Assembly: GCA_025812035.1 (NCBI GenBank) | Contig: GCA_025812035.1_4719.1 | Length of the DNA stretch: 64,000 nucleotides | DNA from: a phage | Direction: 5' to 3' (one strand) | Translations under genes and position numbers: made by a program | Notes under the pieces: generated by a model | What the model was told of the DNA's origin: nothing | The model's input: only the letters and a program-made list of their open reading frames with translations | Databases searched by the model: none | In this document: piece after piece, positions 1 through 64,000 of the stretch | Numbering within the stretch: the stretch's first letter is position 1 | How the letters are laid out: the number at the start of each line of letters is the position of its first letter

Positions 1-1665
1 TGCCCAACCGGTTTGTTCCCAGCTACCAGACAGAACACGATCGATGATTTCGTGACGAGCGACAACACGCTGAGACATCGACATATCGGTACGGTCGAAG
101 CTGTCTTCCCATGCTTCTACGGTATCCGGGTTAGTGATGTTCATCATGTACAGATCGTCCATATCGCGAATATCGTGACGGTTACCATCCTGGTGGTTGT
201 AGTGACCCAGCGGGATACGGTTACCGGTAGCGTAGACCAGCGGTTGACCGTATTGATATTTCTTGCTGAAGCAGCCCAGGGTAGTATCATCGAAGGCACG
301 GAAGAGTGCTTTGTAACCTTCAGAGACTTCCCGAACATCAGCCTCAACATTACCCGTATAGATCTTCTCAGCCGCCGGGATCATACGCAACAGCCAGCTG
401 TATTCGCCTTCTTCCGGCACGTCGATAGAAATCAGCAGGGACGGATACAGTACCTGTTGCAGGAACTTGTAAATCTGCTCATTGGTTTGAGTAGACAGAT
501 CCAGCGGTGCGGTAACTTCCGGATCCAGCACCATCGCCAGAGCACCCGGGTTATGCGGACCGATACCACGAGCAGCGTTGCTGATTAAAGACTGCGCCCA
601 TGCCATGCCGCTGTTCAGCGTAGCAATGGTACCAATCAGACCCAATACAAAAGTATTCGGTGTGAATGCGTCCAGCTCCAGCGGGTAAGCGCTGGTCATC
701 ACGTAACGCGGCTGGTATTGTACAGTCGGCGGTACCGGATAACCGTTAACCAGAACAGGACCTTGGTTGAAGGTCGGGTTCTGCGGGCTGTAGGTCAGGT
801 CGATATAGCCGGTAGTTGCGACCAGACGCTGCTGGCTATCGTAATCGCTCATCGCTTGACGGATGCGGTTAGAGATAGTTACAGTGATGTCGGAACGCAC
901 TGGGTTACCAACGATATCGCTGTCCTGCATACCGCTGGTGTTATACTGAACGCTGCTGATCGGCTGATCGCTTGCCATCATGCCCAGGTTGAACTGCGGC
1001 AGGCCCAGTTTATCACCGAGACGGATTTCGATTGCGGTTTGGATTGCGTTATCTGCAGCAGACAGCAGGGTGGTTGCCAGGTGTGCAGATTCAGCGGTGA
1101 TTTCATTGGTCACCACAGCCAGACCAGCGATACGAACAGTACCATTAGCCTTGCCACCAATAGCCGCATACATTGCCGCCATGACTTCGTTGATGAACGT
1201 GCCGTTCAGGTTATCAACCCAGGTACGCGGTACCAGAATGTTACCATGCGGACCTTGTTCTTCACGACGCGGCAGCGGAGCCAAACCGGCAACCAGCGGA
1301 AGCACATAACCGAAGAAGTGGTTATGATCACCAACTTTCGCACCACTCATAACCACCAGGGTCGGATACGGTACACTGTACTGACCAGGATCGACAGTCA
1401 CCATGATGAAGTCGTCTTTAAAGCCTTTATCTTCCAGTTCTTTTTCCATCAGACGACGGAGGTTCAGTACTTGCTCAGAACCGGTGTTACGGCTAATACG
1501 ACGACTCAGTGTACGGTTGATCGTACGCATCGTATGAGTCACTTTAGGCTGGCCAGCAAAGTCTGCAGCGGTTTCCAGCGCTTCATCTGCACGTTGTGCG
1601 GTGCGGGTTTCAGCTGCACGAATTTCTACATTATCGTTACCGTTTTTACGTACGTCTAAGCCCAT
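1..1665 (-). CDS. Abundant protein, 3' end beyond window (555 codons visible); candidate chimallin-like nuclear shell protein, alternatively major capsid protein
   Basis: Open minus-strand frame from ATG at 1665 to window edge (checked at both ends and mid-gene); RBS AAGAGGAA; preferred-codon bias; early-promoter-like motif ~70 nt upstream. Missed by ORF track (no stop in window). Confidence 0.5.
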   Translation of the reverse strand, partial: MGLDVRKNGNDNVEIRAAETRTAQRADEALETAADFAGQPKVTHTMRTINRTLSRRISRNTGSEQVLNLRRLMEKELEDKGFKDDFIMVTVDPGQYSVPYPTLVVMSGAKVGDHNHFFGYVLPLVAGLAPLPRREEQGPHGNILVPRTWVDNLNGTFINEVMAAMYAAIGGKANGTVRIAGLAVVTNEITAESAHLATTLLSAADNAIQTAIEIRLGDKLGLPQFNLGMMASDQPISSVQYNTSGMQDSDIVGNPVRSDITVTISNRIRQAMSDYDSQQRLVATTGYIDLTYSPQNPTFNQGPVLVNGYPVPPTVQYQPRYVMTSAYPLELDAFTPNTFVLGLIGTIATLNSGMAWAQSLISNAARGIGPHNPGALAMVLDPEVTAPLDLSTQTNEQIYKFLQQVLYPSLLISIDVPEEGEYSWLLRMIPAAEKIYTGNVEADVREVSEGYKALFRAFDDTTLGCFSKKYQYGQPLVYATGNRIPLGHYNHQDGNRHDIRDMDDLYMMNITNPDTVEAWEDSFDRTDMSMSQRVVARHEIIDRVLSGSWEQTGWA

Positions 1666-1727
1666 TTGGGATTCCTCTTTTCTTAAACTTTATTAAATGA
1701 CGTCATTGAATCAGCTTCTACTCGCTC

Positions 1728-1809
1728 ATTCACCTAGGTAATATAACCCTGAAATTTTTTTCAATATTGGTGTAACCGTATTGAACGATATAAACCCCTA
1801 GGTGAATGC
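1728..1809. repeat. 12-bp perfect inverted repeat ATTCACCTAGGT ... ACCTAGGTGAAT flanking promoter motif A
   Basis: Arms at 1728-1739 and 1798-1809, 58-bp spacer. Confidence 0.4.
1735..1770 (-). promoter_or_regulatory. early-promoter-like motif, copy A
   Basis: Plus strand TAGGTAATATAACCCTGAAATTTTTTTCAATATTGG; minus-sense TATATTACCTA preceded by A-tract; ~70 nt upstream of the 1665 start. Confidence 0.4.
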
Positions 1810-1919
1810 TGCCGAGAAGCAACATTCTTTCTACATATAATCAGGATATGTCTGTAAACTTTTACTTCTCTTATTGAGAGTAACATCATATCCGCTTACT
1901 ACCTTCTTACGGAGTTCGT

Positions 1920-3014
1920 ATGTTTCGTGTTTTAAATAACCTCCCGCGAACATCATCGGGTGTGCAACCCATCCCTCAGAAAGACTATCTGATACGCGAA
2001 GTTCAAAGAAACCTACAAACAATCCAGAACCACTATCAGGGTTTTACCTTCGCGGTTCAGAGTGATCACATCCTTGCGTTGCTGCTCGCACAGCTCCCTA
2101 TGAGATACGACATCTCTGTACAAACTTACTACGACATGATTCTCGATCTTACACCAGAATTGGGTAATCGTGTTAAGTTGACAACATCGAGATACGCAGG
2201 TAAGTTATTCGACGGAGCTTTCTATCCGGGATTGCATGAAGCCATCATCGCAACCGGTGAAAGCCGTCTTATTTCACGGGATGTTCTTGACAACTGGCGT
2301 AATTGGTCACCGGTTAGAATCGTGACGCACCCGTACGCAAATCTTCGTTACATTCCTCTTCACCGAAAACAGGTTGAAGAAGGACGAGGTTTCGCGGTCA
2401 TCATGGTCGATGTACCTTTATTAGCATTACAGTATCGAATGTGGTCTTTGGTCATGGGCCATAACGTCGACGGTAAATGGGTGGTTAAAGAACCGGTTAC
2501 GAGCTTCCTTGCGAGTTTTCCATTGGTTAACGCATTATACTCACACAACGATGTTGTCATACGCAACCGTTGTTTGTGGGTACCTCCGGCTAAGAATCCA
2601 CTCAAGTCGCCGATTTACGTTAACGACCTGGATAACGTATTCAGTCAAGTCGTGCTGTCCGTACAACATCATTTATTACGAAGAAGACGAAGCTACACCG
2701 ACATGCTTAAACAGATACCGAGTTTATACGGGGATCAGTACCAAGCAACCCGAATGGGCTACACCGTCGATCTTCGACAAACCCGATGGGCAAGGGATCT
2801 AGGCTGTATGTCATTATGGCAGCAGCTCGTCACACTGCAAAACGTATCTGAAAGCGTCGGGTTCAGCAGTCAAATCGATAATGATCTGTACCGCGCCGCC
2901 GACCGGAGTCTGAAAGAAGGTAGCTGGGAATCCTCTCCGTTACCCGGCGATTTGCGGCGTGAAGTTATCGCACAGGTTGCCGACCTCTTAAAAATTCTTC
3001 CTGCTGGGACATAA
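1920..3014 (+). CDS. hypothetical protein
   Basis: 364-aa ORF, GGAG RBS before ATG 1920, followed by strong hairpin 3016-3070. Confidence 0.6.
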   Translation: MFRVLNNLPRTSSGVQPIPQKDYLIREVQRNLQTIQNHYQGFTFAVQSDHILALLLAQLPMRYDISVQTYYDMILDLTPELGNRVKLTTSRYAGKLFDGAFYPGLHEAIIATGESRLISRDVLDNWRNWSPVRIVTHPYANLRYIPLHRKQVEEGRGFAVIMVDVPLLALQYRMWSLVMGHNVDGKWVVKEPVTSFLASFPLVNALYSHNDVVIRNRCLWVPPAKNPLKSPIYVNDLDNVFSQVVLSVQHHLLRRRRSYTDMLKQIPSLYGDQYQATRMGYTVDLRQTRWARDLGCMSLWQQLVTLQNVSESVGFSSQIDNDLYRAADRSLKEGSWESSPLPGDLRREVIAQVADLLKILPAGT

Positions 3015-3015
3015 T

Positions 3016-3070
3016 CACCTCATCCCTTTCCTTGCATCCTCCCAACCCGTAAAGGGAAGGGAGGATGAGG
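3016..3070. terminator. bidirectional hairpin terminator (GTAA-capped family, copy 1)
   Basis: CATCCTCCC-AA-CCC-GTAAA-GGG-AA-GGGAGGATG between convergent genes. Confidence 0.5.
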
Positions 3071-3078
3071 GTATTATG

Positions 3079-5232
3079 TTACTCTGCGGCTTCTTGCTTC
3101 GGTAAATAACTTGCAGCGATATCTTGAGCTAACAATGTATTATTTTTATTCGAGATGAAAATACCGTAACTTTCCATCAACGCGTAATACGAACGAACAA
3201 GCGTAGAGATCAGTCGACGAATATCCATACCTTGAATAAAGATATCAGGAAGCCCGGAGGCTTCGATCACCGGTAATGGTATCGTTAAATTACTTATTGT
3301 TTTCTTATCGTTACGTACAATCCAATCGCGGAAACGTTGTTGTAACCCTTTATCCTCCCATGAATCAATCCAATCATTAAGAAGCGTTTTGTTCTTCGTC
3401 GCCAACGGCACACGAACCCCAACATAAGGAGGTTCGGAGCAATGGCCGTACGATTGAGCAAACACCTCTTCCCACATATCGTAAGACTGTTTCGTTACTG
3501 CAACATGTGGTTTCACTTTAACACGTGTTAAGAAATCGGGGTCACCTCGTTTCATTGACTCAACGATTTCGTTTTCTAACGAGATGATATCATCAAGAAC
3601 CAATCGAATACTGATCTTCTCGTTACGTAACAGCTTATCCATGATACCACACATCATCCGCTCAACACGTTGGACGATCATCTTCGGCGCTGATGCGTCG
3701 CGCATAACTGGGCCTTTCAATTCCAGCTTCGGTGGATTGATAGGAACCCCTTCACGCATGGTCATGTAACCGTAATAGTTTTTACCCATCGAGGTTAACG
3801 ACAGGATCAAGAACATATATTCGTTCTTCATTTCCATCACGTACATATGCTCTTTCGCCACACCGATATTACCAGAGCACATCGCCATCAGATGAACCGT
3901 GATCTGTGTAACCAGATAGATAAGCGTGTTGGCTAAGCGCGTCGAAACTGGATTGATCTCCATATTCCCAAATCGCCACTGAACCCACTCCTGACAGGTA
4001 AATACCGTTGAGTCGGTATCGGACAACACCCCCACTTCACGGATCGCTGATGGGAAAGCATAAACACCCGCCGGTTGGTTCTCGGTACGCCAGAACGCCA
4101 TAATCAAGTCAGCGTAACCTTGAATACGTTGCAACATTAATTTTGTCGTTGCTGCGGTAAGACGATAACCAAGTTCATTTCCTTTTTCTAGCGCGACGTA
4201 AATCGCTTCTCCATTCAAGAACTCCGTGCATTGTGCTGTAATCCATGCGACGGTGTTGTTATCCATGGAAGCAATAATGGCTTTAGCTTCTTCCATCGTT
4301 TCAACAGGTTCGGATGCCAGTTCACATAACGAGTCAAGAAAATGACGAACGAATTCAGGATTAAGCTCACGTAACGAGTACAGGTTATTGCTGTACATAT
4401 AGCAAGCGCGTTCCAACGGGGTTAAACCAGTGATTAGCTCCCGGATGACCAATTCTTTCTCTGGGTCGAAAGTGTACCGATGCAAGCATTTCGATACGTT
4501 AGCCCAAACCTCTTCCGGCGTAGGGTAATGCAGTTTGTATTTTACCATCACCTGCTCAATGGCGTTACGATCGCTATTGCGAACAATGCTTACGATGTTT
4601 TCAATTGCGATATCACAATCGTAATAATGGAAATTGCCTGCCAGGAAGCGTTCATTGTTCGCATTGGCCGAACCTGAAGCGCAGCGACATGTTGTTGTTA
4701 AACTCGGATGCGCAATCGGATTATAAAACGGATTAAACTTGGACGCCTGTGTTCCCGACAAACTGTTGTTATCTAACTTGGTGTTGGTTTGTCGTTTATC
4801 GTGTAGTTCAGCTTCGTCTTTACGTCCGTGTGCTTGTGCTATCGACATTTGTTTCTTTTGTTTCTTACGCAACTTACCGTTTTCAACCGCAAAGTCGCTT
4901 AGCACGCTGGAACGTGTCTCGCGTGGATAACAGTTAGCCCATACCGGCGTGATAATTAAATTATTTTCTTTAATATCGTTGAAATATTGACTGAACTTGA
5001 TGACTTCTTTTTCTCGATTTCCTTCGGTACGCTGTGTTAAAACAAGACAGTCGGGATCAACCATCCCGTATTTTCCGCCAGGACGTACCGTATCAAGAAC
5101 AAACTGCAGCGCTTCCTGCTGCGATATCCCACGCATGCGCATTAAGAACAGGGTATAATCCTGCACCGCTTCTTTGGTCATATCCAACGTACGACCGTAT
5201 CCGTTTTCATCGTAAAAGAACGGATTTTCCAT
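3079..5232 (-). CDS. putative RNA polymerase beta-prime-like C-terminal subunit
   Basis: 717 aa; SGSANANNERFLAG resembles beta-prime SGARGS..RQLAG motif; GLTPLE resembles bridge-helix region GLTPQE; GGAGGA RBS. Confidence 0.4.
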   Translation of the reverse strand: MENPFFYDENGYGRTLDMTKEAVQDYTLFLMRMRGISQQEALQFVLDTVRPGGKYGMVDPDCLVLTQRTEGNREKEVIKFSQYFNDIKENNLIITPVWANCYPRETRSSVLSDFAVENGKLRKKQKKQMSIAQAHGRKDEAELHDKRQTNTKLDNNSLSGTQASKFNPFYNPIAHPSLTTTCRCASGSANANNERFLAGNFHYYDCDIAIENIVSIVRNSDRNAIEQVMVKYKLHYPTPEEVWANVSKCLHRYTFDPEKELVIRELITGLTPLERACYMYSNNLYSLRELNPEFVRHFLDSLCELASEPVETMEEAKAIIASMDNNTVAWITAQCTEFLNGEAIYVALEKGNELGYRLTAATTKLMLQRIQGYADLIMAFWRTENQPAGVYAFPSAIREVGVLSDTDSTVFTCQEWVQWRFGNMEINPVSTRLANTLIYLVTQITVHLMAMCSGNIGVAKEHMYVMEMKNEYMFLILSLTSMGKNYYGYMTMREGVPINPPKLELKGPVMRDASAPKMIVQRVERMMCGIMDKLLRNEKISIRLVLDDIISLENEIVESMKRGDPDFLTRVKVKPHVAVTKQSYDMWEEVFAQSYGHCSEPPYVGVRVPLATKNKTLLNDWIDSWEDKGLQQRFRDWIVRNDKKTISNLTIPLPVIEASGLPDIFIQGMDIRRLISTLVRSYYALMESYGIFISNKNNTLLAQDIAASYLPKQEAAE

Positions 5233-5293
5233 AAATCCTCCAAAAGTTATTTAGACTGTCTACATCATCTCGTATATCTGTTAAAAAAGAAGG

Positions 5294-5334
5294 ACGGCAT
5301 AAAAAGAACCGATCCAGCCGAAGCCAGATCGGTT
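5294..5334 (-). terminator. hairpin plus U-tract with TATGCCGT module
   Basis: Stem AACCGATC/GATCGGTT; minus-sense followed by CTTTTTATGCCGT. Confidence 0.5.
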
Positions 5335-5530
5335 TAAATGGATAATAACTGACAGAAAGATATCGATGATGTTCGTGAAACAAGATCTTCTCTCGTGTAC
5401 ATTGATGCCAGATCAGAGGGAGGTTGTAGCACGAGAGGTGGTTCGCCAAAGAAGGAATAAACACGCGAACCTATCTTAGTTTCACTGATGGCACTAACCA
5501 CTCAAAATATATAGTACTGTATGTAAAAGT

Positions 5531-5944
5531 TTACTGATTAATCAAGTCGTTAGCAACGATCTTGGTGTAACCTGCTTGATTGAGAATTTGATTAATTTTC
5601 GTCACGTCGGTCGCATCCTCAATAATGATGCTGGGTTTATAGATCAACGTCTTAGTAACGATGATTGTACTCTCCTTAATCCAAGGAATCCCTAAAATTA
5701 CATACTCGCCATCCGCAGTGATGACCTCAACGTAGTTGTACTTCGTCGGATCGTTCGGTACACTAGATGGGAGTCGGGAATAAATCTGTTGATGTATAGC
5801 GTCTACATCGCGGCCGTTGCGTACAGCCGTACGATAGTTGTATACGGCACTAATTTCTACTCCGTTGAAGTTAACCCCAAGTTCTGAAGCGTACACGTCA
5901 AAACTCACAACAGAGCCAATCTTTTCTAAATCAGAAGCTGGCAT
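5531..5944 (-). CDS. hypothetical protein
   Basis: 137-aa ORF, weak RBS. Confidence 0.45.
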   Translation of the reverse strand: MPASDLEKIGSVVSFDVYASELGVNFNGVEISAVYNYRTAVRNGRDVDAIHQQIYSRLPSSVPNDPTKYNYVEVITADGEYVILGIPWIKESTIIVTKTLIYKPSIIIEDATDVTKINQILNQAGYTKIVANDLINQ

Positions 5945-5959
5945 AATAGCACCCTTTAT

Positions 5960-6355
5960 TTAAAAAATGTATTCATATCCGAAAGCCGTCGCTGACCAAA
6001 CTCGGATAGATGATAGTGTTCCGCCACGATAAAACGTTTTTGTGAACTCCATATCCTGGACAACACGATAATAGACACGTCCGATGATACGTACAATAAG
6101 GTATCGCGGTAACGATCGCTCCTCGCAGTACTCATCGATAAAGTCATCGTCGATATCCGATAAGACAACATCTGCGATTTCTTGCAGTAGGTTCCTCATC
6201 AGCATCTGCCTTCCTTCGGTACCCCATCCAGACAAACAGTAATCATCTTCTGCCTGACTATAGATGTCGTTAACCGCCTGTTCGAGCAGCTGCTCAAGAT
6301 AGTAGTCATCGCGTTTTATAACGTGGCGACGGCGCTCAATGGCGTATTTTTCCAT
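5960..6355 (-). CDS. hypothetical protein
   Basis: 131-aa ORF in minus-strand operon. Confidence 0.45.
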   Translation of the reverse strand: MEKYAIERRRHVIKRDDYYLEQLLEQAVNDIYSQAEDDYCLSGWGTEGRQMLMRNLLQEIADVVLSDIDDDFIDEYCEERSLPRYLIVRIIGRVYYRVVQDMEFTKTFYRGGTLSSIRVWSATAFGYEYIF

Positions 6356-6804
6356 CCTGTGTTTCTCTTGTTTGGCGTATGTATTAACGACGCCACAGTC
6401 TTATCTGGATCGTCCCACAACGCACGACGAAAACTGGATACTACCATAACGGTAGGATAGATTTGCACAACCTCCCACCCGTAACGATGCGCGTTAGTCG
6501 TACGTCCGACATTAAACAAACATAGCTGATTTAAGAAACAAAGCTGCATCTTCGTAAACAACATGGTATCTTCGCGTTTAACGTATCCGAGAATATAAGC
6601 ATTCTCGAACGCCTCACGCGACAAGACGGGACGATTAAGATACCGCAACGCTAACACCAGCAACGTCGTTATACGCAACGGATCTTCCGGGTCATTCATG
6701 CTGTTCAGCTCAGCTTGTAACCAGTCAGGAATAGTAACCGTCAGACGATAGGTATCTGTTCCGCGATCAACCACATTCAACGTTGAAAAAGGCAACATAT
6801 CCAT
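6316..6804 (-). CDS. hypothetical protein
   Basis: 162-aa ORF, GAAGGAA RBS before ATG 6804. Confidence 0.45.
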   Translation of the reverse strand: MDMLPFSTLNVVDRGTDTYRLTVTIPDWLQAELNSMNDPEDPLRITTLLVLALRYLNRPVLSREAFENAYILGYVKREDTMLFTKMQLCFLNQLCLFNVGRTTNAHRYGWEVVQIYPTVMVVSSFRRALWDDPDKTVASLIHTPNKRNTGWKNTPLSAVATL

Positions 6805-7342
6805 GAATTCCTTCTATCTCGAGGTTATTCTCGCCTGTCTTCGGTAATAACCCACTGGCTGTTAACATCTGTGTCATCGAGTAGTCAAAACACGGAAATA
6901 TAAGGTTAACGGTTTCCTGGATCGCATCAACATAACTATAAATGGCTTCATAGTACTCACCGTCATGATCCACGCTAACCAGGTTCTGGCACAGTTCTTC
7001 GCTTATCATTTCATATACCGGCGGATAAAACGAATGAAATGGTCGCTGCATACGTAACGACCAGTACTCGTACGTTGTATACTGAAGCACGTCATAAGCC
7101 GATACGTTAATGCGATCGAAGAAAGCGTACTTGTCCATGTGCTGGTACAGCATCGCCAGCACGGTTTCCAAGCACACTGATATCCGTACACCGTCATCTT
7201 TTCCGTTAAGGAAATTAGGTTTCTGCCGATAGCGTACAAATGCTGACGGCTTTGATTGTACTATTCCACCACCAACCATAACGTCATACTCGTATCTAAC
7301 GTAAAATTGAAATGCCACCAATCTTCTACACGTGGGATCCAC
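6767..7342 (-). CDS. hypothetical protein (start uncertain)
   Basis: 191-aa ORF; listed start is GTG without clear RBS; internal ATG at 7279. Confidence 0.4.
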   Translation of the reverse strand: MDPTCRRLVAFQFYVRYEYDVMVGGGIVQSKPSAFVRYRQKPNFLNGKDDGVRISVCLETVLAMLYQHMDKYAFFDRINVSAYDVLQYTTYEYWSLRMQRPFHSFYPPVYEMISEELCQNLVSVDHDGEYYEAIYSYVDAIQETVNLIFPCFDYSMTQMLTASGLLPKTGENNLEIEGIHGYVAFFNVECG

Positions 7343-7746
7343 GTACGAAGGATCTGGTTAACTTCGCTTCGCATTACCGATAAACGACAACGAAAGTCAA
7401 ACTTCTCTTCATGACCGTAGTCTTCATGCAAGAAAACTTCATCCAAAACGAACTCAAGTTGCATGTCGACATCGCGACCCGAGATATTTCGTTTATACAG
7501 ATACAGTTCAATCGTGTCGTAAAGCAGTGTATGAATATCATAATTTCCGTTCGGTGAGAAGTAAGGTAATCGCTCATCGAACATCGTAAACAGATATTCA
7601 CTGTAGTTTAATAACGGGATGATGTACCGACGTCCTGTCTGTGGTGTGCGAATATGTATCGAAACCTGACTTGGACGCGGAATAACCGACGGCTTAGAAT
7701 CGTCTCTCTGAAATTGCTCTAAAGATCGCAACAAAGGTGGCCGCAT
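7261..7746 (-). CDS. hypothetical protein
   Basis: 161-aa ORF, GGAGAG RBS. Confidence 0.45.
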   Translation of the reverse strand: MRPPLLRSLEQFQRDDSKPSVIPRPSQVSIHIRTPQTGRRYIIPLLNYSEYLFTMFDERLPYFSPNGNYDIHTLLYDTIELYLYKRNISGRDVDMQLEFVLDEVFLHEDYGHEEKFDFRCRLSVMRSEVNQILRTWIPRVEDWWHFNFTLDTSMTLWLVVE

Positions 7747-8323
7747 TGTAACTCTCCAACGCCCAATTATAAGGCCCTTCTAACATGTGTTCCCATACGT
7801 GAATAAACTCACTACCGAAGACAGGCTCCAGCGCCATGGTAAGATTCGTAAGTTCTGACGCAGCCACGTGGTAAGCATCGACATGCCTATCCATCGACGG
7901 ATCGTCTTCATTGAAAATACGTTCTGTGTCGCCAGCCCGTTCAATAAGTTCGATGATGAGATCTGTCCATGTCTCGTGACACGTCATCGTTTCCTGTTCT
8001 CGACTTAGTATGCCGATGTCTGCGTGAACGCTGGACTCGAACCGGTCTAAAAGGACCCGAAGAACGTGCACCTTGTCGATGTATTTCACCGTTATCCAAG
8101 AAAGCGGTTGCCATCGACCCAGCATCCATCCGGTACTCGGGAACCCCAAACTCATATAGTACGGGTTGCACGGGACCGAGGACGGAGCGACGTTGTTTAA
8201 ATCGTTCCTTAAGGGCAAGGCCCTGTTTAATGTAAACGGGTTCATTGGCGAGTTGTTCTGCTTTTCGTTTTGCGTGAGCCAATCGAAGTTCTTCCAATTG
8301 CCCAAGCCATTCGAATTGTTCAT
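7694..8323 (-). CDS. hypothetical protein; possibly the 3' part of a frameshifted gene with 7941-8918
   Basis: C-terminal ~150 aa look protein-like, but no convincing internal start/RBS. Confidence 0.35.
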   Translation of the reverse strand: MNNSNGLGNWKNFDWLTQNEKQNNSPMNPFTLNRALPLRNDLNNVAPSSVPCNPYYMSLGFPSTGWMLGRWQPLSWITVKYIDKVHVLRVLLDRFESSVHADIGILSREQETMTCHETWTDLIIELIERAGDTERIFNEDDPSMDRHVDAYHVAASELTNLTMALEPVFGSEFIHVWEHMLEGPYNWALESYNAATFVAIFRAISERRF

Positions 8324-8918
8324 CTGTTAGCTCCTGGGGACGTTCAACAACCACACCAGATGGGCAGACATTGATCGTAATGTTAATTGACGGCATTGCC
8401 ATCACACGAGGATTACTGTTGCGTACGTGGACAACATGTTCGGTTGCTGATTTACGATCGACGCAATACTCTGTTTCTTGGAACTCAAATGCTTTTAACG
8501 GTGTTGGTTTTGTTTGACGTTTTGGAACACGACCAAGATCAACAATATAGGCGTAATCACAAACACGTTCTATTCCGTAAATACGGTTATCCGACCAGTT
8601 CTTACCAAACAGCTTGTTGTGATGATAAGATAGATATTCGGTTACCATACCCTGAACAACATCGAAGTCTTCTCGAAATTCAGGCTGGTACCAAATCGGA
8701 CCGAGAATATCTGCGAACGATTCATGACGATATCGAGGATCGTGTCGGGTCCAGGTCATTCTCTGGTTAAGGTCGAAATCAACCAACAATTCTGTTAATT
8801 GCAGTTTTTCCTTCGGAGAAAGCTGGCGTTGATGATGCAAACTCAGGCAATCGATAAGCGGTAATGAAACCCACGATGCTAATGTGTACAAATCGATCCT
8901 GGCTAATCTCTTGGTCAT
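7941..8918 (-). CDS. hypothetical protein (C-terminal ~50 aa Arg-rich and implausible)
   Basis: AGGAAAAGAG RBS before ATG 8918; frame quality degrades near 8090. Confidence 0.45.
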   Translation of the reverse strand: MTKRLARIDLYTLASWVSLPLIDCLSLHHQRQLSPKEKLQLTELLVDFDLNQRMTWTRHDPRYRHESFADILGPIWYQPEFREDFDVVQGMVTEYLSYHHNKLFGKNWSDNRIYGIERVCDYAYIVDLGRVPKRQTKPTPLKAFEFQETEYCVDRKSATEHVVHVRNSNPRVMAMPSINITINVCPSGVVVERPQELTDEQFEWLGQLEELRLAHAKRKAEQLANEPVYIKQGLALKERFKQRRSVLGPVQPVLYEFGVPEYRMDAGSMATAFLDNGEIHRQGARSSGPFRPVRVQRSRRHRHTKSRTGNDDVSRDMDRSHHRTY

Positions 8919-9009
8919 ACTCTTTTCCTAAGTCCCCATTGTTTATACACACGATATCTGGGAATAGTTAAAATATACGGCGTATAGCGAAACAGGAGAG
9001 TTTCTGACG

Positions 9010-9330
9010 TCATTTTCTCCCTCTTCGAATACCACCGATACCTCTTCGATCCAAGACGTCCCATGCACGTTTTATTTCATCCTCCGTTGCTCTGGTATCT
9101 GGAGGGACAACCATAACACAATCGTGGAATGGCCAGTGCGTCGGTCTAGGGTCAGCAAATAGATTATCCCATTCAAGCGTCCATGATTGCTTTGAACGAT
9201 TATAGTAGATCGTAAGGTACGTATTAGTGTACGCTGGGTAACCACGCATAACTTCAACATCTTTACGATCCTGCCGTTCCTGATTCCAATCGTTAAATCG
9301 TTTTCTTATTTTATCCCATCGCTTTCCCAT
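9010..9330 (-). CDS. hypothetical protein
   Basis: Start trimmed to ATG 9330 with AGGAGA RBS; 106 aa. Confidence 0.45.
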   Translation of the reverse strand: MGKRWDKIRKRFNDWNQERQDRKDVEVMRGYPAYTNTYLTIYYNRSKQSWTLEWDNLFADPRPTHWPFHDCVMVVPPDTRATEDEIKRAWDVLDRRGIGGIRRGRK

Positions 9331-9342
9331 GCTTTCTCCTAC

Positions 9343-9374
9343 ACGGCATAAAAGCCTGCCCCGAAGGACAGGCT
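9343..9374 (-). terminator. hairpin plus U-tract with TATGCCGT module
   Basis: Stem AGCCTG/CAGGCT; minus-sense CTTTTATGCCGTGT directly precedes RBS of gene 9010-9330. Confidence 0.45.
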
Positions 9375-9383
9375 CGATAGAAC

Positions 9384-9584
9384 TTAACGACCATCCAATT
9401 TCAACGAAGGATGGTTGACGATATGTGCGTGTTTTGCTGGGTCGTATGGCAGATATGGAAAATAACCATGCCATTCACGACCTTGGCATTTCGTACACAC
9501 GAACTGACCACCGCTCCGTTGATTCTCGTAAGCGAGTTCAGTACTATCAACATGACCGCAACGTTCGCAGATAAACAGCGACAT
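9384..9584 (-). CDS. small zinc-ribbon protein
   Basis: 66 aa with two CxxC pairs (CERC, CTKC). Confidence 0.4.
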   Translation of the reverse strand: MSLFICERCGHVDSTELAYENQRSGGQFVCTKCQGREWHGYFPYLPYDPAKHAHIVNHPSLKLDGR

Positions 9585-9621
9585 AACGCATCCCCATTCA
9601 CTTGAACCTTTCGGTTCTGCA

Positions 9622-10602
9622 TTAGAATAGCAAGAAACCGCTGTTCTTCGCTTCCGCTACAGTTTCGTCACCAACTTTCGGTGCCTGTTGACGCGCGTTA
9701 CGATGTTCAATGTAACGTTTCGCTTCGTCAGCGATTTGTTTGATAATACCCCCTAAACGATCGGTACTTAAAACAAACGACGTCGCTTCACGGATTGGGC
9801 TGCTGTCAGGCACAAAACCGTCACAACTGTAAATAGCGTTAACACCCATGACTTTTGTCGCGTCTTTCGGATAAAGCGTACAGAAAGCAATGGGGCTATC
9901 GTTCTCTTTTGTCCAATCGTATCCCATGAACGTATTCAGTTCGGTGATCGTTGGTTCCAAACCGGTAACACGTGGATGGTTCAAGAAGTTTTCCAGGTCA
10001 GCGCTGTCAAGACGACGGTTCTCACCAGAAAACAGAACACAAAGCTGGCTAATAACAACCTGCACGTCCAGGTTGACATCCTGCTCCGATTTCCCATTTT
10101 CGCCATTCATGTGATAGCTGACGATCACCGGACGTTTCAACCCTTCTGCGGCTGCCATCAGTCCTTTAAAGGTGCGGTCTGCGTTGATCGTCTGACGCTC
10201 ATCATCGAACGAGGCAACGATGCAACATACCACACGTTCACCGCGTTCCAGCAGGTTAGCAACCAACGCAGGACCTGCAACAGAACCCGAACCACCGCTT
10301 AAACTAAAGACCACGATATTAAATTTACCTGGCGTATGTTTGTTGAGAATACCTGGGATTTGTGAACAGATCAGTTCAGCGTTCTCGTCACGCTTCTTAC
10401 CCGAACCGTCTAACTCGCGGCCTGCTGCATCTTTAAAGATGTAAATATGATCATCGTCCAGTGTGCTATCGCGTAGGTTAGCACGGCTGGTATCGACATA
10501 CGTCATGCTGTGTAATCCTTTCGCGACTTCGCCTTCAAACGCTGAGCCGATTTCGCCACCACAACCGCCGACAGCCCAAATATGTACTTGGTTCTCTTGC
10601 AT
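9622..10602 (-). CDS. phuZ: phage tubulin-like GTPase (PhuZ/TubZ family)
   Basis: 326 aa; N-terminal G-box VGGCGGEIG; tubulin/FtsZ signature SGGSGSVAGP; AGGAG RBS. Confidence 0.75.
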   Translation of the reverse strand: MQENQVHIWAVGGCGGEIGSAFEGEVAKGLHSMTYVDTSRANLRDSTLDDDHIYIFKDAAGRELDGSGKKRDENAELICSQIPGILNKHTPGKFNIVVFSLSGGSGSVAGPALVANLLERGERVVCCIVASFDDERQTINADRTFKGLMAAAEGLKRPVIVSYHMNGENGKSEQDVNLDVQVVISQLCVLFSGENRRLDSADLENFLNHPRVTGLEPTITELNTFMGYDWTKENDSPIAFCTLYPKDATKVMGVNAIYSCDGFVPDSSPIREATSFVLSTDRLGGIIKQIADEAKRYIEHRNARQQAPKVGDETVAEAKNSGFLLF

Positions 10603-10666
10603 GTGAACTCCTAACTTAGTATGTATTTAACGCACAATGAATCTTTCTTTACTAAAGGGGTGACCC

Positions 10667-11509
10667 ATGGGTGCTATTGACTACAGTGTAGATCGTATCT
10701 GTCGTACAATACCGGCAGATATCCTACAGTATTGCTATATCGATCGTTACGACTGGCGTAACCGATATCCACGTTCCGTCGAAGACATCATTACCGATTG
10801 GGTAATTCGTAAACGGGTTATCGGCGACATTGATATCTACGGGGGACTACAAACCGTTGTTCCCCTTGATGATGCAGGTGTTACTATCGAAGAAGTCACC
10901 ATTAACTGTTATGTTTTCCATATTCCATTGGAAGCCACACAGGGACGTTATATCACGTCCGCATTATCCATTATTTCAGGGAGTGTGAACAACTACGGTA
11001 TAAACTATAACGGTCAATGGGGCGCTTTCAACCAAACCCAGTTCCAACGACAGCTTTGCGGATGGAACCCTGCAAGCAACACATTACAGCAAGGGATGAA
11101 CGCATTCGGTCCCATGAACGTTCTTAGTACAGCGAACGTTGATATCATCGCTCCTAACACCATCATGGTGAACAACGTCACGCCTGTGCAGTTTCCACTG
11201 AGTCTACGTTGTTTCCTTGCCCACGATCCGGAACTCACCAACCTCAGCATGGAGGTTTGGAACGACTTCTACAAACTCTGTTTATATGCCACACAAAGTG
11301 ACATTTACAACAGAACCGTTATCCGTCTTGATAGAGGTGTTACCGCACAAGGACAAGAAGTCGGTGCATTCAAGGAATACATCGACCGCTTTGCTGACGC
11401 TGAAAACACGTATCAAGAATTCCTGAACGAAACGTGGGCAGGTGTTGCCGCATGGAACGATCCACAAACTAAACGTCGCGCTATTCGTTTGCAAACCGGT
11501 TACTTCTGA
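10667..11509 (+). CDS. hypothetical protein
   Basis: 280-aa ORF, AAAGGGGTGA RBS, followed by hairpin. Confidence 0.55.
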   Translation: MGAIDYSVDRICRTIPADILQYCYIDRYDWRNRYPRSVEDIITDWVIRKRVIGDIDIYGGLQTVVPLDDAGVTIEEVTINCYVFHIPLEATQGRYITSALSIISGSVNNYGINYNGQWGAFNQTQFQRQLCGWNPASNTLQQGMNAFGPMNVLSTANVDIIAPNTIMVNNVTPVQFPLSLRCFLAHDPELTNLSMEVWNDFYKLCLYATQSDIYNRTVIRLDRGVTAQGQEVGAFKEYIDRFADAENTYQEFLNETWAGVAAWNDPQTKRRAIRLQTGYF

Positions 11510-12036
11510 TTAGCTACCGCTTCCTCCCTCGGTGTTTTCGAGGGAGGTATTTGCCGTTTGAATACTTTCAGCATGTTCGCAAATTTAGCCGCGATGACAC
11601 AGGCCGAAGCCGATAGTTTATTGCTGAAGATAAGATCGTCCGGCAAACAATCGAAATGAATACCGTATTCGGTCTTTGTCTCTTCAACAATCAACGACAA
11701 CGCTGGTCTTGTCTTCTTAATGTCGGTGGTATACAAACGTAAGAACGTTTCACCGTCTTCGCTATCCGTTAAACGATAAGCGTTTCCAGAAAACTCAACG
11801 TGTGGTGTAACGATATATTGAACACGATCGTCGGCAGGATGGATATTTAACCAACGTGTCATATCGCTGCTACTCACATTTTGCATATTTACTACGGTAA
11901 AAGCAAATAGCGTATCGTTTTGTTTGGAATAATGCAACACATATGCCGCATCTTTCTTTCCGTGAATCCCTTCAATATACTCTATTAACGTATAGCCTGA
12001 TTTATATAGCTTTACTTGCGGTTTCTCGTTCATCAT
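11500..12036 (-). CDS. hypothetical protein
   Basis: Start trimmed to ATG 12036 (GGGAAGGG RBS; ATGA overlap with upstream stop); 3' end overlaps hairpin 11523-11547. Confidence 0.45.
   Translation of the reverse strand: MMNEKPQVKLYKSGYTLIEYIEGIHGKKDAAYVLHYSKQNDTLFAFTVVNMQNVSSSDMTRWLNIHPADDRVQYIVTPHVEFSGNAYRLTDSEDGETFLRLYTTDIKKTRPALSLIVEETKTEYGIHFDCLPDDLIFSNKLSASACVIAAKFANMLKVFKRQIPPSKTPREEAVANQK
11523..11547. terminator. hairpin CCTCCCTCG-GTGTTTT-CGAGGGAGG
   Basis: 9-bp stem 14 nt after stop of 10667-11509; overlaps 3' end of convergent ORF. Confidence 0.4.
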
Positions 12037-12332
12037 AACAACCCTTCCCGTTTCATCGCAGCACGCATACTTGCGTAAAGCGCATTCTTCATTGCACCTG
12101 GACGCAACGGATAACAAATCTCATATCGACGTCCTTGTTTCACAGCAATTTTCCTTCCATTCAAAAACAGCGTGCCATTATCCAGCAGCAACTCACCTTG
12201 TAGTACCATGAGTCCTGCTTTAACGTGACGTCCTTCTTCTTTAGTTAAGACCTTATAACCGTGTTTATCCAGTAACCACAATTCGTAGATACCGTGCGCA
12301 GCCTTCGGCATTACTTTCTTCTTCGTCGTCAT
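12033..12332 (-). CDS. hypothetical protein
   Basis: 99-aa ORF. Confidence 0.45.
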   Translation of the reverse strand: MTTKKKVMPKAAHGIYELWLLDKHGYKVLTKEEGRHVKAGLMVLQGELLLDNGTLFLNGRKIAVKQGRRYEICYPLRPGAMKNALYASMRAAMKREGLL

Positions 12333-12344
12333 GGAAGATCCTCC

Positions 12345-12719
12345 TTAAACCCCTTGTCGGACCATCACCAACCGGAGCATGTTGTATTCCAATGTAGCGC
12401 TTTCTAATTCGAATTCATATCGATACCAGAAATTCGGTTCTAATTGACCTACAACACATTTACGAACTTCGGTCTGCACCTTCCTTGACAATCCCTGTAA
12501 TAGTTGCGTTATCTCCGGCTTGAAGTAATACGCCAAACCTAACTGGTCAGAATAAAACAGGCCACAATCAAAGATGGCCTGTAAAATAACATATTCAACC
12601 ATCAGGTGTCGCGCGTCAGGTTCAGGAAACGGCGAACGTAAAGCGAGGTCTAACACATCGACGATTGGGCCGACATAAACGGCGGCACGGTACTCACGAA
12701 TAACACTGATGTTATCCAT
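12345..12719 (-). CDS. hypothetical protein
   Basis: 124-aa ORF. Confidence 0.45.
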   Translation of the reverse strand: MDNISVIREYRAAVYVGPIVDVLDLALRSPFPEPDARHLMVEYVILQAIFDCGLFYSDQLGLAYYFKPEITQLLQGLSRKVQTEVRKCVVGQLEPNFWYRYEFELESATLEYNMLRLVMVRQGV

Positions 12720-12732
12720 GGTAGCCTATTCG

Positions 12733-13557
12733 TTAACTGTCGCTTTCCGACGTATCGATGTAGTTGAAAATACGATCCCGTAAACACTCGTAACGAGGCA
12801 ACGCGCTAAGAATGATCATCTTCAGCTGCATCGCGATCGATGTACGTTCTTCGTCCGATGCGTCGTCTCCCCATTTACCCGGCATAACCTGAATGGGTTC
12901 GTTCGGATCATGCGGAAATATAAAACTTAACAACAGATAATCCGTGCGGAACTCCCACACTTCCCGACCGTCGTTATCGGTTTCTTTACGCAATGTGAAG
13001 AGTTGACGTTCGGTGGTTGGATCCAACATCAATGGTCGACCACGGACGATCTCCAGTTTACGCGGACTGACGAACGTTGTACGTTCCGGAAGGTACTTTT
13101 CAACATCGTCTGTATCCAGCAAGAACAAAATGATATCGTCGAAATACTTCGGTGCGTACGTGTGTATCGGTTCACCGTCGGTATACGAAGAGATCTCTTG
13201 AAGTATCGGCGTCTTATACGAGAAGTTCTGGCACGAACCACGAGTGATCGGTAAGGTGTTCCACTGATGCTCTGTAGACAATTCAACAGGCACCAACGGA
13301 TAGTCATCAATGAACACCACACACGTTGTGCTGACGGGTATTCTTCCATCGTTGCCTGGTTCAAAAACCAAACGTATCTTACCGGTAATTAACGCCATCT
13401 CATCCGGCATTAAATGGCTTGCTGAACGGGCGAGTCTGAAACCGCTCGCCTGTTTATAAGGTTCGGGTTTATATCCACGTACGATAAGAGAGATATCCGC
13501 AAGTTCAACGCTCACGAATGCGTTTTCGGTATCTTCATTGTTCGTCGTTAACGTCAT
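12733..13557 (-). CDS. hypothetical protein
   Basis: 274-aa ORF. Confidence 0.5.
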   Translation of the reverse strand: MTLTTNNEDTENAFVSVELADISLIVRGYKPEPYKQASGFRLARSASHLMPDEMALITGKIRLVFEPGNDGRIPVSTTCVVFIDDYPLVPVELSTEHQWNTLPITRGSCQNFSYKTPILQEISSYTDGEPIHTYAPKYFDDIILFLLDTDDVEKYLPERTTFVSPRKLEIVRGRPLMLDPTTERQLFTLRKETDNDGREVWEFRTDYLLLSFIFPHDPNEPIQVMPGKWGDDASDEERTSIAMQLKMIILSALPRYECLRDRIFNYIDTSESDS

Positions 13558-14572
13558 TGTTCATTTTCTCCGTTACAACAAATCGTTCAAGTTCACGTAA
13601 TAAACGCTCTTTTAACGCAGGATCAACTTCCGGAGCATGTTTATCACGATACCATTCTGTCCCGTTGTATTGCAGGCTAACATGCCATGTTCCTAACGGG
13701 CTTTCCTCTGCAGCAGCGATGAAATTCTTAACACCGGTTTTGGTAGGATACTCCATGATAGGAACAGCCTGCTTCAGATCCATTACAGTAAGATCCTGGA
13801 AGTTATAATCCAGGAGCGTTAACGCACGATTCTTGCGTAACAGTAACCCGCAATCCAAGATAGTGAAATCGATACCCCAGAAACGTAACTTGCCTCCAAC
13901 CCCAACAGGAGTATGGCCACGATAAACCGCAAGATAAATTTCACCTTTATCGGTTTCTTTGTTGTATCCGGCAATGAAAGCCGCTGTGATTAATGGTTGG
14001 TGTCCTTTTGCTAAGAAGACGGGGTGGTTTTGATACAACCAGTCACTACGAATCAGATCGGTAACCTGACCTAAACGTGCGGTTGGTACCATCGTTGATC
14101 CTAAAGTCTCATCAACAGGAATCTGATAATACTCGAACAGAACACCGTCGACTTCTTCGGTAGCGTAAGGGGTACGTGCGGGATCGTTAAGCAGCTTACG
14201 GAGTTTTGTGTCGATTTCATTAACGCGATTATCATGTTCTTTCTCACGGCTACCGATCACAAAAGCAACAAGATTGCGTACGCTAACAAAAACATCATCT
14301 TTTTCCGTGTCACTGAGATCAGCTTCATCAGGCATTGTTGTCCAATGTAGTGGTCCTTCAACAACCTTAAGCCATTTATCTTCGCGTTCAGGATAAACAA
14401 AAGGCTTATGCACAGGAACACTGGTGTGCTGAACACGTAATAACAGATTGCATAACGACGGTAATGTTTTCTCTAAAGGTGGGACAATACCTGATGTAAC
14501 GGAAATAACGTAGCGATTAAGAACAAGAGAAGCTGAATAGGTAATGTTATCTAATCCTGGTAATTGATCCAT
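13535..14572 (-). CDS. hypothetical protein
   Basis: 345-aa ORF, AAGGA RBS, preceded by 300-nt structured intergenic region. Confidence 0.55.
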   Translation of the reverse strand: MDQLPGLDNITYSASLVLNRYVISVTSGIVPPLEKTLPSLCNLLLRVQHTSVPVHKPFVYPEREDKWLKVVEGPLHWTTMPDEADLSDTEKDDVFVSVRNLVAFVIGSREKEHDNRVNEIDTKLRKLLNDPARTPYATEEVDGVLFEYYQIPVDETLGSTMVPTARLGQVTDLIRSDWLYQNHPVFLAKGHQPLITAAFIAGYNKETDKGEIYLAVYRGHTPVGVGGKLRFWGIDFTILDCGLLLRKNRALTLLDYNFQDLTVMDLKQAVPIMEYPTKTGVKNFIAAAEESPLGTWHVSLQYNGTEWYRDKHAPEVDPALKERLLRELERFVVTEKMNNDVNDEQ

Positions 14573-14827
14573 GATAGAAATCCTTAGTATGTTTGATATG
14601 TTGTTTAATTGACATATTAAGTTTAAAAGAGGTTATGTTTTACGTATGGTTAATAAAGTATTCTTATCTCTATTAAGTTACGTTCTATCTAAAGATAGTA
14701 AACTGATATAATGCTCCCCACCGCCCCATTCTCCCAAGTAATACTGGCCTACCGGCCCTCTCCTTTTTAAGGGAGAGAGTAAGCATTCAGTATTGCTCAA
14801 ATGAATAAGCAAAACAGTATAAACTTA

Positions 14828-14849
14828 CCGTCTTGAGATTTCAAGACGG
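14828..14849 (-). terminator. hairpin CCGTCTTGA-GATT-TCAAGACGG plus U-rich tract
   Basis: 9-bp perfect stem downstream of gene 14875-15228. Confidence 0.5.
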
Positions 14850-14874
14850 CGTAGTAACTATTTGTCTCTTTAGG

Positions 14875-15228
14875 CTAACAACCTATTTCTGCGTAAACCT
14901 TCAACGATTCGAATACATCTTCCTTCTTTATCATCGTCTTGTATAAACGTGATTGAGCAATGATCTTTATCCATTGTTGAGGATCGTGTAAGTTCACATT
15001 TTCAAAACAAGGTGAGGTATTAGCTCCATCGAGTCGGATATACCCTAAGAGCAATCCATCATGATGACCTCGACGGATTTCGATGTGTGGTTTGAAGAAG
15101 ATACGATTGTCTGGTGGATACCAGCTTACAGTGTAGTAATGGTTTCCTGAAACAACGGTTTCATGAACGGTTTTTGTTTCGCCGTCAATAGCCGCGTTTA
15201 CGCCGGGAATCATTAATTTTTGAAGCAT
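14875..15228 (-). CDS. hypothetical protein
   Basis: Start trimmed to ATG 15228 (GGAGG upstream); ATG 15213 also possible. Confidence 0.4.
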   Translation of the reverse strand: MLQKLMIPGVNAAIDGETKTVHETVVSGNHYYTVSWYPPDNRIFFKPHIEIRRGHHDGLLLGYIRLDGANTSPCFENVNLHDPQQWIKIIAQSRLYKTMIKKEDVFESLKVYAEIGC

Positions 15229-15812
15229 GGGACATAAACCTCCATCAACATCGCATAAAGCGCACCGAGCCCATGCAGGACTCGGTCGGGGGCGAAGGTT
15301 GGCGTGTAACACACTTGTTCGGTTGGTGCTTGTTGACGAAAATCTAACGGATCTCCATTGATAAGCATCTGTAGAAGATCAACATCATCTTGCAGCGTAT
15401 CTTCATCGATGTATGCATCAACACAAAGCAGTCGGTGTAGCTGCTCTGGTTTAATTGAAATACCCACAACCATGCAGTTGTTGTAGGTGGCGTTGTCCAG
15501 AAAGAAGTGAATGACGCCTGCTTGAGGATCGCCGCCGTAGTGTAGCCAACGCGTAAAGCCAGCTGACATCATCCACAACGGATTGTGTTGCAGTGCACTG
15601 ACGACGCGGGTCTCGAATTCCAAACCAAACTTCTGGAAGATCGCACCCATCTGGAAACGATCTTCATCGAGACGGTAACGGAATATACAGGCATCGGATC
15701 CTGTTGAGTTGTCGTACACCGAAAGAAACCCGCGATGGATTTCCACGGTAACATTGTTGTCGTCAAGCGTGGCACTTGCAGTGCCGTTAGAAAAGGTTGG
15801 AACAAAGCTCAT
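15213..15812 (-). CDS. hypothetical protein
   Basis: 199-aa ORF. Confidence 0.5.
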   Translation of the reverse strand: MSFVPTFSNGTASATLDDNNVTVEIHRGFLSVYDNSTGSDACIFRYRLDEDRFQMGAIFQKFGLEFETRVVSALQHNPLWMMSAGFTRWLHYGGDPQAGVIHFFLDNATYNNCMVVGISIKPEQLHRLLCVDAYIDEDTLQDDVDLLQMLINGDPLDFRQQAPTEQVCYTPTFAPDRVLHGLGALYAMLMEVYVPCFKN

Positions 15813-16333
15813 CTTGTAATCCTTAATTTACCTGAATGAATTATCGTTGATGGGTCCACGATGCGACCGTATTTCGCGCTACGTAATACACGATGCCCAA
15901 AGAAGTCAGCGGTTTCCAAAACAACCGTATAACAACCGAGTTGATGTTGGTGTCCCCAAAACCGTTCAATGGGAATCCAGCAGGGCGTCATGCCCTTGTG
16001 TCGCCAATCCGTAACGCAACCGAATTCAGCAAACTGTTCAGTAAACCACTCATCAATATCGGTATCCGTAAAGAGAAACACGTGGTCTTTAACCAGATAA
16101 GCAAACCCCGGATAAAAAAGCTGAGGGTCATCCGGGTCACGAAGATAAACACGAAGTTTATCTAGCGTACCCTCGATAACGATTGTATCGGGTAATCCTG
16201 GTGGTGTGAACCGAAGTTGGAAGTTATCCTCGTTTGCCGAGGCGTTAACCAAATACCCCAATTGAAGGGGTCGATGCAATTCGAAAAGGTTGAACGTTAA
16301 TGCATATTCGATATACTCTAATCCTATATTCAT
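15809..16333 (-). CDS. hypothetical protein
   Basis: Start trimmed to ATG 16333; variant early-promoter-like motif upstream. Confidence 0.5.
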   Translation of the reverse strand: MNIGLEYIEYALTFNLFELHRPLQLGYLVNASANEDNFQLRFTPPGLPDTIVIEGTLDKLRVYLRDPDDPQLFYPGFAYLVKDHVFLFTDTDIDEWFTEQFAEFGCVTDWRHKGMTPCWIPIERFWGHQHQLGCYTVVLETADFFGHRVLRSAKYGRIVDPSTIIHSGKLRITR

Positions 16334-16385
16334 GTCTGACCTATGTGGTATGGATGACAACGCTTTGCCTTCCGCGAGTGTAATC

Positions 16386-16416
16386 AGGAAGGTAATGTAG
16401 GTTTATTTTAATCTCC
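16386..16416 (-). promoter_or_regulatory. variant early-promoter-like motif, copy D
   Basis: AGGAAGGTAATGTAGGTTTATTTTAATCTCC in divergent intergenic region. Confidence 0.25.
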
Positions 16417-16471
16417 ATTTCGCGATGATATGACAGTCTTTATTACGTTTACCATCTGAGGGAGCATGCTC

Positions 16472-17710
16472 ATGTCTTCTATTTTACAGGTGTTTAATGC
16501 GCATGCGGAAGGCATTGACATCGACGAGTATTTTGTTAATCAGGTTATCCGTTACGCGACGCGCTTCCGTACGCAAGACCAAGAACACATGCGTTTTTTC
16601 GGTGGGGTTCTGTTAGGCGTGCAAAAAATCCGGTTCACAACAAAACATAACGATATGTGGTTTTCCGACGTCTTGATGATGGATGAAGAAAGCTTACGAC
16701 GCGATTTGAGTAAACTGCCCTTTTACAATACGCAGACCAACCGCGTTGCATCGAATGCGTTTAATCTAAGTTGCTGTTGGTTGCTCTATGCGATTTTCCA
16801 TAGCAAACGAATCAAAAAAGAAAAGGTTCGTGAAGCCGGGATGCTTGCAGCAATGCAAGTCCTTCATTATAAATTCATTTGTGGTTTGGTAGCACGACGT
16901 TACCCTTATAACGCCGATCCGGCTATTGCCATTAAGGCGTACGATGAGTTGACACTCAAATCGGGTATCAAACGCATGAATAGCTGGAACGAGTACATCG
17001 ATGAGCGCTGTAATGCCATCATCGCGCGTAATAGTACACATTTCAGTCGCTGGTCAACCCTGGAACCTGACAGTGTCGCCGAACGATTCGTGCGTGATGT
17101 GAATACCGGAATCCGTAAAGTTATCAACCGTATCACCGATACGTACTACGCGATGTATGAAGAAGGTAAGAAAATCGGCACGTCTTCTCAAACCGTAGAG
17201 TTGGACGATGGTCTCGCTGTCCGCGATATTAAACGTAACGAAACCACGTATCGTCAATACCTGTTCGAAATCGCTTATGATCGAACAAGTTTCGTTAAAC
17301 GCGAACTCATGGTTGTCATCCTCGACGTACATCATACCACCAATCTCCTATCCCTTGAGCGAGCATTAAGCTACATCAGTGCTAACGTAGAACGACCGAC
17401 GAAAGATGGAAAACAGGTCTCTCAGATGTTGCGGCTTGTAATGGAGCATGCTATCGAGTATATCATCTTGAATAAGGTCGATATGCGTGATCTTACGTTC
17501 TTATTCTACATGCGTAACGTGTATACGTCTAACCGTACCAGCAACCCGAAACTGTTAGAACTGCGTAAACTCGGCTCTGAAATCATTAAGAAAGCAACCA
17601 ATGCAAGAAACGACGCTGAAGCCGCAGCGACACGCACAGGCGTCTTTCTCTACATCCTGCTTCGTGTGTTTAGCCGTAACTACTATGTTCGTCGTGCGAT
17701 GTCGCGTTAA
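16472..17710 (+). CDS. hypothetical protein
   Basis: GAGGGAG RBS 7 nt before ATG 16472; hairpin terminators downstream. Confidence 0.55.
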   Translation: MSSILQVFNAHAEGIDIDEYFVNQVIRYATRFRTQDQEHMRFFGGVLLGVQKIRFTTKHNDMWFSDVLMMDEESLRRDLSKLPFYNTQTNRVASNAFNLSCCWLLYAIFHSKRIKKEKVREAGMLAAMQVLHYKFICGLVARRYPYNADPAIAIKAYDELTLKSGIKRMNSWNEYIDERCNAIIARNSTHFSRWSTLEPDSVAERFVRDVNTGIRKVINRITDTYYAMYEEGKKIGTSSQTVELDDGLAVRDIKRNETTYRQYLFEIAYDRTSFVKRELMVVILDVHHTTNLLSLERALSYISANVERPTKDGKQVSQMLRLVMEHAIEYIILNKVDMRDLTFLFYMRNVYTSNRTSNPKLLELRKLGSEIIKKATNARNDAEAAATRTGVFLYILLRVFSRNYYVRRAMSR

Positions 17711-17753
17711 CAAGGTAACGGTAAAACTTTACTGACCTTGGTTATTATTTGAA
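17711..17753 (+). terminator. hairpin CAAGGT-N18-ACCTTG plus U-rich tract
   Basis: Immediately after stop of 16472-17710. Confidence 0.35.
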
Positions 17754-17863
17754 GCATAGGGCTTCACCCAGGAGTACCATCCCTTTAAGTCGTTTGTCCT
17801 CTCCTGGTTAACTGTCGTTCTCTCACAGTGCTCGGCAGACCAAAAAATGCTCAGGCCTCATAG

Positions 17864-17892
17864 CCTCCTCTGGGAATGGAACCCAGAGGAGG
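17864..17892. terminator. bidirectional hairpin CCTCCTCTGGG-AATGGAA-CCCAGAGGAGG
   Basis: 11-bp perfect stem between convergent genes. Confidence 0.5.
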
Positions 17893-17904
17893 ACTATGTT
17901 TGCT

Positions 17905-18213
17905 TTAAAATTCAATGCGACCTTTTGTCGTAAATAATACGCCTCTTTGCCAACAGAAAAGATCCTCCGATTGAGCGCAAACACGAATACCCGCATCGAA
18001 TAGATGTTTTGTTCTGGCGCTTAAACAATCTGGATCTTCTACATACAACAGAAGACGTTGACATTTATTTTGAATGCGTTCAACAAGGATGTTCTTATCG
18101 CTTAAAATAAAATGCGCGTTATCTGTTAAGTTATCGTCAGTTTCCAGCTGTCTGACAAGTTTGATTAAAATACGCAATTGCTCAAGTGTGTCATGATCAA
18201 ATGAATCGCCCAT
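17905..18213 (-). CDS. hypothetical protein
   Basis: Start trimmed to ATG 18213 (GAGGT RBS); listed start is TTG. Confidence 0.4.
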   Translation of the reverse strand: MGDSFDHDTLEQLRILIKLVRQLETDDNLTDNAHFILSDKNILVERIQNKCQRLLLYVEDPDCLSARTKHLFDAGIRVCAQSEDLFCWQRGVLFTTKGRIEF

Positions 18214-18235
18214 GGCGTACCTCAACGTTCTACGT

Positions 18236-18257
18236 CGTTAGTATTATAATACTAACG
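18236..18257. repeat. 22-bp perfect palindrome CGTTAGTATTATAATACTAACG
   Basis: Contains TATAAT at centre; lies between hairpin 18265-18287 and start of gene 17905-18213. Confidence 0.35.
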
Positions 18258-18264
18258 TTATAAT

Positions 18265-18287
18265 CTCCCCGCCGGTATTAACGGGGA
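18265..18287 (-). terminator. hairpin CTCCCCG-N9-CGGGGAG
   Basis: Downstream of terL stop (18303). Confidence 0.4.
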
Positions 18288-18302
18288 GTCTGCAGACTAC
18301 TC

Positions 18303-20534
18303 TTAGAAAAAACCTCCCGGACGGTACTGACCCATCGTCATCCACGCATTACGAGAAATATTTCGTTCGTTCGAAGAGCGGCTTATCTGACGATAAGTAT
18401 TCGCACGTTCCTCCCTTGCTTTCGTGATCATCGCGTCAATAGAAACGGACGCTGAATCCTCTCCACGTATTTTTCCTTTATACGTAAGAAGCTCTGCCTC
18501 CAACCGATCCAAGATAAGACCGTTAGTTTCGGTTTTAAGCAACTCATAGATTTCAGCAACGCGCTGACGCAATTTCGTCTGCTGTTGGTTCAGATAAGCT
18601 TCGTACGGATCAATTTCACCCGTTACAGATGCCGGTAAACGACTCATGACTTTAAGCGGATCGATACCGTAGTGAATCTGTTTCTTAGCGCGCTTAATGA
18701 ACCACATCGCTAACATCCATGCGAAGGTCATGTCATCGTGCATGCCATCCTGGTGGTCGACACGCCCGTCTTTGATAACCAATCCAAGGATCTCAGAACA
18801 CAGCATCTTGTCACGTAACTGCCCGCGGGTTTCTACAATACCTTCCATCAAGATGTCGGAATACAACTCCATACGTTTGCGTGCATCCGTCGTGAAGCCT
18901 AAATGCCGTTTACGTTGAGCGTACCAACTTTCGTCACGCATACTCAATGGTAACTTCAGGTCTTCAAACATCGCTGGGTTATCGGCGTGTCGGTCCACAA
19001 TGGTGTTGTACACGCGTTTGAACACGTCGATACCTGCTTGTCTCAGGAACTCTTCAATCGCGTCTAGCAACATGATTGCACTGCTTTTACGTTCAGGAAT
19101 CAACGTAACGTTCTTATAGCGCATCATGAAGTTGGCCATCCAACGAGCAAAAGAAAGCAAGCTTAGTTTATTGAAACGTCCTGTAGCGACAACTTCTGCT
19201 GTTTCCACATCTACCATCACCAGACCGATGGCATCACGACCGATAGCGTCACTGGTGTCTAAACCCGCAACCACCTTATTGTTCTGCATGTACGTCTCGA
19301 TTTGACCTCGGGGTATATACCAGTTAATGCAGTAGCCTTCGGGTGAGATCTCAATATGGTCGATTTCACGTTGCCCTGCCATGATCATCTCAACCATCTC
19401 AGCGGTTAACGGGCTTTCTGCTGAACCGTTGGTCCAGATGTTCATGTAGTCGCGGTCTTTCTGAAGTTTATCACCTTCCGTTTCGTTCATGGTTTTTGCT
19501 AACCATTCATCACTGAATCCCAACTGAGCATGGTTCCATTGTGCCCCGATCCTGACAGTCGCTTTACTAAGCTCGCACGGTACGTTGTTCAATACCGTCT
19601 GATGCAGATGCTTTTCGTTACGACAGTCAAAGAAACTTTCAGAGAACGGCGCTGAACGCATGAAAACTTCATAGGCCCATTTACCTTCACGTTTATCCAA
19701 TTCACCCGCTGTTGTCGTATAGATGATACTTGTCAAGTCGCCGTTGCTTAACGCTTCATCACGCGCCGCACCCATCGCACCGATACCAGCAGGAACAATA
19801 ATTTCGATGTACTTTGTAAACGCGGTTTCGTCGCTATGGAATATCGGGGTTGTTAGACCACGACCGATGTTTGTTGCTTGTTTCTTATCCGAACGTGGGA
19901 TCTTCACCGATAACTTGTTCTTGAAACGTGTGTAGGTCACGTTCTCTTTGTTCGATGAGTCACGACTATCCAACGTCCAAAGATACGCAGGTAACAGGTC
20001 GCGTATACTGCGCACGTCTTCTACTGTTTTCGTACGAGCATCACCGTCTTTTGTTAGCTGAATAACCTCGGTGTTTCGACTACGAACATAGGTTAGATAA
20101 CAGAACAATCCCAACATGGTCATGGATTTACCGGTCTGACGTATCTGTATCTGATACCAGTTCGTTCGGGTAAATATTCCCCAGAGCATCGGAATGTTAC
20201 CGCGGTTAGCGCGGAAAGAAATTTTGTTATCACCCGCTTTAGCTGGAACGCGCATCACTTCACGGAAGAAGTACCACGGATTAAGATAGCATTCCGCACC
20301 GATCATCTGAATTTGTTCTGACGTCAAATTCGGTGCGTGGGGATCAACACCAATCAATCTTGGGTTTAATAGCGCCATGAAAAACGCGGAGTTTCGGACA
20401 CCGAATTCACGGCGATACAAGATCGCTAAATCACGCCAACTTGTGTTTGTGGTTTCCCAGTGTGGGACAGCCTGAGGAAAATAATCCCAATCTTCCTCAA
20501 ACAGGATGATTTTTTTCGGATCGACAATCGACAT
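18303..20534 (-). CDS. terL: terminase large subunit (putative)
   Basis: 743 aa; T4 gp17-like deviant Walker A RQTGKS; Walker B-like IFHSDE; C-terminal acidic HQDGMHDD nuclease-like motif; GGAGGAG RBS. Confidence 0.55.
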   Translation of the reverse strand: MSIVDPKKIILFEEDWDYFPQAVPHWETTNTSWRDLAILYRREFGVRNSAFFMALLNPRLIGVDPHAPNLTSEQIQMIGAECYLNPWYFFREVMRVPAKAGDNKISFRANRGNIPMLWGIFTRTNWYQIQIRQTGKSMTMLGLFCYLTYVRSRNTEVIQLTKDGDARTKTVEDVRSIRDLLPAYLWTLDSRDSSNKENVTYTRFKNKLSVKIPRSDKKQATNIGRGLTTPIFHSDETAFTKYIEIIVPAGIGAMGAARDEALSNGDLTSIIYTTTAGELDKREGKWAYEVFMRSAPFSESFFDCRNEKHLHQTVLNNVPCELSKATVRIGAQWNHAQLGFSDEWLAKTMNETEGDKLQKDRDYMNIWTNGSAESPLTAEMVEMIMAGQREIDHIEISPEGYCINWYIPRGQIETYMQNNKVVAGLDTSDAIGRDAIGLVMVDVETAEVVATGRFNKLSLLSFARWMANFMMRYKNVTLIPERKSSAIMLLDAIEEFLRQAGIDVFKRVYNTIVDRHADNPAMFEDLKLPLSMRDESWYAQRKRHLGFTTDARKRMELYSDILMEGIVETRGQLRDKMLCSEILGLVIKDGRVDHQDGMHDDMTFAWMLAMWFIKRAKKQIHYGIDPLKVMSRLPASVTGEIDPYEAYLNQQQTKLRQRVAEIYELLKTETNGLILDRLEAELLTYKGKIRGEDSASVSIDAMITKAREERANTYRQISRSSNERNISRNAWMTMGQYRPGGFF

Positions 20535-20546
20535 ATAAACTCCTCC

Positions 20547-20573
20547 GATGGAGGGTGCCGAGCACCCTCCATC
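20547..20573 (-). terminator. hairpin GATGGAGGGTGC-CGA-GCACCCTCCATC (attenuator-like)
   Basis: 12-bp stem between stop of 20585-22318 and RBS of terL; no clear U-tract. Confidence 0.3.
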
Positions 20574-20584
20574 GTTGTATTACT

Positions 20585-22318
20585 TTATGCGACTTTACTA
20601 ATAACGACTGCGGTGATGCCGAGATGTAGGTCGACGCCATTCTGTACTTTAATCCAGCGGATATACAGGTTAGCGTTATCCTGTCCCGTACCACCTGGGA
20701 CGTTATTGTTCTTATTCCATTGTGAGATTTCGAAACGTTTCTGCACGTTAGGACCAACCATGATTTCAAAGTGGGTCGGTTCTGGCGCTTTCGATTCCGT
20801 CTTCTCAAGATAGAGTGGGTGTGTCGCGTAGTAAAGCTGATTCAACCATTCGCCCAGATCTGAGTGTTTGTTTGTCAAATCAACATACGCGTTACCAGCA
20901 ACATCGTAAGTAAACAGCGCTTTCGTATTACGGCCATACACGTCTGTTGTCGTCGGTGTTGTTTGCGAACTGAACGTTACTGTCCAGTAATCACCGGATG
21001 TTGCCGAACCTGCTTGCAGTAGCGTCATTCGAATAGTCTGCGTATGACGTACGCGTTTGTAAATGGTAGGGTCGACTTCATCTAACCAGATATTGTACGC
21101 AAATTCTTGAACCTGTCCGTATTTCTTAGGACTAAACTCAGGACTATTCAATGCCAACTGTACTTTATCGGTTACGTTGTAATACCGTTCGCGGTCAACG
21201 TTATACAACCAGAATACCAGCTGGTACCCCACAGCATCAGATACCCATTGCGGATAACAGAACAGTTTAACACTGTAAGCACCCTTCGCCTCTTTAGAAA
21301 CGACGGTATAAGGTACGCTGATATGTTTCACTGCTCCTGGTAATGCGTAGGACGTGTCCTCATCGTCATCCAGGTAGTAGTGTAACGCCAGCGGATGTTT
21401 GCTGTTGATGACCTGAGACGTGAAGACGTTAAGGCCGTCCAACACAACCTTGTTACCCGTAACCGGCCAATGCTTAATGGAACCGTCACTGTAGGTGACT
21501 TCCGCTTGAAGGTCAACGGAATCCAGGTTGACGTTAATCGGTAGCTCAAGCAGTTTGGAATCACTGCTACTTAGCCACGTTGACTTCAGTCGTACCCCGT
21601 CTTCCAGAATGTATTTAATACCCTGGTCAGGTGTGCGTACATAGTCGGTGATACGAACGATCATGCGTTTCATGGACAGCGGTTGTGGTCCATCACCATA
21701 ACCTACCACCATCACCTGCTCGAAATCTTCGACAGGCTTAATGCAGTAACCTTCACGGGGTGCCCAGATGGCTTTATTCGTTCCGTCTTTGTAAGCGATA
21801 AGCTGACACGGAATGAAATCACTGATCTTATTCCCGCTGTTGTCATACATCGCACTGATGATTTCACCTTTGGCACTGATATCAGAACCACGGAACACCG
21901 CAATACGTCGAATATCTGATCCATGCAAATGGAAACGACGATCGATATTCATTGTAGCAGGGATCGTGTTCGTATTAATCAATACGCGCCATGTATCGTA
22001 CGACCACGTCGGATCAATACCCTCAAAGGTTGTCGTCCCATCGTCCTGACCATCGAACGGAGCAGAAAGTTGACCGATAAGTTTAAGGGTACTTAGTTTA
22101 GTGCGATCGTCTACGGCGATAACACGGTATACTGCGTTGGTATCCCAGTCTTCAACTTTATCGTCCACGTTGGGAACGTAAAGTTTCCAGTCTTCTTCAA
22201 CACCATTATAGATCTCTTTATACGCATAGGTGGTATAGCGTCTGTCGAGATCCTGAATAGCGAGTTTATCCGGATGCTGTTGTGCGTAAAGCACCGGATT
22301 GGTAATCTCTCTTCCCAT
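20585..22318 (-). CDS. hypothetical protein (possible virion protein)
   Basis: Start trimmed to ATG 22318 (AGGTGA RBS); in operon with terL. Confidence 0.5.
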   Translation of the reverse strand: MGREITNPVLYAQQHPDKLAIQDLDRRYTTYAYKEIYNGVEEDWKLYVPNVDDKVEDWDTNAVYRVIAVDDRTKLSTLKLIGQLSAPFDGQDDGTTTFEGIDPTWSYDTWRVLINTNTIPATMNIDRRFHLHGSDIRRIAVFRGSDISAKGEIISAMYDNSGNKISDFIPCQLIAYKDGTNKAIWAPREGYCIKPVEDFEQVMVVGYGDGPQPLSMKRMIVRITDYVRTPDQGIKYILEDGVRLKSTWLSSSDSKLLELPINVNLDSVDLQAEVTYSDGSIKHWPVTGNKVVLDGLNVFTSQVINSKHPLALHYYLDDDEDTSYALPGAVKHISVPYTVVSKEAKGAYSVKLFCYPQWVSDAVGYQLVFWLYNVDRERYYNVTDKVQLALNSPEFSPKKYGQVQEFAYNIWLDEVDPTIYKRVRHTQTIRMTLLQAGSATSGDYWTVTFSSQTTPTTTDVYGRNTKALFTYDVAGNAYVDLTNKHSDLGEWLNQLYYATHPLYLEKTESKAPEPTHFEIMVGPNVQKRFEISQWNKNNNVPGGTGQDNANLYIRWIKVQNGVDLHLGITAVVISKVA

Positions 22319-22320
22319 TA

Positions 22321-24915
22321 TCACTCACCTTTGATTGTGTAAAACTTCGTGAAGTCCACGCGATCTTTCAAGAACTCACGACTGACACGTTCTAAGAACC
22401 GCAGTTGTTTAACCGTAACTTCGAGCGGCGTCCAACTGTCATGTGGATGAATAGAAACCATCCGCCAATCGTAATTACGTAACGCGGGATCGTAGTCATA
22501 GAACCATTTATACGGCTCCATGAAATCCATCAGCTTAACGTCCTGCATATCAGGATCAGGGTCGATAACACCGTTGATAAGATCGTACGTTACCGCCATC
22601 AGCGTTGGACTGATAAGCTGATATTTGTTTTCAATCGTTACCGGCGTATCATACTTCACACGAGGGAAATACAAGGACATATAGTCTTCAACACGTTTAT
22701 CGGTTTCAAGACTCTTGTCGCGTAGATAATAGGTGTCCGTGTTCACGAGACCGCGGATAGGAGCAATAACACGGTAAATCGCATAAGGCACCCCATCGTT
22801 GACTTTGATGTCGGCAGGGTATTGCGTATCCTCTGCGGTAACCACTTCGCTACGATCGTAAATACGTCCACCAACCACAATACGAACAACATGATCGTCA
22901 CGAACATTGAACACGTCATCGTAAGAAAGCTGGCCATGCATCGTCCAACCGGTATCGTAAACAGGTTCGGTGGTTAAGTCTGTGCGTGGGAAACCCGTAC
23001 ATCTCACGGTAACCGTGTGCGTGTTCCCTTCACTGAAATAACGTTTCGCATTGATCACGATCGTTGGCCATTTTACGATATAATCGATATCGCGTACCAA
23101 GCTGTAGCTTTTGGTTGCTTTCCCGTCACCTAACCATACTTCGATTTGACCCGGTTCGAAAGGTAACGGATATTCAACATCGATGCCCGTAGTAACATCC
23201 AACCACACGGTGTGATTACGATGTTGTATCGTGGTCTTATACGCTAAGAAGTAGGTATCGAACAATACGAGACCGGTTTTCTTGCGCCCGTCTAACGCCC
23301 ATTTTATTACCCCGTTCTCTTCCGTTACCACAGAAGCATCGTCGGTAACATCCTTCCATGTGCTTGCAACAGGTTGTCCGTTACGAAGGTTTACGCTGTA
23401 GCAGCGGTAGCTCGCCCATTCGCGGATTGGAACGTCGGCAACACCCATCACGTAATCAAGCGTTCTTCCACCAACACCAGACCGACCCTCAACGTAGGAC
23501 GTTGTTTTATACTGCGGGTAAAAATGTCGACCTGCCGGATGTTGTGTGATACCCAATAATAGACCGTTATTATCGTACTCGAAGAACGTCGCGTTTGCAC
23601 GCAAGCCCCACGGTACTTCAGCGGCAGGCGTACCTATTTCGTCGGTAACACGTTGTGGACTATCTGCAACCAGTTTCGCCATCGCGTTATACCCGTAAGC
23701 GGAGGTCACCATGTCGATTGTGATGTTGCTTTCCTTATTACGCATGATACGCGTATAATCACTGGCTTCAAGCGTACGCGCAAAGAACTCGGGTATGTTA
23801 GCGTTCTGTTCCAGCATCGCGCCGATGATGACGTCGTCTGGAAGTTTATACAGTTCGTGGATACGATTATGTTCGAAGGTTAAACGCGTTTTCAAACCGC
23901 TATCGCGGACAACCACTTCCAGGGTTAAATCACGAAGCGATTCTGCACCATCAATTCGTTCAACGAAGTAGCTGACATAATCAACAGGAATCCCGTAATC
24001 ACGATGCGTGAGCATGCGGATACTATTTTCCTGGTTGGTATGGTAATAACGCCCTTTTCCATTAGGGCCTTTCACGTAGATGTCGACGTCATCACGATAC
24101 TGGATCTTAGTATCCGTTTCATCTTTCGGTGGATGAATAAGATACTTCACTTTTTTGTCCAGATCGCTGTTGTACGTTTTAAGATCTTCTACACGGAAGC
24201 TGTAACGATGAACAACCGTACCATCATAGACGACCTGAATACTATCGCCGATCTTAAAACTTGACGGTGGAATATCTTCAACCGCTTCACCATTGATGCT
24301 ACAGTGCGTCCAACCGATCCCGGTTTCCTGGATTTTTTTACGCCAAGCGTATAACTGACGCTGCCATTGTAGAACCTGCGTTGAACTGGTGACAATCCCA
24401 CCAAGGACATGCACCTCACGTCCCGTCGGTTTCGTAAATGCTGGGTACCCTTCCGCGAAGTCGGCATTGAGATAGGTGCGCCAGTAATAATCACCAACGC
24501 CGAGGTCGGCGATATTCGGTTGGTCCAACACACAGACCAACATCGTTTCATTTTCCAGATTACCCGTCCACGTTAATGTCAGCGGGAATTCTTTACCGTC
24601 CTCAGTGTAGATGTTGTAATACGATCCCTTCACTTCACAGAACTTGCTGAGTTCCCGCCACCACAACCGACCCGCCCCGACATTAAAATCCTCTCCCATG
24701 TGTCGTCCAATAACAAACACATGGAACGTATTCGTATCGTCAGGAAGATTGAATGTACGATGCCAAGCCGTAAAGTTTTTTACTGCGCCGGTCTTTCCGG
24801 TAATACGACGCATCTTAATACGATGCTGGTTGTCCATTAATGGACGGCAGTTCACGTTCAGCGCAGCATGATTTATCAAGTATTGCGCTGTAGGATTAGA
24901 AGCGTTCAACACCAC
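22321..24915 (-). CDS. large hypothetical protein (possible portal/structural)
   Basis: 864-aa ORF; GTG start with GGAGG RBS; upstream of terL operon. Confidence 0.5.
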   Translation of the reverse strand: MVLNASNPTAQYLINHAALNVNCRPLMDNQHRIKMRRITGKTGAVKNFTAWHRTFNLPDDTNTFHVFVIGRHMGEDFNVGAGRLWWRELSKFCEVKGSYYNIYTEDGKEFPLTLTWTGNLENETMLVCVLDQPNIADLGVGDYYWRTYLNADFAEGYPAFTKPTGREVHVLGGIVTSSTQVLQWQRQLYAWRKKIQETGIGWTHCSINGEAVEDIPPSSFKIGDSIQVVYDGTVVHRYSFRVEDLKTYNSDLDKKVKYLIHPPKDETDTKIQYRDDVDIYVKGPNGKGRYYHTNQENSIRMLTHRDYGIPVDYVSYFVERIDGAESLRDLTLEVVVRDSGLKTRLTFEHNRIHELYKLPDDVIIGAMLEQNANIPEFFARTLEASDYTRIMRNKESNITIDMVTSAYGYNAMAKLVADSPQRVTDEIGTPAAEVPWGLRANATFFEYDNNGLLLGITQHPAGRHFYPQYKTTSYVEGRSGVGGRTLDYVMGVADVPIREWASYRCYSVNLRNGQPVASTWKDVTDDASVVTEENGVIKWALDGRKKTGLVLFDTYFLAYKTTIQHRNHTVWLDVTTGIDVEYPLPFEPGQIEVWLGDGKATKSYSLVRDIDYIVKWPTIVINAKRYFSEGNTHTVTVRCTGFPRTDLTTEPVYDTGWTMHGQLSYDDVFNVRDDHVVRIVVGGRIYDRSEVVTAEDTQYPADIKVNDGVPYAIYRVIAPIRGLVNTDTYYLRDKSLETDKRVEDYMSLYFPRVKYDTPVTIENKYQLISPTLMAVTYDLINGVIDPDPDMQDVKLMDFMEPYKWFYDYDPALRNYDWRMVSIHPHDSWTPLEVTVKQLRFLERVSREFLKDRVDFTKFYTIKGE

Positions 24916-25843
24916 GGCATGCCTCCAGGAGGTATTTCATGTTGGCTTGGAAGTCATTAACGTCACGCGCCATACGACGCTGATCCGCCATGAGACGAGC
25001 CAACACGGTATCACGATAACCACGGTCGTGGTCGGCAGCAGAGCATAAAAGAATAAATGTTGGTGGGTGCTCTAAAGCAATCCCAGCAACTTCTTTACTG
25101 TACCCCCCAACCCAACTGTACGCGGTGATTTCAAACAACAGCGCTTGGGTTAACGTATTCAAACGGGGACTAATATTACTTTCTTTTAGCGCGGTTACAA
25201 AAGCCGCCATGTTAGGGATATAACCCAGGTTTTCGGTTACGATACCGATGCTTGCAAAATCGTAACGAAGCGTTGTCTGGATGGTGCGCACCATAGTTAG
25301 TCTTTCATTATTTGTAAGGCTATCTTTAAACAAGCAAAGATAATACCATGCTGTTATGATGGCAACATCACGACGTTGTTGAAGGTCCAGTCCTAGACGC
25401 TGTGTAATTTGTCCGCTAATCCAATCACAAAAGACACGCATCGGGATAGGGCCAAGACGTTCAAAAGGACGTGTGCCCAAGGATTCCCATCCTACCTGAA
25501 GATACGCACGTGATTGAAGAAAGTTATATTCACGTTCGTTAACAACGGTAGTACGCGATCCTGGGCGTGAGGTGTCTGTTGGAGTGCGTGCGTAAGCACG
25601 TTGGTCAACAACAACGCGCTGTCCATCCATCACCGTTTTAATGACCAACGGATGGCCAAAAGAAGGGATATCGTCCAGCGTATTTTTGTTGCCGATAACT
25701 TCGAGAACGGGGGTGTTTACAGCACTTTCTTCACCTGGTGCACTTAACAATCCGCCGACGTAAGCAATTTCGACAGCGGTTCGGATACGGTCAATGCCTT
25801 TCAGTTTTGTTCCAACAGTTGTGTCGTAAGGAGAGATGAACAT
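24896..25843 (-). CDS. hypothetical protein
   Basis: 315 aa, AAAGGAA RBS; TATGCCGT motif ~20 nt upstream. Confidence 0.5.
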   Translation of the reverse strand: MFISPYDTTVGTKLKGIDRIRTAVEIAYVGGLLSAPGEESAVNTPVLEVIGNKNTLDDIPSFGHPLVIKTVMDGQRVVVDQRAYARTPTDTSRPGSRTTVVNEREYNFLQSRAYLQVGWESLGTRPFERLGPIPMRVFCDWISGQITQRLGLDLQQRRDVAIITAWYYLCLFKDSLTNNERLTMVRTIQTTLRYDFASIGIVTENLGYIPNMAAFVTALKESNISPRLNTLTQALLFEITAYSWVGGYSKEVAGIALEHPPTFILLCSAADHDRGYRDTVLARLMADQRRMARDVNDFQANMKYLLEACRGVERF

Positions 25844-25859
25844 ATGTAATTCCTTTATT

Positions 25860-25867
25860 ACGGCATA
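25860..25867 (-). promoter_or_regulatory. TATGCCGT element without adjacent hairpin
   Basis: Minus-sense TATATGCCGTAATAAAGGAATTAC-ATG upstream of gene 24896-25843. Confidence 0.3.
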
Positions 25868-25925
25868 TAAGAAAACGGGTTAAGCACACAGATTTACGCA
25901 TAATTGTAATTTTTTACGTTATGCC

Positions 25926-25959
25926 TATGACATTGTGTCACGTGTGCAATTATGTCATA
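25926..25959 (+). promoter_or_regulatory. inverted repeat TATGACAT-N18-ATGTCATA centred on CACGTG
   Basis: 30-60 nt upstream of sheath-candidate start; candidate late promoter or operator. Confidence 0.3.
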
Positions 25960-25986
25960 CAATTTCCTTAAATTAAGGAGAGTTCC

Positions 25987-28059
25987 ATGAGGCTTAAGAA
26001 TAGCACGCCTCGCGCGATTTTTACGGGCTTTAAAGAGGGTCTTACCACGGATCCGGTTACAGCCCCAGAGATCACGCCCATTCACCTCCCGTATGTTTTC
26101 ATTCAGGGTGGTCGTGGTAAAGAGGACACCTTGCTGTTAACAGGGGACGCCCTGTCTACAGTCTACGGTGAAGATATGCTGAACTACCGCAGTAAGTACG
26201 CTTCTCCGGCAACATTGATTGCTCGTCAAGCTGCTTCTACGGGTAGCGCAATCTTCACAAAACGTTTGGTTGCACCGGATGCGACAGCTGCACGTATTCG
26301 TATCGGTGTTGAAATCGTTGCCGATAAACTGGTCGTTTACCAGCGTAACGTTGACGGGTCTTTCAAAAAGGACACCGCCGGTAACAAAATCCCCGACGGC
26401 GATAAAACCGTTGATGGGTTGAAACTGCGTTGGGTTGTTAACCACGACAAAGATGCCGAAACACCGAATGTTTTCGGTAAGGATGAAGTGGTTATTGGCC
26501 AACTGACGGCAACTGACGGTACCCAGAGTAACTACTATCCTATTCTGGATGGGTTAGTGAGCTGGCGCGGTGCTGACGGGGATAACATCGGCGTGCGTTT
26601 GGAAGCACCGACCGCGCTGAGCAGTAACCCTACCCGTACCGATATTATCGAACGCATCGGTGCTTTCCTGTACCGCATTCAGTTCGTGGAACGCAAGTCT
26701 TCACGTACTGCGCCGACAGTCATTCGTACAATCAGCGGTATGGAACAAGAAACCTTCGCACTGCAGGAAGGTGTTATCCAACCTGATGATGAAACCGATC
26801 TGTCCTTCGGTAAAGTGGTCGTTGACGCCTACGAGTATAATGAGACGGGTAACACCCCGATCTTTGCTCCGATGGATCAGATGCATCTTTATCAGAAGAA
26901 CATCGACGAAATCGTCAAGAAGCTGTACGAATCTGAAAGCAAAGTTAACAACGATCTGTTAACCGACGTTGAATTCGTCGAAGGACAGATGAACATCTTC
27001 ACCGGTGTTGATTACAACGGTATTCCGTATCAAACCATCGAAGTTCTCGATGCGGATCAGGGCGGCGCTATCTTCGATGGTACCAGCACCTTTTACGCAA
27101 TCGATGGTAGTGATGGCGACGTAAGCTGGGATACCTTCGATGCGTTAGCGAAGCAGCAGTTCGAATCGTTCGGCAACATGGGCGAAGATCTGGAAGACAT
27201 GGCTTTCTATCCGTTCTCCATCGTGTATGACATTGGTTACAAAGTCGACACGAAGAAAGCGATGGCGAATGTCTTGTCTCTGCGTCCTGACGTCATGATT
27301 ATTGCATCAACCCACACCTGGAAGGGCGTGGAGCTGAACGTCGACGAAGAAAGCTCCATGGGTGCAATGCTGCGTAACTACTACCGTCTGCATCCAGAAA
27401 GCGTGCTTTACAATACCCCAGCCTGTCGTGCTGCTGTGTTTATGCAATATGGCGAAAGCATCGAAGCGCCAAGCCTGGGTAAAGTTCCGCTGACGCTGGA
27501 AGTTGCTAATAAACTTGCAACGTACATGGGTGCTTCAGATGGTGTTATCCGCGGTACCCGCATCGATAACAACCCTGGTAACGTTGTCACAACGATGCGT
27601 AAAATCAACAAGACGTATCGTAACGCAACGGTCCGCGATCGTGATTGGGAAAACGGCTTGAACTATGTTCAGACCTATAACCGTAATTCCAACTTCTTCC
27701 CGGCTTGGGGCACGATTTACAATAACGACCGTTCGGTATGGCGTTCGTTGATCAACGTGATCATCGGTTGCGATCTGACTCGTGTCTGCTATCGTCTCTG
27801 GGCAGAAACCACCGGTACCACAGGAATGGACGAGTCGCTGTTCCTGAAACTGATGGGCGAACGCTTCCTGGAATACACCACGGGTCGTTACAACGACCAT
27901 GTGACTGTTAAGGGACGTTTCTACCTGGATAAAGAAGACGGTTATAATGGCTTCAGCTATCATGGTGATATCAGCCTGATCGGTGATCCGGGTATGACCG
28001 TGGGTACGTTTACCATCACCGGGCTGCGTCGTAACACCGAAGCAGCAGAAGCGGCGTAA
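25987..28059 (+). CDS. putative tail sheath protein (alternative: another major structural protein)
   Basis: 690 aa, preferred-codon bias, AAGGAGAG RBS; followed by tube-sized gene and strong terminator; phiKZ gp29-like size. Function by context only. Confidence 0.4.
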   Translation: MRLKNSTPRAIFTGFKEGLTTDPVTAPEITPIHLPYVFIQGGRGKEDTLLLTGDALSTVYGEDMLNYRSKYASPATLIARQAASTGSAIFTKRLVAPDATAARIRIGVEIVADKLVVYQRNVDGSFKKDTAGNKIPDGDKTVDGLKLRWVVNHDKDAETPNVFGKDEVVIGQLTATDGTQSNYYPILDGLVSWRGADGDNIGVRLEAPTALSSNPTRTDIIERIGAFLYRIQFVERKSSRTAPTVIRTISGMEQETFALQEGVIQPDDETDLSFGKVVVDAYEYNETGNTPIFAPMDQMHLYQKNIDEIVKKLYESESKVNNDLLTDVEFVEGQMNIFTGVDYNGIPYQTIEVLDADQGGAIFDGTSTFYAIDGSDGDVSWDTFDALAKQQFESFGNMGEDLEDMAFYPFSIVYDIGYKVDTKKAMANVLSLRPDVMIIASTHTWKGVELNVDEESSMGAMLRNYYRLHPESVLYNTPACRAAVFMQYGESIEAPSLGKVPLTLEVANKLATYMGASDGVIRGTRIDNNPGNVVTTMRKINKTYRNATVRDRDWENGLNYVQTYNRNSNFFPAWGTIYNNDRSVWRSLINVIIGCDLTRVCYRLWAETTGTTGMDESLFLKLMGERFLEYTTGRYNDHVTVKGRFYLDKEDGYNGFSYHGDISLIGDPGMTVGTFTITGLRRNTEAAEAA

Positions 28060-28074
28060 TGAGAGGAGTCCATA

Positions 28075-28965
28075 ATGCGTCCTGATAATACCCTACTCGG
28101 TGAACAGGGTGTTGGTGCTCTTAGCAACGCGGCTATGGTCGATATTCGTGCGGGTGCCCAAAACGGGTACATCAGCAATATCGGTACGTACGTTGCTAAC
28201 GCCAACTACATTCCGAACCAAATGTTCTGTCTCCTGCTGGAGGCACCACGTGGTTTCAACTATCTACCTAACCCGGATGTACAGATTGGTTATCTGAAGG
28301 CGTTGGTAGAAGAGGTTGCGCATTCGATTACCGGTCTGCAACGCGGATTGGAAGTTGAATTCGTTAGCGTCCCGGTTTCTGGTTCCGGTGAAATCCAGGA
28401 AGAAGTCTCTGACGTTAAACGTCCTCGCTCTAACCCGACTTTCGGGATCTATGAGAAAGAAGGTCGTTCCGTTAGCTACTTCCTGGAACAATGGATCACG
28501 TATCTGTTGATGGACCCGGATGCTAAATATCCGATGCTGTCGTCTATCGTATCCACCGGTGGTCCGACCGACCTGCTGGCGGATTATCGTAGCGCAACAA
28601 TGCTGTTCGTTGAACCAGACCGTCAACACAAGAAAGTGGTTAACGCCTGGTTGTGTACGAACATGATGCCTCACGGTACCGGCGACTGGACATCACGTCG
28701 TAACAAGAACGATGCACCAAACGTGGTAGAATTGAGCATTCAGTTCACTGCGCTAACACAGACCAACTACGGCGTGCGTGCTTTTGCGCAGCGTCTGTTG
28801 GACAAGATGAATCTGCTTAAAGTAAACCCGGATTTCCGTCCGGCTTATCTGAGCGACATCGATCCCGCTGTGGCAGCGCAGAAGGTTGGCTACACCTTCG
28901 ACTTTGATAACAGCGATACCTTCGAGGTACCGAACGCTTATCAAAACGTAACACCTCGCGTGTAA
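28075..28965 (+). CDS. putative tail tube protein
   Basis: 296 aa, GAGAGGAG RBS, immediately downstream of sheath candidate; function by context only. Confidence 0.35.
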   Translation: MRPDNTLLGEQGVGALSNAAMVDIRAGAQNGYISNIGTYVANANYIPNQMFCLLLEAPRGFNYLPNPDVQIGYLKALVEEVAHSITGLQRGLEVEFVSVPVSGSGEIQEEVSDVKRPRSNPTFGIYEKEGRSVSYFLEQWITYLLMDPDAKYPMLSSIVSTGGPTDLLADYRSATMLFVEPDRQHKKVVNAWLCTNMMPHGTGDWTSRRNKNDAPNVVELSIQFTALTQTNYGVRAFAQRLLDKMNLLKVNPDFRPAYLSDIDPAVAAQKVGYTFDFDNSDTFEVPNAYQNVTPRV

Positions 28966-28988
28966 CGTAAAAAAAAAAGCATAGTAAC

Positions 28989-29041
28989 TCCCTCCTTCCC
29001 TAGCCATCAAGGCCGGGGAAGGAGGGTTTATAGTTTATTTA
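28989..29041 (+). terminator. strong rho-independent terminator after tube-candidate gene
   Basis: Stem CCCTCCTTCCC/GGGAAGGAGGG, then TTTATAGTTTATTTA; preceded by A10 run 28969-28978. Confidence 0.6.
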
Positions 29042-29578
29042 CTGTTTGTTCTTAGCTTCACGGATGAAAATGACGTCGGGATATTCTTGGGATTCAATGA
29101 ATTCAGGATTACGATAACGACGAATATGACGCATCGTCGTACATGCAAGTTTATAAAGATGTTCCTCCTCACGTTGTGTTAGTAACATCAATTGTGTATC
29201 TGGAATCACGAACGGGAGTCTTTCATTCACGTATTCTTGAAGGTTGTCGAGATCATCGTGATGAATACCCTCTGAGAGCTTATATAACGCTTCCAGCAAT
29301 TCTAATCCACCGAATTGATAACTTCCTATTGTTGTCTTAAACAATGCGCCAGAACGCGTGGTGGATGCTCTATCGGCAACATCGTATTGTTCCAACATAT
29401 ATCCGTAGACCATGCTGCGTCTATCCAACGTTTCCGTAACGAGATTACGCCACCGTTCCAGTCTTTTGAGCGCCTTGTCGATAGAGTAAACGATCATGTC
29501 ATACTCATCCAACTCTTCCGCGATACCCAATAGCTCGGTGTTGTTAGGTTTTGCTGCGCCGATAAGAAAAACACTCAT
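29039..29578 (-). CDS. hypothetical protein
   Basis: 179 aa, AAGGAG RBS, TAATG overlap with upstream gene. Confidence 0.5.
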   Translation of the reverse strand: MSVFLIGAAKPNNTELLGIAEELDEYDMIVYSIDKALKRLERWRNLVTETLDRRSMVYGYMLEQYDVADRASTTRSGALFKTTIGSYQFGGLELLEALYKLSEGIHHDDLDNLQEYVNERLPFVIPDTQLMLLTQREEEHLYKLACTTMRHIRRYRNPEFIESQEYPDVIFIREAKNKQ

Positions 29579-29991
29579 TACTCAAACTCCTTATTCCAAA
29601 ACTCGATTAACGAATCGAGCTGTTCCTTACTGGTTATCTCACCTCCTCTAACAAAATGAAATCGTTCTTGAATCGCGATCTTTTCGAGGATATCGGTAAG
29701 CAAATGACGGTGACAGAAATTTCCTGCAGGACAATAACACCCTAACACCACAACCGGATGAGAGAATAAAGCCAGCCATTCCGGTGTGTGATCAACAAAG
29801 CTTTTACGCATAAGCGCGTAATAGCCTGTGGTATATTCATCCTCGGTTAACGTTTTTGATTTGATTCCTGTAACAAGTTCCCATGATGGTGCGAAGAGCG
29901 GGTTACCTGTTTTCACCGTCGTGTCCAGTAGGAACGCTCGTGTGCCTGAAAGCCAACGATGTTTGGCTAATTGAAGGGTGTATAAAAACAC
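29578..29991 (-). CDS. hypothetical protein
   Basis: 137 aa; GTG start, weak RBS. Confidence 0.4.
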   Translation of the reverse strand: MFLYTLQLAKHRWLSGTRAFLLDTTVKTGNPLFAPSWELVTGIKSKTLTEDEYTTGYYALMRKSFVDHTPEWLALFSHPVVVLGCYCPAGNFCHRHLLTDILEKIAIQERFHFVRGGEITSKEQLDSLIEFWNKEFE

Positions 29992-30095
29992 AGCGCTAAC
30001 CCCAAAGGATAAAAATAAAACCTTGACATAACCACCACCGCAACCCCGTTACAGGGCTACGGTGGGGTCATACAGAGAGACGTGTTAGGTTATAA

Positions 30096-30575
30096 TCAGT
30101 CTTTCAGCAGCTCAGCTGCATACGCACTGATATTGTCGCGGATATGCTTAACCTGAGTTGTTGGGAAAGATTTCTTATACGCGGTGGTCAGACGTCCGTA
30201 AACCTGTTTCTTCTCGTTAGAGCCGAAACCAACTTCAGCGCTACGTTGAATTGTTGCAGACACAACGTCTTTACCCAGCGGCAGTGTAACAGAAACAACG
30301 TCAACCTGCTTGTTATCCGCCATGAACTGCGCACCAACGCGACCAACTGCCAGGCCGTGAGCCAGACCGATATCAGTGGTCAGCTTCTGCGCTTTTTCCA
30401 GGATTTCTTTTTCTTCCGGTGTTACCAGAGTACCCAGGAAATCACTGCCTAACTTCTGGCTACCGGATTCGTCCAGTTTGATACCAGCTGCGATTTTATC
30501 AGAAAGCGCCTGAACTTCCGGACGTACGTTAGAAGTGGTTTCAGTTGCTACGGTGGTTTCTACAGCTTCAGACAT
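30096..30575 (-). CDS. acidic hypothetical protein (likely early, abundant)
   Basis: 159 aa, TGGAGT RBS, preferred-codon bias; early-promoter-like motif copy B ~120 nt upstream. Confidence 0.55.
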   Translation of the reverse strand: MSEAVETTVATETTSNVRPEVQALSDKIAAGIKLDESGSQKLGSDFLGTLVTPEEKEILEKAQKLTTDIGLAHGLAVGRVGAQFMADNKQVDVVSVTLPLGKDVVSATIQRSAEVGFGSNEKKQVYGRLTTAYKKSFPTTQVKHIRDNISAYAAELLKD

Positions 30576-30694
30576 GTTAATACTCCAATTAGTTTTTTCG
30601 ATCGATCAAAAGGATAAAATCAGAAGATTCTTTCTTCATAGGGAAAACACAAGTCGGTTAAGGTTTACTTCTCAAACTCCTTGCGTTCTATCAG

Positions 30695-30730
30695 TTAGGT
30701 AATATAGACCTCAACTTTTTTCCAATAATG
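30695..30730 (-). promoter_or_regulatory. early-promoter-like motif, copy B
   Basis: TTAGGTAATATAGACCTCAACTTTTTTCCAATAATGC; lies between two minus genes, which fixes the functional strand as minus. Confidence 0.4.
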
Positions 30731-31508
30731 CCGCAACGTTCCGCGCGAAGCGAATAACTTTGTAATTGCGGGTCTGTTTGACATCTTCTCCATCGCTGTC
30801 ATCTTCGGACGGATCATCCCACATGAAGTCTTGTTCGTCCGCTTTCTGTAAGTAGCGGTATAACTGCACCATGCTGCGTGCGGTTGGAGAGATAGCGCGA
30901 AGTTCGTCTAAATCTTCATCGGTAAGCAGAACGCACGGTGAACGCAGTGGTTCCATTGCCGTATTACACAGTAGACGAATAAGCAGATCGACACACGGAA
31001 TAACGGAACTTGGTGAGGCGATTTCTGGGTGTAGTGTATAACCCCAATACACGCTGTTAAAATAAGTCAATACCGCAGGTAATGAAGGATGCTCCATCAC
31101 ACGACCAATTTGCTGTCTTACAATAGATGCACGATCGTTCAGTACATCGAGAGTAATTTGTTGCGGTTCCATAACAGCGAGTGACATACCGTACGCATCG
31201 GCTACGCCAAGGATTTCATGAAGAGCCGAACGCTCTTCTTCTGCGGATGTTGTCCCGATCGCTTTACGTCCAGCAAGTTCGATTAGCATCGGTGAAACAG
31301 TTTCTTTAACCTCGTTTAAAGAAGCCTGGTAAGCATGTTTGTGAAGGTACAGTGTCCACGCTAATGCGCGCACAGCTGCATGAAGCAGATCGACATAAGA
31401 CTGTTCTTGATAGCATGGCCCGTACACGCTCACCGCAAGCTTGGTGGCTTTCTCGGAAGCTTGCATAATAGCATCAGGTGATTTAGGCATATCGCGTTCT
31501 TCTTGCAT
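30711..31508 (-). CDS. hypothetical protein
   Basis: 265 aa; terminator/TATGCCGT module upstream. Confidence 0.55.
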   Translation of the reverse strand: MQEERDMPKSPDAIMQASEKATKLAVSVYGPCYQEQSYVDLLHAAVRALAWTLYLHKHAYQASLNEVKETVSPMLIELAGRKAIGTTSAEEERSALHEILGVADAYGMSLAVMEPQQITLDVLNDRASIVRQQIGRVMEHPSLPAVLTYFNSVYWGYTLHPEIASPSSVIPCVDLLIRLLCNTAMEPLRSPCVLLTDEDLDELRAISPTARSMVQLYRYLQKADEQDFMWDDPSEDDSDGEDVKQTRNYKVIRFARNVAALLEKS

Positions 31509-31596
31509 CTTTTAAATTCCTACTTAACAATAAAGTTTATATACGGCGTATGTATCCGTAGAATAATGAGTTCCGGTAAGATCTTACATCAAAATG

Positions 31597-31638
31597 ACGG
31601 CATAAAAAGTACCTCCTTACCCACATGGGTAAGGAGGT
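31597..31638 (-). terminator. hairpin plus U-tract with TATGCCGT module
   Basis: 12-bp stem ACCTCCTTACCC/GGGTAAGGAGGT; minus-sense followed by CTTTTTATGCCGT. Confidence 0.55.
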
Positions 31639-31789
31639 TCGTCCATCACGACGGAAGGACGTTATGTGACGCGGTGTCCATAACGGCCCTGGTAGCAGGC
31701 ATTAAAAAGATAACAAAAGGATGTAAGTTGAGCTAAACCACCTAAATACGGTAACGATTACTTCCGTACACAATATAACGTAACATCTT

Positions 31790-32599
31790 TTACCACTGAT
31801 TAAAGCTGCCCGCTTTAACGATGTCACAACGCAGATGGTTACATAACTGATCCAGGAAGACAACCGGACTGTCACCGGACAACATGGCCAGTGCGTGCTG
31901 ACCACCAGAACGAACAACGAGATCATCAACCATTGGCGCAGTAATCGGGAGATCGTACGCGTCCATGATTGCTTTGGCTTCCTGTTCTACGTCTTTCTGA
32001 AACCCTTCCATCGTCGGAGAGTCATATTTGGTTGCAAACTCGATCCCAGGCAAGTTAACGTAATCGTAAGTCATCACGCGGGTCATAACGCGACGGCGCT
32101 CACGTTGCCAGATTTGGGGATCGGTTAACGCACGAACTGAAAAACACACGTTCACTAGCGGTGTTTCAAAATCCTTACGTAACGCATCACCGTACGGACC
32201 ACAAGGAATAACGTCCCCCATCACCATCACGACAGGACGACCACGACGATCACGTCCAGCTTCTTCCAACCAAATCTTAGAAAAGCAATGACTCACTTTG
32301 GTTTCTTCGATTCGTAATGCGCGCTGTAAAAAGCTGGTGGCATCCTGACCGATCTCTGGTTTAGGGTGACCGTATTCACCTTTCAGCGAACGATTGCGTG
32401 CGTTTGTTTGCAGTAAGCTGTTTTCCAGGAACAACGGTTTCGAACGCTCAAGTTCGTAATATTCTTCGGTATTGTTAAAACAGTTAAACCCACCGATAAC
32501 ACAGGTGTAGGCACCGTCAGCGTTAGGACGGATAATACCTTTTTTATTCACACCAAGATAACTGGTGCAAACAAGATTACTAATTGGTGGTTGCATCAT
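31790..32599 (-). CDS. hypothetical protein
   Basis: 269 aa; CCTTCTTGACGTA element ~48 nt upstream. Confidence 0.5.
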   Translation of the reverse strand: MMQPPISNLVCTSYLGVNKKGIIRPNADGAYTCVIGGFNCFNNTEEYYELERSKPLFLENSLLQTNARNRSLKGEYGHPKPEIGQDATSFLQRALRIEETKVSHCFSKIWLEEAGRDRRGRPVVMVMGDVIPCGPYGDALRKDFETPLVNVCFSVRALTDPQIWQRERRRVMTRVMTYDYVNLPGIEFATKYDSPTMEGFQKDVEQEAKAIMDAYDLPITAPMVDDLVVRSGGQHALAMLSGDSPVVFLDQLCNHLRCDIVKAGSFNQW

Positions 32600-32676
32600 A
32601 ACCCCTTTATAAGCAACTGAATGAAAAACGTTACCTTCCCGCTTTTACGTCAAGAAGGCGACACGTAAGCGTTATA

Positions 32677-33408
32677 TCACCATTCATACGATCCGGCGCA
32701 CTGATGTCCCAACAGCACCAATGCGTCGTCTTTGGCGGCCAGGTATTTTTCCAACGTTATCCGTGAAACAGACACATTGGAGAAATCCATCACACCTAAG
32801 CGATGATCGTAATGGTTAATTTGCATCCGGTAATAACCTTTCTTTACCACCAAAAACTCACCCTGACGCAACCATAACGGAACGTTGTCCACCTCCGCAT
32901 GGATATAAAACACCGGACATTCTGTCGTAACGGAGTTTTCCTTCCCATCACTATCCGTGATCTTCCCTTTGGGAACAGCCGCGATAAAACATTCTCCGAT
33001 ACGTTCGGTTTGATACCCGTTCGGATAGCATGGATCGTGAAATAGCCAATGCTCATCGCTGATATCAACATCGGATAACAGCGTACGATGTGGGCGTAAG
33101 GCGATGTCGAACGGAACACGATAGATAACGTATCCGCCTAACCAATGCGCTAAGTGGCCACCGGAATAGTACTGCTTGATTGCGGTACTGTAACCGTATA
33201 CACAACCCATCAAACTACTGGATACACAGATCCTTGGAAACGATCCATCCTCCATACGCAAGGTACGTTGAGGAATGCGCGGCATCATCGTTTTCAGTTC
33301 GGTATCGGTGCTAATATGCAATAAACCGAAAGGAAGCGTTTTACTCGGGACCCACGCGCAACGTTCCATAATCGCTCTTGGGACAATAGTCTCGATAGAC
33401 GATAACAT
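32677..33408 (-). CDS. hypothetical protein
   Basis: 243-aa ORF. Confidence 0.5.
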   Translation of the reverse strand: MLSSIETIVPRAIMERCAWVPSKTLPFGLLHISTDTELKTMMPRIPQRTLRMEDGSFPRICVSSSLMGCVYGYSTAIKQYYSGGHLAHWLGGYVIYRVPFDIALRPHRTLLSDVDISDEHWLFHDPCYPNGYQTERIGECFIAAVPKGKITDSDGKENSVTTECPVFYIHAEVDNVPLWLRQGEFLVVKKGYYRMQINHYDHRLGVMDFSNVSVSRITLEKYLAAKDDALVLLGHQCAGSYEW

Positions 33409-33409
33409 A

Positions 33410-34120
33410 TCACCCCCTCAGAATCGCTTCTGTTTCGCTGATCGTGTCCGCGGGATAAACCAAACTACTATCGATTGCATTGTTCACGTAACCACCCATC
33501 AGGTTGGTGATGGTGTTTGTGCCGCTATCGATAATGTTTCGTAATCCGATGTCGATGGCTTTTAACGTGCTGCGTTCTTCATCTGAAAGCAGACGCCACG
33601 CCCGACGGCGATCGTTGGGGTCACGCGTGGTGATAGAAGCCAGAACAGAATAGATACTGCTATCCGCATTCAATTTAACACCGGCCAATTTCGCCGATGT
33701 GTAGAGCAGCTGATATTTTTCTTTTTCAGTATACCACCATGGCACTTTACCGAGTGTATAGATCTCGTTATACATCAGCCATGGGAAAGAGTTTCGCATC
33801 ACGACATCGGTCGACACCAACACCGTGTCACCAGGAAGAAATACGAACTCGTAAAACGGCTGACCATCCATGGTAATTTCACGGATGTCAGACGGGTCGA
33901 TATGGAGCTGGGTCAATGCGTGGCTGACACCATACTGACCATCAGGAAGAATAATCGGGCAGCACGCACAAACCCGGTTCTCACTCCCAATGATAGATAA
34001 ACCCAATCCCTCGTAACGGACGGGCGTCAGAATCGAACACCCGCCACGAGTAACAACAGATTTATCTTCTTGTATGTCCCAGTCCGCAAGCACCGCAGCA
34101 CCGTTGCGGACAAGCGCCAT
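33410..34120 (-). CDS. hypothetical protein
   Basis: 236-aa ORF. Confidence 0.5.
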   Translation of the reverse strand: MALVRNGAAVLADWDIQEDKSVVTRGGCSILTPVRYEGLGLSIIGSENRVCACCPIILPDGQYGVSHALTQLHIDPSDIREITMDGQPFYEFVFLPGDTVLVSTDVVMRNSFPWLMYNEIYTLGKVPWWYTEKEKYQLLYTSAKLAGVKLNADSSIYSVLASITTRDPNDRRRAWRLLSDEERSTLKAIDIGLRNIIDSGTNTITNLMGGYVNNAIDSSLVYPADTISETEAILRG

Positions 34121-35644
34121 TTACACCTCGCTAATCTGGATAACGTAAAGCTGCTGGGCCACGTAATCGGTGGTCAGATGCATTGTTGCGATGGTTGCTG
34201 CTTCGAATACCGTAAGTTCAGGACGTTCACGCATAATCAAATCGATTTCATCGATGAGACGGTTAACACCTTGAGCGTCTTCATGATGCATCGTTTTCAC
34301 GTAGAGCGTACGGAAATACTGCTGGAAATTAGCTACGTCGGTATCGGTAAGGTTAGCAACTTCACCACGCACAATTTCCATGACCTTCTTACGGGCATCT
34401 TCGTCGAGGTCGACCGTAATCAGATCAGCGAACACACCCTGCAATGCCAGCGCGTATGCACGTAAGCGGTTTGCGGCCTGCTGACTGGCTTTCATGTTGA
34501 TGTAGTTACGGTAATGCTGCATGAAGCCTGCACCGTTAGCCAGCAGTTCATCTTTACTGATGAGTTCACGCTCTAACAGAACGGCTGCGGTTAATGCTTC
34601 CGGTGAACCACCTTCTTGCAGATAACCCATGTAAACATCCGCGTTAACGAAAATCGTCATCGTTGACGCATCTTCAGCACGTTGAATCTGAGAAGCTGAC
34701 GGCGCAGAAAGAATCAGCTCGCCACGCTCCATACGCAAGATACGATCACGACCGACGCGCGCCATCCCGTTGATCGCCGCAGCGCGAGCTTGTTGCATTT
34801 TAGCGCGGTAGTTTTCAAGCATCATGTCGTTGCCGTCCTGGATATCTTCCAGCAGGTTAACGGCCCACATATAGCAGAGGAATGCAGGAGTTGCCGCAGC
34901 GCGCGAACCATGGAATGCAACGTTATCGCTATCTGGGTACGTAATCAGATAAGCGGTGATGTTCGAAGAAGGGGCGGAACCACGGAAGAAAAGGTTGTAA
35001 ATGTCTTCCAGTGCCTGATCGCTCATCCCTTCCGTTGCTTGCTGTACAAAACGATCCAGGTTTTCATTACCGGTATACAGCAACGTACGCAGCTTGTCAC
35101 CAGTGATAAATGCAAGCTTTTCGGTTGGGGTGAAATCGTTATTAATCGAAATCAAGCCATTGAGATCATAATCGCTAACTAATGCCTGATATTCTTCGGA
35201 GTTATAAAACTCAGGATAGTAACTCAGGCTTACCGTCGGGATCAGTTTCGGTGCCAGGATGATCGAATCGATACGTTTTTCCAGTTCCGGGTACAGCGCA
35301 CGGCATTTCGGCAGGATGGTATTACGCGCCAACTCTTTGGCATACACCACTTTTTCCACCACGTCTTGAACTGCGGTCTGTAAAACTTCATCGTGGATAT
35401 AAACCTCGCGTTCGCTGGCAGGTGCTACAGCGCCATCTTCGGTTTCATCAAGTGTTTCAGCAACAACCATACGTTCAGCACTGAGCTGCACCAACGCATC
35501 AGCGTCTTCTGGTGGTTGGTTCCAATGCATGGTTTCACAAACTGCGGCTAACGGAGTGCCTGGAATCGCAGCAACGATTTGATTACGTTTGATAAACCCT
35601 TCAACAATAGGCTCAACGGCATAAACAGTTTTATTGGTGATCAT
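34121..35644 (-). CDS. hypothetical protein
   Basis: 507-aa ORF; TAATG coupling with upstream gene. Confidence 0.55.
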   Translation of the reverse strand: MITNKTVYAVEPIVEGFIKRNQIVAAIPGTPLAAVCETMHWNQPPEDADALVQLSAERMVVAETLDETEDGAVAPASEREVYIHDEVLQTAVQDVVEKVVYAKELARNTILPKCRALYPELEKRIDSIILAPKLIPTVSLSYYPEFYNSEEYQALVSDYDLNGLISINNDFTPTEKLAFITGDKLRTLLYTGNENLDRFVQQATEGMSDQALEDIYNLFFRGSAPSSNITAYLITYPDSDNVAFHGSRAAATPAFLCYMWAVNLLEDIQDGNDMMLENYRAKMQQARAAAINGMARVGRDRILRMERGELILSAPSASQIQRAEDASTMTIFVNADVYMGYLQEGGSPEALTAAVLLERELISKDELLANGAGFMQHYRNYINMKASQQAANRLRAYALALQGVFADLITVDLDEDARKKVMEIVRGEVANLTDTDVANFQQYFRTLYVKTMHHEDAQGVNRLIDEIDLIMRERPELTVFEAATIATMHLTTDYVAQQLYVIQISEV

Positions 35645-35877
35645 TACTGCGCTCCCTCCAACGCATTACTACCTACGGGTTCTTTGGTTTCCAAACGGCT
35701 GTTTAAACGCGCAGCAACCGCATCTTCCAGCCCCAACGGCATAACCTTTTTGTTCACGTCAGGATCGGCAGCATCATTACCAACGGTTTGACGTACGACC
35801 TCAGCAACCAACGTTACCGCGTTCGTCAGCGCAACAAAGCTCGCTGCTCGAGCCGTGTTAAGTTGTTCTTGGTTCAT
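35644..35877 (-). CDS. small hypothetical protein
   Basis: 77 aa, AAAGGAAAAG RBS; palindromic element upstream. Confidence 0.4.
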   Translation of the reverse strand: MNQEQLNTARAASFVALTNAVTLVAEVVRQTVGNDAADPDVNKKVMPLGLEDAVAARLNSRLETKEPVGSNALEGAQ

Positions 35878-35908
35878 TCACTTTTCCTTTTAATGTCAGA
35901 GCATCGCA

Positions 35909-35928
35909 TTCTTGACATACGTCAAGAA
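35909..35928 (-). promoter_or_regulatory. palindrome TTCTTGAC-ATAC-GTCAAGAA
   Basis: 8-bp perfect arms; shares 13-mer TACGTCAAGAAGG with 32646-32658; both ~40-48 nt upstream of minus-gene starts. Confidence 0.3.
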
Positions 35929-35952
35929 GGTACTGCGTTCAGCGAAATAAAC

Positions 35953-35977
35953 GAGCAGGGGCATGAAGCCCCCTGCT
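35953..35977 (-). terminator. hairpin immediately after RNAP beta-like gene stop
   Basis: Stem AGCAGGGG/CCCCTGCT, then U-rich GTTTATTTCGCT in minus sense. Confidence 0.5.
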
Positions 35978-35978
35978 C

Positions 35979-38900
35979 TTATTTAGCGTCGTTAAAATAA
36001 ATATCAACAGCTCGTTCCGTTGCGTAGAGGAGACCAAGGTTCACAGTCCCAACCACTTCCGGCGAAGCGATGATACGGTTAGCGATACTGGTGCCACTGA
36101 AGATAGCATCAAGGGTGTGCCCGTCTTCGGTTTTGTTCACACCATGACCCACGGAAGAGACAACGGATTTCGCTTGTGCTGCGAAGGTACCCTTATCACC
36201 CATCCCCGCACCAAGGTCGTAACGCATGAAAATACGGATGGCGATCTGGTTCTCGCCTAACGGATTACCGTCTATTCTCACGTTACTGTTGTTGATACGC
36301 CCCGTCGTTGCTTCATTGAGTTTCAGTTCCTTGACGCGTTTAGCTCGCGCTTTATCCGCATCGCCGACGAGCGCCGCCATGGTTTCACTCATATCCTCAA
36401 TCTGAGCGCGGTACAGCACATCGATCTGTACAACTTCACCATGAACGTCAGCACGTGGGTTATACTGACTCATACGACGTAATGCTTCAACAGCTTCCTG
36501 ACTCTCATCACTCAGATCGGTTGCGATCGGTTCTTCCAGTGTTGCAAGAATCGTTCGAGGTTCAACATGATCGCCGATTTTTACGAGACCACGAATGTTG
36601 AGATGGGCGTCAACAATGAGCGTACGGCTCTTAATCGATGGTGTTACGAGACGATCGGCAAGATTGTCGAAGATATACGAACTGTCCTCGTGCGTCTCTG
36701 GAATATCCAGAATACCGACAAGAGACAGGACGCCTGCGCGCCAAACAACCTGACCTGGGTTCCACCAATCGCGTTTAAAATAAAGACGATGGAAAACCAC
36801 CACGTCCTGATCCTTAACGCGATCCCCAACTTTATAATCGGTAATGAGGTCGTGAGGATAATACTTACCTGGTCCTTTCCCGATTATCGTACCGAGTTGG
36901 AAAACCTCTTCTCCTAACTCTGGATCGTCGTATTGTACCGTAAGCGCAGTTTTGGTGACCTTCTTAACAACACCATCGCCTTGGGCAGCTGCGGCGAAGA
37001 GTTTACCGACACGATGCGCGATAACAGTCTCGCCACCCGTACGCCATGGTTGTACATCGTAACCTTCAGCAGCAATCATGCGGTTGTGTTGGATCCCGAC
37101 GAAGACCAGACGTTTTCCATCGTCACGGTCTACAGCCGGAACAGCTAACGCCGATGTACTCATTACCGATGAGATGCCGTCTGTCTTTTCATCGAATGGT
37201 CGTGTTTCACCATATACAGACACGATATTAGCATTAGGTGCCAGATAGGCAGAAATACCTACATCCCCGCTATCCTTCGTACCTTCTGATACAATACCGA
37301 CATCTGACTTATCGTATTCACGATCGCGTGCGCGGCGAAGCGATGTCTTTGAGCGACCCCCGATACCGGTCATCGTTGCTTCTTCACCCTGCTTGATATC
37401 CAGCATCGGGTTGGTTTCATCGATCACGATGGACGCGCTGTCGTCGAGAATTTGGTTCCAGACACTCACTGGACTGATTGAGATTTTCTGTCGGTTTCCT
37501 TGACTGCTGTTCTCGTTTTGACGAATAGCACCAACCAGGTCCTTATACACCAGCTCAGCGAACTTATCGTACGTTTTAAAACGTTGGTAGTTCACATCGT
37601 TCGTGTTAGGTGCCCAATCATCCAGAAGCAGTTCAACAGCACGCAGCAACAACATGGCGAAATCGGTAGGTTCTCCCATGTTCTGTAATAGCGTACGGCT
37701 TACCGGATCGACGAAAAGACGCTCCATGAGTTCAAGTTCGCGTAAATGGCGAACCTTAAGTCCAGCACCATCGACAACGTTAAAATAGATATCTCGATTG
37801 TCAAAAGCACCGCGAGCGTAACCGATGTAGTTACGGTATTCGTTAAACCCACCCATCAACAACGTCGTCATGCGATCGTCTTTACTGAAGATCAAACTTT
37901 CGTCGTCGAAGCTCACCGCGAACTCGTCTGATGCTAAACCCATACGAGAGCCACGAGGAACAGTACGATAATTCGCTTTAAGATGTTCTAATAACGGGGT
38001 AAGCCCACCCAGATAACTTAGAACAACGCCAACCGGAATACGTACGCCCATGAATTCAAGATCGGCAGCTTCGATTGGCATCTTAGCCGCATTGATGCCG
38101 AAGAAATCAGGGAACGTCCCTACAGGTGTTGGTGTTTGTCCTGACTGACAGATATAGAGCTGGTTGCGTTCATCGATCGCTAAGAATTCGCCCGACGTAT
38201 TACGCGCGAACGTCAGGAGTCCTTCGGCTAACTGTTCGTTGAACCGATCTTCCCCAATGAACTCCGGTAACGTTTTTATATCGAGACGTATATCCCAATC
38301 AGCGAATTGGATTTGGGTATAATTGCGCGCAAGCACGGCGAAGTAATACGGGACTTTGACAGCCGGATCAAAGACGTTACCACGTTTTAACGTTGTTAAG
38401 GGCGAGGACTTATCGTAATACATCGCCGTAAGTTGACGTGTTAGCCAACGACCAGCGTTATTAACGACGCGCTCTGAACGTTTAACGAACACCTTACCGT
38501 AGGCGGTACTCAACGCAACTTCGGATGACGATACCTTTCTAATAGGTTTATCAACGCGCTGTTTACGCATCCGGTACTTGATACCGTTAACAACATAAAT
38601 GCCATCCTTACGAACCTTCGGCAACATCACCGGGAACGTGGTTGGGACACCGCCTACAGGAGCCAGTTTAATCGTGATGACTTGATAATCCCCCATCACG
38701 TCAACAACATCTTCAACTTTATATCCCGTAACAGGGTAACCTGCTTGCTGTACCGCAACAACGGCAGCTGCGATGTCCTTTTGCATTACATGTTCAACGT
38801 AATGTTTATCCCACACCGCGAGCGTTGATTTACATAAGCTCTTATCAACGATAACATCCGCTTCCGGCATAACCTTTGCGGGAGCTAGTTTCGCGGCTTT

Positions 38901-40325
38901 TGGTTTAACTTCAACATATTCAGCGAGCGTTAATCCAGAACCGTCAGGTGCTTCGATTTCGTGGATGGCGTCAGCATTACGCATCGCTGCTTTATATTGG
39001 ACGCCACTTAACTGACCTGCATCCGCCAGATCGCTCGCACGCACCAACACCGCATCCGATAACGACTGAATATACTCACCATGTGTTTTTGGTAACGTTG
39101 CTGCGTCAAAGACATCAACCTTTTCTTCGGCGGTATCGTCGGGGACGACTTCGAAGAGATCGTCGGTAATGTCCTGATCTTCATCAGGTTGGAAATCCGG
39201 TTGTACTTCTACCCCAGGTACTTCACGAACATCTTCAAACGTGCGCTCTACGATTGCGTTCCACGCATCAGCATCATCGTCTTCATCCGACCCACCGACC
39301 AACTCCGCTTCTAACTCATCGGGGTCAAGAACAGTGGCCAGATCCTCACCGTTAGGAAGCACGACATCGCGATCATCGTACTCCGCATCCGGGCTGTCCG
39401 CAAGAATATCTCGCTCTTGACGAAGAACCTGTTCCTCTTCTTGTTTCTGTTCTTCTTCATTCGCGCTCTGCGACCACAGACGTGTTACCGCCATCATCCA
39501 ACGACGCTGGAAGGTTTCAAGTGTCGTTTTATCGAGTTCTTCCCCTTCCTTTACGAGCCCGGTACGCCATTCCTCCAGCAGACCGAGATTCAGCGTAAAG
39601 AAGTACACACCGTCTGTAAATACAACGTTAAGCTTATCCAGCGTGGCTCTGTCTAACGAAGCCATCGTGCTGTTCTCACGATCGGTTCCCAACCAGCGGA
39701 AGAAGTCAAAGAACGACAGCTCCTCCGGTGTGGCGAAATTCATGAGGTTGTTACGGGTCGGTGCCTGTTGCGTGGTACGCATCAACGAAATCTTCGGCAA
39801 TGTTGACGGTATACGGAACAACAAAAAGTGTTGACGATCGCTTTGCTGGGCGATTTCGTTGGCTTTCGACCAAATTGTTTTACGTACGTTGAACCACTCA
39901 TCGTACCAACGGGTGAGCGTTGGACGATAGATGTACATGTGGTTAAGATGCGCGTAGTTAGCAACGATCTGCGCGTTGATGTTTTTCTCCACCGTGCTTA
40001 GATCGGTAACCAAACGAAAACGACGATGTGATGCACGATAATCCAATTTCGCTCGTGGAAGTTGGAATCGTTGATCGCGTCGAGGTGCGCCCTGTTTGGT
40101 TGCGAGATCATCAGCAAACGAAATCCATAGTTGAGCATTTTCTTTACTCAGCATGTATTCGTTTTCTGGAGGACCTATCAATGATGGATCCGTTGCGGTG
40201 TAATGATAGACAGCATAACGCGGCAGCTGCAATAGCTGCACTAAACGTAATCTCGGTGACAATAGCTCTTGGTATCGTCTGACGCCAAACTGTCGGTAGT
40301 AATCAAGGTATTTAAGTTTTGCCAT
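35979..40325 (-). CDS. multisubunit RNA polymerase beta-like subunit
   Basis: 1448 aa; GIGGRSKTSLRRARDRE...VGIVSEGTKDSGDVGIS resembles RpoB GPGGLTRERAGFEVRD...ETPEGPNIGL; GDKGTF...EDGHTLD resembles RpoB GDKMAGRHGNKG region. Confidence 0.6.
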   Translation of the reverse strand: MAKLKYLDYYRQFGVRRYQELLSPRLRLVQLLQLPRYAVYHYTATDPSLIGPPENEYMLSKENAQLWISFADDLATKQGAPRRDQRFQLPRAKLDYRASHRRFRLVTDLSTVEKNINAQIVANYAHLNHMYIYRPTLTRWYDEWFNVRKTIWSKANEIAQQSDRQHFLLFRIPSTLPKISLMRTTQQAPTRNNLMNFATPEELSFFDFFRWLGTDRENSTMASLDRATLDKLNVVFTDGVYFFTLNLGLLEEWRTGLVKEGEELDKTTLETFQRRWMMAVTRLWSQSANEEEQKQEEEQVLRQERDILADSPDAEYDDRDVVLPNGEDLATVLDPDELEAELVGGSDEDDDADAWNAIVERTFEDVREVPGVEVQPDFQPDEDQDITDDLFEVVPDDTAEEKVDVFDAATLPKTHGEYIQSLSDAVLVRASDLADAGQLSGVQYKAAMRNADAIHEIEAPDGSGLTLAEYVEVKPKAAKLAPAKVMPEADVIVDKSLCKSTLAVWDKHYVEHVMQKDIAAAVVAVQQAGYPVTGYKVEDVVDVMGDYQVITIKLAPVGGVPTTFPVMLPKVRKDGIYVVNGIKYRMRKQRVDKPIRKVSSSEVALSTAYGKVFVKRSERVVNNAGRWLTRQLTAMYYDKSSPLTTLKRGNVFDPAVKVPYYFAVLARNYTQIQFADWDIRLDIKTLPEFIGEDRFNEQLAEGLLTFARNTSGEFLAIDERNQLYICQSGQTPTPVGTFPDFFGINAAKMPIEAADLEFMGVRIPVGVVLSYLGGLTPLLEHLKANYRTVPRGSRMGLASDEFAVSFDDESLIFSKDDRMTTLLMGGFNEYRNYIGYARGAFDNRDIYFNVVDGAGLKVRHLRELELMERLFVDPVSRTLLQNMGEPTDFAMLLLRAVELLLDDWAPNTNDVNYQRFKTYDKFAELVYKDLVGAIRQNENSSQGNRQKISISPVSVWNQILDDSASIVIDETNPMLDIKQGEEATMTGIGGRSKTSLRRARDREYDKSDVGIVSEGTKDSGDVGISAYLAPNANIVSVYGETRPFDEKTDGISSVMSTSALAVPAVDRDDGKRLVFVGIQHNRMIAAEGYDVQPWRTGGETVIAHRVGKLFAAAAQGDGVVKKVTKTALTVQYDDPELGEEVFQLGTIIGKGPGKYYPHDLITDYKVGDRVKDQDVVVFHRLYFKRDWWNPGQVVWRAGVLSLVGILDIPETHEDSSYIFDNLADRLVTPSIKSRTLIVDAHLNIRGLVKIGDHVEPRTILATLEEPIATDLSDESQEAVEALRRMSQYNPRADVHGEVVQIDVLYRAQIEDMSETMAALVGDADKARAKRVKELKLNEATTGRINNSNVRIDGNPLGENQIAIRIFMRYDLGAGMGDKGTFAAQAKSVVSSVGHGVNKTEDGHTLDAIFSGTSIANRIIASPEVVGTVNLGLLYATERAVDIYFNDAK

Positions 40326-40328
40326 GGG

Positions 40329-41975
40329 TTAGGCTCCACGAGGTCCCGTTAAGTTGCGTAATAGGAACGCAACCGTATCGTAACCAATATCGATGTTGAA
40401 TTTATTTTTACCACTTACCCAGAAAGCACGTTTCTTGTGCGAGTTGGTAATTTCGTCAATGGCTTCCATGGAATAAAGAACGTTAACCGAGACCGTATCG
40501 CCATCAAAGTCCCCACCAAGTCCGGCGAGGTACGGGGCTGGAACAATAGTCGTTTCTACGAACGAAGCATTAGGTAACCAATCTGGGTATTCCCATGCGA
40601 TAAATCGCTCATCCGTTATTGGTTCCCAGTTACTATCCAGTTCGGTTTTCGGTTTTGCTGCAACGGTCGTACGCGCATAACAGGTTAACGGAATGACGGA
40701 TTGCATACCCGATACCGGATAACGTGTTACCATCGCTGCCAGGTTATTCCAGTATTTATATCCAGCAATATAGATAAGCTCAGTATACGTAATGGGGTGA
40801 ACATCCGCCCCGGGTTTGTTAAGCATCTCTGGGGGTAATTCACTCATACCACGGAATAACCGAAACGAATCATTATTCACATAGACCAGGCAGAGATAAC
40901 GTCCATTGACCATGATAGGTTCGTTACGCACACCTGGATCGCTTAAGGTGTTCAGTAAACGTTCTATCCCATCCCATGTTGTAAAGTCATCGATGGTGTC
41001 TGGATCAAGCGTGACGCGTTCACGTTCCATCGTTTCGGTATCAATAAGTTCAACTTCTGTAACATCACGGACAAATATTTCCTGCAAAATCCCCGTACGT
41101 AACGCATGTTGCGTTACTGGGAGAGCAGCTTTACTCATCTGGTATAACCCTAACTGAACTGCAGTACAGGAAGGCTGGTTAGGCGACCCTAGTACCTCCG
41201 TTGTGGGGTTAATTGCTGAAATAACGTTACGGGTTGAGTTCCAAACACGACGTGAGCCGAACTTACCTTGGAAGATCCCTTTCTTACCTTGGAACATATC
41301 CAACAACAAAGCGTAGATGTCGTTAAATGTTCTCTGTAAGCTCCAGCGCTGACCGTCGTAAACGGGATCCGAATAATCTTTTAATCCATCCGGGACGGTG
41401 TTAGAAATTGCCAGGAAACGACGATACAACTCTGTGATTTCTTGCTCGCTTTCATACCCGCCTTCTTTTACTTCTATTTCACGTAAACCCGCAGGTAAAA
41501 CCAGTAGATGACGAGTCATCGCTTTGAACATGTTCTCTTCGACAACCTTGATTCGTAGCTCTCGTTGAGCTGAACCCGTTGAAACGAACTTGATATCAGC
41601 GACGTGTTGTGCAAAGAACCCGTATCCTGTTTGTCCTGTTAGCGCATCGGACGCAACGAAGTCACGTTGTTCAGGATCCCAACGCGCGTACGCCTTCCCC
41701 GACATGATATCACCGTAGAGGTGTTTTAGTCGAATGAGACGATCGTAGATGACAGGGTGTAGGATTTCAACTTTGCATTCAATCACCGCAAATCGACGGT
41801 CTCGATCTTCGCTACCCGCACTACCAAAGATGGTGTATGAATAGAAACCGTCATCGTGGAAATTACCGGTGCTTGGATCACGAATGCTCATGCTCGTGAT
41901 CTTGGGGAGAAAACGTAACTGCTGTTTATCGAGGTGTAAAATGCTAATATTAAACGGCTCTCTGACTTTAGCCAT
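40329..41975 (-). CDS. multisubunit RNA polymerase beta-prime-like N-terminal subunit
   Basis: Start trimmed to ATG 41975 (AAAGAGGAG RBS); RRFAVIECKVEILHPVIY resembles beta-prime RMGHIELAAPVAHIWF; GKFGSRRV...NVISAIN resembles [27 protein letters not shown] catalytic motif near C-terminus. Confidence 0.65.
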   Translation of the reverse strand: MAKVREPFNISILHLDKQQLRFLPKITSMSIRDPSTGNFHDDGFYSYTIFGSAGSEDRDRRFAVIECKVEILHPVIYDRLIRLKHLYGDIMSGKAYARWDPEQRDFVASDALTGQTGYGFFAQHVADIKFVSTGSAQRELRIKVVEENMFKAMTRHLLVLPAGLREIEVKEGGYESEQEITELYRRFLAISNTVPDGLKDYSDPVYDGQRWSLQRTFNDIYALLLDMFQGKKGIFQGKFGSRRVWNSTRNVISAINPTTEVLGSPNQPSCTAVQLGLYQMSKAALPVTQHALRTGILQEIFVRDVTEVELIDTETMERERVTLDPDTIDDFTTWDGIERLLNTLSDPGVRNEPIMVNGRYLCLVYVNNDSFRLFRGMSELPPEMLNKPGADVHPITYTELIYIAGYKYWNNLAAMVTRYPVSGMQSVIPLTCYARTTVAAKPKTELDSNWEPITDERFIAWEYPDWLPNASFVETTIVPAPYLAGLGGDFDGDTVSVNVLYSMEAIDEITNSHKKRAFWVSGKNKFNIDIGYDTVAFLLRNLTGPRGA

Positions 41976-42217
41976 GGAGACACTCCTCTTTACCACCACC
42001 GGCGGCGGTATCATCTGAACACACGAGAGACGTAATGGGTGATGGCGTCACCCATCGCTTCCTTGCTTGAGGCGAGGAAGTTATTAGGTTACGTACCTGT
42101 TTGATAAAATCAAACAGGCGATGTGTGAAGTTACGCTTCAACATTATCAATGCCGAAGGTAAACTTCGTGCATCACGTTCCAACGTAACATGGGAACGTA
42201 TCGAACTGGAGGTATAC

Positions 42218-45200
42218 ATGGTAGATAAAACCCGTGTTGAGGGTGATGATAATTGGGACAACTGGGATGAAGACTTCTCCCTGGATCTCGATTTTAACGA
42301 GCCTAAAGACGATCGTAAACCAATAACACGCTTTGCGATAGGAGCGGTTAAAGGTGCTGCTGAGGATCTTACTTCCTACGAAAGAATGAAGGAGATCGCC
42401 AGAAACGCATTGCCTAAGGGCTATAGCGACGGTATGGATCTTATCGATTCCGCCGTCGGATCCACGAAGGAACTATACAATGAAGCCGTTCGTGATGTTC
42501 TTCCTAAGGTCCAAAGCTCAAAACGGTTAGCAGCACAACTAACCAAGAAATATCGTGCAAGCATGCCCGATTTCTCGAAGAAAATTATCGAGCGTTGGGA
42601 GCAAGAAGCCAAAGAAGAAGACGAACGTAAACAGGCTGAAGCAGAACTCAAGCAACGCATGGCGAACGCGGGAGATGATGAAATCGCCCGTAAGGTTGCC
42701 GAAGCGTTAGGCGAGTCAGCAAACCAAAGCGCGGATCAGTTTGCCGAACAGCAAGCAAAAGAAAGTATCCGTGACGATATTGCCGACAAACGGTACGCTG
42801 TAACCAACAAACAAATGAGTGCGATGCAAGAAGGCGTCGCCAAGATGGTTGGTTTCAACAACGAATTCGCTGCACGCTACATGCGTAAAAGCCTGGAACT
42901 GAAATATCGTTCCTTAGCGATTCAACGTGCAAGTTTTGATCAGCATAAAAAGTTAGCCGAAGTCTATATCGGTTTATTACAAAACATCCAGAAGAACACG
43001 GCTTTACCTGATGCAGCTAAAGCGAAAATGTCGGAAGAATTCCGTCGTAGTGCATACCAACGTTTCTTTGGTAATGCGTTAGATGCGATGAGTTCTTTCG
43101 AGAGCCGTTTCTTTGCCGATGTTAAGAAAAACCTTGCCACCAACGCATTAGGTGCTTTAAAAGGCGTCGTGTCTGGAGCAAACGATGCGTTATACGGTTT
43201 AAACGAAGCGCGTGACTCGATGTCCATGATGGATGGGATGGGGTCAGAAGGCGATATTAAGGAAATGCAAGGAAAGATGTTGGGTCAGTTTATTGGCTCA
43301 ACTGTTGCACCATGGATGGCTAATAAAGGCATGATGGCATTACGCGATTTAGCAAAACGTCATCCCAATGCTAAATTCGCAAGTGCGTTAAAAGCCGTGG
43401 ATCAAGGTGGTGAGGCCGCCGCCTACACAACGCGTAATATCGGTAAACTGCTCCAGGAAGATATTCGTAAAAACGAATTCAATCTTAACGATCCGTTTTA
43501 CAAGCAGTTGTTACGTGGTGCAGGGCGTTGGGCGTTCAACATGGACAGTGGACGTAACTTCCGTGTGATGAACGACACCGCTGAAACACTGGCGGAGCAA
43601 ACGTCATTCGATGGTTTGACTTACCGCAGCATCAATGAGGTTATTCCTGGTTTTCTTGCTCGCATTCTGAAAAGCAGTGAAGGCATCCGCACGGGAAACA
43701 GTGATCCCGACTACGAGGTCTATGACGGCATCAGCGGGCAATTCGTGGCTCAGCGCACGCGCGAACAAAGCGTCAACGACACACTGTTTAACAAACGTTC
43801 GTTTGGTTATTACGCGAGTCGTTTCAATGAGGTCATCTCGGTCATCGATCCCGATAAACAGTTATCGGAAAAAGCCAGGAAGGCATTGGCTAAACAGCTG
43901 GCACGAGACAGTGACGCAAACATCGCATTCGACCCAGCTCGTTTTACGGATGAAAGTAACTTCGATCGCAGTATCGACCGTGACGCTATTAAGGAACTTT
44001 CCACGTACTTCCGTGACCGTTACGGTATTCGCGATCATGTCGATGATAAGGGCGAACGTCAGCAAGTCATTGAAAACCGCGGGCAATATTACACGGAACG
44101 TAACCGAGCGGATCTTCGTTACGGTAATCTGAAATCCTTACAGCCGGATATCCAGCGTAACCTTAACCTACTGAAACGTACTGGCGACGTCCAATATCTG
44201 GAACGTATCGGTATCGTAACAAGAAATAGTGACGGTAGCTACTCGGTTAACCACGATCGGTATTTCTCTGAAATCGATCAATACATCGATCGACCAGAGT
44301 ACGCTGACCGCGGCGATGTCAGTACGCGATTAACCGATCAGGAAACAAGAGCGCTGGCGCTGGGTTATCGTGACGCAAAACCATCAACTGGCGACGTCCA
44401 AAATTCTGGTCTGCCGAACATCGATCGTAAGGCTGCTGGAACAGTAACCGTTGATGAAAACATCGGTTACGATAAATGGTGGAATGACGCAGGTGTTATC
44501 ACCACATCGCTTGAAGAACAGAATCGAGCATGGCAAGAGCTTTATCTCGAAGCGCTGTCTGAAGCATCCGAACAACGTGTTGAGATGCTTGCGTTACTGA
44601 AAGCCATTTCTGAGAAAGACTGGTCTAATAACGTTTCGCTGGATGGCGAAGACGTACCTGAAGGTACAGCACCCATTTCGTTTATCGATCGCGCTAAACA
44701 AAAACTCGGTACACACAACCTCTTTAAACGTGGTCGTAATCTCCTCTGGAAAGGAATTAAAAATACCGCACGGTTGGGTGTTAAAGGTGCGCGTTGGGGT
44801 GCAGAACGCACGTTGGGTAGTTTGGTAAATTCTGGCCGACGTATTATCAACTTCAACCGCTTCGTGTTCGGCGCATTATCCAAGGTTGATCAGGTTCCAT
44901 TCGACATTTACGTTAAAGGGGAATCCCAACCGCGTATATTGGCAGCCAAGCTTCGTCAGGGGTTATACTTCGACGAAGCTACGGGAAAAGCCGTAAAACG
45001 GATGAAGGATATCAAAGGCCCACTCGTTGATGCAGATGGAAACATCGTAATCAGCAACGAGGATATCGAGAAAGGGCTGGTCACTCGCGCCGGTCGTGCT
45101 TTTGAGAATTCGGGACTTAAAGCGTGGGCGCGTGAAGGCCTTAATGGGATAACAACGGTATTAAGTCTACCACGGATGTTAAAACGCGGTGCGGTTGAGA

Positions 45201-48200
45201 TCTATAAACAGCTTGACAAGACGCCCGACGTTTACGTCAAAGGAGAATCAACACCTCGCCTACTGTCCATGGTGTTAGCGGCGGGCGGGTATTTCCGTCG
45301 CTCTGATGGACAAGTCATCAAAAATCTTGAAGACATTGACGGTGACGTTGTTGATGCGCAAGGTAACGTTGTACTTACGCTTGCCGACATGCAGAAAGGG
45401 CTTGTCGATAAAAACGGTAAAGCGATTCGTCGCTTAAAAGAAAAGCTTATCAACTTCGGTGTGAAAGCTTTCACGTTACCGTTAACCCTGCTACGTAAAA
45501 CAAAGGACATCCTTAAAACCCTTCCCAGTAAAACGGTTAATGGTTTACGACGGATGGGATTAAACTTCCAATCACCTGATGCATTATTGGTAGGAACAAC
45601 GTCGGGTATGGTAGATCGCCTCGATGCTATTTACCAGCTTCTTGACCAGCGTATGCCGGGTGGTGACAGGGATTATCGCGATTGGAATGGTGACGGTGTT
45701 CGAGAAGGATCGTTGGAAGACCTGAAACGTAAACGTGAAGCCAAGGAAAACGGTAAGGATAACGCAGGCAAAGATTCTGGTAAAGGAGAAGAAAAGGAGA
45801 AGAAACGAGGATTACTCGGAAGCCTTTTCGATATGCTCGGCGATACCGCGTTAGGTAAACGACTCATGGCGAGTCCGCTTGGAAAAATCCTAGGTGGTCT
45901 TGGGGCGGTGTTAAGTGGTGGTGCATCACTAACCGGGTTGTTAGGTAAGGGACTTGTTAGAGGAACCGGTGCGCTGGTTAGAGGAGGACTCAGTGCGGCG
46001 GGATGGTTAGGACGTGGTGCGCTGATGGCTGGTGGGGCCGCACTTAATGCTGTTGGTGGTATGGCTGGACTAGGCGCGTTCCTCATCTCACCTGTTGGGC
46101 TTGCTATTGCTGGCGGTGCGTTGGCTGCTTATGCTGGATGGAAAATCTATCAGCATTTCGCTGAGAAGCCTGACCCAATGCAGAAGCTCCGTCTTATTGC
46201 ATACGGTGCAAAAGGGGACGATAAAGACTTCAATAAGAAGTTGCTTGCGACAGAAACATACCTCACCGATCACGTGGTCATGACCGGGGACACCATCGGA
46301 TTCGATCCAAAAGCCGATTCTGAAAAGATTCTCGAAATCTGGGAATTGTCTCTGGAAGATTCCGATCGAATGAACGAATGGAAACGTTGGTATCTGCATC
46401 GTTTTATTCCTGTTTTCGCTCGTGCGTACAAACTCTGGAAAGAGCATATGCCGGACGAGAAGAAATACATGGAAATGGACAAATATCCAAACGGTGAGAA
46501 CAAAGTGAAATGGTCGGAAGCATTCATCTGGCCTTCCGATAGTCCTGACGGTCCGTATTACGTTGAGGCGAATCCGTTGGGTTCTTCCGGCGCGACGCTT
46601 TATATTGCCGGTCAAGACGTCAAAACCTTGATGCTGAAACAACTCGAAGCCATCAAGAAAGAGTACCAGAATCAGATTAAACAATACTCTCATGATGAGG
46701 CTATTGCTGATTGGTCACGGATGTCTGACACACAGCGTAAATCCGTCGCACCTAATGCGTTGCGAGGCCAGAAAGCGTCATTACGTTTTAACGATAAACG
46801 TTACAACAGTGCTGGTGCTAAAGGACGACAGAAACTGGATGCAACCGCGGTTATCGAAAGCGTAGACCGTCGTGGTAGAAAATGGGTTGCCGGTGGGTAC
46901 ATCGATGAACTCACCAGTCTCCGTGTTCGTGCGTACGGTATTAAGGTTCCGTTGCTAAGCCAGATAAAAGTGCTGATGGAACTCGAAGACGCTGTAGAAC
47001 CGGGCGTTGTCGCTGAAGGTAAAGGCGTTAAATACGGCGGTGATCTTGTCGCTCTCTACAAGAAATTCGCGACGAAGTTCGGAAGAGACGTTAACGGTAA
47101 ACAGGATCAGGATATCTGGTTTGCTTGGATGAACAACCGTTTCCTGCCCGTCTTTTTAACCTATTACCAACAAGTTAGCGAAATGGGTGGTCAAGGTCTT
47201 CTGTCCGATGTGGTACAGAACCTGAAAGACAGCCAACGTTGGGAAATCGGTGAAGCGCTTGTCGCGACGCAATACCGCGATAAAAAGGGTGCGCTACAAC
47301 CCGTGTGGTCGTGGAATAGCTGCGGTTTCTCCGGTACCGAAGCCAACACCACCAGCAGTTCAACAAAGAGCCAGCTCGATCTGTTAAAAGAATACGCGGA
47401 TAAAGAGAAGGTTCGTGAGAAGAACGCGGAAGCATCGCAAGAGGATACCGATAAATTATCGAAGATCCAAGAGCTGATGATGAAGCAGGCTGGGTACGAG
47501 AAGAAAGACGGTGTCTGGCAGAAGAAATCTCGCATTACCGGCGGAATGAGTAATTCCGAAGCGAATTACAACCCCAATGGGAATAAAGTCGGTGCAAGCA
47601 GCTTTACCGCCTCGGCTACTTCCGGTGCGGGATTGGGATCAACCGGCGATCTTACTGGGTTGCCGAACATGGGCTTACAGAAACCTGCAACGGGACCAGG
47701 TCCTGAAGCTGGACGACGTACGCTTGTTAAATCCGCTGTGAAACACGGCATCACCGATCCAATGGAAATGGCCATGTTCCTTGCGAACATCGAACATGAA
47801 TCGGGGAACTACACTCACGTACGTGAGGGGAACTATAAGACGCCCGAGCGTCTTAAACAGGTCTTCCCTTACAAATTCCGTGACGTGCAGGATGCCGCAC
47901 AGACGATTAGCATGGGGCCAGAAGCGGTATTCGAACGTGTGTATGGTAATCGTAAAGATCTAGGGAACACACAGAAAGGGGACGGAGCGAAGTATTTAGG
48001 ACGTGGCTTCATTCAGGTTACCGGTAAAGCTAACTACGCTCGTCTGTCCAAGACCTTGAATAAGGATCTTGTCAGCGATCCGTCTTACCTGGAAACGCCG
48101 GAAGGTGCAGCGGAAGGTAGTGTTGCGTGGTGGCTCAACCGAGGTAACGTACTACGTGATCCCGCAAAACGGGGTGATGTACGCAAAGTTCGTTATCTGG

Positions 48201-48883
48201 TTAACGGCGGCTATAACGGATTACGTGATGTCGAACAACGTTCTGCCTATTGGATTCAGGCGGCTAAGAATGGCACCCTGAAGAAAATGATGGACGAGTT
48301 ATCGGGATCAACATCGGGCGATCAAACTGAAGGACCAACTACCGCCGAACAGGTGAAGAACGAAGCAGCGCAGGAGGCAAACGGAACACCTGCGACAAGC
48401 AACGATCCGCAAGCTCCAGCGCCTTCTACCACCCCTGAAGCTAAACCGGCTGCGGCTGCCGGGACGGCTCCAGCACCCGGAGAAACGTCACCGACACCTG
48501 GAAGTTTCGAAACAGCAAAAGCCGCAGCAGGACAACCGGCATCAACCCCAGCACCGAGCGATTTACCGTCAAACCCCGGCGCAAATCGAGGGATATCGGT
48601 TCCGAGCACACCTACACAGGTTGCGCAGTCAGCGTCACAAACATCGGCTGCAAGCGAGAACTTCTACGGTAGCGCAGGCGAAATTCTCCGACAACAGCTG
48701 ACCACACAGCAGAACATCGAGAAGAACACTGGTAGAACGAATGAACTTATTTCGGAACTGATCCAGGCCGTTAAGGGTTCTTCTATCGGTAAGGGTTCTG
48801 CAAGTCCTTCTCAACAACAGACGATGCCGCTACCTAATCGTCCGCAAGGAATCTCTCCGACACGGACAAGGTACGCACAGTAG
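42218..48883 (+). CDS. giant virion-associated protein with C-terminal GH19 peptidoglycan-hydrolase domain (phiKZ gp181-like)
   Basis: ~2221 aa from ATG 42218 (GGAGG RBS); GH19-like block FLANIEHESGNY...YLGRGFIQVTGKANY (~47720-48290); Gly-rich hydrophobic segment; tandem ~105-aa repeat; Pro/Ala/Thr-rich tail. Confidence 0.7.
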   Translation: MVDKTRVEGDDNWDNWDEDFSLDLDFNEPKDDRKPITRFAIGAVKGAAEDLTSYERMKEIARNALPKGYSDGMDLIDSAVGSTKELYNEAVRDVLPKVQSSKRLAAQLTKKYRASMPDFSKKIIERWEQEAKEEDERKQAEAELKQRMANAGDDEIARKVAEALGESANQSADQFAEQQAKESIRDDIADKRYAVTNKQMSAMQEGVAKMVGFNNEFAARYMRKSLELKYRSLAIQRASFDQHKKLAEVYIGLLQNIQKNTALPDAAKAKMSEEFRRSAYQRFFGNALDAMSSFESRFFADVKKNLATNALGALKGVVSGANDALYGLNEARDSMSMMDGMGSEGDIKEMQGKMLGQFIGSTVAPWMANKGMMALRDLAKRHPNAKFASALKAVDQGGEAAAYTTRNIGKLLQEDIRKNEFNLNDPFYKQLLRGAGRWAFNMDSGRNFRVMNDTAETLAEQTSFDGLTYRSINEVIPGFLARILKSSEGIRTGNSDPDYEVYDGISGQFVAQRTREQSVNDTLFNKRSFGYYASRFNEVISVIDPDKQLSEKARKALAKQLARDSDANIAFDPARFTDESNFDRSIDRDAIKELSTYFRDRYGIRDHVDDKGERQQVIENRGQYYTERNRADLRYGNLKSLQPDIQRNLNLLKRTGDVQYLERIGIVTRNSDGSYSVNHDRYFSEIDQYIDRPEYADRGDVSTRLTDQETRALALGYRDAKPSTGDVQNSGLPNIDRKAAGTVTVDENIGYDKWWNDAGVITTSLEEQNRAWQELYLEALSEASEQRVEMLALLKAISEKDWSNNVSLDGEDVPEGTAPISFIDRAKQKLGTHNLFKRGRNLLWKGIKNTARLGVKGARWGAERTLGSLVNSGRRIINFNRFVFGALSKVDQVPFDIYVKGESQPRILAAKLRQGLYFDEATGKAVKRMKDIKGPLVDADGNIVISNEDIEKGLVTRAGRAFENSGLKAWAREGLNGITTVLSLPRMLKRGAVEIYKQLDKTPDVYVKGESTPRLLSMVLAAGGYFRRSDGQVIKNLEDIDGDVVDAQGNVVLTLADMQKGLVDKNGKAIRRLKEKLINFGVKAFTLPLTLLRKTKDILKTLPSKTVNGLRRMGLNFQSPDALLVGTTSGMVDRLDAIYQLLDQRMPGGDRDYRDWNGDGVREGSLEDLKRKREAKENGKDNAGKDSGKGEEKEKKRGLLGSLFDMLGDTALGKRLMASPLGKILGGLGAVLSGGASLTGLLGKGLVRGTGALVRGGLSAAGWLGRGALMAGGAALNAVGGMAGLGAFLISPVGLAIAGGALAAYAGWKIYQHFAEKPDPMQKLRLIAYGAKGDDKDFNKKLLATETYLTDHVVMTGDTIGFDPKADSEKILEIWELSLEDSDRMNEWKRWYLHRFIPVFARAYKLWKEHMPDEKKYMEMDKYPNGENKVKWSEAFIWPSDSPDGPYYVEANPLGSSGATLYIAGQDVKTLMLKQLEAIKKEYQNQIKQYSHDEAIADWSRMSDTQRKSVAPNALRGQKASLRFNDKRYNSAGAKGRQKLDATAVIESVDRRGRKWVAGGYIDELTSLRVRAYGIKVPLLSQIKVLMELEDAVEPGVVAEGKGVKYGGDLVALYKKFATKFGRDVNGKQDQDIWFAWMNNRFLPVFLTYYQQVSEMGGQGLLSDVVQNLKDSQRWEIGEALVATQYRDKKGALQPVWSWNSCGFSGTEANTTSSSTKSQLDLLKEYADKEKVREKNAEASQEDTDKLSKIQELMMKQAGYEKKDGVWQKKSRITGGMSNSEANYNPNGNKVGASSFTASATSGAGLGSTGDLTGLPNMGLQKPATGPGPEAGRRTLVKSAVKHGITDPMEMAMFLANIEHESGNYTHVREGNYKTPERLKQVFPYKFRDVQDAAQTISMGPEAVFERVYGNRKDLGNTQKGDGAKYLGRGFIQVTGKANYARLSKTLNKDLVSDPSYLETPEGAAEGSVAWWLNRGNVLRDPAKRGDVRKVRYLVNGGYNGLRDVEQRSAYWIQAAKNGTLKKMMDELSGSTSGDQTEGPTTAEQVKNEAAQEANGTPATSNDPQAPAPSTTPEAKPAAAAGTAPAPGETSPTPGSFETAKAAAGQPASTPAPSDLPSNPGANRGISVPSTPTQVAQSASQTSAASENFYGSAGEILRQQLTTQQNIEKNTGRTNELISELIQAVKGSSIGKGSASPSQQQTMPLPNRPQGISPTRTRYAQ
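44897..45540 (+). repeat. tandem duplication of a ~105-109-aa module inside the giant virion protein gene
   Basis: PFDIYVKGESQPRILAAKL... vs PDVYVKGESTPRLLSMVLA..., matching periodic D/G/K positions; diverged at nucleotide level. Confidence 0.5.
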
Positions 48884-48894
48884 TCATTAGTTAA

Positions 48895-48913
48895 GGGCGG
48901 GAGATTCCCGCCC
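48895..48913 (+). terminator. hairpin GGGCGGGA-GATT-CCCGCCC (attenuator-like)
   Basis: Between giant gene stop and downstream gene RBS; followed by TCTTCTT. Confidence 0.35.
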
Positions 48914-48932
48914 TCTTCTTGAGGAATGTTAC

Positions 48933-51074
48933 ATGGGTATTCTTGTTCAAAACGCCCTAATCACCAAACAGGCGTTTTTATTACCAGGCGATAGCAGCAC
49001 GCTTAGTGCCGACATGATTAAAGCGAGACATACACCGTATTCCTACGATAACGTCGATGATACCACCTTAGGTGGGAACTGGGTGCTTAACCCACCACCG
49101 CAATATACAAAATTTGCTGATATCAAGGAACGACGGCGTGCGGTTATGCCGGGGTCAACGGGTATGGGTCGCGGCTACAGTGAAAGCATTAACAGCTTTA
49201 AAGAAGTCGTTACGTTACGATTCGGTAAACCTCGCTTTACAGGCGCAAGTATCTTCTTCACTGATTTCTACGATGCGGATGTTGCTGTAACGGTTAAAAC
49301 AGGCCGCGATCCTGGTATTCTTTATTACGCAGCCAAAGCGTATACGACCGTTCTTTCTTACCTCACACCCCTACCTTACTTGTATATGGTTGGACGTATC
49401 GGTCGATATTTCCTGGGTAAGCCTACCAGTCAATATTACTATCAAGTACCAACCATGCATGTGTATTGGGCGTCTTTCCAGACGCTGGTAAACCAAACAG
49501 CGATGAACATGGGCCTTATCGCTGGTGCAGGTAAAGATAAAGGTTACGTGGAAGAAGGAGGTACCGTACTCCACCAATATTCAATCGGTGGTCAGGATGT
49601 TAAAGAATTCCTCAATTACGCCTCTAAGACGTTACCGGGGATTTATAAGAAAGGCGGTGGGATCGATATCTACCAGATTGCGACACGACGTCAGCGTATA
49701 CAGAACGCGTGGGTACGTCGTATTCAATCCATGATGGAAAACGATTACTCGTCTTACGAGGAGTTCTGGAACGATCTTGATAAACGACTTGATAGCGGAG
49801 CATTTCCATCGGATGTTACCGGTCGTACGCTAACGCAGTATCTTGCCGACACACAGAAGTCTGCTGTTTACAGCGCGACAGCGGGTGATAATAAACAAAC
49901 GATGGACGACCTTTTATTCGGAAGAGCTTCATACACCAATAAAGATGCTGATGCCAACTTCAAAGTTTCAGCGGCTACCTCCGATGGTGGCACATCAGCG
50001 CAAAGCCAGGGTACCACAGCCAACGTAGGTAACTCAACATCAGGAACAACGCAAGCGTCGACAGCAGCGTCAACGGCTGGAGGTGCGAACGTACAGAGCA
50101 AAGGAATCGGGCAAACGAACGCCGCCGAAGAAGCTACGTTTCTTGATCTGATGGATGCTGAATTGGCTGACGGTGCTCAGTTTATCAGTTTTCGAGTCGA
50201 CTCTGTCACCAGCGTAACCGAAACGTTTTCAAACAGCGCTTCAGAAAGTTCGATCGCACAGACGATGAATAGCCGCGCGCAGGCGAACATCGAACGTCGT
50301 TTCACTCTTTCAGGTGGCAATACTGGATGGGCTGTACTGGACGAAGCAATCAAAGCCGGTTCCGATCTCGTTAACGGTGCTATTTCCGGGATGGGTCTGG
50401 ACGGTATTTTTGGTGCCTTCATGGGTTCCGGTTTTGCAGACATTCCGAAATTCTATTCTGGATCGTCGGTTAGTCTTCCACGTGCAGATCTGACGATGGA
50501 ATTACGTTCCTGGAGTGGGGATCGCTGGTCGATCTTTACAAACCTCATGGTACCTCTTTTAGCCATTCTTGCAGGTGGTTTACCTCAGGCTACCGGTAAA
50601 TCGTCCTACGGGATGCCATTCATGTGCGAATGTTATATTCCTGGTAAAGTCCAGATTAAAATGGGCCTTATCGACAATATCACCGTAACGCGCCATGTTG
50701 GTAACGTACCTTCAACACGTGAACGGTTACCATTAGGTATCGACGTCAGCTTCAGCGTTTATGACCTCTCGTCTATCGTCGCAATGCCGATCACGACGAC
50801 AGCCGCATCGATTGCAAAATTAGATCCTCGTGGCTTCTTAAGTGATCTTCTTGCTGACGATACGCCACTCAACAACTATCTTGCTGTGTTATCGGCATTG
50901 ACACTTACGGAACAAGTTTACATGATTCCTGATTTAAGTCGTCGCATGCATAAAACCATGGCCGATATCGATAGTTTCTGGAGTAAAGGTAATTTTGCTA
51001 GCTGGTTGTCTGACACCATGCCTGGCAGGATAGCATCAGGGCTGTTATGGAAACGTACAGAACGACCGTTCTGA
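48933..51074 (+). CDS. hypothetical protein (possible virion protein)
   Basis: 713 aa, GAGGAA RBS, co-oriented downstream of giant gene, followed by hairpin. Confidence 0.55.
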   Translation: MGILVQNALITKQAFLLPGDSSTLSADMIKARHTPYSYDNVDDTTLGGNWVLNPPPQYTKFADIKERRRAVMPGSTGMGRGYSESINSFKEVVTLRFGKPRFTGASIFFTDFYDADVAVTVKTGRDPGILYYAAKAYTTVLSYLTPLPYLYMVGRIGRYFLGKPTSQYYYQVPTMHVYWASFQTLVNQTAMNMGLIAGAGKDKGYVEEGGTVLHQYSIGGQDVKEFLNYASKTLPGIYKKGGGIDIYQIATRRQRIQNAWVRRIQSMMENDYSSYEEFWNDLDKRLDSGAFPSDVTGRTLTQYLADTQKSAVYSATAGDNKQTMDDLLFGRASYTNKDADANFKVSAATSDGGTSAQSQGTTANVGNSTSGTTQASTAASTAGGANVQSKGIGQTNAAEEATFLDLMDAELADGAQFISFRVDSVTSVTETFSNSASESSIAQTMNSRAQANIERRFTLSGGNTGWAVLDEAIKAGSDLVNGAISGMGLDGIFGAFMGSGFADIPKFYSGSSVSLPRADLTMELRSWSGDRWSIFTNLMVPLLAILAGGLPQATGKSSYGMPFMCECYIPGKVQIKMGLIDNITVTRHVGNVPSTRERLPLGIDVSFSVYDLSSIVAMPITTTAASIAKLDPRGFLSDLLADDTPLNNYLAVLSALTLTEQVYMIPDLSRRMHKTMADIDSFWSKGNFASWLSDTMPGRIASGLLWKRTERPF

Positions 51075-51089
51075 TATTCACCGCATAAA

Positions 51090-51122
51090 CCCCTCTCCCA
51101 ACCCGTAAGGGAAGGGAGAGGG
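51090..51122. terminator. bidirectional hairpin terminator (GTAA-capped family, copy 2)
   Basis: CCCTCTCCC-AA-CCC-GTAA-GGG-AA-GGGAGAGGG between convergent genes. Confidence 0.5.
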
Positions 51123-51128
51123 AATATG

Positions 51129-52196
51129 TTAACCTAACGTCACCGTCGGTAAATCAGGATAAAGTTTCTTCAATCCCGCCATCGTGGTGGTAGTTGTGTA
51201 ATTCTTACCCATCACAGCGAGAGATGCGTATTTCTTGCTGCGTGAGAAAAGGGAATAGAATCCACTGGATGTTTCCATCCACATCGTGAGGAGTTCTGCA
51301 TCTTTACCGTGATAGTTCGTTTTCCCCCATCCGGGTTTAAACGCGTCAGCAAAATCAATTAAACGCGATGCTTCAGTGTCGTATTCTTTAAGGGCAACAT
51401 ACGGCGGGATACGGTAGTTACGAAACAGCAACGTAATGAGTTCGGGAACAACGCTACGGGCACGTTCAGCAGTAATGAGTTCGGTGATAACAGCAGCCGT
51501 ACGGAAATCGCCGTTAAGACCAACACTGCTTAACGATTCCGCTAAAGTGGTTGCCATCGCTACTTTATCCTCCGCTGACCCAGAGTCGTACAAACTACGT
51601 ACATCGATATAATTGCCTGCTAATGCGGCTTGTCGAATCAGCGACGTGACAACCGTCCGGTTCGTCTTATAGTCGTTGTAGCTGAATTCGGTTCGCGTTT
51701 TCCCTTGATCGTCGAGATACCGGTCAACAATCGTAGACAGTTTATAATACTCATCGCCCGACATCAGACTGTCGAGAAGTTTAACGTTTCCATCTTTATC
51801 GATAAGCTTCCCTAGCGCACCATTGGATTGCTGGTTAATGGTACTGTATATCTGATCTTTTACTTGCGATAAGATGTTATCCGTCGACGATATATTCAGA
51901 CCTGTGACATCTTTGATCTTATTCATCAACGCGTTTTCATTCAGGGAGATTTTACCTCCGCTGATATCGATGAAAGCGTTAAGATCGCTTATGGAAATCA
52001 GGTTTCCTGTTAGTGCCGATAACGTACTATTGATACTGTTCGTAATACTGCTACGAAAACTGGTTAACGCATCCGCAGCTGAAACAGCGGTACCGCTAAC
52101 CGCTTTAAGGAGCGTATCACGCCCTGTCGAAAAATCGCTGGTGATGGTTTTGATCTTGGACGTATCTATACTCGGCAGTTTGTCGTAAAGACTCAT
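51129..52196 (-). CDS. Ser/Thr-rich hypothetical protein
   Basis: Start trimmed to ATG 52196 (AGGAGGA RBS); terminator/TATGCCGT module upstream. Confidence 0.5.
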   Translation of the reverse strand: MSLYDKLPSIDTSKIKTITSDFSTGRDTLLKAVSGTAVSAADALTSFRSSITNSINSTLSALTGNLISISDLNAFIDISGGKISLNENALMNKIKDVTGLNISSTDNILSQVKDQIYSTINQQSNGALGKLIDKDGNVKLLDSLMSGDEYYKLSTIVDRYLDDQGKTRTEFSYNDYKTNRTVVTSLIRQAALAGNYIDVRSLYDSGSAEDKVAMATTLAESLSSVGLNGDFRTAAVITELITAERARSVVPELITLLFRNYRIPPYVALKEYDTEASRLIDFADAFKPGWGKTNYHGKDAELLTMWMETSSGFYSLFSRSKKYASLAVMGKNYTTTTTMAGLKKLYPDLPTVTLG

Positions 52197-52226
52197 CACG
52201 TCCTCCTGAAAAAGAAAAAAAGAAAT

Positions 52227-52263
52227 ACGGCATAAAGCCTACCCACACAATGGTGGGTAGGCT
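52227..52263 (-). terminator. hairpin plus U-tract with TATGCCGT module
   Basis: Stem GCCTACCCAC/GTGGGTAGGC; minus-sense followed by CTTTATGCCGTATTTCTTTTTTTC. Confidence 0.55.
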
Positions 52264-52279
52264 AAGATCAACATCGATG

Positions 52280-52792
52280 TTAAACTTCTTCGTTTTCTGA
52301 ACCTAATGATTCAGCATCTGGATCGTCAACAGGAATTGTTGCATCAAAATACCGTTTCGTGTGCGTGGTTGTATATCCTACGCTATCTGTGATGGAAATC
52401 GTAAACGTGACTTCTCTCGCACGGATTAAGCGTAGTTTATTCATGAAGTTACGGAACGGCATCGATCCCCGATTCAACTCCTTAATGACGTTTCCTCGAA
52501 TACTGGAAATGTCTTTATTCGTCTTATCAGGATGTCGTTTCTTCACATCACGCATGTGTCGGGTAATATACGAATTGAGCTGATTTGCGCCGATCCCTCT
52601 CTCCGTATAAATCTGCAACAGGAACTCCGTAAGGAAATCCTGTCTACCCGTAGGCGTCCAGAAATTGTTACCGTGATTGTAGTTAGTCGCTCGTCCTCGA
52701 TTGCTTTGAGGACTTTCATCATCGTTTTCGTCGCGGCGCTTAAGCGGATTAATGCGTGCGCGAAAAGAGACTTCATTATATTTATCTATCAT
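52280..52792 (-). CDS. hypothetical protein
   Basis: Start trimmed to ATG 52792 (ATGA overlap with upstream stop). Confidence 0.45.
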   Translation of the reverse strand: MIDKYNEVSFRARINPLKRRDENDDESPQSNRGRATNYNHGNNFWTPTGRQDFLTEFLLQIYTERGIGANQLNSYITRHMRDVKKRHPDKTNKDISSIRGNVIKELNRGSMPFRNFMNKLRLIRAREVTFTISITDSVGYTTTHTKRYFDATIPVDDPDAESLGSENEEV

Positions 52793-53304
52793 AATACACC
52801 AGTGTACTGACTGAGTGCGAAGGTTAGGAGTTCGCAACAGTCTCTCGCTAGTTTCCTTGTTTTGCGTAATCCATAAGCCGCATCCAAATCGTCACGTTCC
52901 GCCAGCGCGTCTAACCACGTCGCAAGTATGCGTCCATACTCGATAACGTCACGCATGAGAACGTCGAACTGGATAACACGACCATCGGCATCAGCAAGCC
53001 AACGATTGAATGTGATTTGTGGTGCTAGTATTGCATATGTTCTCTCCTCTAATGCTATTACGTTTATGTTGCCTTCGTTATCGAACGCTTGATGCCAACG
53101 GCGAAGGTCAAGCATCAGCGACTCAGCGTCCATATACCACAACGGTAAATACGTTTTACGTGCAACGCGTATATCGTAGATGTTGTGAACCCAAGACGTT
53201 GTTTTGTAAAGCAACAAGAGTTCGTTTAACCGTTGCCTATCGTCTTGAAACGTCTTCCTTTTATACCGTTGGAATGCACGCCTCAAGAAAAAGCGATGTA
53301 ACAT
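52789..53304 (-). CDS. hypothetical protein (likely early)
   Basis: 171 aa, TAGGTGA RBS; early-promoter-like motif copy C ~90 nt upstream. Confidence 0.5.
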   Translation of the reverse strand: MLHRFFLRRAFQRYKRKTFQDDRQRLNELLLLYKTTSWVHNIYDIRVARKTYLPLWYMDAESLMLDLRRWHQAFDNEGNINVIALEERTYAILAPQITFNRWLADADGRVIQFDVLMRDVIEYGRILATWLDALAERDDLDAAYGLRKTRKLARDCCELLTFALSQYTGVL

Positions 53305-53392
53305 GGCATCACCTATGTATCATTCTTGCAGGCATCAATGAAACCATCACAAGAAGGTAACGTTTTACGTCGCCTTCATGACAGTCATCATG

Positions 53393-53425
53393 AAGGTAAT
53401 ATAGTCCTGTTATTTTTTTCAATCC
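53393..53425 (-). promoter_or_regulatory. early-promoter-like motif, copy C
   Basis: AAGGTAATATAGTCCTGTTATTTTTTTCAATCC; overlapped by 9-bp inverted repeat CCTTCATGA/TCATGAAGG (53373-53396). Confidence 0.4.
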
Positions 53426-53438
53426 GGAGAATGTAATA

Positions 53439-54068
53439 ATGAGCGAATACGGTGTTGTCCCTGTAGATGATGAACCGCAAGAGGCACCCGATAAATTCGA
53501 GGTCCGCCTTGACGAAACCCGCAATATCCGTCAACGATTTATTCAACGCCTTGAAATGCTGTTGGATAGCGAATTCAAGGAATTTGAGCATAATCCTGGC
53601 GCTGATAACAAAGCCATCGTCGACGTCGAAAACGTCGACCGTATAGGTAAGCTGCTATTGAAATCGTTGGGTGATAACGATAAAGTCGACCTAACGCTGA
53701 AACGTATCAGTGCTGACCAGGCCATGAACGACAGCGCATTGAAAACAGCACAAGCCCTAACCGAAACCATGCTGCGCCGCTTAGGTCAGTTGGATCAACA
53801 TCCTCTCGCAGCAGGGGCTGTTTATGAAGGCGAAGTCGTGAAGCCAGTCACGCCTGAGGAACGCGATCGTCGACTTGGTTTTGCGTCATTGGAAGAGTTC
53901 AATAGCAAAGAGTTCTCACCAGGCATTCTCATCCAGGGACGTGTTGAAGAAACCAGTGACGCTTTCTATGCTAGAATGGCTCAACTGACGGCGTCGGTTC
54001 GTGAGGAGGTATCTCAGAAGATGGCTGCAGATCATCAGTCTTCGGAGGCGTCACACGAGGAGGAATAA
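53439..54068 (+). CDS. acidic hypothetical protein
   Basis: 209 aa, GGAG RBS; acidic C-terminal tail. Confidence 0.5.
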   Translation: MSEYGVVPVDDEPQEAPDKFEVRLDETRNIRQRFIQRLEMLLDSEFKEFEHNPGADNKAIVDVENVDRIGKLLLKSLGDNDKVDLTLKRISADQAMNDSALKTAQALTETMLRRLGQLDQHPLAAGAVYEGEVVKPVTPEERDRRLGFASLEEFNSKEFSPGILIQGRVEETSDAFYARMAQLTASVREEVSQKMAADHQSSEASHEEE

Positions 54069-54759
54069 AATAACTGAACCATTTTATTCCAAAGAACCGC
54101 ATGAACATCACAGGCGCATTAGAAAGCTCGATTGCTTCGTAAAGTTTGTCATAAGCCAGATCAGAATCAGGGATGGTTTCGCTGATTCGTCTGGCTACAA
54201 CCAATACATTACAAATCGGGTTGTCTTCTAACAGCATCTGATTGGGGAGGTGCCACCGTTTGAAATCGTAAAAGAACATCGCGTTATACGTCTTACGGAT
54301 TTCTGATGGATGCAGTGTAGCCGGATGACGATAAATAATCTCAACGCTATCTTGCGCGCCGAGATATTGTTGGACGCCTTCTTTTAACGCAATAGCGGCA
54401 TCTCCCACAAATTCAAACGGATACGTGTTCACATGAACCGAGAAATCCGGTGCTGCAATCCCCGTCAAGCGGTCTTTCATGTAATCAGCGACCACGTAAC
54501 ATAATCGCCACATCAACTCCGTCGGAATGCATTTATCGAGAATGGTTTCGTCGATATTTGCCAACGCGTTCTTAAACTCTTCGTAAGTATAAGTAACTCC
54601 CGCCTGTTTCTCCGGCTCCAGGTTATAGGGTCGGTAATGCCATTTCTTCCCCCACTTCCCGATAGCCTTCGGATCCAACGTTGTTGCCACCGCCATTTCG
54701 ATATCGAGCAGCGCCTCGAGTTCCACATACACCGTCACTAACGCCGCACTTCCAGTCAT
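53971..54759 (-). CDS. hypothetical protein (3' end overlaps convergent gene by 98 nt; C-terminus doubtful)
   Basis: 262-aa ORF; ATGA-coupled to upstream gene. Confidence 0.4.
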   Translation of the reverse strand: MTGSAALVTVYVELEALLDIEMAVATTLDPKAIGKWGKKWHYRPYNLEPEKQAGVTYTYEEFKNALANIDETILDKCIPTELMWRLCYVVADYMKDRLTGIAAPDFSVHVNTYPFEFVGDAAIALKEGVQQYLGAQDSVEIIYRHPATLHPSEIRKTYNAMFFYDFKRWHLPNQMLLEDNPICNVLVVARRISETIPDSDLAYDKLYEAIELSNAPVMFMRFFGIKWFSYFIPPRVTPPKTDDLQPSSEIPPHEPTPSVEPF

Positions 54760-55463
54760 CGCTGCTCTCCAGATTCACCAGTTACCATCTGCATATCGGG
54801 AGACATTTTAATTTTCTTCTCGTACTCTTTTGTTTGTTTGAATACCAGCTCACCGATTTCTTCCAATTCTTCAACGGTGACCGTATGCAAATAGAGCAAC
54901 GGAATAATCCAGGTATTCGCATGAAGCATGTCCTGAATATCGTCAACGGTGGGTAACTCCGTAAAGAACTGTTCGTCTACCGCGAATAAATCCCGTGCGA
55001 TGCCATCCACCAGTTTATGATTGCTTTCATGAATCCATGCAAAACTTTCAGCAAGATGGTCAACCAACATTTTGATGTCATCGTCCGTTGAGAATACCGT
55101 ACGACGAACGTGCGTTGTGAGATCCATTGTGAAGCCCATTAACGAAGGGGTTTCCTCGGAACGGAGTTCACGCCAAAGACGGAGCATGTTTTCAGGGATA
55201 AACAAATCATGGATGAACGTTACACTGAATTTCGTAATCCAATCACGAATCGTCGCCCCTTTGGAATATTGTTGCGGTGGAGAATACAAATACACCCAGC
55301 GTTTTGTATACTCAATAACTTCCTTTCGCATCACGGCATCTAAAACAAGCACGTAACGATCGGAAGCAAGCTCTTCTAATAAAAGCTCGAATGCGGTATC
55401 ACTCTCTGGGGAGAACGATCGTTTTATTTCTGCGATACGCCGTGATAACTGACTACGTAACAT
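54756..55463 (-). CDS. hypothetical protein
   Basis: 235-aa ORF. Confidence 0.5.
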   Translation of the reverse strand: MLRSQLSRRIAEIKRSFSPESDTAFELLLEELASDRYVLVLDAVMRKEVIEYTKRWVYLYSPPQQYSKGATIRDWITKFSVTFIHDLFIPENMLRLWRELRSEETPSLMGFTMDLTTHVRRTVFSTDDDIKMLVDHLAESFAWIHESNHKLVDGIARDLFAVDEQFFTELPTVDDIQDMLHANTWIIPLLYLHTVTVEELEEIGELVFKQTKEYEKKIKMSPDMQMVTGESGEQR

Positions 55464-55465
55464 GA

Positions 55466-56140
55466 TTAGCCCTCATCGAGGTTGTTCTGGAGATGCATCG
55501 CGGTGAGAATAACGCCAACAGCGGAAACCGATTTTGCTTTACTGTCTTCAGGGAGCTGTTCCAAGCTTACAGTACCTGTTTCTAGCAACATGCGGTTCAT
55601 TGCGTTGAACTTCTTATCATCACCACCACGAGCCTGCATCAACTCTCGGTTCACGTTCGGCATCGAGCGTCCTAACGTCGCTTGCATCTCCGGTTGACTC
55701 CAAGTAGAACCTTTACTATCACCAGTCGGCTGATTGGTGAGCTGGTCCTTGGTGTTGTTGTTTTTCGGAATCGATATTTTAGCGCTCAACGTTTCGGCTT
55801 GCCGACGATTTGGAATCAGGTACAATCTGGTTGGACGATCACGAAGCACCAATTGTCCTGTTTTCTGATCGGTGAGATAAATGCGTTGGAAGAAAGGGAA
55901 ACCGTATTTCTTACCGACTTCCAACGCACGTTTTATCGTCACCTCGTTTTTGTTCATATTGGGTACCCAGATGGGTAGAATCTCTTTCTTATCCCGACAT
56001 AAACGCATATAAGCATCAAACGTCTCATCATCGATTTCAGCGAAACGTTTTTTGTAAATAGCGTATGTCGGGCTCGATTCTCCCACCAGGTCTTTGATGT
56101 ACCCGAGAATGAATTTTTCTGCTGCAGCGCGGTTGGACAT
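55466..56140 (-). CDS. hypothetical protein
   Basis: 224-aa ORF. Confidence 0.5.
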   Translation of the reverse strand: MSNRAAAEKFILGYIKDLVGESSPTYAIYKKRFAEIDDETFDAYMRLCRDKKEILPIWVPNMNKNEVTIKRALEVGKKYGFPFFQRIYLTDQKTGQLVLRDRPTRLYLIPNRRQAETLSAKISIPKNNNTKDQLTNQPTGDSKGSTWSQPEMQATLGRSMPNVNRELMQARGGDDKKFNAMNRMLLETGTVSLEQLPEDSKAKSVSAVGVILTAMHLQNNLDEG

Positions 56141-56149
56141 AAACGTCTC

Positions 56150-56491
56150 CTATTGTCGTGTCTGTTGCGGAAATACCCGAAACACCTGGACAATGATGTT
56201 CTTGTCCTCGCGGTTGGCGATGTCGATCATGTGTTTTGTTCCAGGACTTTTGAAATCCCAGAACGCAATTAAATGCGTAATGACATCGCCCATCCACTCA
56301 TTGCGTCTGAATCCAGCACCTTTACGATAAGGACCATCCCAATCGGCAGGAAACGTGGTATATTTAAACCCGTAATCCTTCGCATAGCGGCGCACATGCA
56401 AATCAGCACCCGAATGCGCACCGCCAGCAATGAGATGAACTTTGTCGTGGGGAAGGTTATGTAACATCTGGTTCATGCGCTTTTCGAACAA
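56150..56491 (-). CDS. putative SLOG-superfamily (DprA/YpsA-like) Rossmann-fold protein
   Basis: 113 aa; HLIAGGAHSGADLHVRRYA resembles the GxARGxDxxAH nucleotide-binding loop of DprA/SLOG proteins. Confidence 0.3.
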   Translation of the reverse strand: MFEKRMNQMLHNLPHDKVHLIAGGAHSGADLHVRRYAKDYGFKYTTFPADWDGPYRKGAGFRRNEWMGDVITHLIAFWDFKSPGTKHMIDIANREDKNIIVQVFRVFPQQTRQ

Positions 56492-56544
56492 GGGATAATC
56501 ATCCCAGTAGCGTGATCCCGATACCCCTACACGATAGGGTTCGC

Positions 56545-56865
56545 TTATCTTCCACCGCGCAATGACTTTACGTTGCGTGCAATAAAGGGTGCAACGTAGT
56601 CACGGAAATTATGGATCCATCCTTTAATGGGTTGGTTGTCTAGCAAGCACTCTCGCACCGAGAACGTACTTACTTCTAATACGCCGAACTGCAGTCGCCA
56701 ATAACGATTGATTTCGGCTTGGGCATGTTCTAAAGTCATGTACTCGGGAACACGAGCCAGTAGGTCATGTTTAAATTGCTCGGCAATCGCTGGTTGATGC
56801 GATGCAATTGTCTGTGTGATAACATCAACCAGCTCGTGCGCATGCTTAATAGCAGGTGCGGTCAT
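56545..56865 (-). CDS. hypothetical protein
   Basis: 106-aa ORF. Confidence 0.45.
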   Translation of the reverse strand: MTAPAIKHAHELVDVITQTIASHQPAIAEQFKHDLLARVPEYMTLEHAQAEINRYWRLQFGVLEVSTFSVRECLLDNQPIKGWIHNFRDYVAPFIARNVKSLRGGR

Positions 56866-56877
56866 TTATTCAGCCTT

Positions 56878-58368
56878 TTATTTTTTGCTTGGACGATTTA
56901 ATGCGGGTACCGGGTTCTTTGGTTGCTTTGTCTTTTCATCCATCCAGTACGGGAAGTACTCGCCGGTACGCATACGCAATAAGTCCATTGTGGACAGGAA
57001 CGGTAGCGGGTTAGGATCATCCAGATACGTCCAGTAACCTCGCGTGTTTAACAATACATCCCAATCGAAACCTTTTGCTTTAAGATCGTCGTACAGTTCC
57101 TGTGGGGTGCAATACAATTGTGGATTTTCGTAAACCTCTTGACGCCAGAGATTATGCATCTGACACAGCTCCGACGTAATTTCCAGCGCACGCTGTAAAT
57201 ATTCATCTTCTTCACAGAGAGAACGAATGGTCGTGCGTTGTAATGCAACATCAGGATAAATATCCAAATATACCGTCGAAGCACCATCAGCTGACTTACC
57301 ACCTGACGCATGCATGCCCCAACCGCGCATCCAATCTTTATCACGCAGGTAGTGGTATTCCGTTAACGACGGTTTAACCCCTTCGCTCTGACTAACCACA
57401 ATCGGGAACGGTAAGCCAGTAGGTCCGTTTTTAGCACGCATGTTGAAGACTTGAATCATCTGTAGGTCGGTATCGCCGATAAGGTTGTCACCAGGTCCGC
57501 GTGGATAAAGGACGCGTTTATCAGCGTTCTGAAGAATCGTCAGTTTATCGATTTTCCAGAGGTTGTTCGTATAAAACGTGAAACGTTCAGGGACGTTCTT
57601 AAACTTCTCATCACCCTTAAACCCTTTCAGTTTTCGTACCGGTTGCTGTCCTGGCATACCGCCAACGTTTACACCATCACCAAGGTGGGCAGTCATGGTG
57701 ATGTAGATACCCGCCGATGCTGTGAGTACTGGCATCTGTGATAGAATCTGGCTTTTCGCTGCCGCCGAACGCATCGCTTCAGCATTCAGTTTCGCACCAC
57801 CTGCGGTCTCTTTATCGAACAATGCATCAACGGCATCGATCGGTAATCCAGAGAAACTGTCGATGAGTACAACCGTAGGTAACCACCAGGTATAGTTCTC
57901 ACCATGTTTATTAATAAACGGAACGGCTTTGCGTTGCGATTTATCTTTGACCTTGTCGTCACGGAATTTCTTAATCGCGTCAAACCAAATGTTACCACTC
58001 ATTTGAACAGCGTCGGTGATAAACACGCGTTCTTCTTCGAACAGATCAACGCCAGCGATATTAGACATATTCATCGCAAGCGTTAAGATACGTGTCGTCG
58101 TTAATGACATTTCTGTGTCGTAAACGCTGCTATTACTGTTCGCGTAACGATCGATAACACGTAACAAGCGAAACATTATGAACGTGGTTTTGTTCATGTT
58201 GCCGCGAGCGCCTGCGCCCTCAACGAGCATCATGCCGCCATTACAAATGCTTTCGCCGTGTTTACCAACATAGTACCGACCACCAGATGTGGGAATATCC
58301 ATTAAGCAACCAATGTTGAGATTAAAACGCATCTCTTCACCGGGAGAAAGGTACTTATTAAGATTCAT
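56878..58368 (-). CDS. putative RecA/UvsX-like ATPase
   Basis: 496 aa; GAGARGNMNKTTF (deviant Walker A), VVLIDSFSGL (Walker B-like) and AEAMRSAAAKSQIL resembling RecA ARMMSQAMRKL; GAAGGAG RBS. Confidence 0.4.
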   Translation of the reverse strand: MNLNKYLSPGEEMRFNLNIGCLMDIPTSGGRYYVGKHGESICNGGMMLVEGAGARGNMNKTTFIMFRLLRVIDRYANSNSSVYDTEMSLTTTRILTLAMNMSNIAGVDLFEEERVFITDAVQMSGNIWFDAIKKFRDDKVKDKSQRKAVPFINKHGENYTWWLPTVVLIDSFSGLPIDAVDALFDKETAGGAKLNAEAMRSAAAKSQILSQMPVLTASAGIYITMTAHLGDGVNVGGMPGQQPVRKLKGFKGDEKFKNVPERFTFYTNNLWKIDKLTILQNADKRVLYPRGPGDNLIGDTDLQMIQVFNMRAKNGPTGLPFPIVVSQSEGVKPSLTEYHYLRDKDWMRGWGMHASGGKSADGASTVYLDIYPDVALQRTTIRSLCEEDEYLQRALEITSELCQMHNLWRQEVYENPQLYCTPQELYDDLKAKGFDWDVLLNTRGYWTYLDDPNPLPFLSTMDLLRMRTGEYFPYWMDEKTKQPKNPVPALNRPSKK

Positions 58369-58466
58369 TGGGTAAAAACTCCTTCGATTCTTCGACTAAT
58401 TCTTAGTGTTCAGAGAATAACTATTTTTAGTTAAGACTGACAACCGCTATTTCCACGAGGACAATC

Positions 58467-59309
58467 ATGCATAAATTTACCATTCCTGAAGACCCGATTA
58501 CACTGCAGACCCTTTGGGATTCACATCGTGCTTTATCAATGGAAGGCTTTGCACAAGACTTCGCTTCACTTACCGCAGTAACGAATCTTCGTAGTATGTT
58601 TACCAACGGCAAGAAGTTCGTTGCTGATTGGCTTAAGAAACGCGATGTAACGGTTTATCCTAAAGTCTTCAATGACCTCGATACTATCTTTAACGACAAC
58701 ACTTACAGCGACCTCATTGGCTATCGTGCTTTTATTCCGAATGGTTTAAATGTACCGATGTCAGATTATGTTGTTGCTTTAACCCAAAGTCTGGATAGTG
58801 TGATTGGTACCATCCTACCCGATTTGGATAAGTTGACCGTAACGTGCGCTAAAGCCGTCAATGACGTTAATTTCCGTCGTAGCAGTGGTATGGCTCAAAC
58901 ATTACCTAAAAACGACCCAGAGAACGTTCTAGAGACGCTGCGAGCGATGTTCAAACGTGGGACGGTAACACAGACCACTGTAGGCCGCGCATATAAGAAC
59001 GAAGACGATATCCGCCAGATCGAAAAAGATCTGGATGCTTCCCGTACCCGTGCGCTTGACGTTAATCCTAAAGACGTGAAGAAAGCAATCGAACGTTTCA
59101 TGGAGGTGGCTGACCGCTTAACCGAAATCCTGGTTCAAGATTACAATGAGGGTGCGGTGAGCAACGCAATGATTCGTGATATTAGCGACGCTATCTACCA
59201 AACAGCCAAGCAGGCTGAACTGTATGCGTTTCTCGTGAACGCTTTGGCTGAAGCGATCATCGCATATAACGACACATGGGACGCCGTTAAAAGGAACGCG
59301 AAAAAATAA
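58467..59309 (+). CDS. hypothetical protein
   Basis: 280 aa, GAGGA RBS, followed by hairpin. Confidence 0.55.
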   Translation: MHKFTIPEDPITLQTLWDSHRALSMEGFAQDFASLTAVTNLRSMFTNGKKFVADWLKKRDVTVYPKVFNDLDTIFNDNTYSDLIGYRAFIPNGLNVPMSDYVVALTQSLDSVIGTILPDLDKLTVTCAKAVNDVNFRRSSGMAQTLPKNDPENVLETLRAMFKRGTVTQTTVGRAYKNEDDIRQIEKDLDASRTRALDVNPKDVKKAIERFMEVADRLTEILVQDYNEGAVSNAMIRDISDAIYQTAKQAELYAFLVNALAEAIIAYNDTWDAVKRNAKK

Positions 59310-59317
59310 CATAATAA

Positions 59318-59354
59318 CCCACCCTACTACCCCGTTAAGGGCGGTAGGGTGGGA
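59318..59354. terminator. bidirectional hairpin CCCACCCTAC...GTAGGGTGGG
   Basis: 10-bp stem with GTTA-type loop region, between convergent genes. Confidence 0.5.
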
Positions 59355-59360
59355 TAAGGT

Positions 59361-59792
59361 TTATTTGCCGTATAGCTGTACCACTCGTTGTGTCGTAGGA
59401 ACGCAGACTCTTACCAGAAGCTTTTTAATCTCCTGACGAATCGTTGCTTTATCATCATAATAAAGCCATGGTGGAACGCGTTGCATTATGCGCTGCACGG
59501 CTTCATCGTAGTTCGTCGTCTCATTAAGTAACGTCTCACTATCCAGATCTTTCCATGCGGTAATACCAAGCCGCGCAGCAAACATCAGCGCTGAAACCGA
59601 CTCAGCTATCTCCAATCGCTCATTCATATCCGCAAGACCTTTTAGCATGATGTAATTATCGTCATGCTGATGTAGGGTCCCAAACAAACTTCCAAAGAGA
59701 AGTATACGTTTAGCTTTTGCGGTTAAGAGGAACGACAGGAGAGCGTGTTTCAACGGTTGTTTCTCACGTTCTACCTGTTCGACCATCACCAT
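59361..59792 (-). CDS. hypothetical protein
   Basis: 143-aa ORF. Confidence 0.45.
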   Translation of the reverse strand: MVMVEQVEREKQPLKHALLSFLLTAKAKRILLFGSLFGTLHQHDDNYIMLKGLADMNERLEIAESVSALMFAARLGITAWKDLDSETLLNETTNYDEAVQRIMQRVPPWLYYDDKATIRQEIKKLLVRVCVPTTQRVVQLYGK

Positions 59793-59795
59793 TGA

Positions 59796-61322
59796 TTACT
59801 CCAACACATAACGTGGGTTACTGTATATGTTAGCCCATATACCAACGTCGTCTCCCGATTCAATAATCACTGCGAAACGAAACGCAATATCAGATTCGCG
59901 ATAAGTTACCGCGTACGCTTTCGTTTCTGGTGATGCTAAATAGCTCAAGTTCAGACGTTGAGGTAGGTCTAACCCCAAGGACATGGTACAAGACGTAACG
60001 CCCTGCTTATCGGGGTTCAGTCTATAATTCACGTCCACCTTCAGACTTTTCGTAACCTGCGTAATCGCACTATGCACTTTGGTAACCGTCTTGCCTTTCT
60101 TATCCTTTTCTGTTTCGAAAAGAACATCGGTAATTTCGGTTACAACCAAACGCGGTGTGGATTCGCGGTTAGCGTCCAGCCATTCATCCAGTAACGTCTT
60201 TAAGAAGTTCAAGGAATCAATAGCGCGCCAAGCAAGGTTAGGCGGATTGCACGCTTCCATTAAAATGGCTGTGTTGGATCCACCTAGCGGAAGATGCACG
60301 CTCTTACCGAGGCCCGTAGGACGCATCGTAAGATCGCACTCACCCTCAAGAATATCGCGATGATGTTGTCGATGATGAAGGTTATCAATGTATGCAATAT
60401 ACACCGACTCCGTTGTCCCATGCTCTAATACCCGAGACGCATGCGTACGCATAATCTCAACAGCGTCATCCGGTTTGCTTAAATAGATAACACTGTACGC
60501 ACTATCACTAATCCTTTTCCCTAACTCAAGACGTCCCTTGTTGTCTTTATCGGTGTTACCACCGAAATAGATGTAGCGACCATCTTTCGCGCGCTCTTGC
60601 TGCTGGTTCGTGGTGAAATAGCAGCGTGAGAACGTAAAGAACGGACTTATTACCGGCTCAGGGTTCCAATACCCCTTGGTCGGAAGTTCGCGACGTATTT
60701 GGGTTCTTACAGCCCAGTCCTGGTTTTGTGACAGATATGTTCCACGCGTTGCCAACATATCCGCACGTTCGTTACCAACATTGCCCTCATGTCCAGGAAC
60801 GTAGCGCAGCGAAATATCGATAGCGTCGCGCTTCGCATCCCTTATTGCGCCATCGAGTTTCCGCCACCGTTCCGCATTCATTAACGGTTTATTGTCGGAT
60901 TTAACCCAGTTGTTCTCTCGCCAGTTAGCAAGATGGTTGGTTGCACCTACAACAACATATTGGCTGTCCGACAACAGCTGGATCCGTTTTGCCCCTTTTG
61001 CTTTTCCAAGTTCAATCGCACGTATCGCAGCATCCAACTCAGCCTGATTGTTTGTTACATTGAAACCCAAAGCCTCTAACTCATCCACGTATTCCTTGGG
61101 TTCGACCAGCACGGCGTCTTTAGGAAAGTCGAGTTTAGGGTCAACGTAACCGTATTGCGTTGGTTTGGGCTTTCCACTTTTTGAGGGTTCCAAGGTACCT
61201 TTTATTTCTTTCACCATATCGTAGGTGTAGCCATGTACGCCATAGCCACCGTACCCACTCGATGTTGGACGGGATCCCCCATCGCAGTAGAAAACGGCAC
61301 CCAGCTCAGTATTTCCTGCCAT
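59796..61322 (-). CDS. RNase H-like protein with ~300-aa C-terminal extension
   Basis: Start trimmed to ATG 61322 (GAGG RBS); RNase HI motifs in order: YCDGGS, NQAELDAAIRA, LSDSQYVV, NHLANWRENNW, VPGHEGNVGNERADMLA. Confidence 0.65.
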   Translation of the reverse strand: MAGNTELGAVFYCDGGSRPTSSGYGGYGVHGYTYDMVKEIKGTLEPSKSGKPKPTQYGYVDPKLDFPKDAVLVEPKEYVDELEALGFNVTNNQAELDAAIRAIELGKAKGAKRIQLLSDSQYVVVGATNHLANWRENNWVKSDNKPLMNAERWRKLDGAIRDAKRDAIDISLRYVPGHEGNVGNERADMLATRGTYLSQNQDWAVRTQIRRELPTKGYWNPEPVISPFFTFSRCYFTTNQQQERAKDGRYIYFGGNTDKDNKGRLELGKRISDSAYSVIYLSKPDDAVEIMRTHASRVLEHGTTESVYIAYIDNLHHRQHHRDILEGECDLTMRPTGLGKSVHLPLGGSNTAILMEACNPPNLAWRAIDSLNFLKTLLDEWLDANRESTPRLVVTEITDVLFETEKDKKGKTVTKVHSAITQVTKSLKVDVNYRLNPDKQGVTSCTMSLGLDLPQRLNLSYLASPETKAYAVTYRESDIAFRFAVIIESGDDVGIWANIYSNPRYVLE

Positions 61323-61372
61323 TGTAAACCTCATTAATCATTGTCCGTATGATAGCCCAAAGTTGTACGGTA

Positions 61373-61924
61373 TTACCGATTACCCTCCGTTGATGCTGAT
61401 TGATTACGATCGACTTTCATTGACCTTAATTTTCCACCGTTAGTTACGCATTGATTACGCTGTTCTACGGAGGTCAGACTATTACAAACATAATAGGTAT
61501 CGATAAAACGATCAACGCGTTCTTGAAACTTCCTCCCACCAACTTGCTCTTTTTCAAAAGTTCGTAACGCTCGATCGACCTCACCTTGGAGAATCCGGTT
61601 CTGCTCAATCATACTGTCGATTAAACGGCCTCGTACTTCGTTCGATGTGTAGAGTTGATGAATCAGTTCTCGGTTGGTGTCTCGCGCATAACGCAATGTT
61701 GTATTTTCCTGACGTAAACTATTCGCCTCAGCCATCAAGGTAATGATTTTTTCGCCAGCAAACAACGTCACGATACCCAGTACGATGAAAAAACCCGTAA
61801 TCAAGAATATCGAGGACTGTCGAGATCCATCTCGACGATAACGTGTGGGTGGTCGCTTACTTCGCCGAAACAACTCGCGAAGAAAAGGGAAAAGCCAGGG
61901 CAACGCCTTGAGTGTAGTAAACAT
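61373..61924 (-). CDS. membrane protein with N-terminal TM helix and helical ectodomain (i-spanin-like?)
   Basis: Start trimmed to ATG 61924 (AAGGACA RBS); hydrophobic IFLITGFFIVLGIVTLFAG after basic stretch; rest helical/charged. Confidence 0.4.
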   Translation of the reverse strand: MFTTLKALPWLFPFLRELFRRSKRPPTRYRRDGSRQSSIFLITGFFIVLGIVTLFAGEKIITLMAEANSLRQENTTLRYARDTNRELIHQLYTSNEVRGRLIDSMIEQNRILQGEVDRALRTFEKEQVGGRKFQERVDRFIDTYYVCNSLTSVEQRNQCVTNGGKLRSMKVDRNQSASTEGNR

Positions 61925-61978
61925 GCGTGTGTCCTTGATAGTATGAAATTTCCAATACAACTTAACCGAGGACGTCGA

Positions 61979-63319
61979 ATGATTAGTATTTTTGGTTTTT
62001 ATACGTACAAAGGGTACGCTAATAACCACCCAAAAACCACGGCGAAATTCGGTGAGTTCAGTCAGCACAGTGCTACGTTCAGTCGCGAGATCGGCATCTA
62101 TACCAACACGGCGTACGAACGTACGACCTTATTAGTGTTGAATGCAGAAAACGAAGCTGGTGAGGCACAAACGCTGAATGACGACACCGCAGGCCGCATT
62201 CTTCAGGTTGGTCAATGGTTACTGGAAAAAGCCTCAGCAGGCGAAATCCAAGATGACCGAGACCAAGTTATTGGCTACCTAAAAGACGACTTCACAACGT
62301 ATTTGGATTCTATCGACATCCCAACACCCACCACCGACGGGAAAGTCTATCTACCGGCGTGGATCAGTTTCAAGATAACAGCCACCGGCGATGTTGTCAA
62401 GATTTGGTTGTCTGATAGCGTATTCCAAAGTCAATATCCAAAATACGAATATGAAGTCGTTCCTCCTGTTCCTAAGGATCAGTTAGACACCTTCTTCGAA
62501 GATCTGGTAACATTAAAGAAACTGGTTGACAGTCGAAGTAGCGAGAAACTGACCGAAGAAATCAATGAGGTGCGCGACCAATTCCCAGACACACAATTGT
62601 GGACGAAAACCTATAAAGCGTACGATTACACCGACGATTCGAAATACATCGATACCGATTGGACGGTGATTATCTACGGTGCAGCAGGTAACAACATTGA
62701 TAATATCAAGGAGTTCCTGCAAAACTGGATTCTTAGCAACAGCACGCACGGACGTCCAGACTGGGAGATCGTTTTACCGGATCTTTTTATTCCGACAGAA
62801 CACATCTTCATCCCAATCTGGAACCGCCACAGTGCTCCAGAGATGACCAATCAGGCACGTATTTATAGTCCTATCTTCGATGATTCGTTGATGGATACCT
62901 ACCTGAAAAACTTTGCTGATGGTTACGGCGCAGTTGCTGAAGTCCGTAAATCGCTTCAAGCCGTGCCAACGTTATGGCGCTCGATCGGTTTCTTAAGTGT
63001 TGGTAACTTACGTAACCGCGACGGTAAACTTAAGTTCTACGACCGCTGGCCGCAATACGCGCTCATCAGCACAACCAGCATTGATATTAACCGTATCGAT
63101 GACGCGACACGTGAATTTATCACCTTCACTTACGAAATGCTGAAACTGGCTGAATCGCTCACCGAAGACGATCCGGTACCGTTGGGCTATAGTCGTGTCA
63201 CACGTGGCAACAACAGCTTCTTAGCAAAAAGCCACAACGATGTTCAGTATCTCTTCTTAACAAAAGAAGCGTTCCTGAAGAAAATGCCGGATGAAGCCGA
63301 CACGCCTGTTGGAGGTTGA
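61979..63319 (+). CDS. hypothetical protein
   Basis: Start trimmed to ATG 61979 (GAGGA RBS 6 nt upstream). Confidence 0.55.
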   Translation: MISIFGFYTYKGYANNHPKTTAKFGEFSQHSATFSREIGIYTNTAYERTTLLVLNAENEAGEAQTLNDDTAGRILQVGQWLLEKASAGEIQDDRDQVIGYLKDDFTTYLDSIDIPTPTTDGKVYLPAWISFKITATGDVVKIWLSDSVFQSQYPKYEYEVVPPVPKDQLDTFFEDLVTLKKLVDSRSSEKLTEEINEVRDQFPDTQLWTKTYKAYDYTDDSKYIDTDWTVIIYGAAGNNIDNIKEFLQNWILSNSTHGRPDWEIVLPDLFIPTEHIFIPIWNRHSAPEMTNQARIYSPIFDDSLMDTYLKNFADGYGAVAEVRKSLQAVPTLWRSIGFLSVGNLRNRDGKLKFYDRWPQYALISTTSIDINRIDDATREFITFTYEMLKLAESLTEDDPVPLGYSRVTRGNNSFLAKSHNDVQYLFLTKEAFLKKMPDEADTPVGG

Positions 63320-63321
63320 TT

Positions 63322-63948
63322 ATGGCTGTAACACGTATGACGCCAAGTCCCGGTGCTGTCGGGGTATTCACAGTATCAGCGCCGTTCTCTGTTGGTGCGT
63401 CAACGCTATATACCGTTACAGCGTTGCGAAGATTCAGTGAAGTCATCGGCAGTGGAATCGATCTATTTACGGAACTGTACGAACCGCTATCGATAGACAA
63501 ATCCACTTTCGAAGCACATCTTGAAGCGAATGCTTATCTCGTCACTTTGCAACCGGATTACGGCGCGCCTGTACTGGTACCTGACACGTATATCACGTCG
63601 TACCCAAAGAACGATTCCTTGCGGTATCGTCGCATTATTCTGGGTATCGATTTCGGACCTCTTCCTCCAGGTCTTGACCTTTCGTATTTAACAACGATAT
63701 TGAAAGGTAAAGCCAGTGATATTCTTGGTGTCGAACCTGAAGTTAAAATAATGGAAATCACTGTCGATGATACCGTTACTCAGGAACAGCACCAGATAAA
63801 CGAAGCTCGTCGTCAGGCTGCGATAAAAGAGCGAGATACCATTTACGCACGCTGTGAAACGCAAGAGAAGCAGATAACGGCTTTGCTTGCAACCCAAAAG
63901 CAACTTATCAAGTTGCTTCAAGACGCCGGTATCAATCCGACACCTTAA
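63322..63948 (+). CDS. hypothetical protein
   Basis: ATG 63322 with GGAGG RBS; followed by hairpin. Confidence 0.5.
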   Translation: MAVTRMTPSPGAVGVFTVSAPFSVGASTLYTVTALRRFSEVIGSGIDLFTELYEPLSIDKSTFEAHLEANAYLVTLQPDYGAPVLVPDTYITSYPKNDSLRYRRIILGIDFGPLPPGLDLSYLTTILKGKASDILGVEPEVKIMEITVDDTVTQEQHQINEARRQAAIKERDTIYARCETQEKQITALLATQKQLIKLLQDAGINPTP

Positions 63949-63954
63949 CATATT

Positions 63955-63986
63955 CCCTCCTCCTTCCCTTACGGGTTGGAGGAGGG
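63955..63986. terminator. hairpin terminator (GTAA-capped family, copy 3, opposite orientation)
   Basis: CCCTCCTCC-TT-CCC-TTAC-GGG-TT-GGAGGAGGG after gene 63322-63948. Confidence 0.45.
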
Positions 63987-64000
63987 TTATGCTGTCAAGC

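What the first reader, a model, noticed from the sequence alone, without database searches (positions are those of the whole stretch)
1..1810. Highly biased partial gene at the window edge, missed by the ORF track; candidate chimallin or capsid protein
A minus-strand frame stays open from ATG 1665 to position 1 (555 codons, no stop), with strong RBS and preferred codons. The two plus-strand ORFs listed there are antisense artefacts. Its upstream motif family is shared with other putative early genes, which favours an abundant early product such as a nuclear-shell protein over a late capsid protein.
Basis: partly seen in the sequence, partly recalled or inferred. Interest (0 to 1): 0.6.

Follow-up and report, generated by a model that had tools for sequence, protein, structure and literature searches.

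The report
Truncated chimallin gene of Goslar-like phage

Summary
The minus-strand frame from ATG 1665 to base 1 is open for 555 codons and is cut by the window edge. It is 96.8% identical to Goslar chimallin (solved structure PDB 7SQT). It passes the Pfam chimallin model (71.9 bits; cutoff 27) and lies in conserved synteny; window 1-8000 is 93.8% identical to Goslar at the DNA level. Three related contigs all encode a 631-aa protein, so about 76 C-terminal codons lie beyond the edge.

The gene is under strong purifying selection (dN/dS 0.045-0.074). It has the strongest codon bias in the window (ENC 35.3 against a median of 52.7; E. coli CAI 0.60 against 0.28).

The two plus-strand ORFs are antisense artefacts in the codon-register frame. 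They exist because the gene uses only two TTA codons and no CTA or TCA.

The shared upstream motif is real. A 36-nt element containing TATATTAC sits 66-101 nt upstream of the ATG. The window has 3 copies and Goslar has 12, all on the minus strand. It matches the predicted early (virion RNA polymerase) promoter consensus of other chimalliviruses.

The capsid alternative is rejected. This is a known gene in a new Goslar-like lineage, so interest is low.

The parts
1..1665 (-). chmA (chimallin, major phage-nucleus shell protein), codons 1-555 of an expected 631. It is cut by the window edge, not truncated in the phage.
   Evidence: Open frame. 96.8% amino-acid identity to Goslar ChmA / PDB 7SQT. 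Pfam PF25677 and PHROG 4795 match. dN/dS 0.045-0.074 against three lineages. The orthologs in L001-L004 are all 631 aa.
1673..1679 (-). Ribosome-binding site AAGAGGA (GAGG at 1677-1674), 8 nt before the ATG.
   Evidence: Sequence read. Invariant in all four lineages.
1666..1730 (-). Predicted 5' leader of the chmA mRNA, about 65 nt. It has no significant secondary structure.
   Evidence: 100% invariant across four lineages and part of the longest invariant run (132 nt, 1777-1646) in a 4.67-kb alignment. Fold z-score -0.88. The transcription start position is inferred, not measured here.
1731..1766 (-). Predicted early (virion RNA polymerase) promoter: TATTGAAAAAAATTTCAGGGTTATATTACCTAGGTG. Core at 1731-1754, TATATTAC at 1738-1745, upstream A-tract at 1755-1766.
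   Evidence: 3 strong copies in the window, all on the minus strand, scoring at least 37.6 bits against 13.9 for the next site. 12 strong core copies in Goslar, all on the minus strand. Matches the published predicted early-promoter consensus of 201phi2-1, OBP, N1M2 and phiKZ (PMC7058600 Table 2). No sigma-70-like promoter in the intergenic region.

Best explanation
Window 1-1665 (minus strand) encodes the N-terminal 555 residues of ChmA (chimallin) of a Goslar-like E. coli jumbo phage (genus Goslarvirus, Chimalliviridae).

By analogy with the near-identical Goslar protein, the full 631-aa product self-assembles into a square lattice of tetramers. An N-terminal segment and two C-terminal segments dock onto neighbouring protomers. 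The lattice forms the proteinaceous phage nucleus, which encloses the replicating phage DNA and excludes host nucleases. The window contains the N-terminal tail and docking segment, the N-terminal domain and most of the C-terminal domain. The last ~76 codons, which include the C-terminal docking segments CTS1 and CTS2, lie beyond base 1.

Expression is inferred to start at a chimallivirus early promoter (1731-1766) read by the injected virion RNA polymerase. This would give a ~65-nt leader with a strong ribosome-binding site. Host-adapted codons support very high early translation.

Shown here: the open frame, the identity, family membership, purifying selection, codon bias, the motif family and its conservation. 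Inferred from the literature on Goslar, 201phi2-1 and phiKZ: assembly mechanism, early timing, and which polymerase uses the promoter.
For: - Open frame of 555 codons.
- 96.8% identity over the full length to Goslar nuclear shell protein and PDB 7SQT (phmmer 1220 bits).
- Pfam chimallin 71.9 bits against a cutoff of 27. PHROG 4795 nuclear shell protein, 5e-43.
- Weaker matches to PhiPA3 PhuN and the 201phi2-1 and phiKZ chimallins.
- Synteny and 93.8% DNA identity to Goslar 171234-179234, with the DNA polymerase gene and the divergently transcribed gp245 upstream of chmA; in Goslar an nvRNAP subunit gene follows chmA, but that side lies beyond the window edge.
- Full-length 631-aa orthologs in three IMG/VR contigs.
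- dN/dS 0.045-0.074.
- ENC 35.3 and CAI 0.60, at the extreme of the window.
- Promoter motif family.
- Promoter, leader and first codons form the longest invariant run in the alignment.
- Literature: structure and assembly, PMC9365700. Goslar ChmA is essential and is transcribed early from the EPI vesicle, with its start-site sequence shown from -91, PMC10541120. Early-promoter motifs of RNAP-encoding jumbo phages, PMC7598289 and PMC7058600.
Against: Nothing contradicts the identification. The limits are:
- The C-terminal 76 residues, including the segments essential for lattice assembly, are not in the window. Their integrity in this particular phage is inferred from relatives.
- Promoter use and the exact transcription start are not measured for this phage. 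The published Goslar start site is in a figure I could not read; only the legend was available.
- The 18 amino-acid differences from Goslar have not been tested functionally.
Confidence: 0.97

Rival explanations
1. The frame encodes a phiKZ-like major capsid protein or another late structural protein.
For: Only generic features fit: a long, highly codon-biased gene in a jumbo-phage genome.
Against: No capsid family matched in Pfam or PHROGs; the only hits are chimallin and nuclear shell protein. The fragment is 96.8% identical to a solved chimallin. The Goslar major head protein is a different gene, at 43439-45661.
Confidence: 0.005
2. The real genes are the plus-strand ORFs 13-588 and 718-1659, and the minus-strand open frame is the artefact. 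A variant: both strands code.
For: The plus-strand ORFs are long (191 and 313 aa) and have low ENC values of 36-37.
Against: They lie in the codon-register antisense frame, and their length is explained by the near absence of TTA, CTA and TCA codons in chmA. Their low ENC simply mirrors the sense bias, and their E. coli CAI is ordinary (0.26-0.31 against 0.60). Relatives carry internal stops in 4 of 6 comparisons, with dN/dS 1.1-4.3 against 0.05-0.07 for the sense frame. They have no PHROG match. Goslar's annotation has no gene there.
Confidence: 0.01
3. The gene is chimallin, but in this phage it is a decayed or truncated copy (a pseudogene) rather than being cut by the window edge.
For: The stop codon and the last 76 codons cannot be seen in the window.
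Against: The frame is intact for all 555 visible codons, with dN/dS of about 0.05-0.07. The promoter, ribosome-binding site and leader are perfectly conserved. All three related lineages have the full 631-aa gene. ChmA is essential in Goslar (PMC10541120).
Confidence: 0.015

Closest known systems
Goslar chimallin ChmA (YP_009820873; 'gp189' in the structural literature, RefSeq tag HOV27_gp246; PDB 7SQT/7SQU/7SQV)
   Same: 96.8% amino-acid identity over residues 1-555. Same start codon, same gene neighbours and same orientation. The promoter, leader and ribosome-binding site are identical from 1777 to the ATG.
   Different: 18 substitutions, 14 of them in two patches: 76-94 (6) and 439-474 (8). 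DNA identity is 94.2% over the gene plus upstream region and 93.8% over 8 kb, so this is a distinct Goslar-like lineage. The C-terminal 76 residues are not visible in the window.
Chimallins of 201phi2-1 (gp105, PDB 7SQQ), phiKZ (gp54, PDB 8IGG) and PhiPA3 (PhuN, PDB 8FNE)
   Same: Same Pfam family, PF25677. Homology is detectable over residues ~62-520 (E = 8e-9 to 2.5e-15). Goslar and 201phi2-1 protomers are reported to superpose at 1.8 A r.m.s.d., with the same NTS/CTS1/CTS2 docking principle (PMC9365700).
   Different: Only about 21-24% sequence identity. CTS2 is reported to be shorter in Goslar, with different contacts (PMC9365700). The host is E. coli rather than Pseudomonas.
Predicted early (vRNAP) promoters of chimalliviruses: phiKZ TATATTAC; 201phi2-1 ...TTTRARR-BTATATTACDWHDGTG; OBP and N1M2 ...TTTYARRYAKATATTATYWWADTG
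   Same: The window motif TTTCAGGGTTATATTACCTAGGTG has the same blocks in the same spacing: TTTYA-RR, TATATTAC, then GTG 4 nt later. Copies lie at the heads of operons, and all are on one strand (PMC7058600 Table 2; PMC7598289).
   Different: The chmA copy belongs to a subclass with an upstream TTGAAAAAAA tract and AGG in place of ACG. Goslar has 4 of 12 in this subclass: chmA, gp214, gp200 and gp040 by RefSeq tags. I found no published description of the Goslar consensus in the searchable library.

Membership tests
Chimallin / ChmA (Pfam PF25677, PHROG 4795) | Sequence passes the curated family model | tested here: met
   PF25677: 71.9 bits against a gathering cutoff of 27, E = 4e-20, covering residues 20-517. 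PHROG 4795 'nuclear shell protein', E = 5e-43.
Chimallin / ChmA (Pfam PF25677, PHROG 4795) | Homology to an experimentally solved chimallin | tested here: met
   phmmer 1220 bits against PDB 7SQT (Goslar chimallin), 537 of 555 residues identical. Weaker hits to 8FNE, 7SQQ and 8IGG.
Chimallin / ChmA (Pfam PF25677, PHROG 4795) | N-terminal tail and docking segment (NTS) ahead of the N-terminal domain | tested here: met
   Residues 1-75 are identical to Goslar ChmA except N7K. The NTS lies in this stretch by homology to 201phi2-1 residues 48-61 (PMC9365700). The exact Goslar NTS numbering was not retrieved.
Chimallin / ChmA (Pfam PF25677, PHROG 4795) | C-terminal docking segments CTS1 and CTS2, required for lattice assembly | not testable with these tools
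   They lie beyond base 1 of the window. The three related contigs and Goslar all carry them within a 631-aa protein.
Chimallin / ChmA (Pfam PF25677, PHROG 4795) | Encoded in a chimallivirus genome context (two multisubunit RNA polymerases, PhuZ and so on) | tested here: met
   Window 1-8000 is 93.8% identical to Goslar. The Goslar region colinear with the window encodes PhuZ, RNA polymerase subunits, terminase and tail sheath.
Chimallin / ChmA (Pfam PF25677, PHROG 4795) | Self-assembly into a shell around phage DNA in infected cells | not testable with these tools
   Shown for Goslar ChmA by cryo-EM and cryo-ET (PMC9365700) and by knockdown (PMC10541120). Not tested for this allele.
Chimallivirus early (vRNAP) promoter | Conserved AT-rich motif containing TATATTAC, recurring upstream of operons on the coding strand | tested here: met
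   3 copies in the window and 12 in Goslar, all on the minus strand, each scoring at least 24.8 bits. Eleven lie just upstream of an annotated minus-strand gene start; one (49718-49741) falls inside the annotated small ORF gp047.
Chimallivirus early (vRNAP) promoter | Transcription starts a few nucleotides downstream, early in infection and without new protein synthesis | not testable with these tools
   The literature reports a chmA start site in 5-minute RNA-seq, with the displayed sequence beginning at -91, which is inside the motif (-101 to -66) (PMC10541120 legend). The exact nucleotide could not be read.
phiKZ-like major capsid protein (HK97 fold) | Match to a capsid family model or to a known jumbo-phage major head protein | tested here: not met
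   No capsid family appears in the Pfam or PHROG results. All 101 tblastn records that matched are chimallin loci where annotated.

The most novel reading that the evidence does not exclude
The chmA regulatory region may be more than a generic early promoter. The 132-nt stretch covering the A-tract, the promoter, the whole unstructured 5' leader and the first codons is the most conserved segment of the locus, with zero changes in four lineages whose synonymous divergence is 0.2-0.3. The A-tract/AGG promoter variant is shared by only four Goslar genes, two of which are the two most codon-biased genes of the window. This could mark an 'immediate, maximal-output' subclass of virion-polymerase promoters. 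Alternatively, the leader may carry a signal for mRNA handling, such as export from the early-infection vesicle or translation priority.
Probability: 0.2. Interest if true: 0.4.

Novelty: already known. Interest (0 to 1): 0.1.

Why it matters
Chimallin is the defining protein of nucleus-forming phages, but this copy is 97% identical to the Goslar protein, whose structure, assembly and essentiality are already published. The finding therefore adds no new biology.

Its practical value is in annotation:
- It fixes the identity of the window as a Goslar-like chimallivirus. At about 94% DNA identity to Goslar over the first 8 kb, below the usual 95% species line, it may be a separate species, though only that stretch was compared.
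- It shows that the ORF track misses edge-cut genes and reports antisense shadows of highly biased genes.
- It provides a clean, conserved early-promoter motif that can be used to mark early operons across the rest of the window.

Tried and rejected
- **Capsid hypothesis.** Rejected: there are no capsid-family hits.
- **Plus-strand ORFs as genes.** Rejected on frame register, stops in relatives, dN/dS above 1 and no family hits.
- **Sigma-70 promoter or intrinsic terminator in the 254-nt intergenic region.** Neither was found.
- **Structured 5' leader (riboswitch- or thermometer-like).** The fold is no better than shuffled sequence, z = -0.88.
- **Source of the window among complete E. coli assemblies.** No match. 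Among deposited phages only Goslar matches.
- **Bare TATATTAC as a test.** 4 copies against 2.1 expected, so it is not significant alone. Significance comes only from the extended motif.
- **Diversifying selection in the two variable patches.** pN/pS is 0.27, which indicates relaxed constraint but not positive selection. The patches were also defined after seeing the data.

Full report
**Observation**

The minus strand from ATG 1665 to base 1 translates into 555 residues without a stop. At the window's stop-triplet frequency this has a chance probability of about 1.6e-11. The start is unambiguous: two in-frame stops lie nine codons upstream and there is no alternative start codon in between. 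An AAGAGGA ribosome-binding site ends 8 nt before the ATG. The ORF lister omits the frame only because it does not report ORFs that run off the source. It does report the plus-strand ORFs 13-588 and 718-1659.

**Identity**

- The fragment is 96.8% identical over its whole length to the Goslar 'nuclear shell protein' (YP_009820873, 631 aa). It scores 1220 bits against PDB 7SQT, deposited as Chimallin.
- It passes Pfam PF25677, Chimallin_Phikzvirus (71.9 bits, cutoff 27), and PHROG 4795, 'nuclear shell protein' (5e-43).
- It has weaker but significant matches to the PhiPA3, 201phi2-1 and phiKZ chimallins.
- No capsid family matches. The Goslar major head protein is a different gene elsewhere in the genome.

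**Context**

Window 1-8000 aligns in one piece to Goslar 171234-179234 at 93.8% identity, with the same genes in the same order. IMG/VR holds three Goslar-like contigs with the gene. One is Goslar itself; the others are 98% and 96% identical at the protein level. In all of them ChmA is 631 aa. The window therefore shows codons 1-555 and lacks about 76 codons. By the published domain map, the missing part includes the C-terminal docking segments CTS1 and CTS2 that link tetramers (PMC9365700). No complete E. coli assembly contains this sequence.

**Selection and codon bias**

Against the three other lineages, dS is 0.21-0.30 and dN/dS is 0.045-0.074. The gene has the lowest ENC in the window (35.3; median 52.7) and the second-highest E. 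coli CAI (0.60; median 0.28). Codon choice is extreme: 38 of 47 Leu are CTG and 28 of 32 Arg are CGT, and there are no GGA, GGG, ATA, AGA or AGG codons.

**Antisense ORFs**

Both plus-strand ORFs are in the frame that is the reverse complement of the chmA codons. Stops in that frame can come only from sense TTA, CTA or TCA. The gene has two TTA and no CTA or TCA, which places stops only at 586-588 and 1657-1659. In relatives these frames acquire internal stops in 4 of 6 comparisons, with dN/dS of 1.1-4.3. They match no PHROG.

**Upstream motif**

The sequence TATTGAAAAAAATTTCAGGGTTATATTACCTAGGTG lies at 1766-1731, which is -101 to -66 from the ATG.

- A position matrix finds exactly three strong copies in the window, all on the minus strand: 1731-1766, 30692-30727 and 53389-53424. 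They score at least 37.6 bits, against 13.9 for the next site. The bare octamer TATATTAC alone is not significant.
- Scanning the whole Goslar genome with the 24-nt core (TTTCACGnCTAyATTACyTnnGTG) gives 12 copies of at least 24.8 bits. All are on the minus strand. Eleven lie just upstream of annotated minus-strand gene starts; one (49718-49741) falls inside the annotated small ORF gp047.
- The blocks and spacing match the predicted early-promoter consensus of 201phi2-1, OBP, N1M2 and phiKZ (PMC7058600, Table 2). A review states that such motifs, where tested by transcript profiling, are the early promoters attributed to the virion RNA polymerase (PMC7598289).
- For Goslar itself, ChmA is essential. 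Its mRNA is made from the injected genome inside the early-infection vesicle, which carries the virion polymerase. Its start site was mapped in 5-minute RNA-seq, with the displayed sequence beginning at -91, inside my motif (PMC10541120).
- No sigma-70-like promoter or intrinsic terminator lies in the intergenic region.

**Conservation of the control region**

In a four-lineage alignment of 4.67 kb, the longest invariant run (132 nt, window 1777-1646) covers exactly the promoter, the leader and the first codons of chmA. In the same alignment only 78% of chmA third codon positions are invariant, and another intergenic region (3015-3078) is only 65% invariant. The leader has no significant secondary structure.

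**Mechanism**

The assembly mechanism is inferred from the Goslar and 201phi2-1 work (PMC9365700, PMC10541120). The injected virion RNA polymerase starts at the early promoter. The mRNA is translated very efficiently, helped by a strong ribosome-binding site and host-preferred codons. ChmA tetramers then link through NTS, CTS1 and CTS2 into the shell of the phage nucleus.

**Verdict**

The object is a near-identical ortholog of a structurally and genetically characterised protein. The only new elements are that the phage is a distinct Goslar-like lineage and that the early-promoter motif, with an A-tract subclass, can be written down explicitly. Interest is low.

Noticed in passing
window 30096-30575 (-), promoter copy at 30692-30727: A 159-aa ORF has the highest E. 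coli CAI in the window (0.634, ENC 36.6) and is driven by the same A-tract promoter subclass as chmA. It is 99.4% identical to the Goslar hypothetical protein HOV27_gp214. It has no Pfam or PDB match and only PHROG 9746 (unknown function). It is probably a very abundant early protein of unknown role.
   Followed up: partly
window 53389-53424 (-), upstream of ORF 52789-53304: This is the third copy of the A-tract early-promoter variant. It heads the ortholog of Goslar HOV27_gp200 (171 aa), which has no family match. My crude ORF 53309-53524, which overlaps the motif, is probably not a gene.
   Followed up: partly
window 1805-1827 (-): A conserved hairpin, GAAUGUUGC-UUCUCG-GCAGCAUUC, lies about 40 nt upstream of the chmA promoter in the divergent intergenic region. 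It is stronger on the minus-strand RNA (-13.5 kcal/mol, z = -2.85) than on the plus strand (-9.3, z = -1.57). No U-tract follows it, so it is not a canonical terminator. Where the window has A at 1810, the other three lineages have G (A-U against G-U). Its role is unknown.
   Followed up: partly
chmA codons 76-94 and 436-474 (window about 1384-1440 and 244-360): 16 of the 26 amino-acid positions that vary among the four Goslar-like lineages fall in two short patches making up 10% of the length. There pN/pS is 0.27, against 0.03 elsewhere, and pS is also raised (0.37 against 0.15). This suggests tolerant surface loops or local recombination. The patches were defined after seeing the data.
   Followed up: partly
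Goslar genome (L006-L010): 2553, 15053, 43252, 49718, 86691, 113783, 142786, 160777, 166055, 172964, 201930, 226681: Twelve strong copies of the predicted early promoter are all on the minus strand. I found no description of the Goslar consensus in the searchable literature. The list could serve as an early-operon map.
   Followed up: partly
window 1920-3014 (+): This gene is transcribed divergently from chmA (PHROG 3938, unknown function; weak match to a 'virion structural protein' PHROG). It is the only plus-strand gene in the first 9 kb of the crude ORF map. It has no early-promoter motif, which fits a different temporal class.
   Followed up: no
Goslar 169269-169645 and 211817-212245 (L009, L010); window counterpart of the second near 40.3-42.0 kb: Goslar's RNA polymerase subunit genes are annotated with group I introns and an HNH endonuclease. 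In the window the corresponding region appears as ORFs 35979-40325 and 40329-42014, and it may differ in intron content. I did not examine this.
   Followed up: no

What the first reader, a model, noticed from the sequence alone, without database searches (positions are those of the whole stretch)
1735..1770. Conserved ~36-bp promoter-like motif in four intergenic regions (AGGTAATATA...TTTTTT...CAAT)
Copies at 1735-1770, 30695-30730 and 53393-53425 are near-identical; 16386-16416 is a variant. Copy B lies between two minus-strand genes, so the sense form is A-tract ... TATATTACCT, 60-120 nt upstream of minus-strand starts. This resembles the AT-rich TATATTAC-type early promoters reported for phiKZ-like phages (recalled, not verified here).
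Basis: partly seen in the sequence, partly recalled or inferred. Interest (0 to 1): 0.7.

Follow-up and report, generated by a model that had tools for sequence, protein, structure and literature searches.

The report
Early promoters of a Goslar-like jumbo phage
The repeated motif is real and is almost certainly the early-gene promoter read by the RNA polymerase that this nucleus-forming jumbo phage carries in its virion; one copy sits in front of the phage-nucleus shell gene, but this class of promoter is already known from phiKZ and its relatives.

Summary
The window is a roughly 94%-identical relative of E. coli jumbo phage Goslar (Chimalliviridae). Copies A (1730-1767), B (30691-30728) and C (53388-53425) are real. 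All three are on the minus strand, in non-coding DNA, 72-123 nt upstream of minus-strand gene starts. Their sense form is ATTGRAAAAAA-N8-10-TATATTACCT-N3-TGA.

Two weight matrices that never saw these copies rank them as the top three hits in the window. One was trained on nine Goslar sites outside the window region. The other was trained on six or seven phiKZ sites. Both score all three copies above all or nearly all random controls.

Copy D (16384-16421, core TACATTAC) is a weak variant and remains inconclusive.

Copy A precedes the nuclear shell gene chmA. The same architecture sits upstream of chmA in phiKZ, PhiPA3, Ea35-70, Eowyn, Noxifer, RP12 and Proteus phage 10. Published consensus sequences for phiKZ, 201phi2-1, OBP, N1M2 and EL match it.

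Transcription start sites and timing were not testable here.

This is a new member of a known kind, of modest interest.

The parts
1730..1767 (-). Promoter copy A. Sense sequence: ATATTGAAAAAAATTTCAGGGT TATATTAC CTAGGTGA. Core at 1738-1745; conserved GTGA at 1730-1733 (inferred TSS region). It lies 72 nt upstream of the chmA ATG at 1665.
   Evidence: Goslar-trained PWM 31.5 bits; phiKZ-trained PWM 33.8, or 29.3 with the phiKZ chmA site left out. Invariant in four Goslar-like genomes.
30691..30728 (-). Promoter copy B. Sense sequence: TTATTGGAAAAAAGTTGAGGTC TATATTAC CTAACTGA. Core at 30699-30706. It lies 123 nt upstream of the ATG at 30575 (Goslar gp214 homolog).
   Evidence: PWM scores 22.5 and 25.2 / 18.2. 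Motif identical in Goslar.
53388..53425 (-). Promoter copy C. Sense sequence: GGATTGAAAAAAATAACAGGAC TATATTAC CTTCATGA. Core at 53396-53403. It lies 91 nt upstream of the ATG at 53304 (Goslar gp200 homolog) and is divergent from the + strand gene 53439-54068.
   Evidence: PWM scores 21.7 and 19.1 / 17.2. One mismatch to Goslar, at the distal position 53424.
16384..16421 (-). Copy D, a weak variant. Sense sequence: GAAATGGAGATTAAAATAAACC TACATTAC CTTCCTGA. Core at 16392-16399. It lies about 58 nt upstream of the Goslar gp225 homolog. It lacks the TTTCA element and the G-anchored A-tract.
   Evidence: 8.7 bits, E about 0.009 in non-coding DNA and 0.16 window-wide. Flanks do not match phiKZ. One look-alike in Goslar at 151619-151656, upstream of RNAP subunit gp165.
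1..1665 (-). 5' part of chmA (nuclear shell protein chimallin, Goslar gp246 homolog), the first gene downstream of copy A. It runs off the window. In Goslar and eight other genera the next gene is an RNA polymerase subunit (annotated nvRNAP beta' where specified).
29039..30575 (-). Inferred transcription unit of copy B: three genes at 30096-30575, 29578-29991 (DUF488-N3a domain) and 29039-29578, homologs of Goslar gp214-216.
52237..53304 (-). Inferred transcription unit of copy C: genes 52789-53304 and 52280-52837 (gp200/201 homologs). It ends at a GC-rich hairpin at 52237-52262 that is followed by TTTATGCCGT.
35979..42014 (-). Two RNA polymerase beta-family genes, homologs of the Goslar virion RNAP subunits gp207 and gp205. 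These encode part of the enzyme inferred to read the motif. The second gene is intron-less here.
   Evidence: PHROG 3148 and 2986. Goslar vRNAP subunit list from virion mass spectrometry. Intron absence.
55466..56140 (-). Homolog of virion RNAP subunit gp196.
   Evidence: PHROG 3233 'RNA polymerase beta subunit'.
33410..34120 (-). Homolog of Goslar gp210, the fifth vRNAP subunit, which is not beta/beta'-like. Whether it is a promoter-specificity factor is speculation.
   Evidence: PHROG 2926. No relative with a solved structure.

Best explanation
Copies A, B and C are early promoters recognised by the phage's own virion-packaged multisubunit RNA polymerase (vRNAP). Copy D probably is too, in weaker form.

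Shown: the motif has three blocks on the minus (sense) strand. There is an A/T-rich block (here ATTGRAAAAAA), a TTTCA-like element, and the core TATATTAC. A conserved YT-N3-TGA follows the core.

Inferred from relatives with mapped 5' ends: the core lies around -10, and transcription starts in or next to the conserved (G)TGA, about 5-8 nt past the core.

Inferred: the vRNAP is injected with the DNA into the early infection vesicle. It would start at these sites without the host polymerase and make leftward early transcripts.

- A drives chmA (phage-nucleus shell), most likely together with the downstream nvRNAP beta' gene.
- B drives the gp214-216 homologs.
- C drives the gp200-201 homologs, up to a hairpin at about 52237-52262.
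- D drives the gp225-227 homologs.
For: 1. Identity of the phage: the window is a 93.8-94.3% identical, colinear relative of Goslar.
2. Independent matrices: A, B and C are the top three window hits for two PWMs that never saw them.
   - Nine Goslar sites outside the window region give 31.5, 22.5 and 21.7 bits, with a null maximum of 17.4.
   - Six phiKZ sites, with the phiKZ chmA site left out, give 29.3, 18.2 and 17.2 bits, with a null maximum of 16.7.
3. Genome-wide placement in Goslar: there are 12 strong sites, all on the minus strand.
   - Eleven of the 12 cores fall in the 7.1% of the genome that is non-coding.
   - All 12 lie 31-211 nt upstream of a minus-strand ATG.
4. Unbiased word enrichment: TATATTA and ATATTAC are the most enriched oriented 7-mers upstream of Goslar genes, found in 10-11 regions against 0.6-0.9 expected.
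5. Conservation upstream of chmA: the same architecture lies 70-137 nt upstream of chmA in phiKZ, PhiPA3, Ea35-70, Eowyn, Noxifer, RP12 and Proteus phage 10. The Goslar-type and phiKZ chmA promoters agree at 24 of 28 positions, although the proteins share only about 25% identity.
6. Literature:
   - phiKZ early promoter is TATATTAC, and the extended consensus strings of 201phi2-1, OBP, N1M2 and EL resemble it (PMC7058600).
   - These AT-rich motifs are centred near -10 and are attributed to the vRNAP (PMC7598289).
   - PHIKZ054 (chmA) has the early motif with a primary TSS (PMC8244752).
   - In 201phi2-1 the motif lies about 10 bp upstream of cappable-seq TSSs (PMC11512511).
   - Goslar chmA is transcribed by 5 min after infection.
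7. The enzyme is encoded here: the window carries RNAP beta-family genes homologous to Goslar vRNAP subunits.
8. Sequence conservation: one mismatch in the 152 motif positions between window and Goslar, against 6% divergence overall.
Against: - No RNA data exist for this phage, so TSS position and early timing are inferred from relatives.
- The only Goslar statement found is ambiguous: the 'TSS sequence' of chmA starts 91 nt upstream of the ATG. If -91 were the actual start, it would lie 11 nt upstream of TATATTAC and contradict a -10 placement.
- Conservation between window and Goslar is weak evidence, because non-coding DNA is 96% identical overall.
- Only 12-14 such sites exist in Goslar, yet 175 of 249 genes are reported as expressed at 5 min. 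These promoters therefore cannot be the whole early programme unless transcripts are very long.
- D is weak and its flanks do not resemble phiKZ sites.
Confidence: 0.87

Rival explanations
1. They are host sigma-70 promoters: TTGAAA acts as -35, TATATT as -10, and E. coli RNA polymerase uses them immediately after injection.
For: TATATT is a 5/6 match to TATAAT, and A and C contain TTGAAA upstream. On the opposite (+) strand of copy C, a 10/12 sigma-70-like match overlaps the motif.
Against: - The TTGAAA-to-TATATT spacing is 13 nt, not 16-18.
- The consensus scan finds no sigma-70-type site on the sense strand at A, B, C or D, and total matches are at or below shuffle expectation.
- Nine of the 12 Goslar sites have no TTGAAA.
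- The conserved C at core position 8 and the downstream TGA have no role in a sigma-70 promoter.
- phiKZ-type infection is independent of host RNAP.
Confidence: 0.04
2. They are promoters for the second, non-virion phage polymerase (middle or late class) rather than for the virion enzyme.
For: Timing was not measured here. In phiKZ the chmA gene also has a secondary, middle-class TSS.
Against: - Published middle motifs (TACT centred at -22 after an A-rich repeat) and late motifs (T-3 A T G+1) are different sequences.
- The TATATTAC class is specifically early in phiKZ.
- nvRNAP subunits must themselves be made first, and copy A precedes one of them.
Confidence: 0.05
3. The motif is the binding site of a phage regulator or DNA-organising protein placed next to promoters, not the polymerase recognition element itself.
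For: No protein-DNA data exist. How vRNAP recognises DNA is unknown, and no relative with a solved structure was found.
Against: In relatives the motif sits at a fixed short distance upstream of mapped TSSs and behaves as the early promoter consensus. Its strict orientation with the downstream gene fits a promoter better than an operator.
Confidence: 0.03
4. The copies are chance similarity or non-functional remnants of duplicated intergenic DNA.
For: The bare 10-mer is not significantly enriched in the window. One TATATTAC also lies inside a coding region at 52563-52570.
Against: - Extended-motif scores exceed all random controls.
- All sites are intergenic and co-oriented with the downstream gene.
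- The architecture is conserved across genera.
- The coding-region TATATTAC has no flanking match.
Confidence: 0.01

Closest known systems
phiKZ early promoters (28-32 sites, AT-rich consensus with core TATATTAC, read by the virion RNAP)
   Same: - Identical 8-nt core.
- The same upstream A/T-rich block and TTTnA element.
- The same spacing to a downstream TGA: core + 5 nt in both phages.
- Placement before chmA at -80 in both phages.
- Both genomes encode a vRNAP.
   Different: - Host and genus differ (E. coli Goslarvirus versus Pseudomonas Phikzvirus).
- Most Goslar sites use TTTCACGRC and YTNNGTGA where phiKZ has TTTAAACAG and TAAnTTGA.
- Four strong Goslar sites use TACATTAC.
- Only about 12 strong sites against about 30 in phiKZ.
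- No experimental mapping exists for this lineage.
Predicted or mapped early promoters of 201phi2-1, OBP, N1M2 and EL (consensus strings in PMC7058600; cappable-seq in PMC11512511)
   Same: The N1M2/OBP pattern AWWWWW-TTTCARR-N3-ATATTA-N-YWAA-GTG matches copy A in content and spacing (GAAAAAAA-TTTCAGG-GTT-ATATTAC-CTAG-GTG). 201phi2-1 shares TATATTAC-N4-GTG.
   Different: N1M2, OBP and EL end the core in T (ATATTAT) rather than C. These are different genera and hosts.
Bacterial sigma-70 (extended -10) promoters
   Same: An AT-rich TATAAT-like hexamer near -10 and an A/T-rich upstream region.
   Different: No -35 at a workable spacing. The conserved C and the downstream TGA have no sigma-70 counterpart.
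AR9 (Bacillus jumbo phage) vRNAP early promoters
   Same: The same strategy: a conserved AT-rich element near -10 upstream of early operons, read by an injected multisubunit RNAP.
   Different: A different consensus, a uracil-containing genome, and AR9 is not a chimallivirus.

Membership tests
Chimalliviridae (phiKZ-like) vRNAP early promoter | Conserved AT-rich core TATATTAC, or a one-base variant | tested here: met
   Exact in A, B and C. D has TACATTAC, the variant also found in four strong Goslar sites.
Chimalliviridae (phiKZ-like) vRNAP early promoter | Flanking architecture shared with experimentally defined phiKZ sites: A/T-rich block, TTTnA about 10 nt upstream of the core, TGA 5 nt downstream | tested here: met
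   phiKZ-trained PWM scores of 29.3, 18.2 and 17.2 bits against a null maximum of 16.7. Flank-only contributions are 15.1, 4.0 and 3.0 bits for A, B and C. Not met for D (-18.4 bits flank-only).
Chimalliviridae (phiKZ-like) vRNAP early promoter | Located in non-coding DNA upstream of, and co-oriented with, the first gene of an operon, and absent from coding DNA | tested here: met
   All four window sites meet this, as do 12 of 12 strong Goslar sites (one of those cores falls inside a 62-aa annotated ORF).
Chimalliviridae (phiKZ-like) vRNAP early promoter | The genome encodes a virion-packaged multisubunit RNA polymerase | tested here: met
   PHROG RNAP beta families at 35979-40325, 40329-42014 and 55466-56140. 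These are 94%-identical homologs of Goslar subunits detected in virions by mass spectrometry. Packaging itself is taken from the literature.
Chimalliviridae (phiKZ-like) vRNAP early promoter | Core centred near -10 relative to a mapped primary transcription start | not testable with these tools
   No 5'-end data for this phage. The Goslar legend ('TSS sequence' begins at -91) is ambiguous. The feature is supported only in phiKZ and 201phi2-1.
Chimalliviridae (phiKZ-like) vRNAP early promoter | Downstream genes transcribed immediately after infection, independently of host RNAP | not testable with these tools
   Goslar chmA is transcribed at 5 min. The per-gene RNA-seq table is not held. Nothing is known for the B, C and D units.
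Chimalliviridae (phiKZ-like) vRNAP early promoter | Specific initiation by purified vRNAP in vitro | not testable with these tools
   Biochemical experiment.
Bacterial sigma-70 promoter | -35 and -10 hexamers separated by 16-18 nt | tested here: not met
   No sense-strand match at any copy. The TTGAAA-to-TATATT spacing is 13 nt.
Intrinsic terminator | GC-rich hairpin followed by a T-run | tested here: not met
   No terminator-like site overlaps any copy. The T-run on the + strand is not preceded by a hairpin.
phiKZ-type middle and late (nvRNAP) promoters | Middle: TACT centred at -22 after an A-rich repeat. Late: T-3 A T G+1. | tested here: not met
   Neither pattern is part of the conserved columns of the copies.
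Known structured RNA or tRNA | Match to an Rfam model or a tRNA | tested here: not met
   No Rfam family at gathering score and no tRNA in the window.

The most novel reading that the evidence does not exclude
A, B, C and Goslar site 43259 are the copies with the G-anchored A-tract. A, B and C are among the Goslar sites that best fit the phiKZ consensus. They may form a distinct, ancestral 'immediate-early' tier of vRNAP promoters.

The chmA promoter is its best example. It agrees with phiKZ at 24 of 28 positions, while the ChmA proteins share only about 25% identity. That would make promoter recognition by the virion polymerase one of the most conserved features of the family. It would also make this sequence a portable early promoter across chimalliviruses of different hosts.
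Probability: 0.3. Interest if true: 0.45.

Novelty: new member of a known kind. Interest (0 to 1): 0.3.

Why it matters
- It gives a concrete early-promoter consensus for the Goslar lineage, the E. coli model for nucleus-forming phages: W-rich, TTTCACGRC or A-tract-TTTCA, TAYATTAC, YTNNRTGA. No promoter map for this lineage was found in the searchable literature.
- It marks which transcription units the injected polymerase most likely starts first. These include chmA and the adjacent nvRNAP subunit gene, which is the first step of the vRNAP-to-nvRNAP cascade.
- It supplies candidate parts for engineering, such as early expression cassettes of the kind already used in phiKZ transposon donors.
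- The near base-for-base conservation of the chmA promoter across genera is a useful constraint. How a sigma-less vRNAP recognises DNA is still unknown structurally.
- It does not reveal a new mechanism.

Tried and rejected
- Pfam on the RNAP subunit genes and on the genes downstream of the promoters found nothing, apart from DUF488-N3a in 29578-29991. PHROGs was needed to identify the RNAP genes.
- A sequence search of solved structures with the gp210 and gp207 homologs gave no hits.
- Ceyssens et al. 2014 is not held. Supplementary TSS and RNA-seq tables of three papers are not held. Exact TSS offsets and per-gene early expression could therefore not be checked.
- The search for related loci with ChmA returned only Goslar and two contigs with 97-98% identical ChmA proteins. 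No intermediate-distance relatives were available for footprinting.
- My gapped pattern GAAAAAAN{7,9}TATATTACCT used too narrow a gap and caught only B. The PWM tests replace it.
- Folding the predicted 5' leaders gave 5'-proximal hairpins but unremarkable z-scores of -1.5 to -2.05.
- The 12-nt inverted repeat around copy A (1727-1738 / 1797-1808) was considered as an operator or a divergent promoter. I rejected it as a conserved feature because its distal arm differs in all three other Goslar-like genomes.
- Sigma-70 and terminator readings were rejected.

Full report
**What the window is.** Megablast places window 1-6000 on Escherichia phage Goslar (NC_048170) at 93.9% identity. A whole-window alignment is colinear with Goslar 171234-237291 at 93.8-94.3% identity. 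Goslar is a nucleus-forming jumbo phage (Chimalliviridae). Comparison with two metagenomic Goslar-like contigs shows that the window is a fourth, distinct genome of this lineage.

**Observation.** On the minus strand they read as follows:

| Copy | Upstream part | Core | Downstream |
|---|---|---|---|
| A | ATATTGAAAAAAATTTCAGGGT | TATATTAC | CTAGGTGA |
| B | TTATTGGAAAAAAGTTGAGGTC | TATATTAC | CTAACTGA |
| C | GGATTGAAAAAAATAACAGGAC | TATATTAC | CTTCATGA |
| D | GAAATGGAGATTAAAATAAACC | TACATTAC | CTTCCTGA |

A, B and C are about 80% identical over 36 nt, not near-identical. D shares only the core region and the downstream TGA. The bare 10-mer is not significantly enriched (5 matches at up to 1 mismatch against 2.9 expected), so the test has to use the extended motif.

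**Independent statistical tests.** I fetched the whole Goslar genome and found a genome-wide family of 12 strong sites plus D.

- A weight matrix built only from the nine Goslar sites outside the window-homologous region scores A, B and C at 31.5, 22.5 and 21.7 bits. These are the three best positions in the window. The maximum in 200 random windows was 17.4 (mean 4.3).
- D is fourth at 8.7 bits. A score that high is expected about 0.009 times in the window's 3.7 kb of non-coding DNA and about 0.16 times window-wide.
- No other position in the window reaches 5 bits, and all four sites are non-coding and on the minus strand.

**Placement.** Goslar is 92.9% coding.

- Eleven of the 12 strong cores lie in annotated non-coding DNA. 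The twelfth lies in a 62-aa annotated ORF.
- All 12 are on the minus strand, 31-211 nt upstream of the start of a minus-strand gene.
- An unbiased count of oriented 7-mers in the 131 non-coding upstream regions puts TATATTA and ATATTAC first, in 10-11 regions against 0.6-0.9 expected.
- In the window, the cores lie 72 (A), 123 (B), 91 (C) and 58 nt (D) upstream of their genes.

**What lies downstream.**

- Copy A precedes chmA, the nuclear shell protein chimallin (Goslar gp246). The next gene downstream of chmA encodes an RNA polymerase subunit. This chmA-RNAP synteny recurs in phiKZ, PhiPA3, Eowyn, Ea35-70, Noxifer, RP12, LucasX and Proteus phage 10.
- B precedes three small genes (gp214-216 homologs), one with a DUF488-N3a domain.
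- C precedes two genes (gp200/201 homologs) that end at a GC-rich hairpin at 52237-52262.
- D precedes the gp225-227 homologs.

**Comparison with relatives, done on sequence rather than from memory.** Reading the DNA upstream of chmA in other genera shows the same architecture 70-137 nt from the ATG:

| Phage | Sequence upstream of chmA |
|---|---|
| phiKZ | AATGAAAAAAATTTGAGATT TATATTAC TAAATTGA (core at -80, as in Goslar) |
| PhiPA3 | CATTGAAAAAAATCTCACATC TATATCAC |
| Ea35-70 | TTCAAAAAAATTACAAGTC TATATTAC GTATGTG |
| Eowyn | TATATTAC TTAGGTGA |
| Noxifer | TATATCAC |
| RP12 | ACATATTAC |
| Proteus phage 10 | CCAAAAATTTACATCCC TATATTAC TAAGGTG |

- The Goslar-type and phiKZ chmA promoters agree at 24 of 28 positions. 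The ChmA proteins share only about 25% identity.
- In the first 50 kb of phiKZ, all seven TATATTAC occurrences are intergenic, on the + strand, and just upstream of genes.
- A matrix trained on these seven scores window A, B and C at 33.8, 25.2 and 19.1 bits, with the next hit at 5.0.
- With the phiKZ chmA site left out, the scores are 29.3, 18.2 and 17.2 bits against a null maximum of 16.7. The flanks alone contribute 15.1, 4.0 and 3.0 bits.
- D's flanks score -18.4 bits, so D is not supported by this test.

**Literature.**

- PMC7058600 tabulates the phiKZ promoter as TATATTAC. It also gives consensus strings for 201phi2-1 (TTTRARR-BTATATTACDWHDGTG), OBP and N1M2 (AWWWWWTTTCARRYAKATATTATYWAAGTG) and EL. 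Copy A matches the N1M2/OBP string in content and spacing.
- The review PMC7598289 states that every RNAP-encoding jumbo phage has such a motif upstream of presumed early operons. The motif is AT-rich, centred near -10, and attributed to the virion RNAP.
- dRNA-seq of phiKZ found the early motif in 32 promoters, including a primary TSS for PHIKZ054 (chmA).
- Cappable-seq of 201phi2-1 places the motif about 10 bp upstream of TSSs.
- For Goslar itself I found no published promoter motif. RNA-seq shows early transcription of chmA at 5 min from the infection vesicle.
- The Goslar vRNAP subunits are gp78, gp196, gp205, gp207 and gp210. The window encodes homologs of four of them.

**Mechanism.**

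- Shown: a three-block, strictly oriented, intergenic motif that matches the experimentally defined early promoters of relatives, in a genome that encodes the corresponding polymerase.
- Inferred: the core sits near -10, and transcription begins in or beside the conserved (G)TGA 5-8 nt downstream. The injected vRNAP initiates there without host RNAP, producing the first phage transcripts, including those for the nuclear shell and an nvRNAP subunit.
- Not shown: TSS positions, timing for the B, C and D units, and the protein contacts. No relative of the vRNAP subunits has a solved structure.

**Caveats.**

- The Goslar paper's legend says the chmA 'TSS sequence' begins 91 nt upstream of the ATG. 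If that nucleotide were the true start, it would lie 11 nt upstream of TATATTAC and conflict with the model. The same '91' is given for the next gene, and there it equals the whole intergenic spacer. I therefore read it as the start of a displayed sequence, but the figure is not available to me.
- Conservation between window and Goslar is one mismatch in 152 motif positions, with promoter A and its leader invariant in four genomes. This is only modest evidence, because non-coding DNA is 96% identical overall.
- Twelve to fourteen sites cannot by themselves explain 175 genes detected at 5 min.

**Rivals.**

- Sigma-70: the spacing is wrong and there is no consensus hit on the sense strand.
- nvRNAP middle or late promoter: the published motifs are different sequences.
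- Regulator binding site: not excluded, but less economical.
- Chance: excluded by the tests above.
- Known RNA family or tRNA: none found.

**Verdict.** These are vRNAP early promoters of a Goslar-like chimallivirus, a new member of a known kind. Interest is modest. The most notable detail is how closely the chmA promoter is conserved across genera.

Noticed in passing
window 40326-40509 (junction); Goslar 211745-213798: The window lacks a 2.05-kb insertion present in Goslar. That insertion is a group I intron plus an HNH/NUMOD endonuclease gene (gp206), and it splits a virion RNAP subunit gene. Here the gene is one uninterrupted 561-aa ORF (40329-42014, minus strand) that covers the PHROG 2986 profile end to end. 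The Goslar gp205 annotation is only 502 aa.
   Followed up: partly
window minus strand, TTTATGC starting at 5303, 9352, 31606, 51089 and 52236; about 20 intergenic sites in Goslar: A second recurrent intergenic element: a GC-rich hairpin immediately followed by TTTATGC(C/T)G, co-oriented with genes. TTTATGC is the next most enriched upstream 7-mer after the early-promoter core (12 regions against 1.4 expected). It could be a conserved terminator, or a terminator joined to a phiKZ-like late start (T-3 A T G+1).
   Followed up: partly
window 1727-1738 and 1797-1808: A perfect 12-nt inverted repeat, CATTCACCTAGG / CCTAGGTGAATG, brackets promoter A. The proximal arm is the promoter's own start region. 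The distal arm carries two substitutions in Goslar and in both metagenomic relatives, so the long repeat is specific to this genome. Upstream of the distal arm, the + strand reads TATAAACC-CTAGGTGA, a degenerate mirror of the promoter that faces gene 1920-3014.
   Followed up: partly
Goslar 151619-151656 (L005 1619-1656), outside the window: The only Goslar sequence resembling copy D is GCAGTGGAGATATATTAACACC TACATAAC CTAAGGGA. It lies 95 nt upstream of gp165, which is annotated as an RNA polymerase beta subunit. D and this site share TGGAGAT and ACC-TACATWAC-CT, suggesting a small variant promoter class.
   Followed up: no
window 30589-30639, minus strand: The 117-nt leader downstream of promoter B contains a 16-codon ORF (MKKESSDFILLIDRKN) without an obvious ribosome-binding site. 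The leader is almost fully conserved with Goslar (one mismatch). It may be chance.
   Followed up: no
window 29578-29991, minus strand: The second gene of the unit downstream of promoter B carries a DUF488-N3a domain (Pfam PF22751, E = 1.5e-9). It is an uncharacterised domain in what is probably an early gene.
   Followed up: no
Goslar 49717-49754 (L002): One strong promoter copy lies inside the annotated 62-aa ORF gp047 (49584-49772). That ORF may be a mis-annotation, or the promoter may be internal to it.
   Followed up: no
window 53378-53405, + strand: A sigma-70-like match (ATGACA-16-TATAGT, 10/12) overlaps promoter C on the opposite strand and faces gene 53439-54068. The number of such matches in the region is at chance level.
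   Followed up: yes

What the first reader, a model, noticed from the sequence alone, without database searches (positions are those of the whole stretch)
1728..1809. 12-bp perfect inverted repeat brackets promoter copy A; a 9-bp repeat overlaps copy C
ATTCACCTAGGT (1728-1739) and ACCTAGGTGAAT (1798-1809) flank the motif in the divergent region. At copy C, CCTTCATGA/TCATGAAGG (53373-53396) overlaps the motif's 5' edge. These could be operator sites for a dimeric regulator or form structure in leaders of the divergent transcripts.
Basis: seen in the sequence. Interest (0 to 1): 0.45.

Follow-up and report, generated by a model that had tools for sequence, protein, structure and literature searches.

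The report
Inverted repeat around chimallin early promoter
The 12-base inverted repeat is real, but one arm is simply the start-site part of the promoter that a Goslar-like jumbo phage uses to switch on its nuclear-shell (chimallin) gene, and the other arm varies among related phages, so the repeat itself is probably incidental rather than a regulator binding site.

Summary
The window is a Goslar-like nucleus-forming jumbo phage of E. coli. A perfect 12-bp inverted repeat exists, one base off the stated coordinates: CATTCACCTAGG 1727-1738 and CCTAGGTGAATG 1797-1808, 58 nt apart. The 9-bp repeat at 53373-53396 is exactly as described.

The "promoter motif" works on the minus strand. It is the virion-RNA-polymerase early promoter type (TA[T/C]ATTAC, 6 nt, then G+1). 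Goslar has 12 copies, all on the minus strand. Copy A drives chimallin, with the start site inferred at 1731.

- **Proximal arm:** it covers -7..+5 of that promoter and is invariant in 9 genomes.
- **Distal arm:** it lies at -77..-66 and varies at 3 of 12 positions. The repeat is perfect in only 2 of 9 genomes and 10/12 in Goslar and four others.
- **Other promoters:** no other early promoter has such an upstream partner.
- **Chance:** random sequence gives 0.34 such repeats per window.

The operator idea is not supported. The early chimallin mRNA cannot contain both arms. An RNA helix in a longer, unproven chimallin-sense leader is not excluded, because every substitution is wobble-compatible on that strand.

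By-product: 9 of 12 predicted early mRNAs begin with a stem-loop exactly at +1. Interest is low to moderate.

The parts
1727..1738 (.). Proximal arm of the 12-bp inverted repeat (+ strand CATTCACCTAGG; chimallin-sense CCTAGGTGAATG). It covers -7..+5 of the chimallin early promoter.
   Evidence: sequence and repeat. (the promoter consensus extends through YTwnrT-G+1-A). Invariant in 9 genomes.
1797..1808 (.). Distal arm (+ strand CCTAGGTGAATG; chimallin-sense CATTCACCTAGG), at -77..-66 of the inferred early start site.
   Evidence: Polymorphic at 1799, 1803 and 1807; all changes are A/G on the chimallin-sense strand. The repeat is perfect only in the window and L011.
1732..1769 (-). Virion-RNAP-type early promoter of chimallin (copy A): CAATATTGAAAAAAATTTCAGGGT TATATTAC CTAGGT, with the inferred start site G at 1731.
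   Evidence: PWM scan of Goslar: 12 sites at 30.8-59.2 bits, next best 10.9, all on the minus strand. Same layout as AR9 TATATTAT-(6N)-G+1 and the phiKZ/phiR1-37 rule (PMC5312081). No variable column in 1727-1768.
1708..1731 (-). H2: predicted 5'-terminal stem-loop of the early chimallin mRNA, GAAUGAGCGAGUAGAAGCUGAUUC, starting at the inferred +1.
   Evidence: -7.4 kcal/mol, z -4.3. Part of a genome-wide pattern. The only variable sites, 1718 and 1720, lie in the loop.
1804..1827 (-). H1: conserved chimallin-sense hairpin GAAUGUUGCUUCUCGGCAGCAUUC. Its last 5 nt (CAUUC) are the outer part of the distal arm.
   Evidence: -11.7 kcal/mol and z -5.7 on the minus strand, against -6.4 on the plus strand. 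In 1804-1827 only position 1807 varies, and that change keeps U-A as U.G.
1666..1731 (-). Inferred 66-nt 5' UTR of the early chimallin mRNA (RBS GAGGA).
   Evidence: The start site is inferred, not measured.
1..1665 (-). Chimallin (nuclear shell protein) gene, first 555 codons. The window cuts off the 3' end.
   Evidence: 96.8% aa identity to Goslar gp246, annotated 'nuclear shell protein'.
1854..1865 (.). GTAAACTTTTAC, one copy of a palindromic GTAA-N4-TTAC motif inside the invariant block 1828-1866. Candidate non-early promoter or factor site for gp245 and possibly chimallin.
   Evidence: 16 copies in Goslar against 2-6 in shuffles, mostly intergenic. The block has 1 variable column out of 39.
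1920..3014 (+). Divergent gene, homologue of Goslar gp245 (hypothetical protein; PHROG 3938, with a weak hit to a virion structural protein family).
30693..30730 (-). Early promoter copy B, inferred start site 30692. It drives the minus-strand gene 30096-30575 (Goslar gp214).
53390..53427 (-). Early promoter copy C, inferred start site 53389. It drives the minus-strand gene 52789-53304 (Goslar gp200).
53373..53396 (.). 9-bp inverted repeat CCTTCATGA/TCATGAAGG with a 6-nt spacer. It spans -7..+17 of early promoter C.
   Evidence: In the early mRNA only GA of the first arm is transcribed, and the leader folds into a different 5'-terminal hairpin. As plus-sense RNA it forms a 9-bp hairpin (68-nt segment -18 kcal/mol, z -3.8). 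One relative carries an A>G change that is wobble-compatible on the minus strand.
53357..53368 (.). GTAACGTTTTAC, another GTAA-N4-TTAC copy, next to the copy-C repeat.

Best explanation
The repeat is a by-product of two functional elements that both read on the chimallin-sense (minus) strand. It is not an element in its own right.

Shown: the 'promoter motif' is a minus-strand motif, ..TTCAsGnn TA[T/C]ATTAC YTwnrT G A.., present 12 times in Goslar, always on the minus strand. In 11 of 12 cases it lies directly upstream of an annotated gene start. Copy A sits 66-100 nt upstream of the chimallin start codon.

Inferred, by the AR9/phiKZ rule of a conserved AT-rich element followed 6 nt later by G+1: the injected virion RNA polymerase binds TATATTAC at -14..-7 and starts at G1731. 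The proximal arm (-7..+5) is then the start-site segment of the promoter. Its transcribed half (GAAUG) opens a 5'-terminal stem-loop (H2, 1731->1708). By analogy with known 5' stem-loops, this would shield the early mRNA's 5' end from RNase E and RppH.

The distal arm (-77..-66) is the 3' end of a second conserved chimallin-sense hairpin (H1, 1827->1804) plus ACCTAGG. H1 and H2 share GAAUG...AUUC ends, so 5 of the 12 bp are complementary automatically.

The full 12-bp complementarity is not maintained in relatives. I therefore judge it to be not under selection as a DNA repeat. It may be the residue of an old inverted duplication of the start-site-plus-hairpin module. It is not an operator, and it cannot form in the early chimallin mRNA.
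For: - Genome identity and gene map.
- Motif orientation and consensus: all 12 sites are on the minus strand, T(-1)G(+1) is invariant, and scores drop from 30.8 bits to 10.9 for the next-best hit. Gene starts lie downstream.
- Start-site rule from AR9, phiKZ and phiR1-37 (PMC5312081, PMC7598289). The same TATATTAC-6N-G lies upstream of chimallin in RAY, Eowyn and RSL2.
- The proximal arm and the promoter are invariant. The distal arm varies at 3 of 12 columns. The repeat is 12/12 in 2 genomes, 11/12 in 2 and 10/12 in 5.
- No upstream partner exists at the other 11 early promoters.
- Chance expectation is 0.34 per window, and 27% of shuffles have at least one.
- No significant complementarity exists outside the 12 bp.
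- 5'-terminal hairpins: +1 is the first paired nucleotide in 9 of 12 early transcripts, against 28% of control TGA positions (P = 9e-4), and mean z is -1.23 against -0.16.
- In a modelled long leader, the arms pair with probability of only 0.01-0.03 in Goslar-type sequences.
Against: - Within the intergenic region a 12-bp match is unusual (P about 0.005), and two of the window's three CCTAGG sites are in the arms.
- The most divergent genome, L014, has A at both 1803 and 1807. The ancestor was therefore probably 11-12/12, so the repeat is old rather than a recent accident.
- All 5 transition-polymorphic sites in 1732-1840 are paired and wobble-compatible in the window's own chimallin-sense centroid fold (P about 0.05 given that the sites are paired). 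The 3 other variable sites in 1700-1840 are unpaired.
- Minus-sense folding energy is kept at -41 to -43.5 kcal/mol in all 9 genomes, while plus-sense energy decays from -38.5 to -29.
- The region 1727-1866 is far more conserved than third codon positions: 6 of 140 columns vary, against 37-47%. Something beyond the early promoter is therefore constrained there.
- No start site has been measured.
Confidence: 0.5

Rival explanations
1. RNA helix in a longer chimallin leader. A second, non-early promoter in the invariant block 1828-1866 would produce a chimallin-sense transcript containing both arms. In it, ACCUAGG (1803->1797) pairs with CCUAGGU (1738->1732) as a 7-bp helix stacked between hairpins H1 and H2, looping out the 58-nt early-promoter sequence. 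The junction would stabilise or process the middle/late chimallin mRNA.
For: - RNAalifold and the single-sequence centroid fold both give H1, a closing helix and H2.
- 181-nt chimallin-sense segment 1840->1660: z -2.4.
- All five substitutions in predicted stems are A-U<->G.U or G-C<->G.U on this strand, and none breaks a pair.
- Minus-sense energy is conserved while plus-sense energy decays.
- H1 is twice as stable on the minus strand as on the plus strand.
- phiKZ chimallin (PHIKZ054) has both an early primary start site and a middle-type secondary start site (PMC8244752).
- RAY and Eowyn carry a second promoter-like TATAT element 75-100 nt upstream of the chimallin early promoter.
Against: - No such transcript or promoter has been shown.
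- The sequence upstream of H1 matches no repeated motif, and the early-promoter PWM found no site there: no hit of 8 bits or more besides the 14 listed.
- No pair changes on both sides, so there is no true covariation.
- Arm pairing probability is 0.3-0.76 in the window and L011, but only 0.01-0.03 in Goslar, L002, L004 and L012, where another fold is 2.7 kcal/mol better.
- With only 3 variable sites in the arm, the chance that all are wobble-compatible is about 0.16.
Confidence: 0.28
2. Two operator sites for a dimeric or tetrameric DNA-binding regulator. Each arm holds a CCTAGG palindrome. The centres are 64 bp apart, about 6 helical turns, so a protein bound at both could loop out and shut off the chimallin early promoter.
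For: - Each arm has a palindromic core: ACCTAGGT in the proximal arm and CCTAGG in the distal arm.
- The 64-bp spacing puts the two sites on the same face of the helix (arithmetic).
- CCTAGG is rare in the window.
- One arm covers the start site, a classic repressor position.
Against: - The distal site is the least conserved stretch of the region, and L014 has CCTGGG.
- The proximal CCTAGG is already explained by the promoter consensus YTwnrT; gp040's early promoter also has CCTAGGTGA but no partner.
- No paired arrangement exists at the other 11 early promoters.
- No analogous bracket was found upstream of chimallin in PhiPA3, Eowyn, RSL2 or Noxifer. The one in RAY is explained by Shine-Dalgarno-like AGAGGT on both strands.
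Confidence: 0.08
3. Divergent second promoter. The distal arm would be the start-site segment of a degenerate, oppositely oriented copy of the early promoter (GTATTGAA-CGA-TATAAACC-CCTAGGT-G on the + strand) that drives gp245.
For: - The + strand at 1778-1808 shares TATTGAA, TATA and CCTAGGTGAATG with the true promoter, followed by a 24-nt hairpin with the same ends.
Against: - It scores below 8 bits with the early-promoter PWM, against at least 30.8 for real sites.
- TATAAACC matches TATATTAC at 5 of 8 positions with wrong spacing. AR9 data show that one mismatch can kill such a promoter.
- In 6 of 9 genomes (L010 and the Goslar group) the otherwise invariant T(-1) is C, since the + strand reads CCTAGGCGAA.
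- All 12 real sites are on the minus strand.
- Flank similarity is not significant (P = 0.10 and 0.83).
- gp245 looks like a non-early, possibly structural gene.
Confidence: 0.07
4. DNA hairpin or cruciform used by the virion RNA polymerase, as in phage N4 early promoters.
For: - The repeat overlaps a virion-RNAP promoter.
Against: - N4 promoters use a 5-7 bp stem with a 3-nt loop just upstream of the start site, recognised by a single-subunit enzyme (own knowledge). Here the spacer is 58 nt, which disfavours extrusion.
- The polymerase here is multisubunit.
- 11 of 12 promoters lack any such repeat.
Confidence: 0.02

Closest known systems
Virion-RNAP early promoters of phiKZ-like and AR9-like jumbo phages (phiKZ; phiR1-37; AR9 AAATATATATTAT-(6N)-G+1)
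   Same: An extended, highly conserved AT-rich element centred near -10 (here TA[T/C]ATTAC). A conserved position 6 nt downstream that is always G (the presumed +1). A small number of copies per genome, all co-oriented with the genes they precede, including chimallin followed by a non-virion RNAP subunit gene.
   Different: The upstream part (TTCAsG, A- or T-runs) and the conserved YTwnrT spacer are specific to the Goslar group. No start site or timing has been measured for this phage. None of the papers read here mentions the 12-bp inverted repeat.
5'-terminal stem-loops that stabilise E. coli mRNAs (ompA 5' UTR type; own knowledge: Emory, Bouvet & Belasco 1992)
   Same: In 9 of 12 predicted early transcripts a hairpin begins at the first nucleotide, as required to block 5'-end-dependent RNase E/RppH attack.
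   Different: The start sites are inferred and no half-lives were measured. This explains hairpin H2 and partly the copy-C repeat, but not the long-range 12-bp repeat.
Paired, looping operators (lac O1/O3, gal OE/OI, ara O2/I1; own knowledge)
   Same: Two palindrome-containing sites flank a promoter at an in-phase distance of about 64 bp, with one over the start site.
   Different: The distal site is not conserved. The arrangement does not recur at co-regulated promoters. No candidate regulator is known.
Tandem early and middle promoters of phiKZ chimallin (PHIKZ054; PMC8244752)
   Same: The chimallin gene is served by an early-motif start site, and a second start site upstream would be needed for the RNA-helix reading.
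   Different: No second chimallin-sense promoter could be identified here.

Membership tests
Jumbo-phage virion-RNAP early promoter (phiKZ/AR9 type) | Extended, highly conserved AT-rich element centred near -10 | tested here: met
   TA[T/C]ATTAC is invariant in 12 Goslar sites. PWM scores are 30.8-59.2 bits, against 10.9 for the next hit. The window's copies are at 1738-1745, 30699-30706 and 53396-53403.
Jumbo-phage virion-RNAP early promoter (phiKZ/AR9 type) | Conserved transcription start 6 nt downstream of the element (G+1 in AR9) | tested here: inconclusive
   At the sequence level, the 7th base after the 8-mer is G in 12 of 12 sites and is preceded by T in 12 of 12. Predicted 5' hairpins begin exactly there in 9 of 12. 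No 5'-end data exist for this phage.
Jumbo-phage virion-RNAP early promoter (phiKZ/AR9 type) | Over-represented motif located upstream of, and co-oriented with, presumed early operons | tested here: met
   All 12 sites are on the minus strand. 11 lie 39-166 nt upstream of an annotated minus-strand gene start. Copy A precedes chimallin and a non-virion RNAP subunit gene.
Jumbo-phage virion-RNAP early promoter (phiKZ/AR9 type) | Transcribed within minutes of infection, without new protein synthesis, by the injected polymerase | not testable with these tools
   Needs a time-course RNA-seq or primer extension with and without chloramphenicol.
Operator pair for a dimeric repressor (with DNA looping) | Both half-sites or sites conserved among close relatives | tested here: not met
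   The distal arm varies at 3 of 12 columns. The repeat is 10/12 in 5 of 9 genomes, and L014 has CCTGGG.
Operator pair for a dimeric repressor (with DNA looping) | Same site arrangement recurs at co-regulated promoters | tested here: not met
   No upstream partner of 8 bp or more exists at the other 11 early promoters. Where partners exist, they lie just downstream, forming transcript hairpins.
Operator pair for a dimeric repressor (with DNA looping) | A cognate DNA-binding protein that footprints on the sites | not tested
   No candidate was identified. The neighbouring proteins have no Pfam hit.
Conserved structured RNA leader | A transcript that contains both arms | not testable with these tools
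   The early start site (inferred at 1731) excludes the distal arm. An upstream chimallin-sense start site is hypothetical.
Conserved structured RNA leader | Base pairs supported by compensatory (two-sided) changes | tested here: inconclusive
   None of the 50 pairs has a two-sided change, and 5 have one-sided wobble changes. All cells are paired, but the shuffle control is uninformative. Pairing probability is not conserved across genomes.
5'-terminal stabilising stem-loop | Stem starts within about 0-2 nt of the mRNA 5' end | tested here: met
   This uses inferred start sites. The first paired nucleotide is +1 in 9 of 12 and at most +2 in 11 of 12, against 28% and 33% in controls. It also holds for the chimallin promoters of RAY, Eowyn and RSL2.
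5'-terminal stabilising stem-loop | The stem-loop lengthens the mRNA's half-life | not testable with these tools
   Needs decay measurements with and without the stem.
N4-type hairpin promoter | Short DNA hairpin (5-7 bp stem, 3-nt loop) just upstream of the start site | tested here: not met
   The spacer is 58 nt, and the proximal arm spans the start site.
Any Rfam family | Covariance-model match | tested here: not met
   No match with E <= 1 in 1500-2100 on either strand.

The most novel reading that the evidence does not exclude
The two arms form the closing helix of a conserved three-helix RNA junction (H1, ACCUAGG/CCUAGGU, H2) in a second, longer chimallin mRNA made later in infection from a still unmapped promoter in the invariant block 1828-1866. 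The early promoter sequence would then sit in the looped-out domain, and the junction would control the stability or processing (for example by RNase III) of the nuclear-shell mRNA. Alongside this, stem-loops starting exactly at +1 would be a general hallmark of virion-RNAP early transcripts across Chimalliviridae.
Probability: 0.25. Interest if true: 0.5.

Novelty: new member of a known kind. Interest (0 to 1): 0.25.

Why it matters
Chimallin is the first and most critical protein a nucleus-forming phage must make, so its promoter and leader are natural targets for knock-down and for engineering.

This analysis gives three things for the Goslar group: the orientation, the consensus and the likely start site of the early promoters. 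It shows that the eye-catching repeat is not a good candidate regulatory site.

It also points to two testable features:
- 5'-terminal stem-loops on early mRNAs.
- A strongly conserved 100-bp stretch upstream of the early promoter, containing hairpin H1 and a GTAA-N4-TTAC palindrome.

If the repeat is incidental, as judged here, the finding itself is ordinary.

Tried and rejected
- **Longer imperfect repeat.** Extending the repeat to about 31-nt arms failed: local alignment of the flanks is not better than shuffles (P = 0.83 downstream, 0.10 upstream).
- **GAACGATA next to the distal arm.** This 8-mer is over-represented (32 copies against 7 expected), but the copies are almost all in coding sequence with no shared context, so it reflects codon usage and is not a motif.
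- **Repeated promoter motif upstream of H1.** TTATATGTAGAAAG and CCTGATTATATG have no recurrence in Goslar.
- **Hairpin at a fixed distance from GTAA-N4-TTAC sites.** No consistent pattern was found.
- **Bracketing repeat upstream of chimallin in distant chimalliviruses.** None was found in Eowyn or Noxifer. PhiPA3 and RSL2 have unrelated repeats. The RAY pair is explained by Shine-Dalgarno-like AGAGGT on both strands.
- **Upstream hairpins at the other early promoters.** Five of 12 have GC-rich terminators of the upstream operon 40-90 nt upstream. H1 is not of that type: it is not GC-rich and has no U-run or YUAUGC tail.
- **Rfam.** No match.
- **Sigma-70 promoter and intrinsic-terminator scans.** No more hits than in shuffles.
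- **Related sequences.** The genome-contig scan found no relative. The viral contigs 18-mer scan for copy C added only one informative variant, and five of the hits are unrelated contigs.
- **Literature.** Searches found no Goslar start-site map and no report of this repeat. The TATATTAC text search was uninformative.

Full report
**Observation.** It is CATTCACCTAGG at 1727-1738 and CCTAGGTGAATG at 1797-1808, with 58 nt between the arms. The shared motif has three copies, starting at 1737, 30698 and 53395.

**Context.** The first 6 kb of the window is 93.9% identical to Escherichia phage vB_EcoM_Goslar, a nucleus-forming jumbo phage. The minus-strand gene that starts at 1665 is chimallin, the nuclear shell protein (Goslar gp246). 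In Goslar a non-virion RNA polymerase subunit gene follows it. The divergent plus-strand gene 1920-3014 is gp245, a hypothetical protein.

**What the motif is.** Read on the minus strand, the motif is ATTGAAAAAAAnnnCAGGnn TATATTAC C.... I assembled the whole Goslar genome and scanned it with a matrix built from the exact TATATTAC sites.
- The scan gives 12 sites at 30.8-59.2 bits, with the next hit at 10.9.
- All 12 are on the minus strand.
- The consensus is ..TTCAsGnn TA[T/C]ATTAC YTwnrT G A...
- Eleven sites lie 39-166 nt upstream of an annotated minus-strand gene start.
- Copy B has minus-strand genes on both sides, so the motif cannot be a plus-strand promoter.

The architecture matches what is published for virion-RNA-polymerase early promoters of jumbo phages. 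These have an AT-rich, highly conserved element centred near -10. In phiKZ and phiR1-37 the start site is 6 nt downstream, and AR9 reads AAATATATATTAT-(6N)-G+1 (PMC7598289, PMC5312081). In all 12 Goslar sites the seventh base after the 8-mer is G, preceded by T. The same TATATTAC-6N-G lies upstream of chimallin in the distant phages RAY, Eowyn and RSL2. I therefore infer start sites at 1731 (copy A), 30692 (copy B) and 53389 (copy C), all on the minus strand. These are inferences; I found no 5'-end map for this phage.

**Where the arms fall.** The proximal arm is -7..+5 of the chimallin early promoter, so it belongs to the promoter consensus. Another early promoter, that of gp040, also reads CCTAGGTGA. 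The distal arm is at -77..-66. The early chimallin mRNA would hold only GAAUG of one arm and nothing of the other, so the repeat cannot be a hairpin in that leader. The only candidate promoter element for gp245 is a GTAA-N4-TTAC palindrome at 1854-1865, inside an invariant block. If gp245 transcription starts there, its mRNA begins downstream of both arms.

**Comparison with relatives.** Eight further Goslar-like genomes were found. Their chimallin coding sequences are 88.6-99.1% identical to the window. The proximal arm and the promoter are invariant. The distal arm is polymorphic at 1799, 1803 and 1807:

| Distal arm (chimallin-sense) | Genomes | Match to proximal arm |
|---|---|---|
| CATTCACCTAGG | window, L011 | 12/12 |
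| CATTCGCCTAGG | L010 | 11/12 |
| CGTTCGCCTAGG | Goslar, L002, L004, L012, L013 | 10/12 |
| CATTCACCTGGG | L014 | 11/12 |

Across the nine genomes, third codon positions of the flanking genes vary at 37-47% of sites. The stretch 1727-1866 varies at only 6 of 140 sites, and three of those six are in the distal arm. The arm is thus the least constrained piece of a strongly constrained region.

**Chance.** Perfect inverted repeats of at least 12 bp with a 3-100 nt spacer occur 3 times in the window, against 0.34 in Markov shuffles. 27% of shuffles have at least one. The other two are short-loop, terminator-like hairpins. Within the intergenic region alone the match is unusual (P about 0.005), but the flanks add nothing.

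**A pattern that did emerge.** In Goslar, 4 of 12 early promoters have a perfect inverted repeat of at least 8 bp touching the start site, against 6% of control positions. Their partners lie just downstream, not upstream. I folded the first 40 nt of each predicted early transcript.
- The inferred +1 is the first paired base in 9 of 12, and +1 or +2 in 11 of 12.
- Controls give 28% and 33% (binomial P = 9e-4 and 4e-5).
- Mean z is -1.23 against -0.16.
- The chimallin promoters of RAY, Eowyn and RSL2 behave the same way.

For chimallin the hairpin is GAAUGAGCGAGUAGAAGCUGAUUC (H2, 1731->1708; -7.4 kcal/mol, z -4.3). Stem-loops at the very 5' end are known to protect E. coli mRNAs from 5'-end-dependent decay (own knowledge). 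That is the likely role here, but it is untested.

**The distal arm's neighbourhood.** The outer 5 nt of the distal arm (CAUUC) are the 3' end of a second 24-nt chimallin-sense hairpin, H1: GAAUGUUGCUUCUCGGCAGCAUUC (1827->1804). H1 folds at -11.7 kcal/mol (z -5.7) on the minus strand and at -6.4 on the plus strand. It is invariant apart from 1807, where A/G keeps a U-A or U.G pair. H1 and H2 share their ends, so 5 of the 12 bp of the repeat follow automatically. The remaining 7 bp (ACCTAGG/CCTAGGT) are unexplained.

**Test of the RNA-helix reading.** If a chimallin-sense transcript started upstream of H1, RNAalifold and the window's own centroid fold both predict H1, a 7-bp ACCUAGG/CCUAGGU helix enclosing the early-promoter sequence, then H2.

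In its favour:
- All five transition-polymorphic sites in 1732-1840 are paired and wobble-compatible on this strand, and the other variable sites are unpaired (P about 0.05 given pairing).
- Minus-sense energy is maintained in all genomes while plus-sense energy decays.
- phiKZ chimallin has a second, middle-type start site.

Against it:
- There is no two-sided covariation.
- No promoter could be identified upstream of H1.
- The arm-arm pairing probability is 0.3-0.76 in the window and L011 but 0.01-0.03 in Goslar-type sequences, where another fold is 2.7 kcal/mol better.

I give this reading about 0.28.

**Test of the operator reading.** The spacing rules out a single dimer. A two-site looping model is geometrically possible, since the CCTAGG centres are 64 bp apart. 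It fails on conservation of the distal site, on recurrence at other early promoters, and on recurrence in other chimalliviruses. I give it about 0.08. A degenerate divergent promoter scores below threshold and loses the invariant T(-1) in six of the nine genomes, so I give it about 0.07. An N4-like DNA hairpin gets about 0.02.

**Copy C.** The 9-bp repeat spans -7..+17 of early promoter C, so only GA of its first arm would be transcribed. The early leader instead folds into a longer 5'-terminal hairpin using the second arm. As plus-sense RNA the repeat forms a clean 9-bp hairpin (68-nt segment -18 kcal/mol, z -3.8). It lies just after another GTAA-N4-TTAC palindrome (53357-53368), upstream of the plus-strand gene 53439-54068. 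It could therefore belong to that transcript, but this is unresolved. One relative has an A>G change in the second arm that is wobble-compatible on the minus strand.

**Verdict.** The repeat is real. It is best read as a by-product of a virion-RNAP early promoter and start site with its 5' hairpin, plus a neighbouring conserved hairpin (confidence about 0.5). A minority possibility is that the inner 7 bp pair in a longer chimallin leader. The promoter is a new member of a known kind. The repeat itself is of low interest, and the +1 hairpins and the conserved upstream block are the more useful leads.

Noticed in passing
window 1854-1865, 5523, 17721, 25906, 31576, 53357 (each the start of a 12-mer); Goslar L005-L009: The palindromic motif GTAA-N4-TTAC occurs 16 times in Goslar, against 2-6 in shuffles. 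About 12 copies are intergenic, often in divergent regions or upstream of structural or other non-early genes (tail sheath, major head protein, gp022, gp030, DNA polymerase). It is a candidate non-early promoter element or binding site for a dimeric factor.
   Followed up: partly
Goslar (L005-L009) early promoters; window 1708-1731; 53305-53389 (the 85-nt early leader of copy C): 9 of 12 predicted early transcripts begin with a stem-loop whose first paired base is the inferred +1 G, against 28% of controls (P = 9e-4). The same holds for the chimallin early promoters of RAY, Eowyn and RSL2.
   Followed up: yes
window 1727-1866: This 140-bp stretch has only 6 variable columns across 9 Goslar-like genomes, while third codon positions of the flanking genes vary at 37-47%. 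The part upstream of the early promoter (hairpin H1 and the block 1828-1866) is therefore under strong constraint that remains unexplained.
   Followed up: partly
Goslar 43266, 49732, 86705, 142800, 160791 (L005-L008): Five of the 12 early promoters lie 40-90 nt downstream of a strong GC-rich CCUCC-type terminator hairpin followed by YUAUGC. This resembles the stem-loop-plus-TTAT terminators described for phiKZ.
   Followed up: no
L016 718-735 (RAY); L017 about 1149-1163 (Eowyn): Both phages carry a second TATAT-type promoter-like element (TATATTAT-GTAAGA-G in RAY, TATATCAT-TTTTAC-G in Eowyn) about 75-100 nt upstream of the chimallin early promoter. This hints at tandem promoters for chimallin.
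   Followed up: no
window 20546-20574 and 31611-31638: These are the only other perfect inverted repeats of at least 12 bp in the window. Both have 3-5 nt loops and look like intrinsic terminators.
   Followed up: no
window 1696-1707: The palindrome AATGACGTCATT lies in the chimallin 5' UTR just after hairpin H2. ATGACGTCAT occurs at 3 places in Goslar, counted 6 times over both strands against 0.45 expected. One of the other copies is about 60 nt upstream of another early promoter, at 142800.
   Followed up: no
L014 (JACXXQ010000003.1), aligned to window 1871-1884: The most divergent relative has a 14-nt deletion in the gp245 leader, just downstream of the GTAAACTTTTAC palindrome. That part of the leader is therefore dispensable.
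   Followed up: no
L021, L024, L025, L027, L022 (IMG/VR contigs): Contigs that do not otherwise align with the window share the exact 18-mer CAGGACTATATTACCTTC with early promoter C. This could be chance, or a similar promoter in other phages.
   Followed up: no
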